A stretch of 64,000 nt of DNA from an uncultured Planctomycetales bacterium (GCA_964535935.1 CAZHWM010000020.1:65210-129209); one strand, 5' to 3'. Positions 1 through 64,000 are shown, numbered from the stretch's first letter. Notes: a model not told the origin generated them from the letters alone. Numbers and translations are program-made.

Positions 1-433
1 TTATATCCCAGCCATATGTGTTCATACTTTCTAATATACAAATAACTATAGTATAAGGCTCCTCTCCTGAAGAAGCAGCCGCACACCATATTCTTATCTT
101 CTTATTGCCCACAGCTGACTTTTTTTGTATTATATCTGGCAACCCTTTACTGGAAAAAAAATCAAAATGATCTTTCTCCCTAAAAAAGAAGGTATGATTA
201 GTAGAAATAGCATCCAATAGATATACAAGTTCCTGACCTGTTTTATCATTAATTACATACTCATAATACTCTTTAAACGACTTCAACCCTAATTGCCTAA
301 CCCGTTTCTGAAACCTTGTCCTAACAAGTTCATGTTTATTATCGCCCAAAAAAATACCACTTTTTTTATATATTAACTCTGCAAACAATTTATATTCAGA
401 ATCCTTTAATTCCGGTAATTTATAATATTCCAT
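1..433 (-). CDS. cheR: Chemotaxis protein methyltransferase CheR, N-terminal 144 codons; the C-terminus runs off the left window edge
   Basis: Not in the ORF track because no stop lies in the window. My translation from ATG 433-431: MEYYKLPELKDSEYKLFAELIYKKSGIFLGDNKHELVRTRFQKRVRQLGL...STNHTFFFRE...IRIWCAAASSGEEPYTIVI. This is the CheR N-terminal helical domain plus the start of the SAM-binding fold (SGEEPY motif). It is the last gene of the che cluster. Confidence 0.8.
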   Translation of the reverse strand, partial: MEYYKLPELKDSEYKLFAELIYKKSGIFLGDNKHELVRTRFQKRVRQLGLKSFKEYYEYVINDKTGQELVYLLDAISTNHTFFFREKDHFDFFSSKGLPDIIQKKSAVGNKKIRIWCAAASSGEEPYTIVICILESMNTYGWDI

Positions 434-462
434 AAAATACCTTTCTAAAATTCAGTTTACAA

Positions 463-846
463 TCAATCTATTATTTTCTCAAAATCTTTAACAACCCTTT
501 CTGCATCCGCCACATTAAGGGACAACAACCTTCGCAAACGACCAAAATCTTCTACTTCCATCTCTAAAAATGAAACTCCGTATCCATTATCAGCTTTTCT
601 TACCACCTGTCCTTTTCCACAAATATTAAAACTTGACTCACCCTCATGCAATAATATCTCAAAAGAAAAAATATCATCTTTCTCCAACCGATTTTCTTCA
701 CCCATGACCACAAACGCCCCTTTTAACGACAAATCTCTTATCTTACAAACAAAAGAAATCTTTTCATCTATAGTAATACGCATAGGTTTATCATATACCA
801 ATCGTAACAACCTTCTTCTATCTTTACACAACTTCGTTCTATCCAT
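463..846 (-). CDS. Stand-alone PilZ domain protein (predicted c-di-GMP receptor)
   Basis: 127 aa. PilZ signatures RxxxR (RRLLR) and D/NxSxxG (DLSLKG). 29-nt spacers to both cheA and cheR. Confidence 0.75.
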   Translation of the reverse strand: MDRTKLCKDRRRLLRLVYDKPMRITIDEKISFVCKIRDLSLKGAFVVMGEENRLEKDDIFSFEILLHEGESSFNICGKGQVVRKADNGYGVSFLEMEVEDFGRLRRLLSLNVADAERVVKDFEKIID

Positions 847-875
847 AATCTCCTACCTAATATCCTTCAAATAAT

Positions 876-3629
876 TTAAATTAACTGATGCAAGATTCCA
901 TGTTCTCTAGCTAAAGAAACAATACCATTCACATCCAATATAAGGCCAACCCTGCCATCTCCTAAAATAGCCCCTGCACTTATACCTTTAACATCCTTCA
1001 AGGCATGGCCTAAACTTTTTATTACAACTTGCTGCTGGCCTAAAAGTTCATCTATCACAATAAAAGCACGACCATAATCCGATTCTATCAAACATAGAGT
1101 AGACTTTTCAAAATCATCATATATAGGCCTTACATCAAAATACTCCGCCAAACGTATTACAGGATAAATTCTATCATGCAATTTATATACCTCACCCTTT
1201 CCTACTAAATTAGTTAAGAATTTCTCTTGAGGGTTTATAAATTCTACTACTGAATTAATTGGTAAAATATATCGTTCCACACCTATGGTAAAAATAATAC
1301 CTTCAATTATAGCTAAAGTGATTGGCAAATGTATCGAAAATACCGAACCTTTATCCTTTTCTGTCTCTATCTCGATCTTACCTCTTAGTTGTTCAATATT
1401 TCGTTTTACAACATCCATCCCAACACCCCTACCAGAGATGTCTGAAATTTTATCAGCAGTAGAAAAACCGGGTTCAAAAATCATATTATAAATACGGTTA
1501 TCTGGCAAAGTTTCTCCTTCCTGTATAAGTCCCCGCTCAATAGCCTTTGTTAAAATCTTTTCTTTATTAAGCCCTGCCCCATCATCTTTTATCTCCACGA
1601 TAACATTATCTCCTTTATGATACGCTGCAAGTTCAATTCTTCCTACAGGGGACTTACCTTTCCTTATTCTTTCCTCCTTTTCTTCTATCCCATGGTCAAC
1701 AGAATTACGTACCATATGGATTAAAGGGTCACTTATAAGCTCAACCATATTCTTATCTATCTCTGTATCTTCTCCTGAAAGGATAACCTCTACCTCCTTA
1801 TTGGAACGCCTCGCTAAATCCCTTATTATCCTAAGCATCTTTTGAAATGTAGGCCTAACAGGCACAAGCCTCATACCCATCGCTACTTCCTGCAACAATC
1901 TGGTAATCCTATCAAGCTCAGATAAATCTTTATTCAGTCTCCTATCCTCTATTTCTCTTAAACACGGATTCTGTATAACCTGTGTTTCACTTATAACCAA
2001 CTCCCCAACAAGATCTATTAACAAATCCAATTTATCCACATTTATCTTTATAGAATTTTGAGTTACATTACCCTTCTGTATATCAAGCGCGTGTTTTATG
2101 TCCTTGGCACTTGCCGCATGCATCTCCTGCAAAAGTTCTCCTACCTTTTTATTCGGAGACCTTTTCTGAATCTCTAAGGCCATATCTAACTCATGTGGGG
2201 TAACTCGTTCCTCGTCAATTAATATCTCTCCTACTGGTCTATGAGGGATATCCTTCTTATTCTTATCAGCATTATCCTTTATAATCTTATCAATCGCCTC
2301 AATCTGCTGAGAAATATCATAATATGGGCTTACTAACTTACCATCGTTTGCTATCTGTTCGGCCAACAGCTCTATCAATTTACGTAATCCGTCAATAGAA
2401 GAAAAGGCAATATCAGCTATATCTTTTTCAAATTGCAAAATACCTTTTCTTACTAAGTCAAGCAAACTCTCTGAAGAATGCGCCAATTGTTTAATATCGT
2501 TTAGCTCTAAGAAACCCGCTACACCTTTAATAGTATGAAACGCTCGAAAGATCTTATCTATCGATTCCTTATCCTCCGGGTTCTTTTCCAAAATAAGGAT
2601 AGCCTCCTCAGCAGTATTAAGATGCTCAGATGCCTCAGATATAAACTCAGACAATAATTGCCCTCCATCAGACAAGTCTACTACTGGAGGATGTCCTTGC
2701 CATTCACCTGCTTGAGATCCCACTGGAGAGCTCTCTTTCTTTGCACCATCCTCATCTCCACCTTCTGAATCTACATATACTCTCCTTCCCGACTGACTAT
2801 CTTCGATACCTTCTTTATTTCTCTTCCTTTTATCAAAATCCGACAATACATCAACATCTATCTGACTAACATCTTTGGAAGGATTTAACACATTATCCAA
2901 AATACGTAAAATATCACCAAAATCTTCTGAAAAAGCCGACTCTGTATTACTACTCAAAACTGACAGATAACTTTTTATTATATCTATAATATCTAATAAA
3001 AAACTTGCGATAGTTGAATCAAAGGATATCTTATGAGATCTTACCCTTTCTAACAGATCTTCAACCTTATGCGCCAGTCTTCCCAAATTGGTAAGCCCAA
3101 TTAAATTAGCCTCACCTTTCAGGCTATGGAACGAACGAAATATACGATTAACCAACTCATCATCTCTTGCCTTTTCAAGGGACAGGATATCAGATTCGGT
3201 TTCAGTAAGCAGCGTATTCACATCAGAAATAAACTCTGGTAACATATCAAACTGAACAGCAGACATATTTACTGATACATCATCCACTTCTAAAATAACA
3301 TCAAATTCCCTTTCAAAATTTTTTAAATATCCAGAGACATCTCCACCATGAGCAACATCATGGACTAAATTCTGCAAAAAACTAACAAAAAAGGTGAAAC
3401 CCTCTACGATCTTATTATGCCTATTACCTAAAGATACTATTTTCTCACATCCCTTCCTCAATATACTATTAAAAACCTCTGCTGCAGGATTAACCGACAC
3501 ACATTCTTTACACTCTAAAGCTTTTAATCGATTAACTATAGAATTGAATTCTTCATCAAAGGAGAGGTCTGCTAACGTCAACTCAAGGGCAAGTTGGTTT
3601 AATTTTTGATCTACTTCAGATATGTCCAT
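876..3629 (-). CDS. cheA: Chemotaxis histidine kinase CheA with two Hpt (P1) domains
   Basis: 917 aa. Two Hpt motifs (FRSFHSLKGEANLIGL, FRAFHTIKGVAGFLEL). Dimerisation region (VDKLDLLIDLVGELVI). HATPase motifs (DDGAGLN, GRGVGMDVV). C-terminal CheW-like domain. Confidence 0.95.
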   Translation of the reverse strand: MDISEVDQKLNQLALELTLADLSFDEEFNSIVNRLKALECKECVSVNPAAEVFNSILRKGCEKIVSLGNRHNKIVEGFTFFVSFLQNLVHDVAHGGDVSGYLKNFEREFDVILEVDDVSVNMSAVQFDMLPEFISDVNTLLTETESDILSLEKARDDELVNRIFRSFHSLKGEANLIGLTNLGRLAHKVEDLLERVRSHKISFDSTIASFLLDIIDIIKSYLSVLSSNTESAFSEDFGDILRILDNVLNPSKDVSQIDVDVLSDFDKRKRNKEGIEDSQSGRRVYVDSEGGDEDGAKKESSPVGSQAGEWQGHPPVVDLSDGGQLLSEFISEASEHLNTAEEAILILEKNPEDKESIDKIFRAFHTIKGVAGFLELNDIKQLAHSSESLLDLVRKGILQFEKDIADIAFSSIDGLRKLIELLAEQIANDGKLVSPYYDISQQIEAIDKIIKDNADKNKKDIPHRPVGEILIDEERVTPHELDMALEIQKRSPNKKVGELLQEMHAASAKDIKHALDIQKGNVTQNSIKINVDKLDLLIDLVGELVISETQVIQNPCLREIEDRRLNKDLSELDRITRLLQEVAMGMRLVPVRPTFQKMLRIIRDLARRSNKEVEVILSGEDTEIDKNMVELISDPLIHMVRNSVDHGIEEKEERIRKGKSPVGRIELAAYHKGDNVIVEIKDDGAGLNKEKILTKAIERGLIQEGETLPDNRIYNMIFEPGFSTADKISDISGRGVGMDVVKRNIEQLRGKIEIETEKDKGSVFSIHLPITLAIIEGIIFTIGVERYILPINSVVEFINPQEKFLTNLVGKGEVYKLHDRIYPVIRLAEYFDVRPIYDDFEKSTLCLIESDYGRAFIVIDELLGQQQVVIKSLGHALKDVKGISAGAILGDGRVGLILDVNGIVSLAREHGILHQLI

Positions 3630-3773
3630 AACAAATAAGAGAATCTTATAATTCTTGAAAGGTATATTAGATCTAAAAAATAATTATTCCTGAATAATGT
3701 AAAATCTTATAAAATACAACCAAACAGCTTAACTTTATATCACCTATCTCGAAAAAATCTTAACAGACAGACT

Positions 3774-4319
3774 CTATTCTACTGATTGCATATTGTCCAT
3801 TGCAGACAAATCCTCCATCAAGATTTTATCTATGTTCAACAATATTTTAACCGCTTCACCAACCTTACCTATCCCCAAAATATAATCTGTCTTGCCTGCA
3901 ACACCACTGCTTGGAGGAGGTTCTATATTCTCCTGTTCTATATCCAAGACCTCCAAAACTTTATCAATAATAATACCTATAAGCACCCCATTAAGATTTA
4001 CAACAACAATACATGTCTCTGATGTATACTCTATCTCCTCCATCCCAAACTTCAACCTCAGGCTAATCACAGGAATAACCTTACCTCTCAAATTGATAAC
4101 ACCTTTAACATACTCCGGTACCTGAGGCACAGAAGTAATCTCCATTATCCCTATAATCTCCATGACCTTTAATATCTCAAGGCCATATTCCTCCTTACCC
4201 AAGGCAAAGGTAAGATATTTGCCTGCAAGTGCAAGCGTATGTCTCTCTCCTAAGGTATGCTGTCCAGCATCCTGAGATTCTGCCGTAACTTGCTTTTGTT
4301 CAACATCTTTCTCAGACAT
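3774..4319 (-). CDS. cheW: Chemotaxis coupling protein CheW
   Basis: 181 aa. Typical CheW core (LTFALGKEEYGLEILKVMEI...VINLRGKVIPVISLRLKFG). Strong SD (aggaggg) 5 nt upstream of the ATG. Confidence 0.9.
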   Translation of the reverse strand: MSEKDVEQKQVTAESQDAGQHTLGERHTLALAGKYLTFALGKEEYGLEILKVMEIIGIMEITSVPQVPEYVKGVINLRGKVIPVISLRLKFGMEEIEYTSETCIVVVNLNGVLIGIIIDKVLEVLDIEQENIEPPPSSGVAGKTDYILGIGKVGEAVKILLNIDKILMEDLSAMDNMQSVE

Positions 4320-4420
4320 TTCATCCCTCCTAAATAAAGACGATCATTATCTTACAAATTACAAACCTATAAAACTTATAGGATATCTTCCCTTCTTGAA
4401 AAAAATATATATAAACAAAA

Positions 4421-4460
4421 ATTCATAGTGCTCCTTTTTATTAAGAGGAGCACTATGAAT
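4421..4460 (-). terminator. Rho-independent terminator-like hairpin between the MCP gene and cheW
   Basis: Perfect 14-bp inverted repeat attcatagtgctcc / ggagcactatgaat with a 12-nt loop, starting 21 nt after the MCP stop. On the minus strand it is followed by ttttgtttatatatatttttttc. Confidence 0.55.
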
Positions 4461-4480
4461 TAGACTTCTCATGAATCTAA

Positions 4481-7438
4481 TTAAAAATCCCCAAAGTCCT
4501 GAGAATCATCGTCATCAAAAGGGATAATGTCCTCCGCCTTAGCAGAAACTGCACCCGTGGTCTTCTGTGTACCTGTTCCAGCAGAAGATACTGTAGAAGC
4601 CCCTAAATTAGAGTGATGCATCTTTTTTCTGGAAGATGAATTAGCCCTCCTATGCAACTCTCCTGTTGTCCCTCCTACTATCCTCTGTAGCTCTATTATC
4701 ATATCCTTCAATTTATCTGCCTGAGATGACAACTCTTCAGCAGCAGCAGCAGACTCCTCTGCAGTAGCAGCATTCTGTTGAGTTACCTGATCCATCTGAC
4801 TTACCGCATTGGTAATCTGGGCAATGCCTTCTGCCTGTTCCTTACTGGCTGCTGCTATCTCAGCAACTATATCAGCAACCTTCTTTGACCCTTCTATTAT
4901 CTCACTTAATGCCTCACCTGCCTTTTTAGATATATCAGATCCTTCTTTTGTCCTATTAGTACTCTCCTCTATTAACTGAGCAGTATCTTTGGCTGCAACC
5001 CCTGCCCTTTGTGCCAGATTACGCACCTCCTCAGCAACAACAGCAAACCCCTTGCCATGTTCACCAGCACGTGCAGCCTCTACTGCCGCATTTAATGCTA
5101 ATAGATTTGTCTGAAATGCTATCTCCTCAATGGTCTTAATAATCTTACTTACCTTTTCTGAAGATTCTGTAATACCGATCATGGCATTCTGAAGCTCCTT
5201 CATTGCCTGATCACCTCTCTCAGCTGAATTCCTTGCCTCAGTTGCCATCTGATTTGCCTTACCTGCATTATCTGCATTTGATTTTGTCATAGAAGATATC
5301 TCATCAAGCGAACTCGAAGTCTCCTCAAGAGAAGATGCCTGTTCTGTCGTCCCCTGAGACAACTGTTGTGCAGAACTAGAAACCTGTCCTGCTGCCTCGC
5401 TAGTCTGATCTGAGCTGGCGATCAAACCTTCTATTACCTTATTAAGCACAACAATAATCCCTCTTGCAATAAAAAATGCTGTAGCTACCCCTAAAATCAC
5501 AGAAAGCAAAGAGATTATAATAATAAGAGCCTCAGTCCGGTTACCCACAGAAAAAGATGAATCATTAGATTTCTTTACTACTGCCCCTACCTTATCAATT
5601 GCCTCATGCAATAACTTCAACGTCTTTTCCATGTTAGGCTTTGTCTTTGTTGTAAAAATGTCACTTGCCTTATCCATCCCCGCTACTCTATGTAATGCCT
5701 CTAAGTGCAATTTATCTAAAAGACTAACTGTCTTGTGTAAAAGAGGTAATGTCTCACCAATAAAAACATCTCTTGCCTTTTGCAGAGACTCCCGTGCCTT
5801 TACTTCTTTTATTAAAGATTTATAATATTTATCTGAAATATCATCAAATTCTACCAATTTCGCCCTTATCTTTCTTGCAACATCCCTCATTGATGACTCT
5901 TTGCTTACAAGAGAAAGCCATCCAGTTACCCCATCTTTAAACTTTCTATACTTTTCTTCATACCGATTCCATTCCTCATCTGTATACTTTTCTTTTAACT
6001 TCTGTCCCTCAATCCTAACTAATAAAAACGGTTGTATAACATCCTCATTCATATTCATATCTATCTCACTCCACTTAGCCAGAGCAGCTATGTTCTGATT
6101 TTTTTCTGCCCTTTCTTTTGCAGGGTCAATAACATCTTCCATAGCAGTCTCTAATAAAGAAAAAAATTCTTGTGCAGTCTTCTCCCAAAGTTGGGTTACC
6201 TCTTCTTGTTCCTTTTGCGCCTCTGCTAATTCCTTAAATGCAATATGCTTTTCTATCTCCAAAGCAGATTTATGCATCTGTTCGTGCACCTTCAACATCT
6301 CATCCCAATCCTTACGAAATTCCGCGCTACCTGTCTCATATGCCTTCTTAGCCTGCTCAGTCTGTAACCATTTCCCAAGTGCACATTTATTAGGGTCTGT
6401 TTCTACATTCAATTTTTCAGATTTGTTTAAAAAACAATCCCTAATCTTATCTGCCCATATCAAATGATCTATCTTTCGTTCTAACAATATAGATGGAAAT
6501 TCTTCATCTGCTGGTTCAAAATATTTTTTTATCTCCTTCGCGGATGTATATACAGTATGCTGATACCCCTCTATTTCTTTAAATATGGGAATAAGTTCAG
6601 GGATCTCTTTTTCTGCCTCTTTTCTATCGTTTCCATATAACCACTTACCAAAATAACTCTGTCTATCATCAGTTTGAACATGCAGCTCTGTAACATTATC
6701 ATTTGTTAACAATTCATCTACTTGATTAAGCCAATCCCACTGAGCAAGCTCATTTTTCATTAAACTAGAATATAAATTATTCATCTTTATCGTATATTTT
6801 ATATTATTTCCTAAACGGGTAATGCCAAAATAACTTATTCCTCCTACCAAAACAAGCAACACCAAGACAATCCCAAAACCAAGAGCCATTTTTTGCCCTA
6901 AACTCAAGTTTTTCATAGTCCCTCCTTTTAATAAAAAACTAATCCCTAAGAAAATTATACTTATAATTAAAAGGCCACCAATTAGTGACCACATATACCT
7001 CCTCTTCTCTTCTTCCTGTTTCTTCAACCTCTCTTTTTTTAATCTGAACTCCTCTGCCTCTCTTAGTCTTTGCCAATGTTCTTTTTCCAAACGTTCCTGC
7101 TCAAGGCGCTGCTGCTCAAGCCGCTGTTTTTCCAAACGTTCCTGTTCAAGGCGCTGCTGCTCAAGCTGCTGTTTTTCCAACTCATTCTTATTAACCTGTT
7201 CCTTCTTTGATTTCTTTGATATCTCATCATTATCACTGTTATCTTTTTTTATAACTGCCTGACCAACTTCAACCTTAGCCGACTCCTGTGGCAACTCCAC
7301 AGCTGTATCCACAGTAGTAGTTCCTGTTGGCTCATCTGAGGCATCCTCTGCAACTACCACTGATGCAGTGAACAATAAAACTCCTATAACAAACCAAGCA
7401 AATCTACAATAATACCTAATATTCAACATCCCCCTCAC
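4481..7438 (-). CDS. Methyl-accepting chemotaxis protein. Long form starts at GTG 7438 or ATG 7429; probable canonical start is ATG 6916
   Basis: C-terminal MCP signalling domain ([39 protein letters not shown]). Two TM segments flank a roughly 430-aa sensor region with CZB motifs. Internal [21 protein letters not shown] is a typical MCP N-terminus preceded by aaggaggg. Confidence 0.9.
7082..7181. repeat. 45-bp tandem repeat, 2 copies plus a 10-nt partial third, inside the MCP N-terminal extension
   Basis: 7082-7126 and 7127-7171 differ at 2 positions by my alignment (tttttccaaacgttcctgYtcaaggcgctgctgctcaagcYgctg). Encodes the [15 protein letters not shown]-type 15-aa repeat. Confidence 0.8.
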
Positions 7439-7569
7439 TCTAATTAAAAATATCAGAACCTCTTACTATTCAACCTGTTAATACAACAATTAATTCTACT
7501 GCTAAAAAAAACTTTTGCAAGATTTTTTCCGGGAAATATCAAAATATACCAGAATAAAGCGAAATAAGG

Positions 7570-8454
7570 TCAGTCATAGTAGGACAGTCTGGCACAGCGG
7601 ATTAACAAATTTCTATAATATTTTACTTCATCCACCTTGCCTCGCTTTGCTGCACCATTTACATAAATATCCACCTTTTTCTTTAACTCTGCATAAGTCA
7701 ACGCATAATCTCTAGCATTAAGTCTGCCACTAAAAAGTATTTTTTCTAATGCCTTTATCCTGAACCTATCCAAACCCCATACCCTAAAAGAAAGCTGGTC
7801 ATCCCTGCCTCCATCTTTGATGGTAAGAGATTTATCTATAAGCATTACCTCAAATTCATGAGTGGCTCTGAGCCAGAATTCATAATCCTCACATGCCTCG
7901 AAATCCTCATCGAAATTTCCCACAGCATCAAACACACTTTTATGGATAACTGCCGTTGATATACTAATACAACATAATTCTAATGCGCGCTGATATACGT
8001 AACCTGTTGGTTTCCTATGCCGTTTCTTTTGGTTTAATAATTCCCCTCTACGAAACCATACTTCCTGCGTGTGAAATATCTTGCAATTTGGGTGTTTCTC
8101 TATATATTGAGATACTATCTCAAGTTTATCTTCTGTCCATCTATCATCTGAATCAAGGAATGCAATCCATTCCCCTCTGGCAATATCAAGGCCTCTATTA
8201 CGTGCATAGGCAACCCCCTTATTTTCTTGATATATATATATCAATCTCTCATCTCTAATAGATGCAACCAAGTCTCTGGTCCCATCGATTGAACCGTCAT
8301 CAACAACAATAAGTTCATAATTATTAAATCTCTGGGTAAGTACAGAATGGATGGCTATATTAAGAAAATCTTTTCTGTTATATGTAGGGATTATAATAGA
8401 GAAAAAGGAAAGCCCTTTTGGTTCATTTTTTCTCTGCATATATATATATGTCAT
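7570..8454 (-). CDS. Family 2 glycosyltransferase
   Basis: FSIIIPTYNRKDFLNIAIHSVLTQRFNNYELIVVDDGSIDGT and FLDSDD (DxD) motifs. Confidence 0.85.
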   Translation of the reverse strand: MTYIYMQRKNEPKGLSFFSIIIPTYNRKDFLNIAIHSVLTQRFNNYELIVVDDGSIDGTRDLVASIRDERLIYIYQENKGVAYARNRGLDIARGEWIAFLDSDDRWTEDKLEIVSQYIEKHPNCKIFHTQEVWFRRGELLNQKKRHRKPTGYVYQRALELCCISISTAVIHKSVFDAVGNFDEDFEACEDYEFWLRATHEFEVMLIDKSLTIKDGGRDDQLSFRVWGLDRFRIKALEKILFSGRLNARDYALTYAELKKKVDIYVNGAAKRGKVDEVKYYRNLLIRCARLSYYD

Positions 8455-9127
8455 TTAAAAATGGTATCTTAGACAAACCTGTAAAATTCCATATTTTCCC
8501 CAATGTAGTAAAGGCATATACAAAAGGATTTCCATGCCTATAGACTTTTATATTTTTATACCCTTTTGATAGTATATAACAAAGTCTTCGTACGGATATA
8601 TTTAACATTCCTTTCTCTGCATGCCAGCTTCCCCTAAGGAGATGATAAATAATATAAAAAAACTCATAGTAAACCGGTTCTGCACCAAAAAGAATTACCC
8701 CATCACTATGAAGAGATTTAAGTAGGTTATCAAAAAAAAACTCCAGATTGTCCAAATGATGCAATATAGCAGTCCCATATATTAAATCGAATTTACCACT
8801 AATATGTAAATCCGATGCATCATCCACCTCAACATCCAGCCCTAATGATTTAGCGGTCTCCACATTTTTTTCACTTATGTCAATACCTTTATATTCGCAT
8901 CCATTAAATCTGTGTGCCATTTTATGCATTAAAAGTCCTTCTCCAACACCCAACTCAAGTAATTTATCACCTTCTTTGGGTTTCTTATGCTCTTCAAGAA
9001 TGGAAACTAATTTTTCAAAATAAAAATTTCTTATATTAAACTCCATCGCCTTTGAGGCGAGTTTCTTAAACTGCCTGTCATAAAAATTTTTCTGTAAAAC
9101 AGTATTATGTCTTCCCAGCATATTCAT
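8423..9127 (-). CDS. Class I SAM-dependent methyltransferase
   Basis: Motif I LLELGVGEGLL, IDIS, DLIYGTAILHHL. Overlaps the downstream GT2 gene by 32 nt. Confidence 0.75.
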   Translation of the reverse strand: MNMLGRHNTVLQKNFYDRQFKKLASKAMEFNIRNFYFEKLVSILEEHKKPKEGDKLLELGVGEGLLMHKMAHRFNGCEYKGIDISEKNVETAKSLGLDVEVDDASDLHISGKFDLIYGTAILHHLDNLEFFFDNLLKSLHSDGVILFGAEPVYYEFFYIIYHLLRGSWHAEKGMLNISVRRLCYILSKGYKNIKVYRHGNPFVYAFTTLGKIWNFTGLSKIPFLNDIYIYAEKK

Positions 9128-9305
9128 CCCCTAGAAAAGATAACCTCGGCTGAAACAACATTACATTCCTAAAATAACAAGAACAAAAAATACAAAAATG
9201 TAGTTAACCTATATAATATATGGTATCCATCCCTAAACTGACTGTCAAGGGAGTTTCAAGGTTAATTACTTGTGTATAGTCCAAATAAGAGATACAATAA
9301 CATTT

Positions 9306-10052
9306 ATGCGAAAAATTATATATAAAATACAAGGTCTCTTATTAGGCATAATATTTGCGTTAGACTACGGTTACTGTTATGCCAACAACTCTACTATTGA
9401 TACAATACTTAAGTCAGAGAAATCCGTTGTTGGCATAACAGCCTTAAAAACAGAAATACGAAAGTCGCCTAGGGTCTCTGCCGCTATTGTTCCTGCTGCC
9501 GGGAAGATATTAATAGGCAGGAAAATACGGACAGCATACGAAGTAAAACAAGGGGCAGGAGTTATAGTATCAAATGACGGGCTAATCGTAACCAACTTTC
9601 ATACTATCAGGATGGCACGTATAATAAAAGTAAAATTACCAGACCATAAAGTAGTTAATGCCCGCATCATACATATAATGCCAGAAAACGATCTTGCCCT
9701 GATAAAGGTCCCCTCCTCTCTTTCTCTTATACCTATAAAATTTGCCAATTCTGATACCGTTAATATCGGAGAAAGGGTATTTAATATAGGCCATTCTGCC
9801 TTATTAAATCACACAATATCCGAAGGAATAGTTACAGGTCTCGGAATAGAACCATCAGCAAACGGTAAAAAATCTATTGAATTAATAAAGGTCAATATCG
9901 ATATATATAAAGGAGACAGCGGTGGCCCTCTGCTTAATGAACAAGGCCTTTTAATCGGGATGATGGCTGCAAAAATAAAAAATCGTTATCATGCAAGCCT
10001 AGCAATTCCTTCTAATAAAATAAAAAAACTTTTTATGGATTTTATGCAATAA
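9306..10052 (+). CDS. Trypsin-like (S1) serine protease with signal/TM segment and no PDZ domain
   Basis: Catalytic triad contexts VTNFHTI, NDLALIKV, GDSGGPLLN. The track ORF starts at TTG 9270; ATG 9306 (MRKIIYK...) is the more likely start. Confidence 0.8.
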   Translation: MRKIIYKIQGLLLGIIFALDYGYCYANNSTIDTILKSEKSVVGITALKTEIRKSPRVSAAIVPAAGKILIGRKIRTAYEVKQGAGVIVSNDGLIVTNFHTIRMARIIKVKLPDHKVVNARIIHIMPENDLALIKVPSSLSLIPIKFANSDTVNIGERVFNIGHSALLNHTISEGIVTGLGIEPSANGKKSIELIKVNIDIYKGDSGGPLLNEQGLLIGMMAAKIKNRYHASLAIPSNKIKKLFMDFMQ

Positions 10053-10100
10053 CTCTATATATTGATATTTAATCCTATTATTTGTTATATCTCTACATTC

Positions 10101-10129
10101 TGCACAATTTAACAAGGTTAAATTGTGCA
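10101..10129. repeat. Palindromic intergenic element, short form (copy A)
   Basis: tgcacaatttaac-aag-gttaaattgtgca: perfect 13-bp stem, 3-nt loop, 49 nt after the protease stop. Shares the ctgcacaattYaac / aacaaggtt core with copies at 12694, 51854 and 53001. Confidence 0.7.
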
Positions 10130-10152
10130 ATAAGTAATAAACGCCAAAAAAT

Positions 10153-12681
10153 ATGGAAGACAAGAAACGTTTCACAATTTATTGGTATATATTAATATGG
10201 ATTATAGCCGCGGGAATAGGTATATATTTTCGTTTATATCCTCTAATCAATTATGTACCAAATGCCTCAGAAGAAAAGGCTACTGTGTTTGTATTGACAC
10301 GATTACGCGCAGCTGTAGCTAATCAAATAAACTTTAGATATCCATATCTTAACGCAGGAGAAAAACGTGTGCTTGCAAAGAAAATGTTTGATGAACTCCT
10401 GCATAAAGAAGGAGGGAATGCACGTAAGGCAATAGAAAGGCTGTCAAAACAACTTGATAAATCAGGAAGTAATAATAAGCAAAAGTTTCCATATTTACTT
10501 GCCTCTGATTCCTTTTATTATTACGACCTTACTGAAAATATCATAAACACAGGGAAATTAAGTGATAGTGTTAAAGGAAACAAATTTTTAAATAAAAAAA
10601 TGCTTGCCCCATATGGCTACTGGGTCCCTATAACACTCCATCCTTATATAGGATACCTTGTGCATAAAATACTGTTATTTTTTGAGCCAAACATCAAATT
10701 AATGTATTCAGTAAGTTTTACTCCCCTTATTATAGTGGCACTTTCTCTTATTCCATTTTTGTGCGTATGTCGTATTTTAGAATGCAGTATACCCGCATCC
10801 TTATCTGGTGCAATCTTCTTTACACTCTCCCCCATATATATTAAACGGAGTATGTTCGGATGGTATGACAATGACCCCTATAACACACTCTTTCCGCTTA
10901 TAATATTAGCACTATTATTCGTGGCATTGAAACAGGATAATCAAAACAAAAAAAACATTATAATCTATTCTACTATTACCGCTTTCATCTTATTGATATA
11001 CAACTTCTTCTGGCAAGGGTGGGTATTTATGTTCGGGGTTATAATAATCTCAGGTGTCATAATATCTATAATCAATCTTTACTTTGAAAAATATAAACCC
11101 CGTGCCATGATTTATGTTATCTTCTTTGCTGCTATAAGTATAGCCACCTTTATAGCTATCAGTATTACATTCGGCATTTCTTCTTTCTTTAATCTATTCT
11201 CTGAAGGCTGGAAGGCACTCAAAAACTTTATCTCACCTCACTTGTCTCTCTGGCCTGATGTATATATAAGTGTAGGAGAACTAAAAAGTATTTCATATAC
11301 AGAGATTATATCTCAGACAGGCGGCTGGATATTCTTTTTAATAGCTTCCTATGGAATTATCTTTTCTCTATTCAAAGCAACAATCTCGCGCAAATATAAA
11401 AATATGTCAATCTATATAACTGTCCTTATTTTTCTTATAGCATCCTTTATTATTACTAAAGGGGCGCAAAGATTTGCTATGTTATGTCTGACACCATTAG
11501 CTATTAGCTTTCCTTTGGGGATTGACAGGATTAGGGAGTCAATAATATCAATTTTCAAAACAGATAAAAAATATACTCATCTTACCAATGGTATTATGAA
11601 TATCGTAATTATATCCCTATGTTTCTTGCCTATAAAAAAATTACATACATCAATAGAAACATTAATGACACCCATATTTAATGATACATGGAATGCAGCT
11701 CTTACAAATATAAAAATAAACACACCTAAAAATAGTATAATAAATACATGGTGGCCACCAGGACATTTCATCAAGGCAATAGCAAACCGCAGGGTAACCT
11801 TTGATGGGGCAACAATCAATTTCCCACAAGCCTATTGGATGGCAAATATCTTTCTTGCACAAAATGAAAAACAGGCCTTAGGTATTATTCGCATGTTAAA
11901 TTGTAGTGCTAATAAGGCGGCAGAATTCCTTCAAAGTAAAAATATACCATTATCCTCCTGCATTCAAATACTAAAAACCATAACACAAATGAAAGCAAAA
12001 CAAGCACAACAATACCTAAATACTAAAACCTTTTTAAATGATAAAGATATAAAATATTTATTAAAACTCACCCATGGCCAACCACCCCCCTCCTATCTGC
12101 TCATATATAATGAACTAATCAAAAACAACCTGCAATTTAAATTTATTGGTAATTGGAATTTTAAGGCTGTAGAAGCTATTAACAAAAATAAAAATGCATT
12201 AAAAAAAATACCCGACCGTAATTCTAAAGAATATATGTCATTTTTATGGTATCTTGCAGGAGGGCCGTCTAAATATAGTGGACCTTTAGCGTTACTTGGG
12301 AAATCAAAAGATATCTTGATATTTGAACATGGCATACGAATTAATATAAAAACCAAAGAATGTGTTGTATCATCAGAAAAATTCGGGAAAGGTATTCCAT
12401 TCAGTATATTGTACACTGAAGGTAATAAGATTGTAGAAATAAAACAAAATAACTCAAATCTGAATTTTTCTGTAATACTGTACAAAAATTCAGACAATGA
12501 TAATTATAATGTGGTACTATTAGATACACCGCTAGCACATTCTCTACTAATGCGTCTTTTCTTTTTTAGAGGGAAAGGGCTAAAATATTTTAAAGCTATT
12601 GATTATAATTCAGATCTTACAAAACGAACAGAGATTATAACTTATAAGGTTGACTGGGATAAATTTCTAAATAACGATTAG
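10153..12681 (+). CDS. STT3/PglB/AglB-family oligosaccharyltransferase homologue (GT-C, multi-TM N-terminus plus soluble C-terminal domain)
   Basis: 842 aa. SDSFYYYDLTENI (cf. DxxxNYRxT of EL1), GWYDNDPYN (cf. YDTD/YDNE DxD/E motif), SVGE (cf. SVSE/TIxE), NTWWPPGHFIKAIANRRVTFDGATINF...NEKQALGIIRML (cf. WWDYGY...NRTTxxDNNTWN). Confidence 0.7.
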   Translation: MEDKKRFTIYWYILIWIIAAGIGIYFRLYPLINYVPNASEEKATVFVLTRLRAAVANQINFRYPYLNAGEKRVLAKKMFDELLHKEGGNARKAIERLSKQLDKSGSNNKQKFPYLLASDSFYYYDLTENIINTGKLSDSVKGNKFLNKKMLAPYGYWVPITLHPYIGYLVHKILLFFEPNIKLMYSVSFTPLIIVALSLIPFLCVCRILECSIPASLSGAIFFTLSPIYIKRSMFGWYDNDPYNTLFPLIILALLFVALKQDNQNKKNIIIYSTITAFILLIYNFFWQGWVFMFGVIIISGVIISIINLYFEKYKPRAMIYVIFFAAISIATFIAISITFGISSFFNLFSEGWKALKNFISPHLSLWPDVYISVGELKSISYTEIISQTGGWIFFLIASYGIIFSLFKATISRKYKNMSIYITVLIFLIASFIITKGAQRFAMLCLTPLAISFPLGIDRIRESIISIFKTDKKYTHLTNGIMNIVIISLCFLPIKKLHTSIETLMTPIFNDTWNAALTNIKINTPKNSIINTWWPPGHFIKAIANRRVTFDGATINFPQAYWMANIFLAQNEKQALGIIRMLNCSANKAAEFLQSKNIPLSSCIQILKTITQMKAKQAQQYLNTKTFLNDKDIKYLLKLTHGQPPPSYLLIYNELIKNNLQFKFIGNWNFKAVEAINKNKNALKKIPDRNSKEYMSFLWYLAGGPSKYSGPLALLGKSKDILIFEHGIRINIKTKECVVSSEKFGKGIPFSILYTEGNKIVEIKQNNSNLNFSVILYKNSDNDNYNVVLLDTPLAHSLLMRLFFFRGKGLKYFKAIDYNSDLTKRTEIITYKVDWDKFLNND

Positions 12682-12693
12682 TTGTAAATATCT

Positions 12694-12760
12694 ATCCTGC
12701 ACAATTCAACCTTGTTGATTTGTGCATTTTGCACTATTTAACAAGGTTGAATTGTGAAAT
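12694..12760. repeat. Palindromic intergenic element, long form (copy B)
   Basis: atcctgcacaattcaaccttgttgatttgtgcattttgcactatttaacaaggttgaattgtgaaat. Outer 17-bp perfect inverted repeat (cacaattcaaccttgtt / aacaaggttgaattgtg). Starts 13 nt after the STT3-like stop. Confidence 0.8.
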
Positions 12761-13088
12761 ATTGACAAAACCCATTGTATTAAAAAAAATGTTTAAGTTA
12801 TCAATGGGACATGCTATAATTAAAAATAAATTTGCTTTTAGATTAAGACAGACAAGCGAATCTTCTCTATTAATAGCATAACTAACCTGCTTGATAATAC
12901 AATATCTGTGCTGTATCCTGTGGTATTCAGTTCACAATAATATATTGATGGTTATTATATCTATAATATTTTATTGCAACAGAGTATCCCAATTCTACAG
13001 CAGTAGCTGATGTAAAAAAAGGGTGGATTAAAATAACTGAGATAAATGCTCATTTTTAATAATATGTCTTCAGTAGAGGAGAATATAT

Positions 13089-13814
13089 ATGAAACATCTA
13101 CATCCAGAAGTAGAAAAAAAATTCTTACCTTATATGAAAGAACTCCTAACAATCTATAAGAATAATGTCCTTTCTGTATTTATATTCGGCTCTGCCGCAA
13201 CAGAAAACTATAAACCAGCAAGCTCTGATATCAATTCATGTTTTGTATTTAAAAATATCGAATTCTCTCAGTTAAAACAAAGTCTAAAGATAATCCAAAA
13301 AGGTATGAAAAAAAAGATTACCGCTCCTCTGCTCCTTACAAAGGATTATATCTTAGAATCCTTGGATGTGTTCCCTATTGAATTTCTTGATATGAAAGAG
13401 GCACATATAACTGTTCATGGAGAAGAGATATTAAATACCCTTGATATAAAAGGGGAACATATAAGATTATTTTGTGAACAACAAATAAAAGGCAAATTAA
13501 TACGAATACGCCAGGCCTTTTTAGAAATAGGACTAAGCAAAAAAGGTATAGAAACGCTAATAAAAGATTCATTAAACTCACTATTTCCTGTGTTTCGTAA
13601 TTTATTAAGACTTAAAGGAATAGAACCTTCTATAAATAAAAAGGTCCTTATTGACCAGCTTTGTAATACCCTTAGCCTTGATGCAAATGTATGGATGGCA
13701 ATTTATACAGATAAAGAAAATGATGAAAAAATAGCAGGTAAAGATGCTACCATCTTTGTAGAAAGATATATCCAACAAATAGAAAAATTGGCTAACGAGG
13801 TAGATAAACTGTAA
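13089..13814 (+). CDS. Nucleotidyltransferase-fold protein (possibly non-canonical active site)
   Basis: FIFGSAATENYKPASSDINSCFVF resembles the hG[GS]x9-13DxD NTase motif but reads D-I-N. SD gaggag upstream. Confidence 0.45.
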   Translation: MKHLHPEVEKKFLPYMKELLTIYKNNVLSVFIFGSAATENYKPASSDINSCFVFKNIEFSQLKQSLKIIQKGMKKKITAPLLLTKDYILESLDVFPIEFLDMKEAHITVHGEEILNTLDIKGEHIRLFCEQQIKGKLIRIRQAFLEIGLSKKGIETLIKDSLNSLFPVFRNLLRLKGIEPSINKKVLIDQLCNTLSLDANVWMAIYTDKENDEKIAGKDATIFVERYIQQIEKLANEVDKL

Positions 13815-14596
13815 TGAAAAAAATAAAAAAATACTTTATATTAGGTGTAATAATATCAATTTTTATAGTCTTTACAGGCACATCCTTCGCACAGCTACAA
13901 GATATACCTGACAGACCTATCGGGTATATAAATGACTATGCACACGTTATAAAACCATCAGATATTGCCACACTTACCCGTTTTGCAAGGGAACTAGAAC
14001 AAAAGACGACTGCACAAATAGCGGTTTTAACTATAAAAACTACATTCCCTGAAGATATTCAACCATTCTCAGTAAGAGTCTTTGATAAATGGCGGATAGG
14101 ACAAAAAGGCAAAGATAACGGTGTTCTTATTGTTGTAGCTATTGGTGATAGAAAAGCGTGGATAACAACAGGTTATGGCCTTGAAGGTGCATTGCCTGAT
14201 ATCGTATGCAACCAGATAGTACGTAACATAATGATTCCTTTTTTTAAAAAAAGAGAGTATTCAGAAGGAATAAAAGCAGGAACTATTGCAGTAATCAGCT
14301 TAATAGCAAAAGAATACAATACTACCATTACAGGACAGGAAGCTGTTGTATCTCAAAGGATAAAGCATAAAGGTAATACAGCTAATACGATGGCAAATAT
14401 TATATGGTTGATATTTATTATATTAATAGTATCTTCTTCTCGCTATGGCCTTTGGTATTTACTATTATTTGGAGGTGGGCCTCGTTACTGGAGCGGATCT
14501 GGATATAGCGGCGGATTTGGTGGCGGGTTTGGAGGTGGATTTGGTGGATTTGGAGGAGGGATGACAGGTGGAGGCGGTGGTGGCGGAAGCTGGTAA
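13814..14596 (+). CDS. TPM domain protein (YgcG-like) with TM segment and Gly-rich tail
   Basis: Signal peptide. TPM-type core (YINDYAHVIKPSDIATLTRFARELEQKTTAQIAVLTIKT). C-terminal GGFGGGFGGGFGG tail. 1-nt overlap (taATG) with the upstream gene. Confidence 0.8.
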   Translation: MKKIKKYFILGVIISIFIVFTGTSFAQLQDIPDRPIGYINDYAHVIKPSDIATLTRFARELEQKTTAQIAVLTIKTTFPEDIQPFSVRVFDKWRIGQKGKDNGVLIVVAIGDRKAWITTGYGLEGALPDIVCNQIVRNIMIPFFKKREYSEGIKAGTIAVISLIAKEYNTTITGQEAVVSQRIKHKGNTANTMANIIWLIFIILIVSSSRYGLWYLLLFGGGPRYWSGSGYSGGFGGGFGGGFGGFGGGMTGGGGGGGSW

Positions 14597-14638
14597 TGTA
14601 TAAAACTCATCAAAAACATATAATTTTAGGAGGCTAAA

Positions 14639-15205
14639 ATGAACCGTGGATTGACTATCTTTTTCATTATAATTGTAATCCTTATAGGGATATTCGTATG
14701 GTACAAAAACGGATATAATAAAGCAATTGCCCTTGATGAAAAAGTCAAGTCGGCATGGGCACAGGTCGAAAATCAGTTGCAAAGAAGAAATGATCTCATA
14801 CCTAATCTTGTTAATACAGTCAAAGGTTTTGCCGCACAAGAAAAAGGAATCTTTACAGAGGTAACTAGATTAAGAAGTCAATGGGGCAAGGCCCAAAGTA
14901 TAGGCGAAAAAATAAACACAGCAAATCAAATGACATCAGCGATATCACGACTACTGTTAGTAGCAGAAAACTATCCTCAATTAAAGTCCAATCAGAACTT
15001 TCTTACCTTACAAGCCCAGTTGGAAGGAACGGAGAACAGAATTGCCGTAGAACGTATGCGTTACAATAAGGCAGTGCAAGAATTTAATCGTTTCAGAAGG
15101 TCATTTTTTGGTAGATTCTTTACTAGTCAGGCTGGGGTAGACAAACCAGCAAAATATTTTAAAGCAGTGAAAACAGCAACCACCCCTCCTAAAGTACAGT
15201 TTTAA
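14639..15205 (+). CDS. lemA: LemA family protein
   Basis: N-terminal TM plus YNKAIALDEKVKSAWAQVENQLQRRNDLIPNLVNTVKGFAAQEKGIF, the typical LemA core. SD aggagg. Confidence 0.9.
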   Translation: MNRGLTIFFIIIVILIGIFVWYKNGYNKAIALDEKVKSAWAQVENQLQRRNDLIPNLVNTVKGFAAQEKGIFTEVTRLRSQWGKAQSIGEKINTANQMTSAISRLLLVAENYPQLKSNQNFLTLQAQLEGTENRIAVERMRYNKAVQEFNRFRRSFFGRFFTSQAGVDKPAKYFKAVKTATTPPKVQF

Positions 15206-15558
15206 ATTACTTTAAAATAGGATTCTCATCTAATTATATTTAAAAAGGGGAGAAATACTGCCGAAAATACTATTTTATTAAAAAATTAATACTTAACTAT
15301 ACGTATATACCTATAAATTTTATTGCGTATCGTAAAAAAAAGTACTGAAGGGATTAAAAATAATAAAATATCTTACAAATTTTTATACTTTTATAGTCAT
15401 ATCTACTATCTAATTTTTTTAACAGTATCAGCCAACTTATTTTTTAAAATAGGCATTCTAAAACAAAAAAACTCCAAATTCAACTGCATCTCAACTGTTG
15501 GCCTTTATCAAATTTTCATTCAGATTAGATGGTAGTTTAGTATCAATAGATATACCCC

Positions 15559-16353
15559 TCAATGTAAGTCAACCCGTTCAAAACAATCTTTTGGTAGCCA
15601 TCCACGTTTGCCATCCTCTCTTTTTATTTTAGCCCATCCCCCCTCCTGCTTCAAAATCTTAACCTCTAAACCCGGATACAATTTAAAATGGACAGTAGAA
15701 TCCGATCTTGGTTCGAAACGTGCATCCGTTTTCTTTACTACAACAGCAAGATTGCCTTCTATATTTAATTTATACATAGATATAAAAAAACACATAAAAA
15801 ATAATAGGGAAAAGACTAAAATAATTATAATATAAACATTTTTATGTGATAACTTTGAATAAGTTGCGACCAGAAAGGATATACTCATAACAAGAAAACT
15901 TATTACCATCATCAATGCAAGAAAGTCCTGGTTATATTCTTTTGATAATCTTTTAATAAATCTATATACTAAATTATATCTCGGAACACGGACCTTCGTG
16001 CCTATAAAAGAACGGACATATCTTAAATTATAATTAAGGTCACTATCCGCTGGAATTAACCTCCTTGCTCGTTCATAACTTAATATTGCTCTACCTATAT
16101 CTCCCTTTCTAAAATAACTATTACCAAGATTATAATATATGGCCCCACTCTCCCAACCACCGTTGATAATCTTATTATAAAGATTTATTGCCTTATCATA
16201 ATCCTCATCTTTATAGGCAACGGATGCTGACACAAAATCTTTTATAGCTTCCTCCTTTGAGATACCAGCAGCATATGTCTTTAACTGCATAACAAAAACA
16301 ACAAAAACAACTATCATTACCCGTAGGAACCTTTTATTTTTTATAGTATTCAT
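15559..16353 (-). CDS. BatE-like protein (TPR + TM + C-terminal SH3b)
   Basis: TPR repeats (AINLYNKIINGGWESGAIYYNLGNSYFRKGDIGRAILSYERA), TM segments, SH3-like end (GWAKIKREDGKRGWLPKDCF). Last gene of the Bat string. Confidence 0.7.
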   Translation of the reverse strand: MNTIKNKRFLRVMIVVFVVFVMQLKTYAAGISKEEAIKDFVSASVAYKDEDYDKAINLYNKIINGGWESGAIYYNLGNSYFRKGDIGRAILSYERARRLIPADSDLNYNLRYVRSFIGTKVRVPRYNLVYRFIKRLSKEYNQDFLALMMVISFLVMSISFLVATYSKLSHKNVYIIIILVFSLLFFMCFFISMYKLNIEGNLAVVVKKTDARFEPRSDSTVHFKLYPGLEVKILKQEGGWAKIKREDGKRGWLPKDCFERVDLH

Positions 16354-18218
16354 TTTAAATGCCTCTCCAAAGAATCTATCACCTTTTGTACTTTTATGAA
16401 TGTATTCTTCATTTGAGAGCTATCTATACTCTCACCACCATAACGAATTGCATCAAATTCATTAAATAACAATTTTATTTCATCCATAAGTTCACTAAGA
16501 TTGCTATTATTAGATATTTTTTCTGCAATTGTATTGTAGTCAATTTCCCCAGATTTTAAATGGAATTTGTTTCCTAAATAGCCTTTTAACGTATCCGCTA
16601 AAGAGTCATAAAAATTTCTATCATCACCTGCCAACATATATCGTTTGGCCTTAGCCAAACCTGTTGAAGCATACCGTGGGGCAAGTAGTCTTCTGGCATA
16701 TACAATATCTGTTTCCATTCTATTTTTCTTTTTTAATAAAACAAAAAGAACTATCCATATAAAAATATAAATAATCGCTACAAAATAAAACCACATACTT
16801 TTATAAAAATGTTTACCCCTAACATGCAGATTGCCTATATTATCTTTAATAAAGATAATATCTTTTCCTAATTGTTCTGACGGAGTTGATGAAGATTCTG
16901 TTTCAGGTAAACCTACTATCTTTAAAGAATTTCCCTCTCCTTTTGCTACATCTATTGCAAAAGGGCCTTTAACAATAGTTTTATACTCTTCACTATTTGG
17001 ATCAAAATACGTAAATCGGATAGCTGGTATCTCTTTTGCCTTAACGGTTCTTGGCATCAAGACCTGTTCTAATATCTTTGTATCCCCCTCTCTTCTTACT
17101 GTTGGTTCGTAAACCTTAAACAGATCGTTTTGCTCTACTTTAGGGAAATCCACAGCATCTAAATTGCCGTCTCCATATATCTTCATTTTTAATGTGATGG
17201 GATCGCCAACTCTGACTTTATTTGGCCCGACCTTGACATCAAAATCGAAATTACCAACTGCACCTGAAAAATTCTCGGGTTTATCTTTTTCCGGTAAATC
17301 TAATACATTTAAAATAACATCCCCAGACCTAACCGTTATAGGTCTTTTCTCGTAACTGCCAAAAAAACTGTCAAAAAAATCATCATCAAAAAAACCTCCA
17401 AATCTATTAGTTGAGGGTTGCTTAAAAAGTATATTACAATCAATATTAATCGGTCCTAAATTTAATTTGCCAGATTTTAAAGGATAAACAATTGTATCAA
17501 ATTCTACCACATTATAACGAACACCCGAAATTACCTGCTGATACTGTTTTGGTTGTTGATAATCTTTCATAGAAAAACCGGACTTATTCAACTTAGGATA
17601 TTGGACATCACTTATTCTCAAATTATAAAACAGACGTATCTTTACAGGAACCCCCTCATTGACATATATTTTATGTTTTAAAACATCAACCTTTACAAAT
17701 AATTTATCTTGTAGGCTTGTATTACTATTATTGCCCGAACTAATCCGAGAATTTTGGGAATTTGTTCCAGCAGCAACCACATCAATAGATATTGGGTTTG
17801 TAGTATAACTACTACCACCATCAACTGTGATAGTTATTGGTGGTATTTTAAAATGACCTGTCTTAAGTGGAAGTAAAGAATATACAAATGATATAGAACT
17901 TGTATATTGTCCGTTTATAATAGAAATCCTCCTTGAAGGCCCCAAATACTTGACATCAAATCCGTCTATATTAGACAATTGCGGAACTGTTGCATTCTGC
18001 GTCCCGCTTACTGAGATCGTAAATTGCACAACAGAACCTAAAGTAACTCTATTTGAACTTACCTCAGCAGTAACACTTATATTTGAAGCAAAAGATGTTG
18101 CAACTAATGATACTGTAAGGGAAAAAAGGAGTATCAACCTTATCCATACCTTCCCCTTAAAAATAACCATAATTTTACTATCTCCTCTATGCAAAAAATA
18201 TTTCATCAAAGTTTTCAT
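16350..18218 (-). CDS. BatD-like oxygen-tolerance family protein
   Basis: Signal peptide, repeated beta-rich segments (VTAEVSSNRVTLGSVVQFTISVSG), C-terminal TM. The track ORF extends to 18314 and overlaps the upstream gene. ATG 18218 (MKTLMKYF) with agga upstream is the more plausible start. Confidence 0.75.
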   Translation of the reverse strand: MKTLMKYFLHRGDSKIMVIFKGKVWIRLILLFSLTVSLVATSFASNISVTAEVSSNRVTLGSVVQFTISVSGTQNATVPQLSNIDGFDVKYLGPSRRISIINGQYTSSISFVYSLLPLKTGHFKIPPITITVDGGSSYTTNPISIDVVAAGTNSQNSRISSGNNSNTSLQDKLFVKVDVLKHKIYVNEGVPVKIRLFYNLRISDVQYPKLNKSGFSMKDYQQPKQYQQVISGVRYNVVEFDTIVYPLKSGKLNLGPINIDCNILFKQPSTNRFGGFFDDDFFDSFFGSYEKRPITVRSGDVILNVLDLPEKDKPENFSGAVGNFDFDVKVGPNKVRVGDPITLKMKIYGDGNLDAVDFPKVEQNDLFKVYEPTVRREGDTKILEQVLMPRTVKAKEIPAIRFTYFDPNSEEYKTIVKGPFAIDVAKGEGNSLKIVGLPETESSSTPSEQLGKDIIFIKDNIGNLHVRGKHFYKSMWFYFVAIIYIFIWIVLFVLLKKKNRMETDIVYARRLLAPRYASTGLAKAKRYMLAGDDRNFYDSLADTLKGYLGNKFHLKSGEIDYNTIAEKISNNSNLSELMDEIKLLFNEFDAIRYGGESIDSSQMKNTFIKVQKVIDSLERHLK

Positions 18219-18270
18219 ATTAAATCCTATACTAAAAAAATAAAAATTATTAGTTAACAATACATTTAGA

Positions 18271-18846
18271 TTAAATATACAACTTCTCTGCCAACCAGAG
18301 TAAATTCTCTGCAAAATGTTCTATAGTAGATATCCCTTCTGTATCATTCATTATATCTGCCTTAGCACGACCAAATGCAATATTCCAGTATCCAGAACCC
18401 GGGACTATCATATCATTTATCATAAACCAAAAAAGAAGTTGTGCGTATGTAAAATTATGTCCTGCCCTTCGTGCAACAACCAAAGGACCTCCTATCTTCC
18501 TATAAAATAAATTACCATTGCCTCGTGAAACATAGCCTGCCCGATCCAGAAGAGACATCAACTGAGGAGTAGCTGAACCAAAATACACTGGAGAACCAAC
18601 AATAAGAATATCTGCCTCTATCATAGAAGAAAAAACATCATGAAAATCATCACCTTTAATAGAACATGTCTTATCCAAGGTCTTCCTGCAAATACCACAT
18701 GCCTTACATGGACTAATCTTCTTGTCACAAAGCCGTATAAATTCTACATCTATCTTCCCTTTCTCTAATATGTCAAGACATCTCTTAAGCAATACCTCTG
18801 TATTTCCTTCCTTTCGTGCACTGCCACAAATACCAATTGCCTTCAT
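18271..18846 (-). CDS. Iron-sulfur flavoprotein (Isf) / NADPH-dependent FMN reductase family protein
   Basis: MKAIGICGSARKEGNTEVLL (flavodoxin-like FMN reductase N-terminus) and the compact Cys motif C-KA-C-GI-C-RKTLDKT-C (CX2CX2CX7C). The track ORF starts 17 codons upstream at 18897. Confidence 0.7.
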   Translation of the reverse strand: MKAIGICGSARKEGNTEVLLKRCLDILEKGKIDVEFIRLCDKKISPCKACGICRKTLDKTCSIKGDDFHDVFSSMIEADILIVGSPVYFGSATPQLMSLLDRAGYVSRGNGNLFYRKIGGPLVVARRAGHNFTYAQLLFWFMINDMIVPGSGYWNIAFGRAKADIMNDTEGISTIEHFAENLLWLAEKLYI

Positions 18847-18913
18847 AATCTTATCCTTTCTTACAACCACTATTATATAATTATAAACAACTATCAAAAA
18901 TTTCTATTATAAT

Positions 18914-19936
18914 TTACCAATCCTTTAATACAGGAGGCAAATTACTACTGCCTCTATAAAAATTCAATAATCTCTTCTTAGGAGCCTCTGTTTGTAGGTA
19001 TTTCTTTAATAACATCTCTGCTTTTGTTTTATCAAAATTAGAAACATGACCATATTTTGTCTGTTCAATATTACTTGAATTAAGGCCTTTATTTTTATCT
19101 TGTTCTCCTCTCCCTACAGAAATGTTATGTTGAACACTCCCCTTTTTATTCTTATTATTTCCTCTTCTATCTTTCCCTTTATTGTTTATATTATGTTGTT
19201 TTTTTTGCTTATTATAGGATTCATTATTTCTCTTACCTGCTCGATTATGCATAGAACTATTATTCCTCTGCGTATTTTGCTTCCTCTTCTTATTACCTTT
19301 TCCTCGCTCCCCCTTAGTCTTCTGATTCTGCTGCTTCTTCTTTGAATTTTTTTTACCTAAAGCATTATTTTTATTTTTCTTATTATGTAGAGGACATTGT
19401 TTATTTTGTTTATGTTTCTGTTTTTTTCTCTGCTCTTCTCTTTTCTTCTGTAGTCGTTTCAATTCTTTTTTTACATACTTATAATTATATTCTGCATCTT
19501 TATCTTTATTATCTATCTTTAACACTTCTTTATAATAAGATAAAGATTTCTTTAAATCTTCGATGGCAGAATCAATATTGCGATCTTGTCGAATAACTCC
19601 TGACTTATAAAAGGCATTACCCAAATTGTATAAAGCCTTTTGTTTTAACTTAACATCCTCTCCAAGAAGTGCCTTTTGAAGATATCCAATAGCTTTCTGA
19701 TAATCCCCTCTCTTATAAAGGGTTGTCCCCAAATCAAAGTTTATAATATCCGACTCCGGGGCATGTTTCAATGCCTGTTTATATTTTTGCTCTGCCAAGG
19801 AATAATCTTTTTGATTAAAATATTTATTCCCCTCTTTAACCAAACCATATACCGATGCAAAACTATACTTCGGCAAAAAAAATATAAAAACAAAAAAAAC
19901 AATTAGAGCATAAAAAAATATCCCCAGCCTCTTCAT
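18914..19936 (-). CDS. BatC-like TPR protein with long K/N/Q/R-rich basic region
   Basis: Signal/TM segment, TPR repeats (YSLAEQKYKQALKHAPESDIINFDLGTTLYKRGDYQKAIGYLQKAL), then about 130 aa of KKREEQRKKQKHKQNK...KNKKG low-complexity sequence. ATG 19936 (MKRLGIFF) is the likely start. Confidence 0.65.
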   Translation of the reverse strand: MKRLGIFFYALIVFFVFIFFLPKYSFASVYGLVKEGNKYFNQKDYSLAEQKYKQALKHAPESDIINFDLGTTLYKRGDYQKAIGYLQKALLGEDVKLKQKALYNLGNAFYKSGVIRQDRNIDSAIEDLKKSLSYYKEVLKIDNKDKDAEYNYKYVKKELKRLQKKREEQRKKQKHKQNKQCPLHNKKNKNNALGKKNSKKKQQNQKTKGERGKGNKKRKQNTQRNNSSMHNRAGKRNNESYNKQKKQHNINNKGKDRRGNNKNKKGSVQHNISVGRGEQDKNKGLNSSNIEQTKYGHVSNFDKTKAEMLLKKYLQTEAPKKRLLNFYRGSSNLPPVLKDW

Positions 19937-20003
19937 GTTTATCTCACCTTTTACCCTAAAATAGCTATTTCTCATTATCTTAATATATATAAAATATCAT
20001 TCG

Positions 20004-20999
20004 TTATAATCTTCTAAGACATGTATCTACTACTAACAATATTAATGCAATTGCAAGCGGAATCTGAAACCGTTCATGATAACGTTTTTCCAACCTGCTC
20101 TCTATATCTCTTTTCTCTAATTTAGATAATTCTTTTTTATATATAAAATCTAGGCCAAAATTAGCACCACTTGATTTTACATACACTCCTCCTGTTATCA
20201 AGGCTATTCGCTCAAGCAGTTTCTCATTAAGTCTTGATTTTACAAAATTACCTTTATTATCCTTTAAAAACTCCATACCACCTCTCCCATCTGGAATCTG
20301 GATAAGATCGCCTTCTTTTGTTCCCACCCCAATACAATAAACTTTTATCCCTTTTTTCTTGGCCTGTTTGGCTACTGCAATAGGATCTCCCTCTAAATTC
20401 TCACCATCTGTAATAACAATCACTACTTTATATTTCGCAGGTGTATCTTCATAACTTTTAATAGCTACTTCTATTGCCCTAGCTATATTCGTCCCTCCTC
20501 TTGGCACAGTATCAACCCCAAGATCATCCAGAGACAACATAAATCCACTATAATCCTCTGTAAGAGGACATACCAAAAATGCATCTCCTGCAAACGCTAT
20601 CAAACCTATTCTATCTCCCTTCAATTCCTTAATCAAATCCTGTACTGCTAATTTGGTCCTCTGTAATCTATTAGGCTTTACATCCGCTGTAAGCATACTT
20701 TTAGAAACATCTACTACAACAAAAATATCCAATCCTTGGCGTTTTATCTTACGCCATTCAAACCCCCACTGTGGACGAGCCATAGCTAAAATACTAAACG
20801 CAACAACAAGTACTATTAATATATAACTTCTTTTATCTGCCTTAAAGTTATCCCAACCCTCTACGATCTCTGGCAATAATCTCTCTTCTATAAATAACGA
20901 CGTCTTTTGCCTACGCCTCTTTAACGCCCATGCAAAAAAAACCATAAGAGGGATTAACAACCACAATAAATTTAAAGTTAGTGGATTTGCGTAATGCAT
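20004..20999 (-). CDS. BatB-like von Willebrand factor A domain membrane protein
   Basis: N-terminal TMs, VWA MIDAS context (DIFVVVDVSKSM...ITDGEN), C-terminal TM. Confidence 0.8.
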   Translation of the reverse strand: MHYANPLTLNLLWLLIPLMVFFAWALKRRRQKTSLFIEERLLPEIVEGWDNFKADKRSYILIVLVVAFSILAMARPQWGFEWRKIKRQGLDIFVVVDVSKSMLTADVKPNRLQRTKLAVQDLIKELKGDRIGLIAFAGDAFLVCPLTEDYSGFMLSLDDLGVDTVPRGGTNIARAIEVAIKSYEDTPAKYKVVIVITDGENLEGDPIAVAKQAKKKGIKVYCIGVGTKEGDLIQIPDGRGGMEFLKDNKGNFVKSRLNEKLLERIALITGGVYVKSSGANFGLDFIYKKELSKLEKRDIESRLEKRYHERFQIPLAIALILLVVDTCLRRL

Positions 21000-21000
21000 A

Positions 21001-21999
21001 TTATGGCACCTTCAAAAAAACGGTATTTATAAGAAATAGTTCTACTATTAACAAACATAATGCAAAAGCAACTACTCTATCAAAAAGCTCCTTATACTCA
21101 CGATATCCTGTCCGTTCCATCTCTGTCTTCTCTAATGAATCTATCTCTTTATATATATCCATCAAAGATTTAGTGTCAGTTGCCTTAAAATACCGTCCAC
21201 CTGTTATATCTGCTATCTTCTTCAAAGTATCCTCATCAAGATCTATAATAACGTTCTGATAAACCTTTCTCCCCCATGGATCGATTACTGGAAACGGGAC
21301 GTATCCCTTTGACCCAGCCCCTATAGTATAAATTCTTATTCCAAACGCCTTAGCAGCCTCTGCCGCTGCTATTGGAGATATATTACCTGCATTATTCATA
21401 CCATCCGTAAGAAGAATAATAACCTTAGATTTTGCCTTGCTCTTTTTTAACCGGTCTACAGACGCCATTATAGCCGACCCTATAGCTGTCCCATCCTTTA
21501 TAAGACCGATATGAATCCTATCTAAATTAGCCTCCAGCCACGAATAATCATTTGTAAGAGGACACACTGTATATGCTAACCCTGCAAATGTCACCAGAGC
21601 TATATTATCATTACTTCTCCTCTTAATAAAATCTTTAACTACAAGTTTTACTATATCAAGCCTATTTATCCTTTTCCCATTAATAGTGAAATCCTCTGCC
21701 TGCATGCTACCGGATGAGTCTATGGCAAGCACAATATCTATCCCCTCTGTTTTATATTTAGTCTTTTCCAAGACTGTCCTTGGACCCGCCAATGCTATAA
21801 CAAATAACATCAAAATTATCCAACGTAAAATTTCTATAATATATTTATTCTTTAGTCTAATAGAATTCTTAATCCCATAACACAATTTTATGGATGGAAA
21901 TCTAAAAGCTATCCTTCTGCGTCTTTTCTGGATAAAAAATATCACAGAAAATATCACAGGGGGGAATAACAGCATTATCCATATATCCCTAAACTCCAT
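21001..21999 (-). CDS. BatA-like von Willebrand factor A domain membrane protein
   Basis: N-terminal TMs, VWA MIDAS context (DIVLAIDSSGSM...LLTDGMNN), C-terminal TM. 1-nt gap to the next VWA gene. Confidence 0.8.
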   Translation of the reverse strand: MEFRDIWIMLLFPPVIFSVIFFIQKRRRRIAFRFPSIKLCYGIKNSIRLKNKYIIEILRWIILMLFVIALAGPRTVLEKTKYKTEGIDIVLAIDSSGSMQAEDFTINGKRINRLDIVKLVVKDFIKRRSNDNIALVTFAGLAYTVCPLTNDYSWLEANLDRIHIGLIKDGTAIGSAIMASVDRLKKSKAKSKVIILLTDGMNNAGNISPIAAAEAAKAFGIRIYTIGAGSKGYVPFPVIDPWGRKVYQNVIIDLDEDTLKKIADITGGRYFKATDTKSLMDIYKEIDSLEKTEMERTGYREYKELFDRVVAFALCLLIVELFLINTVFLKVP

Positions 22000-22636
22000 G
22001 TCCTTCCTCTTTATTTAGGTCATCTGGCCTTTCAATAGGTATCGTTTCCTTAATTAATCTAGTCGCTAAGGCAAAGCTATCTTCTGACTCGGAAACAGTA
22101 GGATTATACTTTGCAAACTTCACCATATCAGATGCTTGAAGAAATTGTTTCAATGTATCTTTTTGAAATTCTTTTAAAAAATCACAATTTTTTAATGATA
22201 TAAGGAATTCTTCCGTGGTCATCTCTGGTGCCCTAATTCTAAACCTTGCCTCAAAATAACTCCTAACTATATCAGATAGTCTTGAATAATACTCTTTATA
22301 GTTACCTTTAGCAATTAGCCCTTCTGCCTTCAATCGTTCTAATTCTTCAAATGCTATCTCCCATGGATTCTTCACAACTTCTTCTTCCTTAAATGTCTTC
22401 CTTGTTTTATCCTTATTTTTATACCATAACCAAATAATTCCAATTATTAGAGCCAAACTCAATACGATAATTATTATAATAAAAAATATATTTAAAGGCA
22501 TACTAACTGGTGGACGAACATCCTTTATGTCTCCTGCAAAAGCCTGAGAAGTCAAAAATAACATCACTATATTACACCCCAAAAACAATTTGCTTTTATA
22601 ATAAGAGATATCAAAATCTACTCTGGGAAGATTCAT
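21989..22636 (-). CDS. DUF4381-like membrane protein typical of MoxR/Bat operons
   Basis: Signal segment, single TM (IFFIIIIIVLSLALIIGIIWLWY), then NPWEIAFEELERL...YYSRLSDIVRSYFEARF...EMTTEEF, the usual pattern of this family. Confidence 0.55.
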   Translation of the reverse strand: MNLPRVDFDISYYKSKLFLGCNIVMLFLTSQAFAGDIKDVRPPVSMPLNIFFIIIIIVLSLALIIGIIWLWYKNKDKTRKTFKEEEVVKNPWEIAFEELERLKAEGLIAKGNYKEYYSRLSDIVRSYFEARFRIRAPEMTTEEFLISLKNCDFLKEFQKDTLKQFLQASDMVKFAKYNPTVSESEDSFALATRLIKETIPIERPDDLNKEEGHGV

Positions 22637-22666
22637 ACTATTGCTCCATAAAAATATACTGAAATT

Positions 22667-23647
22667 TTAATATCGTGACATTTTTCTTCGCCGAATAAAA
22701 AACCTGACAAGGGCATCTGTATATGACTGTGCTGTCGAAATATTAACATAGTCAATCCCGACAGACCTAAACATTTGTTCTCTTTTTTCTATTCTTAACA
22801 AATTAATTCGTCTATATTGCTCTCTCACGTTTTTATCAAAACAATCTATATAAACCTCCTTCCCCGATTCCGCATCACGTAATGCCACAATGCCACAATC
22901 AGGTAATTCATATTCTCTAGGATCATTTAAGGTTATAGCTATCATATCATGCCGTTTATTCGCAATGGACAATGTCTTTCTTAGAGTATCCTCTTCTGAG
23001 ACAATGCCCGTATCACTATTCATATTTTCTTCGAGGAAATCTGATATTAAGAAAGATATAGTACTCCTTGTAGTTATCTTGTTAAGATATTCAAGGGCTC
23101 CTACTATATCAGTCTTACCGCCTTTATATAAAATATCTCCATCAATACCGTTTATTTCATTAGATTTGTAATTCAAACTGGTTGCCTCAGCAATATATAA
23201 TATCTCCCTTATAACCCTTAATACATGCCCCCGGCCTTTTCTGGGAGGAATAAATCTATCTACCTTATCACTAAATACAATCAAGCCTACTTTATCATTA
23301 TTACGTATAGCAGAAAGGGCAAGCAAGGCAGAAATCTCTGCAGCAAGTCGTATCTTTAACATATTAACAGAAGCGAATAAAGACGATGGAGAAGCATCTA
23401 CCATAACCATCACAGTTAATTCCCTCTCCTCTACAAATTTCTTGACATATACTCTTCCCATACGTGCTGTCACATTCCAGTCGATAGTCCGGATATCATC
23501 TCCCGGTTGGTACTCCCTTACCTCTTCAAACTCTATACCTTCACCTTTAAATACACTATGATACTGTCCTGCAAATACATCTGAAACTAACCGGGAGGTA
23601 GTTATCTCAATACGTCTAATCTTTTGTAATAATTCTCTAGAAATCAT
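22667..23647 (-). CDS. DUF58 domain protein (MoxR-associated, VWA-like)
   Basis: GQYHSVFKGEGIEFEEVREYQPGDDIRTIDWNVTAR is the DUF58 signature. 4-nt overlap with moxR. Confidence 0.85.
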   Translation of the reverse strand: MISRELLQKIRRIEITTSRLVSDVFAGQYHSVFKGEGIEFEEVREYQPGDDIRTIDWNVTARMGRVYVKKFVEERELTVMVMVDASPSSLFASVNMLKIRLAAEISALLALSAIRNNDKVGLIVFSDKVDRFIPPRKGRGHVLRVIREILYIAEATSLNYKSNEINGIDGDILYKGGKTDIVGALEYLNKITTRSTISFLISDFLEENMNSDTGIVSEEDTLRKTLSIANKRHDMIAITLNDPREYELPDCGIVALRDAESGKEVYIDCFDKNVREQYRRINLLRIEKREQMFRSVGIDYVNISTAQSYTDALVRFFIRRRKMSRY

Positions 23648-24639
23648 GGCACTTCTATCTCATCGAATATTCTCTTTATAAGATCCTCTGAGGTCTTCTC
23701 CTCTGCCTCTGCTTCATAACTAATAATAATTCTATGGCGAAGCACGTCCAGCCCTATGGATTTAATATCCTGTGGTGTAACATATCCTCGTCCCTGTAAA
23801 AATGCATGTGCCTTAGATGCCAAAGCAAGAAAAATGGTAGCCCTTGGGGATGCACCATATTGAATTAAGGTCTTTATATCTTTTAAATTATATTCTTCCG
23901 GGGTTCGTGTAGCAGTAACTATATCCACTATATATTTCTCTATCTTCTCGTCCATATATATCTCATTAACCACAGAACGAGCCCTTAACAAATCCTCCGG
24001 GGATATGACTGCATTGACCTCCATGTTTGCAGAAGTTACCGCCATTCGCTGCAAAATCTTCAGTTCCTCTGCCTTATTTGGATAATCCACCTTCACCTTA
24101 AGCATAAACCGATCAACCTGCGCCTCTGGTAACGGATACGTCCCTTCCTGTTCAATCGGATTCTGTGTAGCAAGAACAAGAAAAGGATTATCTAATCGAA
24201 AAGTTTCTGATCCTATTGTAATCTGTCTTTCCTGCATGGCTTCAAGAAGTGCACTTTGCACCTTAGCAGGTGCACGGTTAATCTCATCCGCAAGAATAAT
24301 GTTAGCAAAAATAGGTCCTTTTTTTACGGTAAACTCACCGTTTTTTTGATCATAAATAAGCGTACCGGTTAGATCCGCAGGAAGCATATCAGGGGTAAAT
24401 TGTATACGTTGAAACCTTGTTTGAATGGTGGAAGATATGGTCTTAACTGCAGTAGTTTTTGCTAGCCCAGGTACCCCCTCTAAAAGTATATGTCCATCTG
24501 CCAATAAACCTATTAACAACCGCTCAAGCAAATCTCTTTGCCCCACAACCACTTTACGTGCTTCAAGCAATATTGCCTCAATAAAACTACTTTCTTTCTT
24601 AACCTTTTCATTGATTAATGTAATTTCATTATTTCCCAT
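23644..24639 (-). CDS. moxR: MoxR-family AAA+ ATPase
   Basis: VVVGQRDLLERLLIGLLADGHILLEGVPGLAKT (Walker A), ILADEINRA (Walker B). First gene of the Bat string. Confidence 0.9.
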   Translation of the reverse strand: MGNNEITLINEKVKKESSFIEAILLEARKVVVGQRDLLERLLIGLLADGHILLEGVPGLAKTTAVKTISSTIQTRFQRIQFTPDMLPADLTGTLIYDQKNGEFTVKKGPIFANIILADEINRAPAKVQSALLEAMQERQITIGSETFRLDNPFLVLATQNPIEQEGTYPLPEAQVDRFMLKVKVDYPNKAEELKILQRMAVTSANMEVNAVISPEDLLRARSVVNEIYMDEKIEKYIVDIVTATRTPEEYNLKDIKTLIQYGASPRATIFLALASKAHAFLQGRGYVTPQDIKSIGLDVLRHRIIISYEAEAEEKTSEDLIKRIFDEIEVP

Positions 24640-24798
24640 ACCAAATCTCCTTTTATAAATAATATTCTATTATCTATATAACATACTAACCTCTATTTAT
24701 CTATAATTAAAGTAATACATTTTTCATAGACATCTCTAGTTATTTTTTCTAATACAATTAATTTTTATAATATTTTTTTAAAGATTACAACAAAAAAA

Positions 24799-27700
24799 CT
24801 ATTTGAAGAATACATCTATCCGCTCTATCTTACGCTCGCGGACATCATTTGAATACGGAGAAGCAACGACATGAGAAGATATAGTAATCGGCCGTTTGCG
24901 ATTATGGTAAGTCAACGTTATTCCTTCCACCTGAACTGCATTTTCGCCAAACGTATTGCCACGTTTTGGATTATGGTAGACCACAATTGTCCCACCGAGA
25001 AAATTAAATGCATAGATATTCTCATGGAGTTCTATTTTCTTTCTAGTTCCTTTTATGTCAAAATATTCTAAGCATGTAGGCTCAGTAGTAAATATCCAAC
25101 CTGGTAGTGCAGGGTTAAAGGAAAGTATTAATTCTTTATTAGCATTTAAAGAAAACGGCTTTTTCCCAATATTCATATATAACCACATATGCAAAAACTC
25201 TGCTGTACTACCAGAAAGTCTTGCAACAAACCCCCTACCATGTAAAGAAGAATCATTATGTACACTACTTACAAGAAAAGACGAATTTTCAAAAATACTA
25301 CGCCCATATTGTTCAGGATTAAGAAATGGGATTAGTGTATTGCGAAAATTATCATAATATTCTTCAAACAAATCATTACGTAAAAGTTCTAGAAGAAATT
25401 TATATTCCATATGCAGCCATACAGATTCATTCTCTAACCACCCTTTAGGGAAAATCCTTGTCCGGCCTATCTCTTCTGTCTCAGTAGAAATATCAGCACT
25501 AACTTTATACATCTTTAACTTATGGTCAAACAAACCACTTTCCCTCACCTTAACGTATAATTGTCTTGCTTGTTCTTTATCTTTTGCCACCCTTAAGGCA
25601 TGGACATATCCTTCCAAAAAGGGTGGCAGCATATGTAGCTTAAATTTGGTTGGTCTAAGATAAGAGGTCCCTTCATTACCCCTGCCGTCTAAGAATTCAT
25701 ATTCTATAACCTCATGATAAAAATACGTACAAACTCCTCCATTACTATCTTTTGCCTTACTTACTGCCCCATCCACCCTCGCAACAACAAGATTCAGAAA
25801 ATTTTTAATCTCAGAAGCTGGCATCTGCTTCTCTTCACCACTTATGCCTATCCTCACCCTCTGTCTGTAATGTTCTTTTATATCATTTGATTTAAGCCAA
25901 TACTGATATGGATCTGTTTCAAAAGAAAGTAAATTACTTAATCCAGAGATAAAGGTAGCCAATTCCTCAAATACTGTCAAGCTATAATTATCATCCAATG
26001 CAAGTTGCTTTATAGCTTCCAATAAAAACGTAGCTAACCTTTTAATTTCATACGTCTCTGACACAGATGACCCTAATAATCCCGGTAGACCATTTAAAGA
26101 ATCATACCAGTTAGGTTTTTCTGCCTCCATCTCAACGCCTATGCCACTAGGATCTAAGCTAGCAATCTTGTTCGCTATCAGACACAATAACTTACAGACA
26201 AGATTTGTATAATAAACAGCCCCTGTTCCATTTTTAATCCTCAATTTATTTCCTTTACCAGCGGCATCTATTTCCTCAGCCCCATCAACAACACTATGAT
26301 ACTGACGTACTCCTCTATCTGTTAATATATAACGTCTATGACGAGGCAAAACATAATGAGAGTTAAGATAAAAACTAAATGACTTGTTATTTAACAACAA
26401 ATCTTCTAACTTTTCAGGATACAGCGATAGGTAACTTTCTATGATATCCATATTATACGTCCAATGATCCGTCCAAAACCCTTCCCCATGTTCAGCAATC
26501 TCCTGTTTACAGCACACCTCAAGTAAACGTCCCAAGAAATCCTTCATAGACAACTTTATTTGAATAGCTTTCTCCTCAATAAAACTAACCAATGCCCCAG
26601 GGAGGAACCCCTCTTTTATATACTCCTTTATGATATCAATAGATTTACCTTCAACATAAGAGTTCAAAATCTCATTAATTTTAGCATCTGTCTCTGGACA
26701 AAAAGTGGTGCCCTTCACTACCAATGGATTATAACCATCTGCTTGTATGAGATTAAGAAAATTTATGATATTACTATCACCAACGTCTGTATTAAACCAA
26801 ATATCATTTCTTCGATTCTGGTTAACATCCCTATAATTACCATTACCTTGAGAGTAGAAAGTAGGGGAAAGGAAAAAATAGTTATAATCTCTCTCCAAAT
26901 CCCCATGTTTGCGGCTATATACATTAAACGTAACATTACCTTCACTGGTCTTTATAGATACTGGAAATCCTCCTCTCAATACATTATCAAGAAACGTATG
27001 AGAAGAATATAAATCAAACTCTCTTGATGCACTTTTTGTTAAAGCAAAATTTCTAATACCTGCTATAATGGCCTCATTTTCTTCTGCCTTCTGTGCTATA
27101 AAACCAGGGTTAACTACCTGCTTAACAATCCTATCAACTTGTTCTTCACTATGTGCATACCCAAACAATGATACAATCTCTACCCTCTCCCCTGCCTTTA
27201 AGCTATATTTACCATACCCCATAGCAGAAGGTGTCCTATTCTCGGTGTGTTGTTGGTCTGGCAAAACAAATTCATCACTAAAAAACCTATATGGAGCAGT
27301 AAAATCACATACCCCACCAAATACACATGTACTATCTACTATTACATCTAATAAAGATAAACTCGAGTCTGCATTTTCATCTGTATTAAAAGAACCATTA
27401 CCTTTATCATGAAAAGAAAAAAAGAAATTGCCCTGACGAATGTGTGTAACCTCAGGTCTGTCACATACCTCTACTTTTAATCTATAATATGGTGTATTTT
27501 TATCTATCCCACATACATTAACCCATGCCTCTATGGTACGTGAAATATTTTTATTTAACACATCTGTCACTCCATATGGGACTATTAAAGGTATTCCATC
27601 TATAACCTCAATACCGCAATCATCTCCTCCTAAATTTTCAAATGTAACTCTCCTTACTAAAGCAGAATAAGGTTCCTGTGGTAATGTAAAATAATTAACC

Positions 27701-28125
27701 TTAATAGATAATCCCAATTCATAATTAATCTCTTCAAGAATAATATCATGAGCAGAAATAGATAAAGTCTGTCTTTTTTTAAAATCCGTACCAATAAGAC
27801 AACTCTGAAACGGTTCCCAATAATTACTCCCTTCAGACTTATTTACCTTAACAAAGCTACGAAATCCCTGTAAAGATACCAATCTATATGCCTTATTCGC
27901 AGGTTGAAACTCCATTATAGCTTTATCTTTTGATTCAATTCCAAAACTCGACACACACTGACCACGATTTACATAAAACACCCACATAGGTATTCCCCAA
28001 AGTCCAGCTATCCCGGGGAAGAAACTACTAAAAGGTTTACTTTTATTGTAATTCTCAATAACGAATCTTCCTCTACTATCAATATAATATTTAACCTTTT
28101 CTTCCGTTATGGAAAGATTGCTCAT
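24799..28125 (-). CDS. Large GH94-like (cellobiose/glucan phosphorylase-like) protein; function uncertain
   Basis: 1108 aa. N-terminal FFPGIAGLWGIPMWVFYVNRGQ and central GNGNYRDVNQNRRND (cf. the FRDSNQD motif of GH94-type phosphorylases). Recognition from memory only. Confidence 0.4.
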   Translation of the reverse strand: MSNLSITEEKVKYYIDSRGRFVIENYNKSKPFSSFFPGIAGLWGIPMWVFYVNRGQCVSSFGIESKDKAIMEFQPANKAYRLVSLQGFRSFVKVNKSEGSNYWEPFQSCLIGTDFKKRQTLSISAHDIILEEINYELGLSIKVNYFTLPQEPYSALVRRVTFENLGGDDCGIEVIDGIPLIVPYGVTDVLNKNISRTIEAWVNVCGIDKNTPYYRLKVEVCDRPEVTHIRQGNFFFSFHDKGNGSFNTDENADSSLSLLDVIVDSTCVFGGVCDFTAPYRFFSDEFVLPDQQHTENRTPSAMGYGKYSLKAGERVEIVSLFGYAHSEEQVDRIVKQVVNPGFIAQKAEENEAIIAGIRNFALTKSASREFDLYSSHTFLDNVLRGGFPVSIKTSEGNVTFNVYSRKHGDLERDYNYFFLSPTFYSQGNGNYRDVNQNRRNDIWFNTDVGDSNIINFLNLIQADGYNPLVVKGTTFCPETDAKINEILNSYVEGKSIDIIKEYIKEGFLPGALVSFIEEKAIQIKLSMKDFLGRLLEVCCKQEIAEHGEGFWTDHWTYNMDIIESYLSLYPEKLEDLLLNNKSFSFYLNSHYVLPRHRRYILTDRGVRQYHSVVDGAEEIDAAGKGNKLRIKNGTGAVYYTNLVCKLLCLIANKIASLDPSGIGVEMEAEKPNWYDSLNGLPGLLGSSVSETYEIKRLATFLLEAIKQLALDDNYSLTVFEELATFISGLSNLLSFETDPYQYWLKSNDIKEHYRQRVRIGISGEEKQMPASEIKNFLNLVVARVDGAVSKAKDSNGGVCTYFYHEVIEYEFLDGRGNEGTSYLRPTKFKLHMLPPFLEGYVHALRVAKDKEQARQLYVKVRESGLFDHKLKMYKVSADISTETEEIGRTRIFPKGWLENESVWLHMEYKFLLELLRNDLFEEYYDNFRNTLIPFLNPEQYGRSIFENSSFLVSSVHNDSSLHGRGFVARLSGSTAEFLHMWLYMNIGKKPFSLNANKELILSFNPALPGWIFTTEPTCLEYFDIKGTRKKIELHENIYAFNFLGGTIVVYHNPKRGNTFGENAVQVEGITLTYHNRKRPITISSHVVASPYSNDVRERKIERIDVFFK

Positions 28126-28192
28126 CTTTAAAGTCCTTTACTTAATTTATATACCCCTTCCTTATTCTATTTTTCTAACCTTAATCATCCTA

Positions 28193-29011
28193 TCAAAAAG
28201 GAGCTCTATATCCCCTAAACAAATTATAATAACCTGATAACTTAGCCCATAAAATAATATCACTATTATCTTTATTGCTAAATTTTATTCGATTTAATTC
28301 AAACACATCAAGATTCTTTTTGTCAAAACCTCGATTTGTTGTACACGCGCCTTTATAACCTGCAGATACTAACATCTTCTTTATATCCTGTGTAAATCCA
28401 CCAATAGGATAAGCAAAATAACTTATCTTCCTACCTAATTTATCTTCTAAAATACGTTTACTTGTAAAAATTTCATCTCTTTGCCGCTTTTTAGAAAAAG
28501 AAGGCAAATATTCTCCTACCCTACCATGACTGCCTATATCGACACCATGTTTTGCCATTTCCTTAATTTCTTCCCACGTTAACCTACCTTTAGTATTTAC
28601 TAAATCTGATGGAATAAACATAGTTGCAGGAAAACCATATTGCTTTAAGATAGGATACGCATTAGTATAATTATTTTCAAACCCATCGTCAAAGGTTATA
28701 ACAACAGTTTTCCTAGAGATATGTTGCTTTTCTTTTATCGCTGTTACAAGCTCATCAAGACTAATAACATTATAACCATGCTCTTTAAGATATATCATAT
28801 GCCGTTCAAAATTCTCAGGTGTTATCCAATTCCCTTCACTATAATGTGTATTATCAACATTATGATACATCATAATAGGGACAACATAGTTATTCGATAC
28901 CCATAGAAGAAAGCAACTTCCTATAAAAAAAATAAAAACGATCAATATTATAAAAATTTTTCTAACCTTGTCCATCCCTTTTCTATAAATATATAGATCT
29001 TTATTTTTCAA
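28193..29011 (-). CDS. Polysaccharide deacetylase (CE4/NodB domain), membrane-anchored
   Basis: N-terminal TM. VVITFDDGFENNYTNAYPILKQYGFPATMFIPS NodB motif. Confidence 0.85.
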   Translation of the reverse strand: MKNKDLYIYRKGMDKVRKIFIILIVFIFFIGSCFLLWVSNNYVVPIMMYHNVDNTHYSEGNWITPENFERHMIYLKEHGYNVISLDELVTAIKEKQHISRKTVVITFDDGFENNYTNAYPILKQYGFPATMFIPSDLVNTKGRLTWEEIKEMAKHGVDIGSHGRVGEYLPSFSKKRQRDEIFTSKRILEDKLGRKISYFAYPIGGFTQDIKKMLVSAGYKGACTTNRGFDKKNLDVFELNRIKFSNKDNSDIILWAKLSGYYNLFRGYRAPF

Positions 29012-29210
29012 TTAAAAAATAAACAGAAGTTATATTAATATATAGATAAAACTATGTCAAGCTATGTATAATATAATACTCACCCTATTATATCCTTTCA
29101 AATATTATCGTATCTAAAAAATAAAGATGCATCCCCTTTCTTTTAATCTCAACCCTTAAATACACGAAACACCTTTTGAGTTCCTAATCAATTCTAACAC
29201 CTTCAAGTGG

Positions 29211-29660
29211 TTACATAGCCAAAAGTGTATTTCTAACTATCTCACTCACTTTTTTATTATCAGCCCTGCCTGCAAGTCTAGATATAACCAACTTCATCAC
29301 CTTACCCATATCCTTAACAGAAGAAGCGGATACTTCTTTTATGCACTCTCTAACAGTAGGAAGTATTTCCTCTTCTGATAACTCTTGAGGCAAATAAAGT
29401 TTTAATATATCTAATTCTGTTCTCTCTTTTTGAGCTAAATCTGCTCTACCTCCCTTTTCAAACTGTTCTATAGAATCCTGTCTCTGTCTTAGCTGTTTTT
29501 TTATAACAACAACAACTTCAGCATCATCTAAGACGTCTTTCTTTTTCTCTATAGCCACATTTTTTAACTGAGCCCTTAAGAAATTCAATGTGGAAGACTT
29601 AACAGTATTTTTTTGTTTCAATGCATCTATATAATCCTTATTAATTTGCTCCTGTAACAT
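29211..29660 (-). CDS. yqeY: GatB/YqeY domain protein
   Basis: 149 aa. LRAQLKNVAIEKKK...DAEVVVVIKKQLRQRQDSIEQFEKGGRADLAQKERTELDILKLYLPQ is typical YqeY. Confidence 0.85.
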   Translation of the reverse strand: MLQEQINKDYIDALKQKNTVKSSTLNFLRAQLKNVAIEKKKDVLDDAEVVVVIKKQLRQRQDSIEQFEKGGRADLAQKERTELDILKLYLPQELSEEEILPTVRECIKEVSASSVKDMGKVMKLVISRLAGRADNKKVSEIVRNTLLAM

Positions 29661-29700
29661 CTACAGTCCCTCCTTTTATATCATACAATAAATGATCTAG

Positions 29701-29922
29701 TTATTTGTGTATAACAATCACCTTCTTTCTACTATGTTGCCCTATAGCAATTTCTACTTCGGATTTACGGACACAAAAAAATTCTGCTAACATGCTAATA
29801 ACTGCCTTATTAGCCTTTCCATCAATCGCAGGTGCATTAACATAAACCTTATACCTACCAGATCCCTCTTCCTTTACCATATTTTTCTTTGCTTTAGGAA
29901 TTACCTTTATCTCTACCTTCAT
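29701..29922 (-). CDS. DUF167 (YggU) family protein
   Basis: 73 aa. VIPKAKKN...VYVNAPAIDGKANKAVISMLAEFF matches the YggU pattern. Confidence 0.8.
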   Translation of the reverse strand: MKVEIKVIPKAKKNMVKEEGSGRYKVYVNAPAIDGKANKAVISMLAEFFCVRKSEVEIAIGQHSRKKVIVIHK

Positions 29923-29950
29923 CTGATAAAAAAATTAAATACCTATCATA

Positions 29951-30709
29951 TTATAATATAGCCATATCAGAATAATGTTCTCTCAACCACTTTCTATTTT
30001 CTTTATATTTGGGTAAAATTTCTCCCACCTTATGCCAAAAATTTTTGGAATGATTAGGAAATATCAAATGGCATATCTCATGCACAACAACATAATCAAT
30101 AACTTCTATGGGAGCTAATATTATCTGCCAATTTAATCTTATAATTTTAGCAGCATAATCACAATTTCCCCATAACCTCTTTTGGGTCTTTACTGCTATA
30201 TTAGAAGGTTCTACCCCTACAACTCGTGAATAATAAAATACCCGTCCAGGAAGCATCTCTTTAGCCTGTCTCTTATACCATTCAATCAACTTTTTCTTTA
30301 TAATATTTTCAGGGCTCTTACGCAAAGTATCTACTAAAGGCAACTTTATCTTCCATGATGCGCCATCAAAATCAATCCTTACTCGCCTAACTTTTTCATC
30401 TGTCTCTATTATTAAAGGATATTTATTTCCTAAAAATAAAAACATCGATCCAGTATCGAATCTTCTTTCTTCTAAAATAGATCGATTTCTTTTTACTTGC
30501 GCTATCTTTTTCACTATCCATAAAGATTTCTCACGAATAAAATCAAATATCATATCCCGTCTAACAAAAAATGGGGCAAAAACACTTACATCTGCATTCT
30601 CATTAACATAAATTGCTACCGTCCTCCTTCTATAAGAACGCACTAATCTAAAAGATAACTTCCCGTATTCTGTATTAATACTCTCTAAAATCTTTAAATC
30701 TTGATTCAC
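29951..30709 (-). CDS. YgjP-like (DUF45/M48-type) zinc metallohydrolase
   Basis: WGNC...IRLNWQI...VVHEICHLIFPNHSKNFW (HExxH) near the C-terminus. Confidence 0.8.
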   Translation of the reverse strand: MNQDLKILESINTEYGKLSFRLVRSYRRRTVAIYVNENADVSVFAPFFVRRDMIFDFIREKSLWIVKKIAQVKRNRSILEERRFDTGSMFLFLGNKYPLIIETDEKVRRVRIDFDGASWKIKLPLVDTLRKSPENIIKKKLIEWYKRQAKEMLPGRVFYYSRVVGVEPSNIAVKTQKRLWGNCDYAAKIIRLNWQIILAPIEVIDYVVVHEICHLIFPNHSKNFWHKVGEILPKYKENRKWLREHYSDMAIL

Positions 30710-30793
30710 AGAGGCTCCTTCATATATTCAACATTCAATACTTCATCATCAATCCATATATTAACGAGAATATTACTGCCCACTTTTAAAAAC

Positions 30794-30835
30794 AGGGTAA
30801 AACTTTTATCTTATTCAAAGATAAAGCCTTACCCT
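30794..30835 (-). terminator. Rho-independent terminator-like hairpin after the giant-protein/PilZ gene pair
   Basis: agggtaa...ttaccct basal 7-bp stem with an inner 8-bp stem (ctttatctt region). On the minus strand it is followed by gtttttaaaag. About 65 nt downstream of the stop at 30902. Confidence 0.5.
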
Positions 30836-30901
30836 ATTTTATGATCTAACAAATATTTTTATAATAAACTCATAAAAAATAATAGTAAAAACACCCCATG
30901 C

Positions 30902-32080
30902 TCATTCAACAAACATTACATTGACAGCTACATTTCTCTTAACACGCTCTCCTTTAGGCAAAGAGCCAGAGCCAGACATATATTTCTTCTCATCGACTAT
31001 AACTACCTTTCCATCCTTTAAAAAATATCCCTTATTGCCAAACATCATCCTTATCCTATCTTTTTCCTTGCTAGCTGCTATCCTAACAGCGAGAGCATCT
31101 TTTGTGAACTGTTTTATTTGCCTCTTTACTAATCTTAGCCTTTCTCTATAAAAGGCCACCAATGTCTTCGCCTCTGTTATATTATTAACCTTTCCTTCAT
31201 AGTAGTCCAATTTCTTTTTTAATAGCGATAATTCCTTTACAAGTGTTTCATTTTTATTTTTAAGCTCAGCAATAGAATTCTGCAATCGTTTCTCCGCTTC
31301 AGTAATGGCATTAGGCCTAGAAATATTATTAGCTACCAATACTTCTTTTTCCTTTTTAACCTTTGCAAGCATCTGTTCTGTTTCTTTCAATATTGCCTTT
31401 GTCGCTTCCAATTCCTTCCCCATATTAAACAATAAACTTCTCTCTTCTTCATAAGAATGTTTTGCCTTGGCTAATTCTAATTTTATAGCCGAAAGTTCTG
31501 AAATAGAATCCGCTAACTTTTGTTGACTTTGTTTATATAAACTTGCATACCTATTTACTATATGTGACTGCATTGCCATTGCGGTTATCATCTCTCTATT
31601 TGCCTTATACATATTCTCATAAGCTGTGTAAGCTAACCATACAACATGTCCTGCCAATACAATAGCTACAACAATAAAAAAAATACTTAACATCCCTGTT
31701 ATCTGTCTTTTCTTTATAAGTTTTATAAGCTTCTTCTGTATTCGTTCTCCCAACCGCAATAATACATCATTACTACATTCCATAAATTTTACACCACATC
31801 TCCATCTATTTCCCGACATATTAAGTTGCTTACGCCAAACAACACGTCCCTTCTTAGGAACAACAAAATCCACATCAGGAGATTCAAAAAATAGTTCACT
31901 GCCTTCGTTAACAATGTCTCCTGACTCTCCTTCTAAAAGCATGCCAGATATACTAATATTACGGACTATACCTTGCCTCTTTTCTCTTTCATCCTGACTA
32001 TACCACAATATCCTACTATTCTCATCAACTCTCAAATGAGCTCTCGCATCCATAAAATTAGGATTTATTCTATTCCCCAT
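30902..32080 (-). CDS. PilZ domain - TM - coiled-coil protein
   Basis: N-terminal PilZ signatures RAHLR and NISISG. TM (ITGMLSIFFIVVAIVLAGHVVWLAY). About 180 aa of heptad-like coiled coil. Starts 18 nt after the stop of the giant ORF. Confidence 0.65.
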   Translation of the reverse strand: MGNRINPNFMDARAHLRVDENSRILWYSQDEREKRQGIVRNISISGMLLEGESGDIVNEGSELFFESPDVDFVVPKKGRVVWRKQLNMSGNRWRCGVKFMECSNDVLLRLGERIQKKLIKLIKKRQITGMLSIFFIVVAIVLAGHVVWLAYTAYENMYKANREMITAMAMQSHIVNRYASLYKQSQQKLADSISELSAIKLELAKAKHSYEEERSLLFNMGKELEATKAILKETEQMLAKVKKEKEVLVANNISRPNAITEAEKRLQNSIAELKNKNETLVKELSLLKKKLDYYEGKVNNITEAKTLVAFYRERLRLVKRQIKQFTKDALAVRIAASKEKDRIRMMFGNKGYFLKDGKVVIVDEKKYMSGSGSLPKGERVKRNVAVNVMFVE

Positions 32081-32098
32081 ATCAATAAATCCCCCTTT

Positions 32099-35000
32099 TT
32101 ATAACCCCAACTCAATTGCATCAAGTGCCTCAGCTATAATCTCTCCCCTACTCTTACCATGTCCTTCAACATTCGAAACAACACCCTTCTTCTTCCCTAT
32201 GACATCGCTCACTTTTGTCTCTTTCCCACCCTCTGAAGAAAAATTTATGCCTATCTTCTTCTCCTCATCCGAAACAAAATTTCCCAGTTCGTTAGAGTCT
32301 GACTCAAACATCTTTTTACCAAAGGCCTGTTCTTTATCTAATATTCTATCTATTTTATAGAGGTAAACTCGAACCTTTTTATATTTAGGCCTCATTTGTT
32401 CTATATCATTAAATATCCTCTGCGACTCTTTATATAGTCCCTTTTTATACAACTCGATTGCCCTATTATATAAATCACTAAGACTTCTCTCAAATTCAAG
32501 GAGTATCTTGTGTCGCTCTAACTGTAACTTCCGTTTCTTAACCTCTATAGTCTTTTTTTTATGATTCAAACCTTCTGCTTTTTTTGAAATATTAATACTT
32601 TTTTTCTTTTGTTTCTCAACAATCGGACTTTTTCCTGCGGTTAAAATTTTCTTCTTACTATTATCAGTACAAAACCTCTGCCTCTTTAGTCTATTTTTCT
32701 CTCGTTTTTTCTTCAAAAGTCTCTGATGCTCTCTTTCTTTCTCTTTCTCAATCCGAATACGTGCAAGCTCCTTCTCCCTCTTTAATCTCTCTTCTTCCTC
32801 GTGTATCTTTCTCTCAAGTCGCTCTATCTCTGTTCGCCTTCTCTCTTCAATTCGCTTCTGTGCCTCTGCTAACCTTCTATCTCTCCGCTGAACAATTTGC
32901 TCCTTTTTTTGCCGTTGCTTATCAAATAGCTTCTTAATCCTTCCCTTGTCAATATTTATCCTCTTTTTCATAATAGAAACATATTCCTTAGAAAGTCCGG
33001 AGGAAACCAATAATTCTTCACATTCATCAAATTTTGATATAGCTAAACTATACTTACCACTATCCCTTAAATCCAATGCCTCTCTATACATCTTATCTAT
33101 CCTTAATTTAATTCGTTCCATCTCTTGCCTTTCTCTCCGCTGCTTCTCTCTCTGTTTCAAGATAAAAATTCTTTTTTCTGTGAGTCTAATACGTCTGAAC
33201 AATCTATCTATACGGCATCTTGCCTTCTTAACATATGAAATAGGAAGCCCTTTTTTATTACTCACAAACTCTCTATACAATGTCAACTTAGACCTAGCCA
33301 AATCTGTCCTCTGTTCTTTACATAATCTTACTGCTTCCTTATACATTTTGTCTGCCTGACGAATTAATAACATACGGTACTTCTTTTTATCCAATTCTGG
33401 TTTAACCTTACATGAACGTAAATTAGGTTTCCTATTTTTCATATTCTTATTACGTTCTTCATCTTTACCTATCTTTTTACAACTTATCTTTTGTATAAAA
33501 TGTCCTTCTTTTTTCTTATTATTTAGATACTCTTTACTTTTTTTCTTATTACTTCTTAAATTTTTTTTACTTTTTGCCTCTCTATCTATACTAACAATTT
33601 TCGATTTGTTTTCCTCTACCTCTAAAACTTTTTGATTATTTCCTTTTATCTTCTCATCTAGTTGTATCTGAAGATTGCAATTCTCTATATAAGCCTTAGC
33701 AGATCTATATCCAGGCCACATTAACTCCACAGAAGAAAACTTTGCTTTCGCTTTTACATACTCACCTAATCCATAAAGTCGTAAGGCATCTTTATACAAA
33801 GCAGCCACTGTAGATGCCAGCCGCCTTTTCTCCTCTTTATCTTTAAAAAATAGTAACCTCTTTATCTTCTTCTGCTGATAGGTCAATTCCTTCCTTTGTA
33901 ATAGTTGCTTTCTAGTATATTTCAAATGTCTCTTAGCTAGTCTATTTTTTCTCTTAAACTTTCTTTCTCCTGAAGAAATCTTTGACTTTCTATTCTCTCT
34001 TTCCTTCAACCGATTCAATCGTTCTTCTTTCCTTTTTTTAGCTATCTCTTCTTTCCTTTTTCTCTTTAATTCACGAAGTTCCTTTCTCCTCAGCAGTCTT
34101 TGCCTGCGTTCTTCTCTTCTTTTAGCTAACTTCTCTTCTCTTTTCTTACGTCTTAATTCCTCCCTTTCTCTCTTTTCTTTTAATGCCTTTTCCCTTTGTT
34201 CACGTCTACGATCCTCTATCTCCTTCTTTAACCTCCTACTAATTTCCTTTCTTACTTTCTTTTTAAAAATCTCTCCCTTTTGTGTTAATTTAACCTGCTT
34301 TTGTCCTAAAACATTTACTTTAAAGTTATCTTGTTTGTTTTGTAACTTTTCCTTTTCCCGATTTTTCTCTCTTTTCCTTGCCAGAATCCTTTCCCTTTTT
34401 TCTTCCTTCATTTGTCTCTGAAAATCTCGTTCCATACGCCGTTCCATTTTATCCATCTCTCTCTCTGCCTTATCAAAACTCGCTTGCTTCTTCAACAGCA
34501 TCTTTCTAAATGCCTTCTGTAGCTCCTTCTCCTGCATCTGCCTACGCCTCTCCTGTGCCTTTATCTCAAATACCCTGCGCCTACTCTCTGCCCTAAGTTT
34601 TAATTCCTCTTTTTCTTCTTTAGAAAGGATTTCATCTCCTTTCTTTTCCCATGCATATAAAATCTTTTTCTGCTTATAAACTTCTTCCTTATACCTTTTC
34701 TTCTTCAGATGTTTTAACCTTCCCGCAATCTTTCTTTCTATCCTCTTTAAATATCTTTTAGTAAACCTATATCCCGGACATAAACTCTCCACCTCTTTAA
34801 AAAGCTCACGTGCAGCACTAAATTTCTTTTTTCTATATAATACTACTGCCTTATGATAAATCTTTGATATTTTATCCTTCTTGTTTTTATTTTCTTTAAT
34901 AACATTCTTTTCTTTGCTATTATTAGAAGCACCTCTAACTAATTCTTTTTGAATAACAACCCTATTCTGTCTATTAGAAACTACTCTTTTTGTCTGTTCA

Positions 35001-36907
35001 CGTTCTTTCTTCTTTCGAATATCCTCGTCTATATGGCTAAGATATTTTAATGTATCCTTATATCCAGGATAATATGCTTCTAACTCCAAAAATTTTATTT
35101 TAGCCTCTTTAAATCGTTCCAATTTATATAATCGTAGCGCTGCTTCATACTTCTGTCTTGCCTCCCTTCTCATCCTTCTACGTCGACGCTCTATTGCCTT
35201 ACGCACAACAAATTCTTCATCTTTACTAATTATCGGTTTCCCACCCTTAGCCAGCTTACTACCAATACTACCCTGTTTTTTCTTTACATCTACGGATGAC
35301 TCTCCATTAGCTAACTTATTCTCCACCTCCTTAGCAGATGACAATATACTATCAATTTTTTCAAGATATCTTGATGTAAGTTTATAATTAGGAAACATCC
35401 GTTCTACCTGCAGAAAAATATCTTTTGATTTTTTATATTTTTTATTTTTATAAAACAAAACCGCTTGCCTATAAAAATTTCTTGCCTTAGCTTTAAGCTC
35501 ATGCTCCCTTTGGATCTTTAATAATCTTTCTTCTTTTTTCCGCCTTGCCTCTTTACGTTTCTTGGCAAGTTTCTCTCTTCGCAATTGCTTTAACCACTCC
35601 TTTTGTTGAGATAAAATACGTCTCTGCTCTTGTTTCCGTTTAAACTCTTCTCTCTCCCGCGCCAACTTTTCTTCACGAGCCTTACGCCTTGCCTCTAACC
35701 GTGCCTGTCGTTCTTTTTCTCTCTTTTTAGCCTCTTCTCTCTTTCGTGCCAACCTTTCCTGTTTAATTTGTTCTAATTTCTCTTGTTCAAAGGCTAGCTG
35801 TTCTTCATATTTTTTTCTCTTCTGCTCAAGGAGAGCTAATCGTTCTTGCCGCCTTTGTTCAATCCTCTTCTTCCTTCGCGCCAACCTCTCTTGTTTTATT
35901 TTATGTAATAATCGTATCTTTCTTTCTCGTTCTGCCTTTCTTATATCATGTTTTATACACCGCAAATAATATCTTGTCAGTTTATATCCCGGGGACAGCT
36001 GATCAATCTCAAAAAATGCCTCTTTAGCCTTCGCATATTCCCCTTTCTTATACAAAGCCACTGCATCTTTATAAAATAGTTCTATCTCCTCATCAGATAT
36101 ACCTACTTCAGCAGTATCAATTTCAGGAATGTCTGAATATACCTTATCCTTATAAATATCATCCAAAAAAGAGGGTGTATAAGTATGCCCATCATAATAA
36201 TTCCCCCTATCACAAATTTTATCTCTTACCATTCTACTCCCACCAGCCGAAGTTGAATGAAGGATAGCTTCTTCATTATTATTTATAAGCATAAGATACC
36301 CTCGAGTGGCTTTATAGTCTGGTAAGATGGCCTCTAAATATTCAAATCTCTTACGCGCTTCTTCATATTTTCCCTGTTTATAAAGAAGTATTGCTTTTTG
36401 ATAAGTTCCTTCTATATCTGCTGAATCAGAAGAAAGTTCCAGTTTAAGCTCATTTAATATTCTCTTCTTTTTTTTCTCCAAATCTGACTTTTGCTGCTTC
36501 ATACGCTCAATGCTTGCCTTCATGTAATCCTTAATCTCTTGACACCTCGAAAGTTTAAGTGCCATATCCCATAAGGCATCTGCCTCCCCATACTTACCTT
36601 CCACAAAGAATCGCATCCCTTTTTCATAATATTCCCATGGTCGTTCTCCCTTAGGAAGATATCTATCCTCTTGAACAGAGGCCTTTGCATCTGCACTTAA
36701 ACCATCTATCTCTTTCATAAAACGATTAAAGGCCTCTTCTGAATAAATATCTTCCTCTTCTCCCTTAGAGACAAGAGAATCCGCATTATTTGCACTAAAA
36801 GAATAAGGGACATATAAAACACAGAAAATACACATATAGATAAAAAGACAGAAGAATAAAAAATTATTATTTTTTTTATTTTGAATATCCATATGGAAGG
36901 ATTCCAA
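32099..36907 (-). CDS. Giant (1602 aa) E/R/K-rich protein with N-terminal signal-like segment and ten TPR-like modules
   Basis: Uninterrupted ORF (TTG 36907; ATG 36892 gives MDIQNKKNNNFLFFCLFIYMCIFCVLYVPYSFSA). Repeated module xYxxAxxLYKxGxYxxAKxxFxxxExxxPGYKxTxxYLxxI, separated by highly charged helical spacers. Confidence 0.7.
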   Translation of the reverse strand: MESFHMDIQNKKNNNFLFFCLFIYMCIFCVLYVPYSFSANNADSLVSKGEEEDIYSEEAFNRFMKEIDGLSADAKASVQEDRYLPKGERPWEYYEKGMRFFVEGKYGEADALWDMALKLSRCQEIKDYMKASIERMKQQKSDLEKKKKRILNELKLELSSDSADIEGTYQKAILLYKQGKYEEARKRFEYLEAILPDYKATRGYLMLINNNEEAILHSTSAGGSRMVRDKICDRGNYYDGHTYTPSFLDDIYKDKVYSDIPEIDTAEVGISDEEIELFYKDAVALYKKGEYAKAKEAFFEIDQLSPGYKLTRYYLRCIKHDIRKAERERKIRLLHKIKQERLARRKKRIEQRRQERLALLEQKRKKYEEQLAFEQEKLEQIKQERLARKREEAKKREKERQARLEARRKAREEKLAREREEFKRKQEQRRILSQQKEWLKQLRREKLAKKRKEARRKKEERLLKIQREHELKAKARNFYRQAVLFYKNKKYKKSKDIFLQVERMFPNYKLTSRYLEKIDSILSSAKEVENKLANGESSVDVKKKQGSIGSKLAKGGKPIISKDEEFVVRKAIERRRRRMRREARQKYEAALRLYKLERFKEAKIKFLELEAYYPGYKDTLKYLSHIDEDIRKKKEREQTKRVVSNRQNRVVIQKELVRGASNNSKEKNVIKENKNKKDKISKIYHKAVVLYRKKKFSAARELFKEVESLCPGYRFTKRYLKRIERKIAGRLKHLKKKRYKEEVYKQKKILYAWEKKGDEILSKEEKEELKLRAESRRRVFEIKAQERRRQMQEKELQKAFRKMLLKKQASFDKAEREMDKMERRMERDFQRQMKEEKRERILARKREKNREKEKLQNKQDNFKVNVLGQKQVKLTQKGEIFKKKVRKEISRRLKKEIEDRRREQREKALKEKREREELRRKKREEKLAKRREERRQRLLRRKELRELKRKRKEEIAKKRKEERLNRLKERENRKSKISSGERKFKRKNRLAKRHLKYTRKQLLQRKELTYQQKKIKRLLFFKDKEEKRRLASTVAALYKDALRLYGLGEYVKAKAKFSSVELMWPGYRSAKAYIENCNLQIQLDEKIKGNNQKVLEVEENKSKIVSIDREAKSKKNLRSNKKKSKEYLNNKKKEGHFIQKISCKKIGKDEERNKNMKNRKPNLRSCKVKPELDKKKYRMLLIRQADKMYKEAVRLCKEQRTDLARSKLTLYREFVSNKKGLPISYVKKARCRIDRLFRRIRLTEKRIFILKQREKQRRERQEMERIKLRIDKMYREALDLRDSGKYSLAISKFDECEELLVSSGLSKEYVSIMKKRINIDKGRIKKLFDKQRQKKEQIVQRRDRRLAEAQKRIEERRRTEIERLERKIHEEEERLKREKELARIRIEKEKEREHQRLLKKKREKNRLKRQRFCTDNSKKKILTAGKSPIVEKQKKKSINISKKAEGLNHKKKTIEVKKRKLQLERHKILLEFERSLSDLYNRAIELYKKGLYKESQRIFNDIEQMRPKYKKVRVYLYKIDRILDKEQAFGKKMFESDSNELGNFVSDEEKKIGINFSSEGGKETKVSDVIGKKKGVVSNVEGHGKSRGEIIAEALDAIELGL

Positions 36908-37157
36908 TGATAAATATATTTTTATATTAATTATTATTTAATATATATTAAATAAGTAAATATATTTTATCATATTTAAATATATTTCTCTTATTTTTTT
37001 ATATTAATTTTTATATTAAAATTATATTTTTCATGATAATTTTAGAATTTAGAATTAAATTTTATTATATCTTTTATAAAAATAAAAAATTGCTAGGACA
37101 AAAAAGGAGGGAACATTATAAAAAAATTATAATTTATTGTTCAAATTTAAATACTAA
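36908..37157. promoter_or_regulatory. Extreme A/T tract upstream of the giant ORF (probable promoter/UP-like or curved DNA region)
   Basis: By my hand count, 24 G/C in 250 nt and only 10 G/C in 36908-37090. Repeated tttttatattaat and tttagaatttagaatt motifs. Confidence 0.4.
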
Positions 37158-38696
37158 CTAATCTTTCATATCTTTTTCCGAAAATACATCTGCAGTAAAG
37201 ACCTCTAATTTAGTCCTTGGGTCTTTCCATGCATCAGGTGGAAGACCTGCCTTTTGAGAACATAACTCAGATAAAAACTTTTCTTTACTCCACCCTGTCT
37301 CTTTTGCTACCTGAGGCAAGAATACCCCTTGATGAAATAACCCCTGACTTACAATAACTCCGTGAACTCCTAGTTTTATCTCATCTGCACTCTTAACAAC
37401 ATGTGGCTTACTCAACACAGATATCTCAATCTCTATATCATTTAATTCATCCTCTTTTAATGGTGGGAATCTGGGGTCCTGAGAGGCTGCTGCAATTGCC
37501 ATATCTCGTACTGTAAGATAAAGTGGACCACGTCCAATTATATTTCCTATACATCCCCTTAAAATACCATGTTTTGTTATGGTAACAAAGGCACCCTCTT
37601 CCTTGCACAACCTCGAATCTGTTTCCCTAACATTCAAAATCTTACCTGTTTTGACAAACTGTTCAATAGCCTTACGCGCTATATCAATAAGCCGTTTCTT
37701 CTGTTCCTTTGTTAAAGCAGGGACCTCATAAGTATCTTTGTTAACCTTAGAATTATTATCAGTATCATAGATTACAACTGACGAATACCCAACTACTCTT
37801 GAACTATCTCCTGTAACATCTGCTGAAGTAGCGTATTTTAACACCTTAACATTCTCTGGGCCTAATCCTTTAGCACGTGCATAAAGCAATGCTGCTGTAA
37901 CTGGGACATATCCACATAATTCCATCGTTCTTACTTTGTTTTCTTTCCATAAACGTTCCGCATCTAATGCCTTTAATGCCTCTAATGTATGTTTATCTAT
38001 CTTTCTAGCAAATGCATCATTATGAAAATGGGACATATCCGTACTCACCACTATGAGGATATCTTTACGACTACCTATAACCTTCAAAAGGGTATTGGCA
38101 AAATCTTCAACAGTCTTAAAATCTGGCTGTCCCATAATAATAGGAACTATCTTAAAGTCCTTAAATACTCTCTGCAGAAAAGGTAACTCTACTTCTATGG
38201 CATGTTCTTTCTCAAATGCCTTTGGTTCAAAATAAAAATTATCGTTAGCTGATATTATCTTTTCTGCCAATTCACGATCTACATGGATAATACCCAACGG
38301 TGTCTCAAACCCATCATGAAGAGATACCGAAACGCCTGAGAATGGAAGATAATGACTAGGAGCTATAATAATAATAGTAGAATATTTATTCTTACTAGCA
38401 GCCTTAAATCCATATGCAGCCACCCATCCCGAATACATATACCCTGCATGAGGAGATATAATTATATCTATATGGTGATCCAAAGGAGTTAGATCTGCTC
38501 TGTGCAAAAATGCATCTACTTCAGAAGCAAGCTGGCCAGAATTACTAGGATAAAATTGACCCGCTACATTAGGCCGTTTGATATTCTCTTCCGCATAGCT
38601 CATTATATTTATATCTCCAAGTTGAAAAAATACGAATAAAAAAACTATAAATAAAAAAGAAAAGCTTTGCCATTTATATTTTTTCCTATATATCAT
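37158..38696 (-). CDS. Fusion of Memo-like (AmmeMemoRadiSam system protein B) and AMMECR1 (protein A) domains
   Basis: NVAGQFYPSNSGQL, IISPHAGYMYSG and VSTDMSHFH (Memo). GAFVTITKHGILRGCIGN and QDPRFPPL (AMMECR1). Hydrophobic N-terminal 30 aa if translated from ATG 38696. Confidence 0.85.
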   Translation of the reverse strand: MIYRKKYKWQSFSFLFIVFLFVFFQLGDINIMSYAEENIKRPNVAGQFYPSNSGQLASEVDAFLHRADLTPLDHHIDIIISPHAGYMYSGWVAAYGFKAASKNKYSTIIIIAPSHYLPFSGVSVSLHDGFETPLGIIHVDRELAEKIISANDNFYFEPKAFEKEHAIEVELPFLQRVFKDFKIVPIIMGQPDFKTVEDFANTLLKVIGSRKDILIVVSTDMSHFHNDAFARKIDKHTLEALKALDAERLWKENKVRTMELCGYVPVTAALLYARAKGLGPENVKVLKYATSADVTGDSSRVVGYSSVVIYDTDNNSKVNKDTYEVPALTKEQKKRLIDIARKAIEQFVKTGKILNVRETDSRLCKEEGAFVTITKHGILRGCIGNIIGRGPLYLTVRDMAIAAASQDPRFPPLKEDELNDIEIEISVLSKPHVVKSADEIKLGVHGVIVSQGLFHQGVFLPQVAKETGWSKEKFLSELCSQKAGLPPDAWKDPRTKLEVFTADVFSEKDMKD

Positions 38697-38729
38697 TCTA
38701 TAAATAAAAAAATATAAAATTTAATATTA

Positions 38730-40364
38730 TTAATCGTCAAGAACAGGACCCGCTTCTGATAAAATACGCCCCTTTTCTGTATCAGTAAAATTATTAAAAT
38801 GACCTATAAACATCTTAGCAAGTTCTTTTGTTGTTCTATCATAATCGTCCTTATCTTTCCAACTATTACGTGGATTTAATAACTCCGGGGCAATCCCTTC
38901 TATTGATTTAGGTATCATTATACGAAAAATGGGCATTTGCTCAAATTCTGCATTGTCAATACTACCATCAAGTATAGAACTAACAATCTTACGCGTTACC
39001 GGTAAAGGAATGCGTGTTCCCTCCCCATATTTACCTCCTATCCAGCCTGTATTTACAAGATATGCATGTGTCCCATGTTTTTCCATTTTTTCACCCAAGA
39101 TATCTGCATATTTAGTGGGATGTAATAATAAAAACGCCTGCCCAAAACATGCAGAAAAAGTTGCTTTAGGCTCTGTAATCCCAAGCTCCGTGCCAGCTAC
39201 TTTCGCAGTATACCCACTAAGGAAATAATACATCGCCTGTTCTTTACTTAATTTAGCTACAGGAGGTAAGACTCCATATGCGTCACAGCTAAGAAATATA
39301 ATTTTTTTAGGGTGACCTCCTTTAGATACAGGCTTTACTATATTTTTGATATGATAAATAGGATAGGATACCCTTGTATTTTCAGTCTTTGCATTCGAGG
39401 AAAAATCTACATGTCCATTACTATCCACAACAACATTCTCCAACAATGCATCACGTTTAATTGCATTGTATATATCAGGCTCTTTCTCCTTGGAAAGATT
39501 TATACATTTTGCATAACATCCACCTTCAAAGTTGAAAATTCCTTCATCATCCCAACCATGTTCATCATCCCCTATCAACTTTCTATTAGGATCCGTTGAT
39601 AATGTAGTCTTTCCTGTCCCAGAAAGGCCAAAAAATAATGCAGTATCCCCATCTTTCCCCATATTAGCAGAACAGTGGAAAGACCCTACACCCCTCAATG
39701 GTAGGAAATAATTCATCATAGAGAAGATACCCTTTTTAATTTCACCCCCATACCATGTCCCACCTATCGCTGTCATCCTTTCTTTTATATTAAACGCGGC
39801 AAAAACCTCACTTCTAAGTTTATATTTTTTGTATTCTGTAGCGGTTGTTTTACATGCATTAAGAATAGTCCAATCAGGAGTAAAATTTTTTAGTTCCTCC
39901 TCTGTTGGACGAATGAACATATTCTTAAAAAAATGAGCCATCCACGCTACCTCTGTTATAAGGCGTACACATAATCTACTTTCTGGATTGGCACCACAAA
40001 AACCATCCATTACATATAATCTCTTACCTGATAGCTGTTTGACTGCAATCCCTTTAAGATAATTCCATGTATTCTCTGATATTTGTTTATTATCTGAATT
40101 ATTTTGAGTAGGAGAAACAGGCCCTATTCCCCACCATACATTATATTTTGATGTCTCTTCCTCCACAATATATTTATCTTTCGGTGACCTCCCTGTAAAC
40201 TTGCCCGTATCCACAGCAACCGCACCAAATTCAGTGACAACTCCTTTTTCATATCCTTCAAGAGACGGATCTGTCTCATGTTTAAACAACTCATCATATG
40301 AAAGATTGTAATATATTCTCCTTATATCCTTAATTCCTAGTCGTTCAAGATCTAATTCTGCCAT
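38730..40364 (-). CDS. pckA: Phosphoenolpyruvate carboxykinase (ATP)
   Basis: 544 aa. [11 protein letters not shown] kinase-1a motif, IGDDEHGW and GGCYAK motifs. Confidence 0.95.
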
Positions 40365-40526
40365 TTCCCTTCCTTTGTTTTTAATAGCCGATCCTCTTAT
40401 TTCTTATATTTAAAAAACAAAAAGCATAATTAATAAATATTTAACCTATTTTTAGACTACATTTTTTAATTCTACACAACGTTAATATATTTGGCAATAA
40501 AATTTTATTAATTATAACAAGCTGAT

Positions 40527-41135
40527 TTAATTCTCATCTCTCGGGATATCCCCCATAGTTAAATCTACAGCCATGCGTTTCTCACCTGATATTTCAAAAG
40601 ACACCTCATATTTTTCTTTCTCTCTCACATCATAGTCTACCCCAGGGCCAATCTCATCTATATAATTCATAAAATGTGACATTATAAGTTCTCTATAATT
40701 AAGCTGAATAAGGCCTGAGTTAAACTTAGCAGCTACTAAATTACAAAAGGTCCCACATGCATCCATTAAAGATGATTCGTCATTCTCATCAAGTATAGGA
40801 TATCCCATCTCCCTAAACAATTTTACTATATATGTTTCCCTAATATATAAAACCAAAGCTCCTACCGCCCGGTGATTTTCATAATCTTTGCTATCGCGAT
40901 AAAAATTTACTGCTGAAATATAAACCTTTTCTTCTTCAAATTTTTCAAGTCCCCATACCCTCATCTTCCTCATAAAATCAATAATAGGGACACGCCTTAC
41001 TATAGGTTCAGAAGAAAGTTGCACCTCTGCTTTTTTCCACAAAATCCTCTTTACTACCTCTGCTATTAAGATAGCCTGAACATAAAGAGAGTCTACTCTT
41101 TTTTTGTTATTCTCCTCCCCCTTCATAATAACCAT
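40527..41135 (-). CDS. Hypothetical protein, possibly CheX/CheC-like fold
   Basis: DESSLMDACGTFCNLVAAKF resembles the CheX DxxxDAxGExxNxxAG segment, but the Glu position is Thr. Lies directly downstream of a receiver gene. Weak call. Confidence 0.3.
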   Translation of the reverse strand: MVIMKGEENNKKRVDSLYVQAILIAEVVKRILWKKAEVQLSSEPIVRRVPIIDFMRKMRVWGLEKFEEEKVYISAVNFYRDSKDYENHRAVGALVLYIRETYIVKLFREMGYPILDENDESSLMDACGTFCNLVAAKFNSGLIQLNYRELIMSHFMNYIDEIGPGVDYDVREKEKYEVSFEISGEKRMAVDLTMGDIPRDEN

Positions 41136-41176
41136 TATAGCCCTGCATTCTTAAAATTATTATAAAAATATTCTAT

Positions 41177-41569
41177 TTAGTTTACAAACGGCTTTACAGT
41201 ATGAAGCAATGTATCCGGTGCATATGGTTTCACTACATAACCAGCAAGTTTTGGATTAGTCTCATATGCCTTTTTTCTACTTTCCTCAGAACCTGACGCT
41301 GTCAACATAATAATGGGGATAGAAGAAACCTCAGGAACACTTATCACCGCTTTCATAAACTCTATACCATCCATTCTGGGCATCTGCCAATCTACTATAA
41401 CTAGACCTATCTCACTATGATTCTTACTTAATATAGATAACCCTTCCTCCCCATCTGAGGCCTGTAGTATCTCGCTTTCTATCCCAGATCTTTTTAAAAT
41501 ACTAATAAGTAACTTTCTATCCAATAACGAATCATCCACAACTAATATCTTCAATCTAAATACCTCCAT
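41177..41569 (-). CDS. Single-domain response regulator receiver (CheY-like)
   Basis: KILVVDDSLLDRKLL, VIVDWQMPRMDG, IIMLTASG, VVKPY: the full receiver motif set. Confidence 0.9.
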   Translation of the reverse strand: MEVFRLKILVVDDSLLDRKLLISILKRSGIESEILQASDGEEGLSILSKNHSEIGLVIVDWQMPRMDGIEFMKAVISVPEVSSIPIIMLTASGSEESRKKAYETNPKLAGYVVKPYAPDTLLHTVKPFVN

Positions 41570-41581
41570 ACCTGAAAATTA

Positions 41582-42154
41582 TCATGGTGCAATAACGAAC
41601 GCCTTAGAATAGTCCTTTCTTACATTCTGTAAAAAGTTATTTGCCTCCTTCTTAGTAGAAAACCTTCCAATGTAAACTCGATACCAAATCCCCTTCTTGC
41701 CCAAATCTCGTGTTCCTAAATATGCTTGATATCCTTTTTTCTGAACCTCTACCAGAACATCATGGGCTTTACTTTTAGTTTTAAAAGATGCTACTTGTAT
41801 AGTAAATTTTCCCAACCGAGCAATGGTATTAGATTTATTAGTAACACCCGTTCTTGCTTTTTTAGCTACATTTTTTATATGCGACATACTAGAAGATGCT
41901 GCTTCATGCCTTACCGTTTCCTTTGCTTTTATAGACATTCCAACATCCACACCTTCTTTTTTTGTAGATGCAGGGTGTTCTTCATTATCCATAAATTCAT
42001 ATTCAACATCCACAGGCATAGTCTCATCTTCCGGGAAAATTTCATTTAAAGATACTCTTGCCTTCCCGTTAAAAGTAAAATGATAATTAAAAGCTACTAG
42101 CACTGTTATAATCACTACCAATATAAAAATCCAAACAAGCCATGAATTTCTCAT
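41582..42154 (-). CDS. SPOR domain membrane protein
   Basis: N-terminal TM. C-terminal FTIQVASFKTKSKAHDVLVEVQKKGYQAYL...WYRVYIGRFSTKKEANNF (SPOR). ATG 42154 is preceded by ggagga; the track ORF starts at 42181. Confidence 0.8.
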   Translation of the reverse strand: MRNSWLVWIFILVVIITVLVAFNYHFTFNGKARVSLNEIFPEDETMPVDVEYEFMDNEEHPASTKKEGVDVGMSIKAKETVRHEAASSSMSHIKNVAKKARTGVTNKSNTIARLGKFTIQVASFKTKSKAHDVLVEVQKKGYQAYLGTRDLGKKGIWYRVYIGRFSTKKEANNFLQNVRKDYSKAFVIAP

Positions 42155-42204
42155 TTTATTTCCTCCATCTATTACTATCAATGCTTTTCACATTTATATA
42201 CAAA

Positions 42205-43572
42205 TTACTTCTCTCCTTTATTGAATCTAAGTAAATCCCAAACTATATCCCAGAAAGACAACTTTTTGGGCATCTGTGATACCGCATCTTCCACACGATT
42301 TTTACATATAGTCGTCCTTCTATCATACCAACCAAATGTATCGCCATCCGCTTCAATAAGGATACCAATTCTAGCAGTAGCAGGCTCAAGTATAATTATG
42401 CCTAAACGTGTATGTTGCATAATAACATAATGTCCACCTGGTATCCAGCGGAAATTCTTTAAGGTTAAATCTCCTCCTCTATATTGATACCTTGGTATAT
42501 CACTAATAACTGGCCGTCTTGTTATCTTATAAAGTCTCTTCCTGAACCATTTATTTTTTACAAAATATAAATTATCTTTATCATCTATCCCAATATAAGA
42601 ACCGTTCTCTGAAATAAAACAATCCTTTTCTTTAAACTTAGAAAATATAAATCGTTCACCATTAAGAAAAAGTTTAATATGCCTAATTGCTAACTGTTCT
42701 ATAGGCAGAGAAGCTTCTCTTGATGGTATTTCAGCTACAAATTCTGGAGTTAGCTTAGTTAATGATATACGATAAATTATTATCTCATATGCATATGGTT
42801 GAATAGAGGTGTCTTGAAGCTTGTAATGAAAAAAGTAAATATTTTCCCCCTTTCTATCCCAATAAAGTACATTTTGTTTTTGAAAGAATCCCTTAACCTG
42901 CTGTCTTCTATTCTTTGTCAAATCATAAATATACATATTATGCCTATCTGAATACTTCGACCATCTAGCTATAACATAACAAAAATGCCTACTATCAGGA
43001 GACCATTGTAACGAACTTATCCCCCTGTGTAAATCTGTGTCATTATTAGTGTTAAGAAGGGATTCAACAACAAACCATTTTCCTGTCTTAAGATTCATAC
43101 AATATAGCTCTCTAGGACTAGAAACTAACAAATATCTACCATCTGGTGAAAAATCATATTCACGTATAGGTTCATTAGTTGTAAGTAATACTTTAGGATT
43201 ACTACCATTAATACCTACTGTCTTTAGTTGATTATCTTTAATAAAATAAATCCTAAAATTTTGTTTTACCCAATGTGTGTTAGATGACAACATCTTAGAG
43301 AAATCTAAAACTTCTGCTGGGCTTTTATAATTTATCCAATATAAATAAGTGAAAAGAACTAAAAAAAATGCCTGAATACACATTACAATAATATTCATCA
43401 TATATACAGCCACACGGTTAAAATCCACCTCTCGTAATTTCAAAGCTATCAAAACAAGTAAAAACATAAAAATTATTGAGATATTAATAGCCATTAATAT
43501 CTCAAAATTATTGCTCAAAAATTGTATAATAAGTCGAAATGCCTCTTTTATCTTATCTATATCTATAACCAC
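42205..43572 (-). CDS. Membrane-anchored protein with TolB-like beta-propeller repeats
   Basis: Two N-terminal TMs, then DFSPDGRYLLVSS and LQWSPDSRHFCYV repeat signatures. Confidence 0.5.
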   Translation of the reverse strand: MVIDIDKIKEAFRLIIQFLSNNFEILMAINISIIFMFLLVLIALKLREVDFNRVAVYMMNIIVMCIQAFFLVLFTYLYWINYKSPAEVLDFSKMLSSNTHWVKQNFRIYFIKDNQLKTVGINGSNPKVLLTTNEPIREYDFSPDGRYLLVSSPRELYCMNLKTGKWFVVESLLNTNNDTDLHRGISSLQWSPDSRHFCYVIARWSKYSDRHNMYIYDLTKNRRQQVKGFFQKQNVLYWDRKGENIYFFHYKLQDTSIQPYAYEIIIYRISLTKLTPEFVAEIPSREASLPIEQLAIRHIKLFLNGERFIFSKFKEKDCFISENGSYIGIDDKDNLYFVKNKWFRKRLYKITRRPVISDIPRYQYRGGDLTLKNFRWIPGGHYVIMQHTRLGIIILEPATARIGILIEADGDTFGWYDRRTTICKNRVEDAVSQMPKKLSFWDIVWDLLRFNKGEK

Positions 43573-43593
43573 AATACAATTACTCTCCTTTCT

Positions 43594-44535
43594 CTAAAAC
43601 AAATGCAACCTTATAACAGACAGTCTATTCCTAAGGGTTTTTCCTGCCTGCTTCAAAGCATATACCTTAGTATTTAATATAGCAGACTTTTCGACTGCAC
43701 CGAACCTTTTTATGATGCGACTGTAATAATCATATCCCTCAGCATATCCCCCATTCTCAACAAAAGATTTCCTTAAAAAGTATGCTGCTTTATTATATGC
43801 TCCAAGTTTATATAAGGCCATTCCTAAAAAACACAAACAATAATCCTTATCAGCACATGTGTCAAGTGCAATACATCGCTGTGCTAAAATTACTGTATGT
43901 TTATATTGTTTTAAATAATAATATCCAGCCAAACGTAACAACTCCGCCTTACATCTACCTTGTTTTAACCTCTGCTCTATTCCCGCAGCAAAATCATTAT
44001 CTGTATTTAATATACTCCTATGCAGTGTTTGAGGTGAACGAATATACATAAGACTTAAAGCAGGAGATGAAACTAACGATTTATCAAACATCTTAACAGC
44101 ATCTTTATACCTGCCTTGCTGAAAGTATATCACACCCAAATTATAATAATACCAAAAAAAATTAGGGTTTAGTTCAATAGCCTTTAATAAACTCTCTTCT
44201 GATTTCTTATATTCTCCCAACCAATAGTAACAAAATGCTAAAATCCCATAAGTCTCTGCTCTTGTAGGATCTAATTTTTGAAGCTGTTTATAATAAGCGA
44301 TATAATCCATAAATTCCTTCTTATCTACCTTGTCCTTACCCTCACTAACATTGATAAGATTATGTAAGGAATCAGGTACAAACATATTTACTCTGGCTAT
44401 TTTGCAAGCAGTTATCGAAGCCTTAATTTCCTCATAGGAACCCACTATCCCATAGCCAAGAATAACCAATAACAATATGCTCACAACTAATCTAATACCA
44501 TTTATTTTTAATTTATTATCTGAAAAATATTTCAT
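43594..44535 (-). CDS. TPR repeat protein with N-terminal TM
   Basis: AETYGILAFCYYWLGEYKKSEESLLKAIELNPNFFWYYYNLGVIYFQQGRYKDAVKMFDKSL. Confidence 0.7.
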   Translation of the reverse strand: MKYFSDNKLKINGIRLVVSILLLVILGYGIVGSYEEIKASITACKIARVNMFVPDSLHNLINVSEGKDKVDKKEFMDYIAYYKQLQKLDPTRAETYGILAFCYYWLGEYKKSEESLLKAIELNPNFFWYYYNLGVIYFQQGRYKDAVKMFDKSLVSSPALSLMYIRSPQTLHRSILNTDNDFAAGIEQRLKQGRCKAELLRLAGYYYLKQYKHTVILAQRCIALDTCADKDYCLCFLGMALYKLGAYNKAAYFLRKSFVENGGYAEGYDYYSRIIKRFGAVEKSAILNTKVYALKQAGKTLRNRLSVIRLHLF

Positions 44536-44603
44536 AATCTCTTATCTGCAAGTATTAATTTACTAACTCTATAAAGCTATATTCGACTACCAAATAATAA
44601 AAT

Positions 44604-45851
44604 TCAACATGGAAACAATCCTTCTGACATAAGATATGCACAACTTTGAAACGCACCTATAAACAACATGCCAATCAAAAAGACAATAACATTAAAAAAC
44701 ATCCATCTATCCTTCCTAAATGTATCCAGCAACCCCACTGCAGCCATAACAGTGGCTATAATAGCGACAGGAGTAAGATTAATAAAATATCTGTTATTTA
44801 AAGTATAGATACTATCCCCACTATCTTGCATCTTATATATCCCTATAAACGCAAAGGCAGCTGCAACCATAAGTATAGTAAAAATGATATAAACCTTTGA
44901 CATTCTTATCTGTTCTAGACCACGACAATATTCAATAATATTACGTTTCCATTTAGATATAATAAACAAAGATATAGTCACAATACAATATACTCCTAAC
45001 ACTATAATTTTATCTAAAGGGAAAGCAACAACAATTAAAGAGAGAGGGGCATCAACTGAATATTTACGTAAAGGTGCAGCAAGAAAAAGATAGTAAAACA
45101 GACATATAGCTATCGGGATAAGAGTAATAAATATATACCACCTTAATGGTCTAAAACCTAACACTAATAATAAGGCAGATATAATAACAATTTGTGCTAA
45201 ACTAATAACAATGGTAAAAGATAACAATATATGAGTCACAGATAAAGCTATACATAATCTATAATCGATAAAACAAAAACGTCTACTCCTATTCTTAATA
45301 CTAAATATCTGCCTCAAAATTAGTATAAATAAAAGTCCCTGTACTGTAGTAAGAAAAAACCACATGGCATAAGGCCTTGCCTCTGCCCAATATAACCACA
45401 CCATAGGAGAAGTAATCGCGGATAAAAAAACATACCATCCAAGCCATATAGAATAAAATCTGGAAAAAAAATAAAAAATAAGAGAAAGAGAAAGAGACAT
45501 CAATATATTTGACCCTAGTCGTAATATAATCTGAGATCTTACATCAAATATATAAGGCTTTTTACCTTGAGGAAAGGGGAATTTATAATGGAAAATATCA
45601 CAGATACCCTTTTGAAATAAATAAAACAAAGGATTGCTATTACCCTCAAATAAATGCATAGATAATATATCTACATAAGATTTTGAATCTATGCTAAAAA
45701 TTTGAGTGTAAATTTCATCATTCCATAAAGGCTTGTTAAAAGACACCCATAATCCTATAATAAATAAAAAAATAAACAAAATCCCAGTATACACATAATA
45801 TAGATATCTTTTATTTTCTTTAGATTTATTCAAAGAAGATAAAACACTCAT
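44604..45851 (-). CDS. Polytopic membrane protein, probable GT-C (ArnT/PMT_2-like) glycosyltransferase
   Basis: About 11 hydrophobic segments. First loop PLWNDEIYT (DE motif) followed by NPLFYLFQKG, as in ArnT/PMT-like GT-C enzymes. Confidence 0.45.
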   Translation of the reverse strand: MSVLSSLNKSKENKRYLYYVYTGILFIFLFIIGLWVSFNKPLWNDEIYTQIFSIDSKSYVDILSMHLFEGNSNPLFYLFQKGICDIFHYKFPFPQGKKPYIFDVRSQIILRLGSNILMSLSLSLIFYFFSRFYSIWLGWYVFLSAITSPMVWLYWAEARPYAMWFFLTTVQGLLFILILRQIFSIKNRSRRFCFIDYRLCIALSVTHILLSFTIVISLAQIVIISALLLVLGFRPLRWYIFITLIPIAICLFYYLFLAAPLRKYSVDAPLSLIVVAFPLDKIIVLGVYCIVTISLFIISKWKRNIIEYCRGLEQIRMSKVYIIFTILMVAAAFAFIGIYKMQDSGDSIYTLNNRYFINLTPVAIIATVMAAVGLLDTFRKDRWMFFNVIVFLIGMLFIGAFQSCAYLMSEGLFPC

Positions 45852-46052
45852 AACGTCCTTATGGAGAGATAAAAATGATAAAAAGAATATATTAGTGACA
45901 CAATAATAAATTTTTATTTGAGGAGAAGCTAAATAAAAAAATTAAAATAGCACAATTACTACATTATGCTCAATAATATACTAAAAGATTATAGTTTATT
46001 TATCTTCTATCAATCCAAAATAAATACATTTAAACTTATATTACACTACGAT

Positions 46053-46544
46053 CTATTTCAAATATTTTTTCATCTTGAGCCATGTCTTAGGTCCAACTAT
46101 ACCATCAACCTTTAACCCATTATGCTTCTGAAAGGCCCTAATCGCAGCCTTTGTCTTCTTGCCTATCTTGCCATCAATAGCACCATTATAATACCCTGCC
46201 TTTTTTAAGGCCTTCTGAACCTCTTTGGCTCCAGTAGAAATACGTAAAACTCTATCCTCTGAAGAATTAAAAGAAGAAACTTCTCCTACACCCGAAGTAA
46301 TATCTCCCAGCTCGTCCATATCGTCATCTGCCTGAAATTTTTCAAGGTCGTCTACACGGGAGGAAAGTTCATCTAGATTATACTCCAACTTCTCTATCTT
46401 AGAATCTCTATCTGCCAAAGCCTGTTCCAAATGAATTATTCTTGTCTGAAGTTGATTTAAAACAACAAAATTTGATTGGGTTGTTGCACATCCTGTGCAA
46501 AATATTCCAATAATAATTATTATAGTTATAAGTCTAAAAGACAT
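46053..46544 (-). CDS. Lipoprotein with coiled coil and peptidoglycan-binding (PG_binding_1) domain
   Basis: Lipobox IFCTGC. C-terminal ALKKAGYYNGAIDGKIGKKTKAAIRAFQKHNGLKVDGIVGPKTW. Confidence 0.8.
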   Translation of the reverse strand: MSFRLITIIIIIGIFCTGCATTQSNFVVLNQLQTRIIHLEQALADRDSKIEKLEYNLDELSSRVDDLEKFQADDDMDELGDITSGVGEVSSFNSSEDRVLRISTGAKEVQKALKKAGYYNGAIDGKIGKKTKAAIRAFQKHNGLKVDGIVGPKTWLKMKKYLK

Positions 46545-47211
46545 ATCTGCCTCCCTCTAACTAAAAATTTACTTATCTTATAAATTTATAAATTTAATAA
46601 ATAAAAATCTATTTTTTATAAATATAAAATTTATAAATATATATTAACAAAAAATATTATATCCTATCAAGTAAATTAGATATATTTTATGGATAATACC
46701 ATAGATCGTTGCCTCCCTAACTTAAGGGAATGGAATAAAAATATCTTGATTTTAAAAGAAGAAGTCTTAAAAATTCTTAAAAATTGTCTGTATTTCTTAT
46801 TATGCTCACAGCAACACTGATTACTGTAAACACAATAATTGAGGTAATAATAAGCTAAGAAATGGGTGAAAGATATGTTCAAAAAATGGTTAAAGTTTTT
46901 TTAAAATTAAATCAACAAATAAAATACTATAAGCGACATAATTCATTGTCCTAAAATACTTAGAAATCTTTTACTAACTCTTTTGCTATTAGTTTGGATA
47001 TGCTTTTAAATCAAAAACTAAAAAAACAATAAAACACTGGCTACTTCCTTGAATTTCAGTTGATAAATATTGGACATTAAAATATAATTTTTAATAATCT
47101 TTAATATCCTATAATTGGTTAACCTAACTCTGAAATGTTAAATTAAATAATAATCACTATTTTCATATCCAAAACACATAAGAACAATAAAGACTAATTT
47201 GCAAATCTTTC

Positions 47212-49272
47212 ATGACATCCCGAAGACTACAAATAATACACCTTTTTATCCTATTTGCCCTTATTCTTTTTACCTATGCAAATAGCCTACATAATCCTTT
47301 CATGATGGATGACTATGAGTTAATCCTACAAGATACAAAATTACATAACCTCAAATTCATCCTCTACCAATTCATCCCTGACCAAAAAATATTCTTAGGG
47401 ATAGAAAACAAAACCAATTCAACCTACTATCGTCCATTTGCACATATAATCCCTATGATAGAATGGCTGTTATTCGGCAAGGATGTCTTTGGTTATCATC
47501 TTATGAACTTACTATTATTTTACATATGTGTCTCTACCATATTTTATCTTATTAAAGACCTATTCCATAATAATATACCTCTGGCAATGCTAACAAGCAT
47601 CCTATATGCTATACATCCATTAAATGGGCTATTTATAAACTATATAACAGCTAATGTATATGCTGTACAGATGACAGCATTATGTATCGCATTTATACTA
47701 TTTTGGAAGGCAACACAACAAAAACATCCATTCTATCTAGTCGTATATAGTTTCTTTCTCTATATTATAGGTCTACTATGCCACGAATCATCTTTTGCCT
47801 TCCCTCTATATCTAACAGCTACCCTTCTAATATTAAAAGAGGGTTTACGAAAGAGAGATATCTTTCTATTATCTCCATATTTTGCAATCTCTATTATATA
47901 CTTTTTATTCAGGTTGAAATTTGCAAGCCTAAATCACAATCTATTTGATAAAATCAAATATTCCAACATCAGCCTAATACAACTCACCGTATCTAATATC
48001 AAACTATTCTTTTGCTATATTTATAAATTTATATTCTTTGAAGGCATCACACTCAAATTTGCAGTCCAACCTGTTGCATTTAATAAATATATTATATGGA
48101 TCATATCATTTAGTATGCTAATGGCAATATTAATATATTGGTATTACAAAAAAGACAAACTCCAAATATGGAGTCTATCTATACTATTAATAGGATTTAT
48201 TCCTGTCTTTTTTGGGTCTGTATTTGAGCTTCAGTGTGGCATTATACTGGAACCCCACTGGTTATTCTTTGCATCTATAGGGTTATTTGCCTTGGCATCA
48301 TTTTATATATTAAAAATAAAAGAAACCGCAGGAGAACTGATATTTTTAATTATCCTATGCATAATTCTATCTAATACAATCTCTTATTCAAAAACTATGA
48401 ACAAATTATGGGCGAATGAAATAGCTTATTGTAAATACTGGCTAAAACATTCCCCCAAATACAAATCTGTACTCTTTTATATAGCATCAGCCTATGAAAG
48501 AAGAGGTGAATATAATAAGGCAAAAAAAACATACATAAACGGGATTGAAGCTAGATTCTCTGATTGGCAAATTTATACCAACCTCGCTTTAATAGAACAA
48601 CACGCTGGAAACCTACGAATGGCTTATCAATACCTCATGCAGGCATATAGAATATTCCCTAATTCTGCTATAATAAACAACAATCTTGGTATCCTATTCA
48701 AAAAATCCAACAAAATAAAACAATCAGAAATATTTTTCAAAAAAGCTATTAAATATAACCCCTACATGACTGAACCATATCTTAATCTGGCAATACTATA
48801 TGAAGAAAAACAAAAATATTTACAGGCACTCGAACTATATAAAAAAACTACGTTAATCGATCCCAACAACGAACCCGGAATAATAGGAGAAGTAAAACTA
48901 CTTATTAGTTTACATAAAGATGACCAACTTACAAAAAGAATTCAACAACTGATAAACAAACCATATTCTACAGACCTATATTTAAATATCGCGGTATATC
49001 TAACAGAGAATGGCTATAGGAAGACAGCGCTTAGATTATTCAGGAAAGCACTAGTTCAAGATCCTAAAAATATAAATATTTATATAAAACTAGGGAAATA
49101 TTTTGCAAATATGAATAAATTTGATATTGCATTAAAAATATGGAATACTGGATTAAAATTATATCCTAAAAACAAAACAATCAAAATGTTGATAAAAAAG
49201 ACAAAAAAAATACAAAATAGCATAATACATATGCCACGTGCACAGCAGATAAAAAAACATACAAAAAATTAA
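47212..49272 (+). CDS. TMTC-like GT-C membrane protein with C-terminal TPR repeats
   Basis: NPFMMDDYELI and YYRPFAHI loop motifs, about 10 TM segments, then multiple TPRs (SAYERRGEYNKAKKTY..., NLAILYEEKQKYLQALELYKK...). Confidence 0.7.
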   Translation: MTSRRLQIIHLFILFALILFTYANSLHNPFMMDDYELILQDTKLHNLKFILYQFIPDQKIFLGIENKTNSTYYRPFAHIIPMIEWLLFGKDVFGYHLMNLLLFYICVSTIFYLIKDLFHNNIPLAMLTSILYAIHPLNGLFINYITANVYAVQMTALCIAFILFWKATQQKHPFYLVVYSFFLYIIGLLCHESSFAFPLYLTATLLILKEGLRKRDIFLLSPYFAISIIYFLFRLKFASLNHNLFDKIKYSNISLIQLTVSNIKLFFCYIYKFIFFEGITLKFAVQPVAFNKYIIWIISFSMLMAILIYWYYKKDKLQIWSLSILLIGFIPVFFGSVFELQCGIILEPHWLFFASIGLFALASFYILKIKETAGELIFLIILCIILSNTISYSKTMNKLWANEIAYCKYWLKHSPKYKSVLFYIASAYERRGEYNKAKKTYINGIEARFSDWQIYTNLALIEQHAGNLRMAYQYLMQAYRIFPNSAIINNNLGILFKKSNKIKQSEIFFKKAIKYNPYMTEPYLNLAILYEEKQKYLQALELYKKTTLIDPNNEPGIIGEVKLLISLHKDDQLTKRIQQLINKPYSTDLYLNIAVYLTENGYRKTALRLFRKALVQDPKNINIYIKLGKYFANMNKFDIALKIWNTGLKLYPKNKTIKMLIKKTKKIQNSIIHMPRAQQIKKHTKN

Positions 49273-50135
49273 AACAAATCAGGTTGTGGATTCTCTGAAT
49301 CTCTTATCTTTGCCCTTAATATAGAATAATTTCGTTCGGAACTAATTAAATAATAATCCTTTAACCTCCATGGAGAAGGATCCATTGAAAAACAGTCTAT
49401 ATCTAATGTCTCCAATAATTTACCCGTGTCAAGCCTCCTCATACCAAGACCAGCATATCTTAAAATAGGCCAAGACCCTGCAAAATCCCATATAAACGAC
49501 CTATCTAAAGAACCACACCCCCTACCTATGGTTGGCCAGCATAAATTAGCTGCTGCACAAGCAGTTATCAAAAGACGGCAATCACCATATCTCCATTGAA
49601 AATACCGAAAAAAATTATCAGATAATAGAAATAAAGACCTGTCAGTGATTTCCTCATCAACTGGTTTAATAGAAACCAGCTCCTCTGAAGAAGAAAAGGC
49701 ATTCTTGACAAAAAATGCCTGCCTGCCATTACAAAAAAACATCTCACGTAAATAAGGGAAGTATACCACCCCTAACCATGGGGTGAGTTCTCTAATAAGA
49801 CCAATAGATACAGCAAACAAAGGAATACGGTTAGCATACAATCTGGTGCCATCGATAGGGTCAATTGCCCAAATATAAGGCGTATTCTGAAGCAATCCTT
49901 TATCAAGATATTTACCTCTATCCTGAGACTCTTCATCTATAAGCACATGCCTACCCGTCTGAAGATATTTATCTAACCGTTGCCGCACCAATATAGATAT
50001 CTCTTTATCAGCAGCAGTTATAACAGACAAGTCATCCTTTAATACTGGGTGGCTATCATTAATAAGTCTCATAGCTATCTTACCTGCATCCTGTGCCAAT
50101 AATCTCATCTCTTTAATAAAATCAACTTCTTCCAT
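49269..50135 (-). CDS. Inositol monophosphatase (IMPase/FIG) family phosphatase
   Basis: LIDEES, WAIDPIDGT and IWDFAGSWPIL (WDxxAG) motifs. Confidence 0.8.
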   Translation of the reverse strand: MEEVDFIKEMRLLAQDAGKIAMRLINDSHPVLKDDLSVITAADKEISILVRQRLDKYLQTGRHVLIDEESQDRGKYLDKGLLQNTPYIWAIDPIDGTRLYANRIPLFAVSIGLIRELTPWLGVVYFPYLREMFFCNGRQAFFVKNAFSSSEELVSIKPVDEEITDRSLFLLSDNFFRYFQWRYGDCRLLITACAAANLCWPTIGRGCGSLDRSFIWDFAGSWPILRYAGLGMRRLDTGKLLETLDIDCFSMDPSPWRLKDYYLISSERNYSILRAKIRDSENPQPDLF

Positions 50136-51174
50136 AAAACCCCCTTATAGTATCTATAACTACATTTACCTGTGAACGATTAAGTGAAGGATATATAGGA
50201 ATAGATACCGCTTCTCTCATAAGTCGTTCAGTAACTGGACATCTACCCTGATTGACATACTTATGTAAAGGAACAAACACTGGCGAAGCACAATAAATAC
50301 CTTTATGGCGCAAATGGTCAATAAAGGCACTTTTTCGACTACTCTTAATTATATAACGATAATAAACCCGTGATGTATTATCTGTCTCAACAGGCAAAGA
50401 TAATGGGCAATCTGCCAGACCTCTATTATATAAAGAAGCTATCCTTTTCCGTCTCAATATCATATCAGGCAACCTCTTGAGCTGAACAATACCCATAGCA
50501 GCCTGAAAATCTGTCATCTTATAATTATACCGTAACATACACTTCCTCTTATTATCATATTCCCGTAACTCCCTTATTTTTTTCAATAAATAAACATTAT
50601 TAGATGCGACCATCCCTCCTTCACCTGTAGTCATCATTTTGGTAGCATAAAATGAAAATATACTTAATATACCAAAACTACCTACTCGCCTTGAACTATA
50701 TTCTGCACCGACAGAATGTGCACAATCCTCAATTATCGGAACACCAAATGCCGACAGCCGATTCAAATCAGCAGGCTGACCAAACATATGCGCTACAATA
50801 ATAGCCTTTGTCTTTTTATTAACCGCCCTTACCACTGCCTCAGGACAAATATTCCCATCCTGCTCTACGACATCCACAACTCTAACATCCGCACCAGTAT
50901 ACCTAACAGCATTCACAAGTGCAGTACAAACAAAAGAAGGAACAATTACCTCATCCCCCCTACCTACACCCAACACCAGTAACGCTAAATGTAATGCTGC
51001 CGTACCAGAATTAACTGCAACTGCATCCTTAACACCTATAAACTCTGCAAACATATGCTCAAATTCCATCACCTTCCCTGACTGCGCCAACAAAGCAGAA
51101 CCTATAACAGAAGCAACAGCCCTTGCCTCAACAGCACCTACCATAGGTCTTGAATGAGGTATAATCATTTTCAT
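50122..51174 (-). CDS. DegT/DnrJ/EryC1/StrS family PLP-dependent sugar aminotransferase
   Basis: VNSGTAALHLAL and SFYATKMMTTGEGGMV (PLP lysine context). Confidence 0.9.
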   Translation of the reverse strand: MKMIIPHSRPMVGAVEARAVASVIGSALLAQSGKVMEFEHMFAEFIGVKDAVAVNSGTAALHLALLVLGVGRGDEVIVPSFVCTALVNAVRYTGADVRVVDVVEQDGNICPEAVVRAVNKKTKAIIVAHMFGQPADLNRLSAFGVPIIEDCAHSVGAEYSSRRVGSFGILSIFSFYATKMMTTGEGGMVASNNVYLLKKIRELREYDNKRKCMLRYNYKMTDFQAAMGIVQLKRLPDMILRRKRIASLYNRGLADCPLSLPVETDNTSRVYYRYIIKSSRKSAFIDHLRHKGIYCASPVFVPLHKYVNQGRCPVTERLMREAVSIPIYPSLNRSQVNVVIDTIRGFYGRS

Positions 51175-51195
51175 ATATAAATCCCCTTAAAAATA

Positions 51196-51822
51196 TCAAC
51201 TAGCATCCAATTTAAGATACCTTACAGCCTTAAAGCCTTCCGCATAATGAACCTTGCCATTAAATCCCCTAAAATTAGCCACAGCCTTAACACTTTCTAT
51301 AATATTAAGCCCTGATGGAAACACCCTAGATATCTGAGACTCAAATGCCTGCATAACATATATCTTTTCATCAATAACATCAGCAATATCAACGAATATT
51401 TCAGGTATAAAATTCTGGGAAGTATAGTCCTCATAATAAAGTACCCGTTTTATGTATCGTGCAGCAGAAATCACACATTGAGCAAGGGCCCTATGATCCT
51501 GATGAGTATCATCATAATAATTAACATATACCTCATCAGGTTTAACCCTATTAATTACATCCTCAATAAAAGAAACCGTCTCCTTATCAACTTGAATCCG
51601 TGTATCAACGCAATTACCCCATATAAGTTCCTTTGCGTTCAGTCTCCTCGCTGCCTCTTCCTGTTCGCGTTTACGCACCTGAGGATCCCCTGCCTGGCTG
51701 CCATCGCTTAACACACATAAATATACACTATTACCTGATTTCGCAAACTTAAGCAACGTCCCTGCACATCCTAATTCAATATCGTCCGGATGTGCTCCAA
51801 ATGCCAATATATTCCTAGCCAT
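51196..51822 (-). CDS. PIG-L/LmbE family N-acetylglucosaminyl deacetylase
   Basis: ILAFGAHPDDIELGCAG and HQDH motifs. Confidence 0.85.
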   Translation of the reverse strand: MARNILAFGAHPDDIELGCAGTLLKFAKSGNSVYLCVLSDGSQAGDPQVRKREQEEAARRLNAKELIWGNCVDTRIQVDKETVSFIEDVINRVKPDEVYVNYYDDTHQDHRALAQCVISAARYIKRVLYYEDYTSQNFIPEIFVDIADVIDEKIYVMQAFESQISRVFPSGLNIIESVKAVANFRGFNGKVHYAEGFKAVRYLKLDAS

Positions 51823-51853
51823 AATACCATCTCCTTTTTACCCACATACCATT

Positions 51854-51920
51854 ATCCTGCACAATTCAACCTTGTTGATTTGTGCATTTTTCACAAATCA
51901 ACAAGGTTGAATTGTGAAAT
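51854..51920. repeat. Palindromic intergenic element, long form (copy C)
   Basis: Perfect 25-bp inverted repeat cacaattcaaccttgttgatttgtg (51860-51884) / cacaaatcaacaaggttgaattgtg (51892-51916) with a 7-nt loop. The left 38 nt are identical to copy B. Confidence 0.85.
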
Positions 51921-51942
51921 AAAGACATAAAACAAAAAACCT

Positions 51943-52983
51943 TCACTGAAATAAATGCCTGTTATCGCTAACCCATTTATACAATAGTTCAACACCTGCT
52001 CTTGGGGATACTCTTGGCCTCCACTTAAGCAATCTTTTGGCCTTGCGTATACATGATACATACACCTTCTGATCAAATTTACGCCAATCACCATATCTCA
52101 CAGCTATCTTCTTCCCGCTAATATCCTCAAACATATCAATCAACTCCAAAAGAGAAATTGTATTGTCCGCCCCGCCACCCATATTAAAAACCTCAATTGA
52201 CAGATTACTGTTTATAAAACAATCAAATGCCCTAGCAAGATCCTTAACCCATAGAATATCTCTGACCTGGCGTCCATCTCCATAAATTGATATCGGTTTG
52301 CCTAATAAAAAACATCTTGCGAACCATGCAAGCCATCCCTGATCCTCAAAACCAAACTGACGGGTGCCGTAAATACAACTCATACGAAAAATACCACATC
52401 TAAATCCATATGTATAAGCATAATCCTGAGTATAAAGATCTCCAGTGAGTTTAGATACACCGTAAGGAGTATGTCCTGTCAGATCAACAGAAAAATCCTC
52501 TTTTATCCCCTCAATATTCTTAAAGGCATATCTTTTCTTAAACTTTTTAATTGCAACCCTATTAACGTTCTCTCCATATACCTTATTGGTAGAACAATAT
52601 ATAAAAATCCCATTTTTATTAACTTTATGAAATGCCTCAAGTACATTAATAGTCCCTTCTGCATTTATAGAGAAATCTTCACATGGATCTTCCAAAGAAA
52701 ACCTTACCCCTGGCTGACCTGCTGTATGTATAACCACATCAGGGACCTCTGCTGAAAATATCCGTAACATAGCAGTTCTATCCCGGATATCCTTTTTTAT
52801 CAATTTTACCCGTTTTATACCCTCAAGAAAATGCCAATTATATTCAACCGATTTTTTTCTAGACTTAAATATCTTAGAACGCATAAGATTATCAACCACA
52901 ACAATATCATTGCCTGCATCTGCAAAATACTCTGCACAATGCGACCCTATCATTCCTGCCCCGCCAGTAATCAATATCTTCAT
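51943..52983 (-). CDS. NAD-dependent sugar epimerase/dehydratase (SDR)
   Basis: MKILITGGAGMIGSH Rossmann motif and YGVSK (YxxxK). Confidence 0.9.
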   Translation of the reverse strand: MKILITGGAGMIGSHCAEYFADAGNDIVVVDNLMRSKIFKSRKKSVEYNWHFLEGIKRVKLIKKDIRDRTAMLRIFSAEVPDVVIHTAGQPGVRFSLEDPCEDFSINAEGTINVLEAFHKVNKNGIFIYCSTNKVYGENVNRVAIKKFKKRYAFKNIEGIKEDFSVDLTGHTPYGVSKLTGDLYTQDYAYTYGFRCGIFRMSCIYGTRQFGFEDQGWLAWFARCFLLGKPISIYGDGRQVRDILWVKDLARAFDCFINSNLSIEVFNMGGGADNTISLLELIDMFEDISGKKIAVRYGDWRKFDQKVYVSCIRKAKRLLKWRPRVSPRAGVELLYKWVSDNRHLFQ

Positions 52984-53000
52984 ATCATCCTCCTTACATC

Positions 53001-53069
53001 ATCCTGCACTATTTAACCTTGTTAAATAGTGAAAAATGCACAAATCAACAAGGTTAAATTGTGCAGAAT
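53001..53069. repeat. Palindromic intergenic element, long form, inverted relative to copy B (copy D)
   Basis: atcctgcactatttaaccttgttaaatagtgaaaaatgcacaaatcaacaaggttaaattgtgcagaat. Close to the reverse complement of copy B. Local 11-bp hairpin (53007-53031) and an alternative 20-bp outer stem with 1 mismatch. Confidence 0.8.
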
Positions 53070-53074
53070 AAGAA

Positions 53075-53761
53075 TTATGAGCTTAATATTTCAAGGCTTT
53101 TACTACCACAATTTAATAATAAGTCAATAATCGACATACAGGGGAGAAATCCCTCATTAGCCTTACCGAATACCTGGGTATAAACAGGATGGTTATAGTC
53201 CTGAACTATCACATTAATATTATTTTCTTTAAACAGAGACATATCCATATAATCAGGGCCAGATACACCAGACAGATATGTATCTGCACCTAACAGCTTG
53301 CACAAATCAACTAATCTTTGTGTCCTTCTGCTAGATACAGCATAATCTGATGCCCTTACTATCTTCGTCTTAATGCCAAGTATCTCCACTACTCTTAATA
53401 TAATTTCTATATTCAGCTGAACAAGATATTCCCATTCCTGCGTATAGAGTGAGTTCAACAAATCCATAAACTCATCTAAAAACGGTGCCTTACAATAATT
53501 TAAAACTATACTTTTAAAATGTTTCTGCCGCCAATTAGTCTGATTATTAATCCTTACCTCTGATATCTTCTGCCCAAAGTTATGCATAACCGGCACAGTT
53601 AACCATTGCCATCCAGTAGCCGTTCTTATACGATTTCTGTTCTGCCATTCATTCTTCTTAAATTGTACATTATCAAGAAGAATAAATACATCGGATTTAT
53701 CAATTTTATCAAAATACCCAAGCCAAGGCCAATATTGCGGCTGATGAATAGACACAATCAT
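53075..53761 (-). CDS. WbqC family protein
   Basis: MIVSIHQPQYWPWLGYFDKI is the characteristic WbqC N-terminus. Confidence 0.85.
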   Translation of the reverse strand: MIVSIHQPQYWPWLGYFDKIDKSDVFILLDNVQFKKNEWQNRNRIRTATGWQWLTVPVMHNFGQKISEVRINNQTNWRQKHFKSIVLNYCKAPFLDEFMDLLNSLYTQEWEYLVQLNIEIILRVVEILGIKTKIVRASDYAVSSRRTQRLVDLCKLLGADTYLSGVSGPDYMDMSLFKENNINVIVQDYNHPVYTQVFGKANEGFLPCMSIIDLLLNCGSKSLEILSS

Positions 53762-54936
53762 TATCCAATACCCCCCTCAACAGAAAAGCATGAATCATAT
53801 AATTTCTCAACATCCTCAATCATCCTCTCAATACTAAACCTATCCCCTGCCCTCTGCCTTGCACTTTCTCCCATAATCTTAACCTTATCAGGATTACTAA
53901 CAAACTCTTTCATCGCCTCTGCTAACCGTTGCACATCTGCAGGAGGGACAAGCACACCATCTATACCATCCCTGAGGAGTTCTGGTAGACCACCTGTTGC
54001 AGACGCAATTACAGGCCGACCACATGCCATTGCCTCAATAACAGCCCTGCCCATCCCCTCATTTAATGATGGTAAAATAAACACATCCATAATATAAAGA
54101 AGAGAAGGAATATCTTCCCTTATACCTGCAAAGACCACGTGCTCTGATATACCAAACTCCTGGCACTGCTTTTCTAAGGCCGAACGCTGGCTACCATCTC
54201 CTATAATAAGGAGTTTTAAATCTTGAAATTTACTTAATATCCTCGCAAAAGCAGATATCAAAAACCTATTACCCTTTACAGGCTCCAGACGAGTTACTGT
54301 CCCAAAGACAAAATCATCCCGGTCAATGCCCAATCCTTCCTTAAGTTTATCTATATCTTGTGGGCATGACTGTCTGAACAAATTAATATCTATACCGCTG
54401 TAAATCGTAACAAACTTTTGTTTTCCTGCAACCTTAAAACGCAAATGGTCTTCTACCCCTATATCCGTAAGACATATAATCCTATCTGTAATTAATGCTG
54501 TTGCCCGTTCAAGCAATATAAAAAATAAAGTAAGTGGCCTATTAAAATACCCGTAAAAGATATGCCCATGCGGAGTATGGACAATACGCTTAACACCTGC
54601 CAACCAAGCTGCCCACCTACCAAGAATGCCTGCCTTTGAAGAATGAGTATGCACCAAATCATAACCTCCCATGGCAATAATACGATAAAGCCGAACAAAC
54701 GCCTTTATATCATGCCATAAATTTATATCTCTGCGCAAATCATCTATAAAGACGCAATCTATTCCCCTATCCTTTAACTCTCTTGCTATCCTGCCATCCG
54801 GGTCATAACTCCTACCGCTTATCAGAAAGACCTCATATCTGGTTTTATCAAGCCGGGTCACTGTTTCTATAGTATTTGTTGCTGAACCGCCTGCATCCAG
54901 ACGGGTTATTATATGCAATATCTTTTTACGTCCCAT
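53761..54936 (-). CDS. Family 4 glycosyltransferase (GT-B)
   Basis: KILHIITRLDAGGSA and EGMGRAVIEAMACGRPVIAS (Ex7E). Confidence 0.85.
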   Translation of the reverse strand: MGRKKILHIITRLDAGGSATNTIETVTRLDKTRYEVFLISGRSYDPDGRIARELKDRGIDCVFIDDLRRDINLWHDIKAFVRLYRIIAMGGYDLVHTHSSKAGILGRWAAWLAGVKRIVHTPHGHIFYGYFNRPLTLFFILLERATALITDRIICLTDIGVEDHLRFKVAGKQKFVTIYSGIDINLFRQSCPQDIDKLKEGLGIDRDDFVFGTVTRLEPVKGNRFLISAFARILSKFQDLKLLIIGDGSQRSALEKQCQEFGISEHVVFAGIREDIPSLLYIMDVFILPSLNEGMGRAVIEAMACGRPVIASATGGLPELLRDGIDGVLVPPADVQRLAEAMKEFVSNPDKVKIMGESARQRAGDRFSIERMIEDVEKLYDSCFSVEGGIG

Positions 54937-55178
54937 AATATATTTTCAAATACCATATTTGCCAAAACTCCTAAAATATTACCTGTGACACAGTAATGAT
55001 AGACAGCCATATAGCAACTTTCTTTACTTTTACCCACATGCCACAACCAAGCCCATCTTAATACTATATTCACTAAAAATCCTCTCTAAAATACAACGAT
55101 TGTGTCTTTTTCAACTAATGTAAATCAAATTATATATCTATATCATTTGCAAGTGCATATTTTCTCAAACAACATTCA

Positions 55179-55256
55179 CTAATTTCCTTCATGGATTATT
55201 AGCCTAAAGACATTAGTCTTATCCACAGCCATTCCGCATATAGGATCTTTTGACAT
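55179..55256 (-). pseudogene. Truncated YHS/TRASH-like small ORF (25 codons), possibly a frameshifted remnant
   Basis: aggagaataaaaATG then MSKDPICGMAVDKTNVFRLIIHEGN*. DPxCGMxV is the YHS N-terminal signature. The +1 frame continues KEISECCLRKYALANDIDI to 55130. Confidence 0.3.
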
Positions 55257-55312
55257 TTTTATTCTCCTATTAATTTATATTATCCAGTAAAATTCTCTAT
55301 GGCAATTCGGGA

Positions 55313-56485
55313 TCAATCTTCAAACAAAAAATCCAATCCTCTAACTCCGCATTTATAGTCAAACTCCTGCTCTACTCTTCTCCTGCCTTCCATACCTAAC
55401 CGTTTGGCATATTCGGTATCGGTGAGCAATAGAGTTATGGCATCTGCTATTTTCTTTATATCCAAAGGATCAACAAGAAGACCTGTCAGCCCATGCACAA
55501 CTGCATCTGCTATGCCTCCTGAATTTCCTCCAACAACAGGTTTGCCCGCGGAATTCGCCTCTAAAAAGACTATACCAAATCCTTCCGCATCGCCTTTTTC
55601 CTTAAGTTCTCTACTTAACATAACAAATACATCGCAAACATTATACAGTTTAACAATATCATCGTCATCCTTAACAGAACTTATAAAAATGACATTATTT
55701 TTTACGCCTTCTTCAATAGTAATAGTCTCTAATCTTTTTTTATAAGGCCCATCCCCCATAATAATATAAAGCACATCAGGAATATTCTCCTTTATCAAGG
55801 TCAACGCCTTTATTACAATATCATTGCCCTTCCTCTCTACAAGCCTGTTTACACTGAGGATAATACGCCTGCCTTTAAGACCATATCTTTGAATTATATC
55901 TGATGTATCCACATCTCTACTAAACCTATCAAAATCTATCATAGGGTTTATCTTAATTATCTTTTGTTCTTCTACGCCCAAATCCAGCAATCTTGCCTTG
56001 GTGTATTCGCTGTTTGCCACCACCTTATAAGCATGCCTCAAAACAATTAGAAGTAGCATCTTTATAAGAGGATACTTCTGGTATTCCATAATATCCGCTG
56101 AATGGGTATAAAGAACATACTCCTTGCCGGTGACAACCTTTAATAAAAGACCGACTATACCTGTAGACAAAACATGGGCGCAATTGATATAACGAATATC
56201 TTCTCTAAGCAATATAGGAATAGCATAAAAAAATGGCAGGACTATCTTAAACAATTTCTCTACAACAGGAATCGGCACTAAATATGGACGCCTTATGATT
56301 TTGAACTGCTGATTTGCATCAAACTTCTTATAACCTAAAGAACAATGAGCCAAAACAATAATGCTTTCGGCAGGCAGTCCCCTGCATAGATTATAATAAT
56401 ACACAGACTGTCCGCCAATAATCGGAGGAAAATCATTTACAATAAACAGTGCCTTAACATTATTCCTATTACCCTTCTTTGCCAT
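55313..56485 (-). CDS. Family 4 glycosyltransferase (GT-B)
   Basis: EGFGIVFLEANSAGKPVVGGNSGGIADAV (Ex7E). Confidence 0.85.
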   Translation of the reverse strand: MAKKGNRNNVKALFIVNDFPPIIGGQSVYYYNLCRGLPAESIIVLAHCSLGYKKFDANQQFKIIRRPYLVPIPVVEKLFKIVLPFFYAIPILLREDIRYINCAHVLSTGIVGLLLKVVTGKEYVLYTHSADIMEYQKYPLIKMLLLIVLRHAYKVVANSEYTKARLLDLGVEEQKIIKINPMIDFDRFSRDVDTSDIIQRYGLKGRRIILSVNRLVERKGNDIVIKALTLIKENIPDVLYIIMGDGPYKKRLETITIEEGVKNNVIFISSVKDDDDIVKLYNVCDVFVMLSRELKEKGDAEGFGIVFLEANSAGKPVVGGNSGGIADAVVHGLTGLLVDPLDIKKIADAITLLLTDTEYAKRLGMEGRRRVEQEFDYKCGVRGLDFLFED

Positions 56486-57596
56486 AAGCTATCCTTTTAA
56501 AAAACTCATACATTCGCGCGGCAATCTCCTTACGACGAAAACCTTCGGCCCGCCTTAACCCTTTATTTATAAGAGACTCCCTTAATTTATTATCTACTAA
56601 AATACTACGCATAGCAGCTGCAATAGCATCTACATCCATAGGATTTACCAATACCCCTGCATCCCCTATTACCTCAGGGATAGAGGTGGTATTCGAGGCA
56701 ACAACAGCTACACCTGATGCCATTGCCTCTACCGGTGGAAGGCCAAATCCTTCGTAAAGAGAAGGAAAAACAAACAGCTCAGCACCGTTATACAATAGAT
56801 TAGGTTTATCCTTACTTGTAATCTTGCCTGTAAATATAACCCTTTCTCCTATACCAAGGTCTGTGGCAAGCTGCCTTAAATCATGATATAAAAATTCCTT
56901 TGGCGCAGCTAAAACTAACTGTAAATCGTCAAACTCGCAGGCAATCTTATTAAACGCCTTAATGAGGGTGGCAACATTTTTATGCAGCTTCAGATTGCCA
57001 ACATAAAGGATATACCTCGAGCCTATATGAAACCTCTTTTTTATAGTATCGAGCTTAAGACTATCATCAACAGGGCGGAATTCATCACCTATACTAAGAT
57101 GGATCACCTCAATCTTTCTCTCATCTATCCCATACAACCGAATGATATCATCTTTGGAATACATAGAACATGTAAGCACCTTATCCGCACTATTAATCAT
57201 ATATCTGGCGAAAGTAAAATAATACGCTCGTTTAAAAGGGCCTAATTGCTCTTTATATTCGTCAAAGACAAGATACATAAGGTCCAGCACAGAACTTATT
57301 TTACGGCAAGGCGCAAACAATGGAATTTTATAATAAGGGGAATAAAAAAGGTCTATTACCTCTCTCTTTACAGCTGCAGGAAGCCTTAGTTGGTCCCAGA
57401 CAAATGTAGAAGCTTCCTCTATAACAACATTTCTCACATTCCTGCCAAAATCATGTTGTATTGGGAAAGAAGAAAACAGCACACACTCATCATTTGTCTG
57501 AATTGTTGAAAAATATTCCAAAAAATTAACAAGCGGTTTGCCAATACCTGTGTAGGCGCCAGATTGTATTTCCCTGGCATCAATCCCTAAACGCAT
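56469..57596 (-). CDS. Family 4 glycosyltransferase (GT-B)
   Basis: EGFGLPPVEAMASGVAVVASNTTSIPEV (Ex7E). 17-nt overlap with the next GT4 gene. Confidence 0.85.
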   Translation of the reverse strand: MRLGIDAREIQSGAYTGIGKPLVNFLEYFSTIQTNDECVLFSSFPIQHDFGRNVRNVVIEEASTFVWDQLRLPAAVKREVIDLFYSPYYKIPLFAPCRKISSVLDLMYLVFDEYKEQLGPFKRAYYFTFARYMINSADKVLTCSMYSKDDIIRLYGIDERKIEVIHLSIGDEFRPVDDSLKLDTIKKRFHIGSRYILYVGNLKLHKNVATLIKAFNKIACEFDDLQLVLAAPKEFLYHDLRQLATDLGIGERVIFTGKITSKDKPNLLYNGAELFVFPSLYEGFGLPPVEAMASGVAVVASNTTSIPEVIGDAGVLVNPMDVDAIAAAMRSILVDNKLRESLINKGLRRAEGFRRKEIAARMYEFFKRIAYGKEG

Positions 57597-57813
57597 ATAT
57601 TATATCCTTTTACCACGGATTTTAATTACAAATAGTAATCCGGCTTAAAGCGTTATAAGGCAAAGGTATAACCTATCTACTGGTATATTAATTTTAGTAT
57701 TTTTATAGAAAATTTTATAAGCCCTTGATAATATATTATATGGTATTTCACCCATGCATAAAAGGGCTTTGGCAAATATTTGAGTTTGTCATAAAAAATA
57801 ATGTATATTGAGG

Positions 57814-59571
57814 ATGACATTTACTGAACTAAAAAAAAATCTAAAAAAAGATACCGCTGGGCTTACATGCATAAAGATAGCAATATCAGCAGACACCCCA
57901 TCGCAATTACTTACTCAGGCATTGAAAGGCTATGGTTACGAGGCGGGTATAAACTTTGATATTTTTGAGGCGGGCTTTGATCAAATTGAACAGGAAATAT
58001 TTAATATTAGCTCAGAACTTTACAAATTCAACCCTCAGTTTATAATTATCTTCCAGTCAGCACATAAACTTCTCAGACACTTCTATGAACTTCCAAAAGA
58101 AAAACAGCTTCTTTTTGCAGATGAGCAAGTAAAAAAAGTAACCGACATCTACCACGTAATAACAACCACCTCCCCTTCTTCAAAAATCATATATTTCAAC
58201 TTTGCAGAAATTGACGACAGGGTCTTTGGGAATTATGCAAATAAGACAGCTTCCTCCTTTCTATATCAAATCCGTAAACTAAACCTGTCTCTCATGGATA
58301 TAAGCAGGGAATCCTCTAACCTTTTCATCAACGATATATCTATACTACAAAACAGGTATGGCTATAAATTCATGACAGATATTCGTGACTATGTAAATAC
58401 TTCTACAGTCCTAAGTATTGATGCCTTGCCTATTGTTGCAAAAAATGTAACAGACATCATCCTTGCTGCATCAGGACGGTTTAAAAAGTGCATAATATTA
58501 GACATGGATAATACATTATGGGGTGGCATAGTCGGAGATGATGGGATAGAAAACATACAATTAGGTGAATTGGGTATCGGCCGTGCATTTACAGAATTTC
58601 AATTATGGCTAAAACAATTAAAAAGGCGCGGTATTATATTAGCCGTATGCAGTAAGATGGAGGAGGCTATTGCTAAAGAGGTCTTTGAAAAACATCCTGA
58701 TATGGTACTATCTTTAGATGATATTGCTGTCTTCGTAGCCAACTGGAACAATAAGGTAGATAATATCCAGTATATACAGAACATTCTTAACATAAGTTTT
58801 GATTCTATGGTATTCATAGACGACAGTCCGTTTGAGCGCGCTATGGTAAAGGCAAACATACCTCAGATAACTGTAGCTGAGATGCCTGAGGATCCTGCTG
58901 AATATCTAGACTATTTACGTTCTCTCAATTTGTTTGAAACCGTATCTGTACTAAAAGACGATGAAAACCGCACAAGGCAATATAAACAACAGGCAGAGAG
59001 AATAAACGCACAGCAGTCCTTTGCCAATGAGCAAGAGTTCCTTGCAAGCCTTAATATGAAATCATGCGTTAAACCGTTTGATAGATTTACAATTCCAAGA
59101 ATAGCCCAGCTAATACAACGTTCAAACCAATTTAACCTTAGGACTATACGCTATTCACAGGAAGAGATAAACGATATAGCTGCCTCAGACGAATTTATTA
59201 CCCTATGTTTCTCGTTAGAAGACAAATTCGGAGATAATGGTCTAATAAGTGCGGTTATATTAAAAAAAATTACACCAACAGACAAATTTAGTGAAATCGC
59301 ACACAATATAGCAGGGCTATTTATAGATACATGGGCAATGAGCTGTCGTGTCTTAAAACGTGGTATGGAAGCGTTTATAATGAACAAGATAGTAGCACTT
59401 GCAAGGGAAAAAGGATTCTCTCTCATTATTGGGGAATACATCCCTACGAAAAAAAACGCCATAGTAAAAGACCTATTAGCCTCACTTGGATTCATCCAAA
59501 AAAGAGGATTATGGGTAATGGATATAACATCTTATAAGGACACCCCCTGTTTTATCAAGGAAAAACCATGA
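57814..59571 (+). CDS. FkbH-like HAD-IIIC superfamily protein (predicted carrier-protein loader)
   Basis: HAD motifs ILDMDNTLWGG and FIDDSPFE. C-terminal DKFGDNGLIS and DTWAMSCRVLKRGME, typical of FkbH-like domain proteins. The track ORF starts at TTG 57808; ATG is at 57814. Confidence 0.8.
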   Translation: MTFTELKKNLKKDTAGLTCIKIAISADTPSQLLTQALKGYGYEAGINFDIFEAGFDQIEQEIFNISSELYKFNPQFIIIFQSAHKLLRHFYELPKEKQLLFADEQVKKVTDIYHVITTTSPSSKIIYFNFAEIDDRVFGNYANKTASSFLYQIRKLNLSLMDISRESSNLFINDISILQNRYGYKFMTDIRDYVNTSTVLSIDALPIVAKNVTDIILAASGRFKKCIILDMDNTLWGGIVGDDGIENIQLGELGIGRAFTEFQLWLKQLKRRGIILAVCSKMEEAIAKEVFEKHPDMVLSLDDIAVFVANWNNKVDNIQYIQNILNISFDSMVFIDDSPFERAMVKANIPQITVAEMPEDPAEYLDYLRSLNLFETVSVLKDDENRTRQYKQQAERINAQQSFANEQEFLASLNMKSCVKPFDRFTIPRIAQLIQRSNQFNLRTIRYSQEEINDIAASDEFITLCFSLEDKFGDNGLISAVILKKITPTDKFSEIAHNIAGLFIDTWAMSCRVLKRGMEAFIMNKIVALAREKGFSLIIGEYIPTKKNAIVKDLLASLGFIQKRGLWVMDITSYKDTPCFIKEKP

Positions 59572-60476
59572 AACAATGGCATATATTAACTATAGCAGAG
59601 AAGATAAGTGAAAAAAACCCGCTGCATGCTAAAAAGATAAAAAATACACTGAAAGGATATTCTGAAAAAGACCTTCAAAGAATAGAATATTTTCTAAAAA
59701 AATACATAAAATATCTAACAAAAATTAATAAAGACTTAGAATATGGGATAAACTGCTACCTGCAGATGATAGCTGAGCTAACATATGAACAAATAAGATT
59801 TATGGAAACCGGCAAATATTCCTGTAGCTCTTTTGAAGAAGCAAGGCAAAAAGTGTATAATAATCCGCAAATCATGGACTCATACATGAACGCACTTATA
59901 CTATCACAATTTTTATGGCAACACCATTACCGCATATTCTCATATTTCATTGACTCGATTCCACAATATAAAGAAAAAATAAAACGCTATCTGGAGATTG
60001 GTGCGGGCCATGGATTATTTACCGCAGAGGCAGCAAGAATTCTTGAGGATAATACTTACTTTGAGGTTGTTGATATAAGTCCTACCTCTATTAAGATGGC
60101 GGCTGAATTCATTGATAACTCAAAGATACACTATACGCTGAAGGATATCTTCAATTTCGATACAAAGACAAAATTTGACTTTATTAGCATGGGAGAGCTA
60201 CTAGAACATGTAGAAAATCCTGTAAAACTATTATCAAAGCTAAAAACCCTTTTGAATGATGATGGACTATGTTTTATAACCGTGCCTGCCAATGCACCGG
60301 CAATAGACCATATCTTTTTATTCAAAAATGAAGATGATATTATTTCAACAATACGTGATGCCGGGATGAAAGTAATCGATAAGATATGTGCCTATGCAGA
60401 AACTCCTCAATCAGGGGAAGACATACCTGAACAAAAAATTGCAATGATGTTTGCAGCCTTTATCGAGAAAAAATAA
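59568..60476 (+). CDS. Class I SAM-dependent methyltransferase
   Basis: YLEIGAGHGLF motif I, VDIS, DFISMGELLEHV. ATGA overlap with the FkbH-like gene. Confidence 0.8.
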   Translation: MKQWHILTIAEKISEKNPLHAKKIKNTLKGYSEKDLQRIEYFLKKYIKYLTKINKDLEYGINCYLQMIAELTYEQIRFMETGKYSCSSFEEARQKVYNNPQIMDSYMNALILSQFLWQHHYRIFSYFIDSIPQYKEKIKRYLEIGAGHGLFTAEAARILEDNTYFEVVDISPTSIKMAAEFIDNSKIHYTLKDIFNFDTKTKFDFISMGELLEHVENPVKLLSKLKTLLNDDGLCFITVPANAPAIDHIFLFKNEDDIISTIRDAGMKVIDKICAYAETPQSGEDIPEQKIAMMFAAFIEKK

Positions 60477-60500
60477 AATAGTAAAATCGGAGAAACATAT

Positions 60501-60746
60501 ATGGAAACAAACAAAATAATCACAGAGCTAAATCAAATATTCATAGATGTTTTAGATAACCAACAGATACAGCTTACACCTGATACCACTGCTGCTGATA
60601 TAGAAGAATGGGATTCGCTTACTAATATTCAGCTTATTGTAGCAATAGAAAAACACTTTGGTATCCGTTTCAGCTCCGCTGAGATACAGCAATTTAAGGA
60701 TATTAACGGCCTATGCGAATGCATAAGACAAAAATTAAAAGGATAA
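60501..60746 (+). CDS. Acyl/peptidyl carrier protein
   Basis: 81 aa. IEEWDSLTNIQLIVAIEKHF contains the DSL phosphopantetheine-attachment motif. Confidence 0.85.
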   Translation: METNKIITELNQIFIDVLDNQQIQLTPDTTAADIEEWDSLTNIQLIVAIEKHFGIRFSSAEIQQFKDINGLCECIRQKLKG

Positions 60747-60749
60747 CCC

Positions 60750-61142
60750 ATGCTAAAATTAAATCATATAGGCTGTTTGGTTAACAATATTGAAGAGGCA
60801 ACGGACACATATAAAGCCGTGTTTGGAGAGCAAAGCATTGGCAAAAAGATATTTATATCATCAGAGAAGGTTTATATATGTTTTATAAAAATAGGGGATT
60901 CTGCCTACTTAGAGCTCATTCAACCTACAGATGAATCATCAACAGTATGGCAGTTAGAGAAAAAAGGCCTTACATATTACCATATAGGCTATATCTCAGA
61001 TGACTTTAACAATACCATTAAGTCCTTAGAACAATTAAACTTTAAACAACTATCATGTTTTAAATCTGAGGCCTTTAATCAAAAAAGGTGCTCATTTCTC
61101 ATTTCACCAGAAGGGCACCTAATGGAAGTTATAGAGAAATAA
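60750..61142 (+). CDS. VOC (glyoxalase / methylmalonyl-CoA epimerase-like) family protein
   Basis: 130 aa. MLKLNHIGCLVNNIEEATDTYKAVFG and YHIGYISDDF are typical VOC half-site patterns. Confidence 0.7.
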   Translation: MLKLNHIGCLVNNIEEATDTYKAVFGEQSIGKKIFISSEKVYICFIKIGDSAYLELIQPTDESSTVWQLEKKGLTYYHIGYISDDFNNTIKSLEQLNFKQLSCFKSEAFNQKRCSFLISPEGHLMEVIEK

Positions 61143-61151
61143 CCTAAGCTT

Positions 61152-62594
61152 ATGCCTTTCAATTCTATTCAATTTCTTATATTTTTCCCGATAGTAATAA
61201 TATTATATTTCAGCATTCCACATAAATATCGATGGGCAATGCTTCTTGCTGCCAGTTATTATTTTTATATGTGCTGGAACGCCGCCTATATCATTCTAAT
61301 TATCATATCCACCCTTGTGGCATATACATCCGGATTGTGGATAAGCAAAGCAAAAGATTATAAACAAAAAAGACATGCACTTCTGTTAAGCCTGATTATT
61401 AACTTAGGAATACTATTTATTTTCAAATATTTTAATTTCTTTGTTAATAACCTGCAAAAATTATTAACATATATAAATATCAATATACCTCTGCCCTATC
61501 TTAACATAGTGCTCCCTGTAGGAATATCTTTCTATACGTTTCAGGCACTAAGTTATTCTATTGATGTATATAAAGGAGAAAAGAAACCGGAAAGACACCT
61601 AGGAATATTCTCCTTATATGTGGCCTTCTTCCCCCAACTTGTCTCAGGACCTATAGAAAGGTCAACTCATCTGTTGCCTCAATTCTTTGAAAAACATAGA
61701 ATAAATTACAAAAGGATAAAAAACGGCCTCTTGCTTATGTTATGGGGATTTTTTAAAAAATTAGTTATCGCCGACAGGACCGCAATACTTGTCAACCAGG
61801 TATATAACCATGCCCATGAATATACAGGGATACCATTAATTACCGCTACAATATTCTTTGCCTTTCAGGTATATTGTGACTTCTCTGGTTATTCTGATAT
61901 AGCAATAGGTGCAGCAGAGACAATGGGGTTTGACCTGATAAAAAACTTCAACCGTCCGTATTTCTCCAAATCTATTACTGAACTCTGGCGCAGATGGCAC
62001 ATATCATTATCAACATGGATACAAGATTATCTTTACATCCCGTTAGCCATAAAATTCAGATACTATGGGACAGCTGGCACTATTACGGCCCTGCTTATAT
62101 CCTTTAGTCTTATTGGGCTATGGCATGGTGCAAAATGGACATTTATAATATTCGGAGCCTTTCATGGCACTCTCATCAGCATAGAAACATTAACACGCAA
62201 AATAAGAAAAAACATATCTAAAAGAATCCCTGCATGGATATTTAACCCTATAAGTATATTGACAACATTCATAATATGGTGCCTTTCCATAATATTTTTC
62301 CGCGCTAATTCCCTTAACGATGCAATATATATAATAAGTCATCTATTAAAATCTATAGAACTAAAAACCAGCGGCTATAATATGGGATTGGGGCCTGCTG
62401 AAACACTTACAGCAATCTTTTTCATCTCCTTTTTAATGGGCGTGGAAATATTTCAGGCCAAAGGGAGTATAAGGGCATGGATTGATAAACAGCCTATATA
62501 TATAAGATGGACATTATATTACGGACTCATATTTTGTATATTAATCTTTGGAAAGATTGAATCCAGTATGGAATTTGTGTATTTTCAGTTCTAA
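61152..62594 (+). CDS. MBOAT family membrane O-acyltransferase (AlgI/DltB-like)
   Basis: 480 aa polytopic protein. ISFYTFQALSY, FWRRWHISLSTW-type segment (LWRRWHISLSTWIQDYLYIPL) and SLIGLWHGAKW...FHG with the conserved His. Confidence 0.9.
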   Translation: MPFNSIQFLIFFPIVIILYFSIPHKYRWAMLLAASYYFYMCWNAAYIILIIISTLVAYTSGLWISKAKDYKQKRHALLLSLIINLGILFIFKYFNFFVNNLQKLLTYININIPLPYLNIVLPVGISFYTFQALSYSIDVYKGEKKPERHLGIFSLYVAFFPQLVSGPIERSTHLLPQFFEKHRINYKRIKNGLLLMLWGFFKKLVIADRTAILVNQVYNHAHEYTGIPLITATIFFAFQVYCDFSGYSDIAIGAAETMGFDLIKNFNRPYFSKSITELWRRWHISLSTWIQDYLYIPLAIKFRYYGTAGTITALLISFSLIGLWHGAKWTFIIFGAFHGTLISIETLTRKIRKNISKRIPAWIFNPISILTTFIIWCLSIIFFRANSLNDAIYIISHLLKSIELKTSGYNMGLGPAETLTAIFFISFLMGVEIFQAKGSIRAWIDKQPIYIRWTLYYGLIFCILIFGKIESSMEFVYFQF

Positions 62595-62623
62595 GGTATT
62601 AAATATTAAATGAAAGAGATAAT

Positions 62624-63556
62624 ATGTATACAAGAGCTATCATAATCAAATCAATAGTATTTATAACAATATTTTTTATATTGCTTAACGTGTTTATTAT
62701 AAAAAATAATCCCTATCTACATGAAGAAATAAGATATCATACACAAATACGTAACATTGCTAAATCAAAGGCAAAATACCTCATACTTGGAGACTCACAG
62801 GCAGCAGTAATCCCTAAAGACTATTTAAACAATGATTTTTATAACATGGCATTTGGAAGTGATGGGATAAATGAGATGTATATAAAACTCCTATACGCAC
62901 TCGAACACAACCATAATATCAAGGCGGTTCTCTTAAACTGCTCCTATAACATTTTCGCTGAAAGCAGGAAGATAACAAACAACAAACTTTTTATAAAACC
63001 GTTTACACCACCACACATTTATGAACAACTGTACCACGAACCTTACTCAAAAGGCATACTTATAGACACTATAACCAAATACCCCCCATTTAACCCAAAT
63101 ATCTATGTATTCACTCGCAAAAAAATATTCAAAATAATAAAGAATATAATCCAAAAACCAGAATATTCTTTAAAACAAGGGGAAAAAAGCTGGGCAAATC
63201 TTCCTGAAGGCAAAAGAAGGGAACTTGCAGAACAACGGACAAAAGACACATTAACTAATATCATCATTCCGGAATTTGTTAAAACATTAAAAAAAACAGT
63301 TGCCTTATGCAAAGATAAAAGTATCCAAATAATAGGAATACGTTACCCTTTCTCAAAAGACTATATGAAAGCAGCCTCTAACTATAATATAAAAAAAGTC
63401 AATGGAATCATCAAAAAAATACCTTTTGACTACTTCCTAAATTATGAAAACCTATGCCAAGACAAAAAATACTTTATAAACCAAGACCACCTCAGTCCAT
63501 ATGGTCTAAAATTAGTCGTAAATAGACTTTTTCAGGATTTAAGAAATCTAAAATAA
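62624..63556 (+). CDS. TM-anchored protein with GDS motif, possible SGNH/DltD/AlgJ-like transferase
   Basis: N-terminal TM, YLILGDSQAAVIP (block I-like GDS), C-terminal NQDHLSPYG (block V-like). Sits where DltD/AlgJ-type partners lie next to MBOAT genes. Weak motif-level call. Confidence 0.45.
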   Translation: MYTRAIIIKSIVFITIFFILLNVFIIKNNPYLHEEIRYHTQIRNIAKSKAKYLILGDSQAAVIPKDYLNNDFYNMAFGSDGINEMYIKLLYALEHNHNIKAVLLNCSYNIFAESRKITNNKLFIKPFTPPHIYEQLYHEPYSKGILIDTITKYPPFNPNIYVFTRKKIFKIIKNIIQKPEYSLKQGEKSWANLPEGKRRELAEQRTKDTLTNIIIPEFVKTLKKTVALCKDKSIQIIGIRYPFSKDYMKAASNYNIKKVNGIIKKIPFDYFLNYENLCQDKKYFINQDHLSPYGLKLVVNRLFQDLRNLK

Positions 63557-63558
63557 AA

Positions 63559-63598
63559 AAGCACATCTCCGCTACAATATAAAGCATAAGATGTGCTT
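63559..63598. terminator. Hairpin between convergent genes (possible bidirectional terminator)
   Basis: aagcacatct (63559-63568) / agatgtgctt (63589-63598): 10-bp stem with a 20-nt loop. Flanked by an A-run on the left, which is a T-run for minus-strand transcripts. Confidence 0.4.
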
Positions 63599-63634
63599 AT
63601 AATCCTTTTGACAATATACCTTTCTAAATATAGC

Positions 63635-63853
63635 TTATCCTTTAGCAATAATATCAGCAACCCTCTCTTTCATATTAGGATATAAATCAGTAGGGACCTT
63701 ATCCCTGCCTAATTTCTTCGCTACAATATATCTAGCGCACTCTGAATTATCTCCAAGACAATATTTCTTTTTATAAATAGCACCCAAACCTGAAGTATCT
63801 GGCATCTTATCATTAAAAAACAAACATCCGCCCAATAATTCACATTCTGCCAT
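63635..63853 (-). CDS. Small conserved Cys-rich protein of unknown function
   Basis: 72 aa. MAECELLGGCLFFNDKMPD...KKKYCLGDNSECARYIVAKKLGRDKVPTDLYPN. I recognise this pattern (CxxxxxC..FFNDKM..YC....CARY..VP.DL.PN) from uncharacterised proteins of anaerobes. SD aaggagg upstream. Confidence 0.6.
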   Translation of the reverse strand: MAECELLGGCLFFNDKMPDTSGLGAIYKKKYCLGDNSECARYIVAKKLGRDKVPTDLYPNMKERVADIIAKG

Positions 63854-64000
63854 ATCTTAGCCTCCTTTGTAATATTGATATATTCATCATTTTATTGTAA
63901 TTAAACAATAAATATAATAATAAATATCTTTAGTAGAATCAAGGTAAAATCAAAATAAATTTTGGAAATGATACCATAAATGGTTACCCTCTAATTAAAG

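Follow-up and report, generated by a model that had tools for sequence, protein, structure and literature searches.

Two adjacent genes on the minus strand of the window (the whole 64,000-nucleotide stretch of DNA analysed) were found to encode a giant protein, predicted to be exported, in which ten isolated TPR modules are spaced by long charged segments, and a membrane protein with an N-terminal PilZ domain. This is an undescribed arrangement built from known parts; a literature search turned up no prior description of a TPR-rod/PilZ-TM-coiled-coil architecture, in agreement with a first-pass annotation of this DNA that had not recognised it as a described system. As the genes stay together across the candidate phylum Omnitrophota, the two products probably form an envelope module. 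Our preferred reading, to which we assign a probability of roughly 0.5, is that an exported rod-like TPR scaffold works alongside a stalk protein of the inner membrane, which contributes a c-di-GMP input. We infer that the two proteins are in physical contact and have a role in the envelope. The gene pair and its boundaries were as follows.

36908..37157, minus strand: AT-rich upstream tract, 250 nt, 90.4% A+T, with a promoter-like TTGAAC-18-TATAAT at 37144-37115
32099..36907, minus strand: giant gene, 1602 aa from a TTG, probably 1597 aa from an ATG at 36892
32102..32152, minus strand: C-terminal motif SRGEIIAEALDAIELGL of the giant, with an ALD.(I/F)(E/D) tail recurrent in many family members
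32081..32098, minus strand: 18-nt intergenic gap with Shine-Dalgarno sequence AAGGGGGA
30902..32080, minus strand: PilZ-TM-coiled-coil gene, 392 aa
30794..30835, minus strand: terminator-like hairpin followed by GUUUUU, -24.9 kcal/mol, z -6.2

The 18-nt spacing and both boundaries claimed for the pair were recovered. No other 250-nt segment of the window is richer in A+T than the upstream tract (top 0.03%), and the hairpin, which a simple terminator scan did not flag, is the only one flanking the pair; the partner has its own Shine-Dalgarno sequence. The window neighbours of the giant are Memo-AMMECR1 and the PilZ protein. The extent of the 1602-aa open reading frame stood and its start required a minor correction, an ATG at aa 6 being favoured by gene callers and by an orthologue of 65-74% identity. 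The reading frame was uninterrupted in several independent assemblies and the modules were 85% identical to those of the orthologue versus 63% for the spacers, indicating that the giant is a real gene under constraint and that the module copies are not chance repeats. It is rich in K (17%), E (12.5%) and R (12%), with a net charge of +206 (470 K+R versus 264 D+E). The giant family is restricted to Omnitrophota and its members carry 6 to 21 modules.

All ten of the ~41-aa modules claimed for the giant were present where the first-pass annotation had placed them, and an HMM built from them recovered exactly ten in this protein, including the two copies that had been called degenerate.

36512..36634, minus strand: module 1, aa 92-132, divergent TPR plus capping helix
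36284..36406, minus strand: module 2, aa 168-208, Pfam TPR_2 at 37 bits against a 27-bit cut-off
35954..36076, minus strand: module 3, aa 278-318
35354..35476, minus strand: module 4, aa 478-518
35030..35152, minus strand: module 5, aa 586-626
34739..34861, minus strand: module 6, aa 683-723
33677..33799, minus strand: module 7, aa 1037-1077
33212..33346, minus strand: module 8, aa 1188-1232, degenerate
32960..33091, minus strand: module 9, aa 1273-1316, degenerate
32351..32473, minus strand: module 10, aa 1479-1519

Each module is one TPR plus a capping helix. The module profile matched designed consensus TPRs (E 9e-7 to 6e-6), aligning with the last repeat and solvating helix of designed CTPR3 and also with YbgF and BamD, and the 34-residue helix-turn-helix motif with its consensus small/large pattern was recognisable from the TPR_2 and designed-TPR matches. 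Nowhere in the giant do three or more TPRs follow one another directly, as they would to form a superhelical groove; its modules are isolated and 35 to 313 aa apart. Module 10 with its lead-in is the most conserved portion across the family. The nearest natural sequence matches, the TPRs of CpoB (YbgF, 2xev) and BamD (3qky), belong to exported envelope proteins, and CpoB has a helical coiled coil as well as TPRs. CpoB and BamD are, however, small proteins with contiguous TPR arrays, whereas the giant has isolated modules and no conserved tol-pal or bam context. Identification of the giant as CpoB was rejected (no CpoB model among the NCBIfam matches, no tol-pal operon context), as was its identification as BamD (36.2 bits against the TIGR03302 cut-off of 81.4, no lipobox in 36 family members).

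The spacers between the modules had been described as made almost entirely of E, R, K, Q and L. Their charged richness was confirmed in the three large spacers (57% to 69% E/R/K/Q), but "almost entirely" was an overstatement, as 18% to 23% of residues are hydrophobic.

35477..35953, minus strand: spacer aa 319-477, 69% E/R/K/Q, net +34, within a predicted continuous 177-residue helix (~26 nm)
33800..34738, minus strand: spacer aa 724-1036, 313 aa, 62% E/R/K/Q, net +69, heptad periodicity absent
32474..32959, minus strand: spacer aa 1317-1478, 162 aa, 57% E/R/K/Q, net +30

All three contain 0.33 to 0.40 opposite-charge i/i+3-4 pairs per residue, and heptad periodicity was not found in any of them, the power at period 3.5 being below the mean. 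These features, E/R/K richness with i/i+3-4 pairs and no heptads, are those of ER/K single alpha-helices. An AlphaFold model of the giant (single sequence, pLDDT 82, pTM low at 0.30) predicted separate three-helix units joined by continuous helices of 177 and 74 residues, the former with pLDDT 78 to 96; in the model, helix C of a module extends without a break, over as many as 177 aa, to become helix A of the next module. The lack of heptads and the model together support the charged-single-helix reading of the first-pass annotation, and the spacers would be expected to behave as single alpha-helices. The orthologue carries a 72-aa insertion within one spacer. The best-known examples of single alpha-helix (SAH) domains and of spectrin are cytoplasmic proteins of eukaryotes. 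The spacers resemble ER/K SAHs in composition, i/i+4 ion pairing, absence of heptads and predicted great length as lone helices, and the giant would resemble spectrin in that the last helix of one bundle continues into the first of the next; it differs from both in its predicted location in a bacterial periplasm, in its TPR-derived bundles and in having bundles far shorter than their connectors.

The first-pass annotation had suggested a polyanion-binding filament as one possible role. With an excess of K+R over D+E and net positive charge in all large spacers, the protein encoded here could bind lipopolysaccharide, peptidoglycan-associated polymers, DNA or polyphosphate. Strongly basic relatives are few (+153 to +191) and the majority of the family lies close to neutrality (-33 to +93), and hence polyanion binding cannot be the conserved function; even for the protein in the window we consider it quite improbable.

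The giant has a single hydrophobic segment, at about aa 13-40.

36791..36892, minus strand: signal peptide or signal-anchor, aa 6-39, MDIQNKKNNN-FLFFCLFIYMCIFCVLYV-PYSFSA, with an acidic stretch next

In all 36 family members examined, a hydrophobic core was followed by a small-x-small site, in 32 of them with a charged n-region too; the mature N-terminus was mostly acidic across the family and none of the 36 had a lipobox. These family-wide classical signal peptides support an exported location, and the giant is predicted from its sequence to be Sec-exported and non-lipidated. Cleavage in the present protein is uncertain because the h-region is unusually long and the -3 residue atypical, and the segment may therefore persist as an anchor here. 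A core long enough for a transmembrane anchor, along with a composition like that of cytoskeletal and ER/K proteins, would also suit a membrane-anchored filament on the cytoplasmic side, which the PilZ domain could touch directly. Such a location is highly improbable, as both the charge pattern (KK before the segment and acidic residues after it) and the canonical AxA signal peptides of distant homologues indicate export.

The partner protein was examined for its domain content and topology.

31763..32044, minus strand: PilZ domain, aa 13-106, with RAHLR and NISISG
31631..31699, minus strand: transmembrane helix, aa ~128-150, with basic stretch RIQKKLIKLIKKRQ before it
31034..31630, minus strand: predicted periplasmic helical region, helices to aa 250, 256-294 and 301-349
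30995..31039, minus strand: GN(N/K)GYFxKxG beta-hairpin, signature of the partner family

The N-terminal domain was a canonical PilZ as claimed (Pfam E 4.9e-8, RAHLR at 13, NISISG at 41). Its model, with strands at aa 18-99, forms a six-stranded beta-barrel with the fold of solved PilZ domains, and Foldseek matched it to the PilZ domains of PP4397, MotI, PlzA, YcgR and Alg44 at E of ~5e-5. The RxxxR and NxSxxG motifs were retained in 11 of 11 PilZ-bearing partners examined, and the domain is a putative c-di-GMP receptor. The single transmembrane helix and the long helical region following it (about 200 residues) also agreed with the initial description. The basic stretch before the helix indicates an N-in topology, which would place the helical part in the periplasm. 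No known domain was found in this region, generic coiled-coil matches apart. In the signature hairpin, G348, N349 and G351 were invariant among 30 members. The partner family comprised 123 representatives at E<=1e-30 among 1.84 billion proteins, and all named ones were Omnitrophota. Most partners have a PilZ domain, but in several lineages the TM-coiled-coil protein lacks it; PilZ is thus an add-on to the TM-coiled-coil protein, and the module can do without a c-di-GMP input.

In its plan the partner resembles Alg44, an alginate co-polymerase of 389 aa with a cytoplasmic N-terminal PilZ domain, one transmembrane helix and a periplasmic C-terminal part. The similarity in length and the match of the modelled PilZ domain to Alg44 structures, with a CE4 deacetylase in the conserved block that matches PgaB (E 8.6e-28), would be compatible with synthase-dependent exopolysaccharide secretion, the partner then being an Alg44-like co-polymerase, the giant an AlgK-, PelB- or BcsC-like TPR scaffold and the CE4 enzyme a PgaB-like deacetylase. 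This reading was largely refuted and is exceedingly improbable. Apart from a small beta-hairpin, the partner's periplasmic part consists of helices alone and does not have the fold of membrane-fusion proteins: the model gave no match to that fold and none of 30 family members gave an HlyD-type Pfam match. No GT2 polysaccharide synthase was found in the conserved block, nor one of Alg8 type nearby, the nearest GT2 in the window lying about 22 kb away. Furthermore, a C-terminal beta-barrel is missing from the giant, the neighbour of ~1100 aa is a GH161 phosphorylase of the cytoplasm, and housekeeping genes stand between the deacetylase and the pair.

Co-occurrence of the two genes was observed in divergent relatives with 25% to 35% identity, and in 14 of the 19 lineages that were informative a (PilZ-)TM-coiled-coil homologue lay downstream of the giant. 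Two refuting conditions named in the first-pass annotation, an interrupted reading frame in other assemblies and a lack of co-occurrence in related genomes, therefore did not hold. The "two-gene unit" described initially held for the adjacency seen here and not for the typical unit, which is larger: relatives usually have an AsmA-like gene between the pair (L009, L010, L013-L015, L017, L019-L022, L025, L028 and the P0008 locus) and a ~3200-aa Ig-like/DUF11 protein upstream. The intervening AsmA-like gene was absent from the window and from close relatives, and no relative of the ~3200-aa protein was found in the window. Where a clade has lost the genes in between, the two partners are direct neighbours with a gap of 18 to 20 nt.

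The conserved block also carries the housekeeping genes YgjP, YggU and YqeY, the GH161 phosphorylase and the CE4 deacetylase, and part of the adjacency may hence be inherited gene order. If gene order simply changes slowly in Omnitrophota, the two products could be functionally unrelated, the giant an exported TPR scaffold and its neighbour a c-di-GMP receptor, each acting independently. The presence of such clearly unrelated genes in the block, the AsmA-like or, in some loci, DsbH-like genes that can separate the pair, and the exceptions to linkage (a giant with no such partner nearby in L012, a partner with no giant in L016) favour this view. Against it, the adjacency of 18 to 20 nt persists in the clade without intervening genes, both families are confined to the same phylum, and in a short-giant subclade the giant is accompanied by a non-homologous neighbour of the same design (an N-terminal transmembrane helix and ~270 helical residues). 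On this evidence we regard two unrelated functions as unlikely.

In the preferred reading of a scaffold working with a stalk protein, each ~41-aa module would fold into a small three-helix knuckle whose helix C would continue as a lengthy single alpha-helix, rich in charge, and form helix A of the knuckle that follows. The giant would thus be a string of stiff rods of 10 to ~47 nm each, joined by conserved knuckles and spanning roughly 100-170 nm in total if extended. It would act with the downstream bitopic inner-membrane protein, which would present a ~200-residue helical stalk and the small conserved beta-hairpin in the periplasm. Since the cytoplasmic N-terminus of the partner is a canonical PilZ domain in this lineage, the c-di-GMP level could be transmitted to the scaffold outside by "inside-out" signalling. 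Of the initial proposal that a PilZ membrane receptor is coupled to an exported scaffold, gene co-occurrence and export were supported and PilZ as an essential part was not. In most lineages the module would also contain the ~3200-aa Ig-like surface protein and an AsmA-like protein that bridges the membranes, which suggests that it helps to build, space or anchor structures of the envelope or surface.

In the LapD-LapG-LapA system of inside-out signalling, too, a c-di-GMP receptor in the cytoplasm has an output part in the periplasm and is encoded beside very large exported proteins. By analogy, the PilZ stalk could relay c-di-GMP outward and the TPR rod hold or release the Ig-like protein encoded upstream. 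The gene for this DUF11/Big_6/SpaA-like protein immediately precedes that of the giant in at least nine loci, the protein has TPR-like motifs at its C-terminus, and small pilZ genes behind giant genes have been reported in Omnitrophota (bioRxiv 10.1101/2023.11.21.568195). However, LapD is a degenerate GGDEF-EAL protein; in the partner PilZ was the sole domain found, with neither a degenerate GGDEF-EAL nor a LapG-binding periplasmic domain, and no LapG-type protease or type I secretion genes were seen here. As PilZ is optional and the window has no relative of the Ig-like protein, a Lap-like retention mechanism is very doubtful.

A bolder and rather unlikely extension is a periplasmic "skeleton" or molecular ruler in Omnitrophota, made of single-alpha-helix rods of defined length and TPR knuckles, tethered at intervals to inner-membrane PilZ stalks and remodelled from within by c-di-GMP. 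If so, this skeleton, the AsmA-like lipid bridge and the giant Ig-like surface protein would set envelope spacing or anchor a surface layer, and it would be of a kind undescribed in bacteria, in ultra-small, possibly predatory cells.

The pilZ genes reported as conserved after very long Omnitrophota genes ("Archaeovorins"; bioRxiv 10.1101/2023.11.21.568195) are small soluble homologues behind multi-enzyme mega-proteins; AsmA and coiled coils are unmentioned there and the TPRs mentioned belong to other giant proteins. The TPR-rod family and its PilZ-TM-coiled-coil partner are therefore not described in that work. Among large, highly charged scaffolds, the FimV/HubP/TspA polar hubs also carry single TPRs that are dispersed and not in tandem. 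FimV, however, has a periplasmic LysM domain, an internal transmembrane helix and cytoplasmic TPRs, whereas the giant has an N-terminal signal segment only and long, predicted single-helix spacers; neither LysM nor the FimV C-terminal domain (TIGR03504) had a Pfam or NCBIfam match in the giant at E<=0.1.

Two relatives of the giant carry the JGI automatic labels "TolA-binding protein" and "BamD".

Two open reading frames (ORFs) separated by 18 nt, the unit claimed in the first-pass annotation, were found on the minus strand of the window:

32099-36907, minus strand: giant ORF, 1602 aa from its TTG start
30902-32080, minus strand: partner ORF, 392 aa

The gap between them holds a good Shine-Dalgarno sequence, AAGGGGGA. 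Translation of the giant is likely to begin at an ATG six codons in (1597 aa), the start used by gene callers in public assemblies and supported by alignment with a 65-74%-identical orthologue. The giant consists of 17% K, 12.5% E and 12% R, has a net charge of +206 and contains a sole hydrophobic segment, near the N-terminus, corresponding to the signal-like segment noted previously. The 250 nt upstream of the giant gene, earlier described as extremely A/T rich, had an A+T content of 90.4%, the extreme of the window, with a promoter-like TTGAAC-18-TATAAT inside. The putative terminator hairpin downstream was missed by a simple terminator scan and was confirmed by folding (-24.9 kcal/mol, z = -6.2), with a U-run next to it.

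All ten modules reported for the giant were present at the positions claimed, and a profile built from them detected exactly ten copies. One module was scored as TPR_2 above the Pfam threshold, and the profile aligned best to the last repeat and solvating helix of designed consensus TPR proteins and also to YbgF/CpoB and BamD; these matches indicated, at the sequence level, that the module is one TPR plus a capping helix. An AlphaFold run on giant residues 255-741 (single sequence, pLDDT 82, pTM 0.30) predicted for every module a fold of helix A, turn, helix B, turn and helix C, with helix C continuing unbroken across the spacer to form helix A of the module that follows; one such helix had 177 residues (about 26 nm) and another 74, and one 38-residue linker was predicted to be disordered. 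The spacers had been read as charged single alpha-helices or coiled coils. The single-helix alternative was supported by this model and by a high density of i/i+3-4 opposite-charge pairs in the three large spacers, and a canonical coiled coil was rejected, as heptad periodicity was detected in none of the three. The spacers thus look more like single alpha-helices of the ER/K type than like coiled coils. A Foldseek search with the giant segment detected no solved structure of this layout (best E 0.04), and the weak matches were all to ordinary TPR proteins. The closest analogue is FimV/HubP, in which a dispersed "single TPR plus capping helix" unit is found in a large charged hub (bioRxiv 10.1101/116954); however, the LysM domain, FimV C-terminal model and cytoplasmic location of that hub were not matched by the giant. 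CpoB and BamD have only a TPR flavor in common with it.

A search of 5.8 billion proteins detected 32 relatives of the giant (918-2301 aa, 23-37% identity), the one name-bearing member coming from an Omnitrophica organism, and a metagenome scan with a three-sequence C-terminal alignment of the family produced two short contigs only. The 36 family members analyzed had 6 to 21 modules, spaced most often by 60-79 or 90-109 aa, and many were closed by an ALD.(I/F)(E/D) tail. Each of the 36 carried a hydrophobic core at its N-terminus together with a small-x-small site (canonical in distant members, as in ...AHA|Q and ...AFA|D), none had a lipobox, and the mature N-terminus was usually acidic. The best inference from these features is that the giant is exported via Sec as a soluble, non-lipidated protein; that it forms a cytoplasmic filament appeared very improbable. 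The window lineage has a long core and a poor -3 residue, so the segment may persist there as an anchor. Strong basicity was common to a few relatives (+153 to +191), most having charges of -33 to +93, and polyanion binding, which would be a lineage-specific function, was considered improbable.

Interruption of the ORF in other assemblies, a check named in the first-pass annotation, was not observed: the pair was intact on one ENA contig and in two Logan assemblies, the latter with an identical PilZ protein, and also in relatives whose PilZ proteins were 87% and 75% identical. Comparison with the orthologue detected 85% identity in the modules versus 63% in the spacers and a 72-aa insertion in one spacer, and therefore the modules are constrained and spacer length is plastic. 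A low-complexity artefact or a pseudogene was ruled out because the ORF was intact in independent assemblies and the modules were better conserved than the spacers.

The partner had the canonical N-terminal PilZ domain ascribed to it (Pfam E 4.9e-8; motifs RAHLR and NISISG), and the remainder of the proposed architecture, a TM segment and a helical region, was recovered in an AlphaFold model (pLDDT 71). This model contained a beta-barrel (18-99), a basic juxtamembrane helix, a TM helix beginning near 128 and running on to 250, helices at 256-294 and 301-349, a small beta-hairpin and a disordered tail. Foldseek matches were to PilZ domains only (PP4397, MotI, PlzA, YcgR and Alg44), with no likeness to membrane-fusion proteins, and a sequence search against solved structures gave coiled-coil noise only. 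When 1.84 billion representatives were searched exhaustively with a profile, 317 matches reached E<=1e-3, 197 reached E<=1e-10 and 123 reached E<=1e-30, and every named member was from Omnitrophota. Most matches were 330-420 aa and aligned end to end, and a minority of 240-270 aa had no PilZ domain. Among 30 sampled members, Pfam detected PilZ in 23 and otherwise coiled-coil noise only, and GN(N/K)GY was an invariant signature; both c-di-GMP motifs were retained in every PilZ-bearing partner examined. At one related locus (L015, 6370-6530), the PilZ frame, with RRSPR and NISTSG intact, reaches 5' of the first ATG/GTG/TTG, which points to either an error in the assembly or an uncommon start codon, possibly ATT. 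Alg44 has a PilZ-TM-periplasmic outline in common with the partner but differs in its periplasmic fold and synthase context. An exopolysaccharide machine of the Alg44, AlgK/PelB or PgaB kind was rejected as extremely improbable, as synthase, membrane-fusion fold and porin were all missing and the ~1100-aa neighbor was a GH161 beta-1,3-glucan phosphorylase.

Co-occurrence, another check named at the outset, was surveyed by two routes: species-representative genomes were searched for the partner, and contigs were looked up for the giant. Locus L019 was merged with L010 as identical, and L004/L005, L013 and L018 were set aside, as their contigs end before the upstream region. The giant was upstream of a homologous partner in 14 of 19 informative lineages (the window lineage, P0002, P0003, the P0008 locus, L009, L010, L014, L015, L017, L020, L021, L022, L025 and L028). 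At three loci with short giants (L011, L026 and L027), the partner was replaced by a protein that is not homologous to it but is built alike, combining an N-terminal TM with ~270 helical residues; L012 had a giant without such a partner nearby, and L016 a partner without a giant. At P0008, PilZ (135 aa) and a 241-aa helical protein are encoded by separate adjacent genes, a split version of the window's fused protein provided that the 241-aa product corresponds to the TM-coiled-coil partner. The recurrent gene order was a ~3200-aa Ig-like/DUF11 protein, the giant, an optional DsbH-like thioredoxin protein, an AsmA-like protein, the partner (with or without PilZ), YgjP, YggU, YqeY, a CE4 deacetylase and the ~1100-aa protein. 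The first and third of these were located as follows:

Ig-like protein, directly upstream of the giant: L009 1-7866; L010 2-7927; L011 1-8004; L025 263-8989; L026; L027
DsbH-type insert, directly after the giant: L014 5822-8104; L025 15268-17394; L011 11777-13738; L026 12956-14932; L027 12502-14544

The Ig-like protein (2900-3500 aa; DUF11, Big_6 and SpaA-like Ig domains; 39-72% identity among lineages) adjoins the giant in most lineages, and TPR-like motifs in its C-terminus are similar to module 1 of the giant. A Lap-like system for retention of this surface protein was thought to have little probability. The DsbH-type protein (650-760 aa), often encoded right after the giant, combines thioredoxin and six-hairpin (GlcNAc-2-epimerase/GH88-like) domains.

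In the window's clade, the pair was kept 18-20 nt apart though the AsmA-like and ~3200-aa genes were absent nearby, and tblastn detected neither elsewhere in the window. This retention without intervening genes is the strongest argument for joint action of giant and partner, and it weighs against independent functions for the two proteins, a reading that is rather unlikely but draws on the presence in the block of genes that clearly serve housekeeping.

In the favored model, the giant would be an exported scaffold shaped like a rod, in which the TPR knuckles are conserved and the single-helix connectors vary in length. It would act with an inner-membrane stalk protein, PilZ adding c-di-GMP control where present, and would be associated with the AsmA-like protein and the giant Ig-like surface protein. 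The AsmA-like family bridges both membranes for lipid transport (PMC8593681, PMC11126948). Taken together, these elements suggested an envelope or surface architecture, with a probability of about 0.5; we infer giant-partner contact, c-di-GMP binding by the partner and the envelope role. No GGDEF, EAL or HD-GYP gene was detected among scanned window ORFs of at least 150 aa.

No published description of the giant family was found in Omnitrophota giant-protein preprints or in PilZ, coiled-coil and AsmA literature searches. The preprints report pilZ genes after mega-genes, or TPR giants, and describe neither the giant family nor the partner, in keeping with the initial impression of an unrecognized architecture. 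The two proteins are an undescribed, real and conserved family pair, a new combination of known parts (TPR, ER/K helix and PilZ) rather than a system of a categorically new kind. Omnitrophota are uncultured, very small and possibly parasitic or predatory bacteria, and to our knowledge almost nothing is known of their envelope. The locus offers a conserved, phylum-specific and directly testable set of envelope proteins: an exported scaffold, long and unusually built, a membrane stalk with optional c-di-GMP input, an AsmA-like bridge and a giant Ig-like surface protein. Should the rod model be true, it would provide rare bacterial, extracytoplasmic ER/K single helices serving as length-defining spacers and a new output route of c-di-GMP signaling; if giant and partner are functionally unrelated, the giant is still a new, well-defined protein family, labelled only "TPR" in current databases.

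Other features of the window were as follows:

876-7438, minus strand: chemotaxis set of CheA (two Hpt matches, C-terminal CheW domain), CheW and a 985-aa MCP with a CZB zinc-binding domain
10153-12681, plus strand: STT3/PglB-like oligosaccharyltransferase, 842 aa, beside GT2 and methyltransferase genes
15559-24639, minus strand: complete Bat-type (aerotolerance) operon of MoxR AAA, DUF58, DUF4381, BatA-VWA, BatB-VWA, TPR, FMN reductase, BatD and TPR+SH3 (BatE-like)
24799-28125, minus strand: GH161 protein, 1108 aa (PDB 9qqk, E 5.6e-219; no Pfam match)
37158-38696, minus strand: Memo-AMMECR1 fusion, 512 aa, with an N-terminal hydrophobic segment, adjoining the AT-rich tract upstream
41582-46544, minus strand: cluster of envelope genes for a SPOR-domain protein, weakly TolB-like 455-aa protein, Tgl/PilW-like TPR protein and PG_binding_1 protein
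49269-63556: glycan cluster of DegT, PIG-L, WbqC, three GT4, FkbH-like and MBOAT

The GH161 gene was the best conserved of the block (50-60% identity across divergent Omnitrophota) and suggests use of laminarin-type glucans; the first Bat genes (MoxR, DUF58 and VWA) come after it in L001, L006 and L007 too. The oligosaccharyltransferase and glycan cluster suggest protein or surface glycosylation. The Tgl/PilW-like protein was 30% identical to the product of the TPR gene preceding the PilZ partner in L004. The minus strand holds most window genes, and GC skew was negative in almost every 2-kb bin of 1-64000, down to -0.47. Skew was strongest at 32001-36000, where the giant gene, whose K, E and R codons make its coding strand rich in purines, adds a marked AT skew (-0.26 to -0.38).
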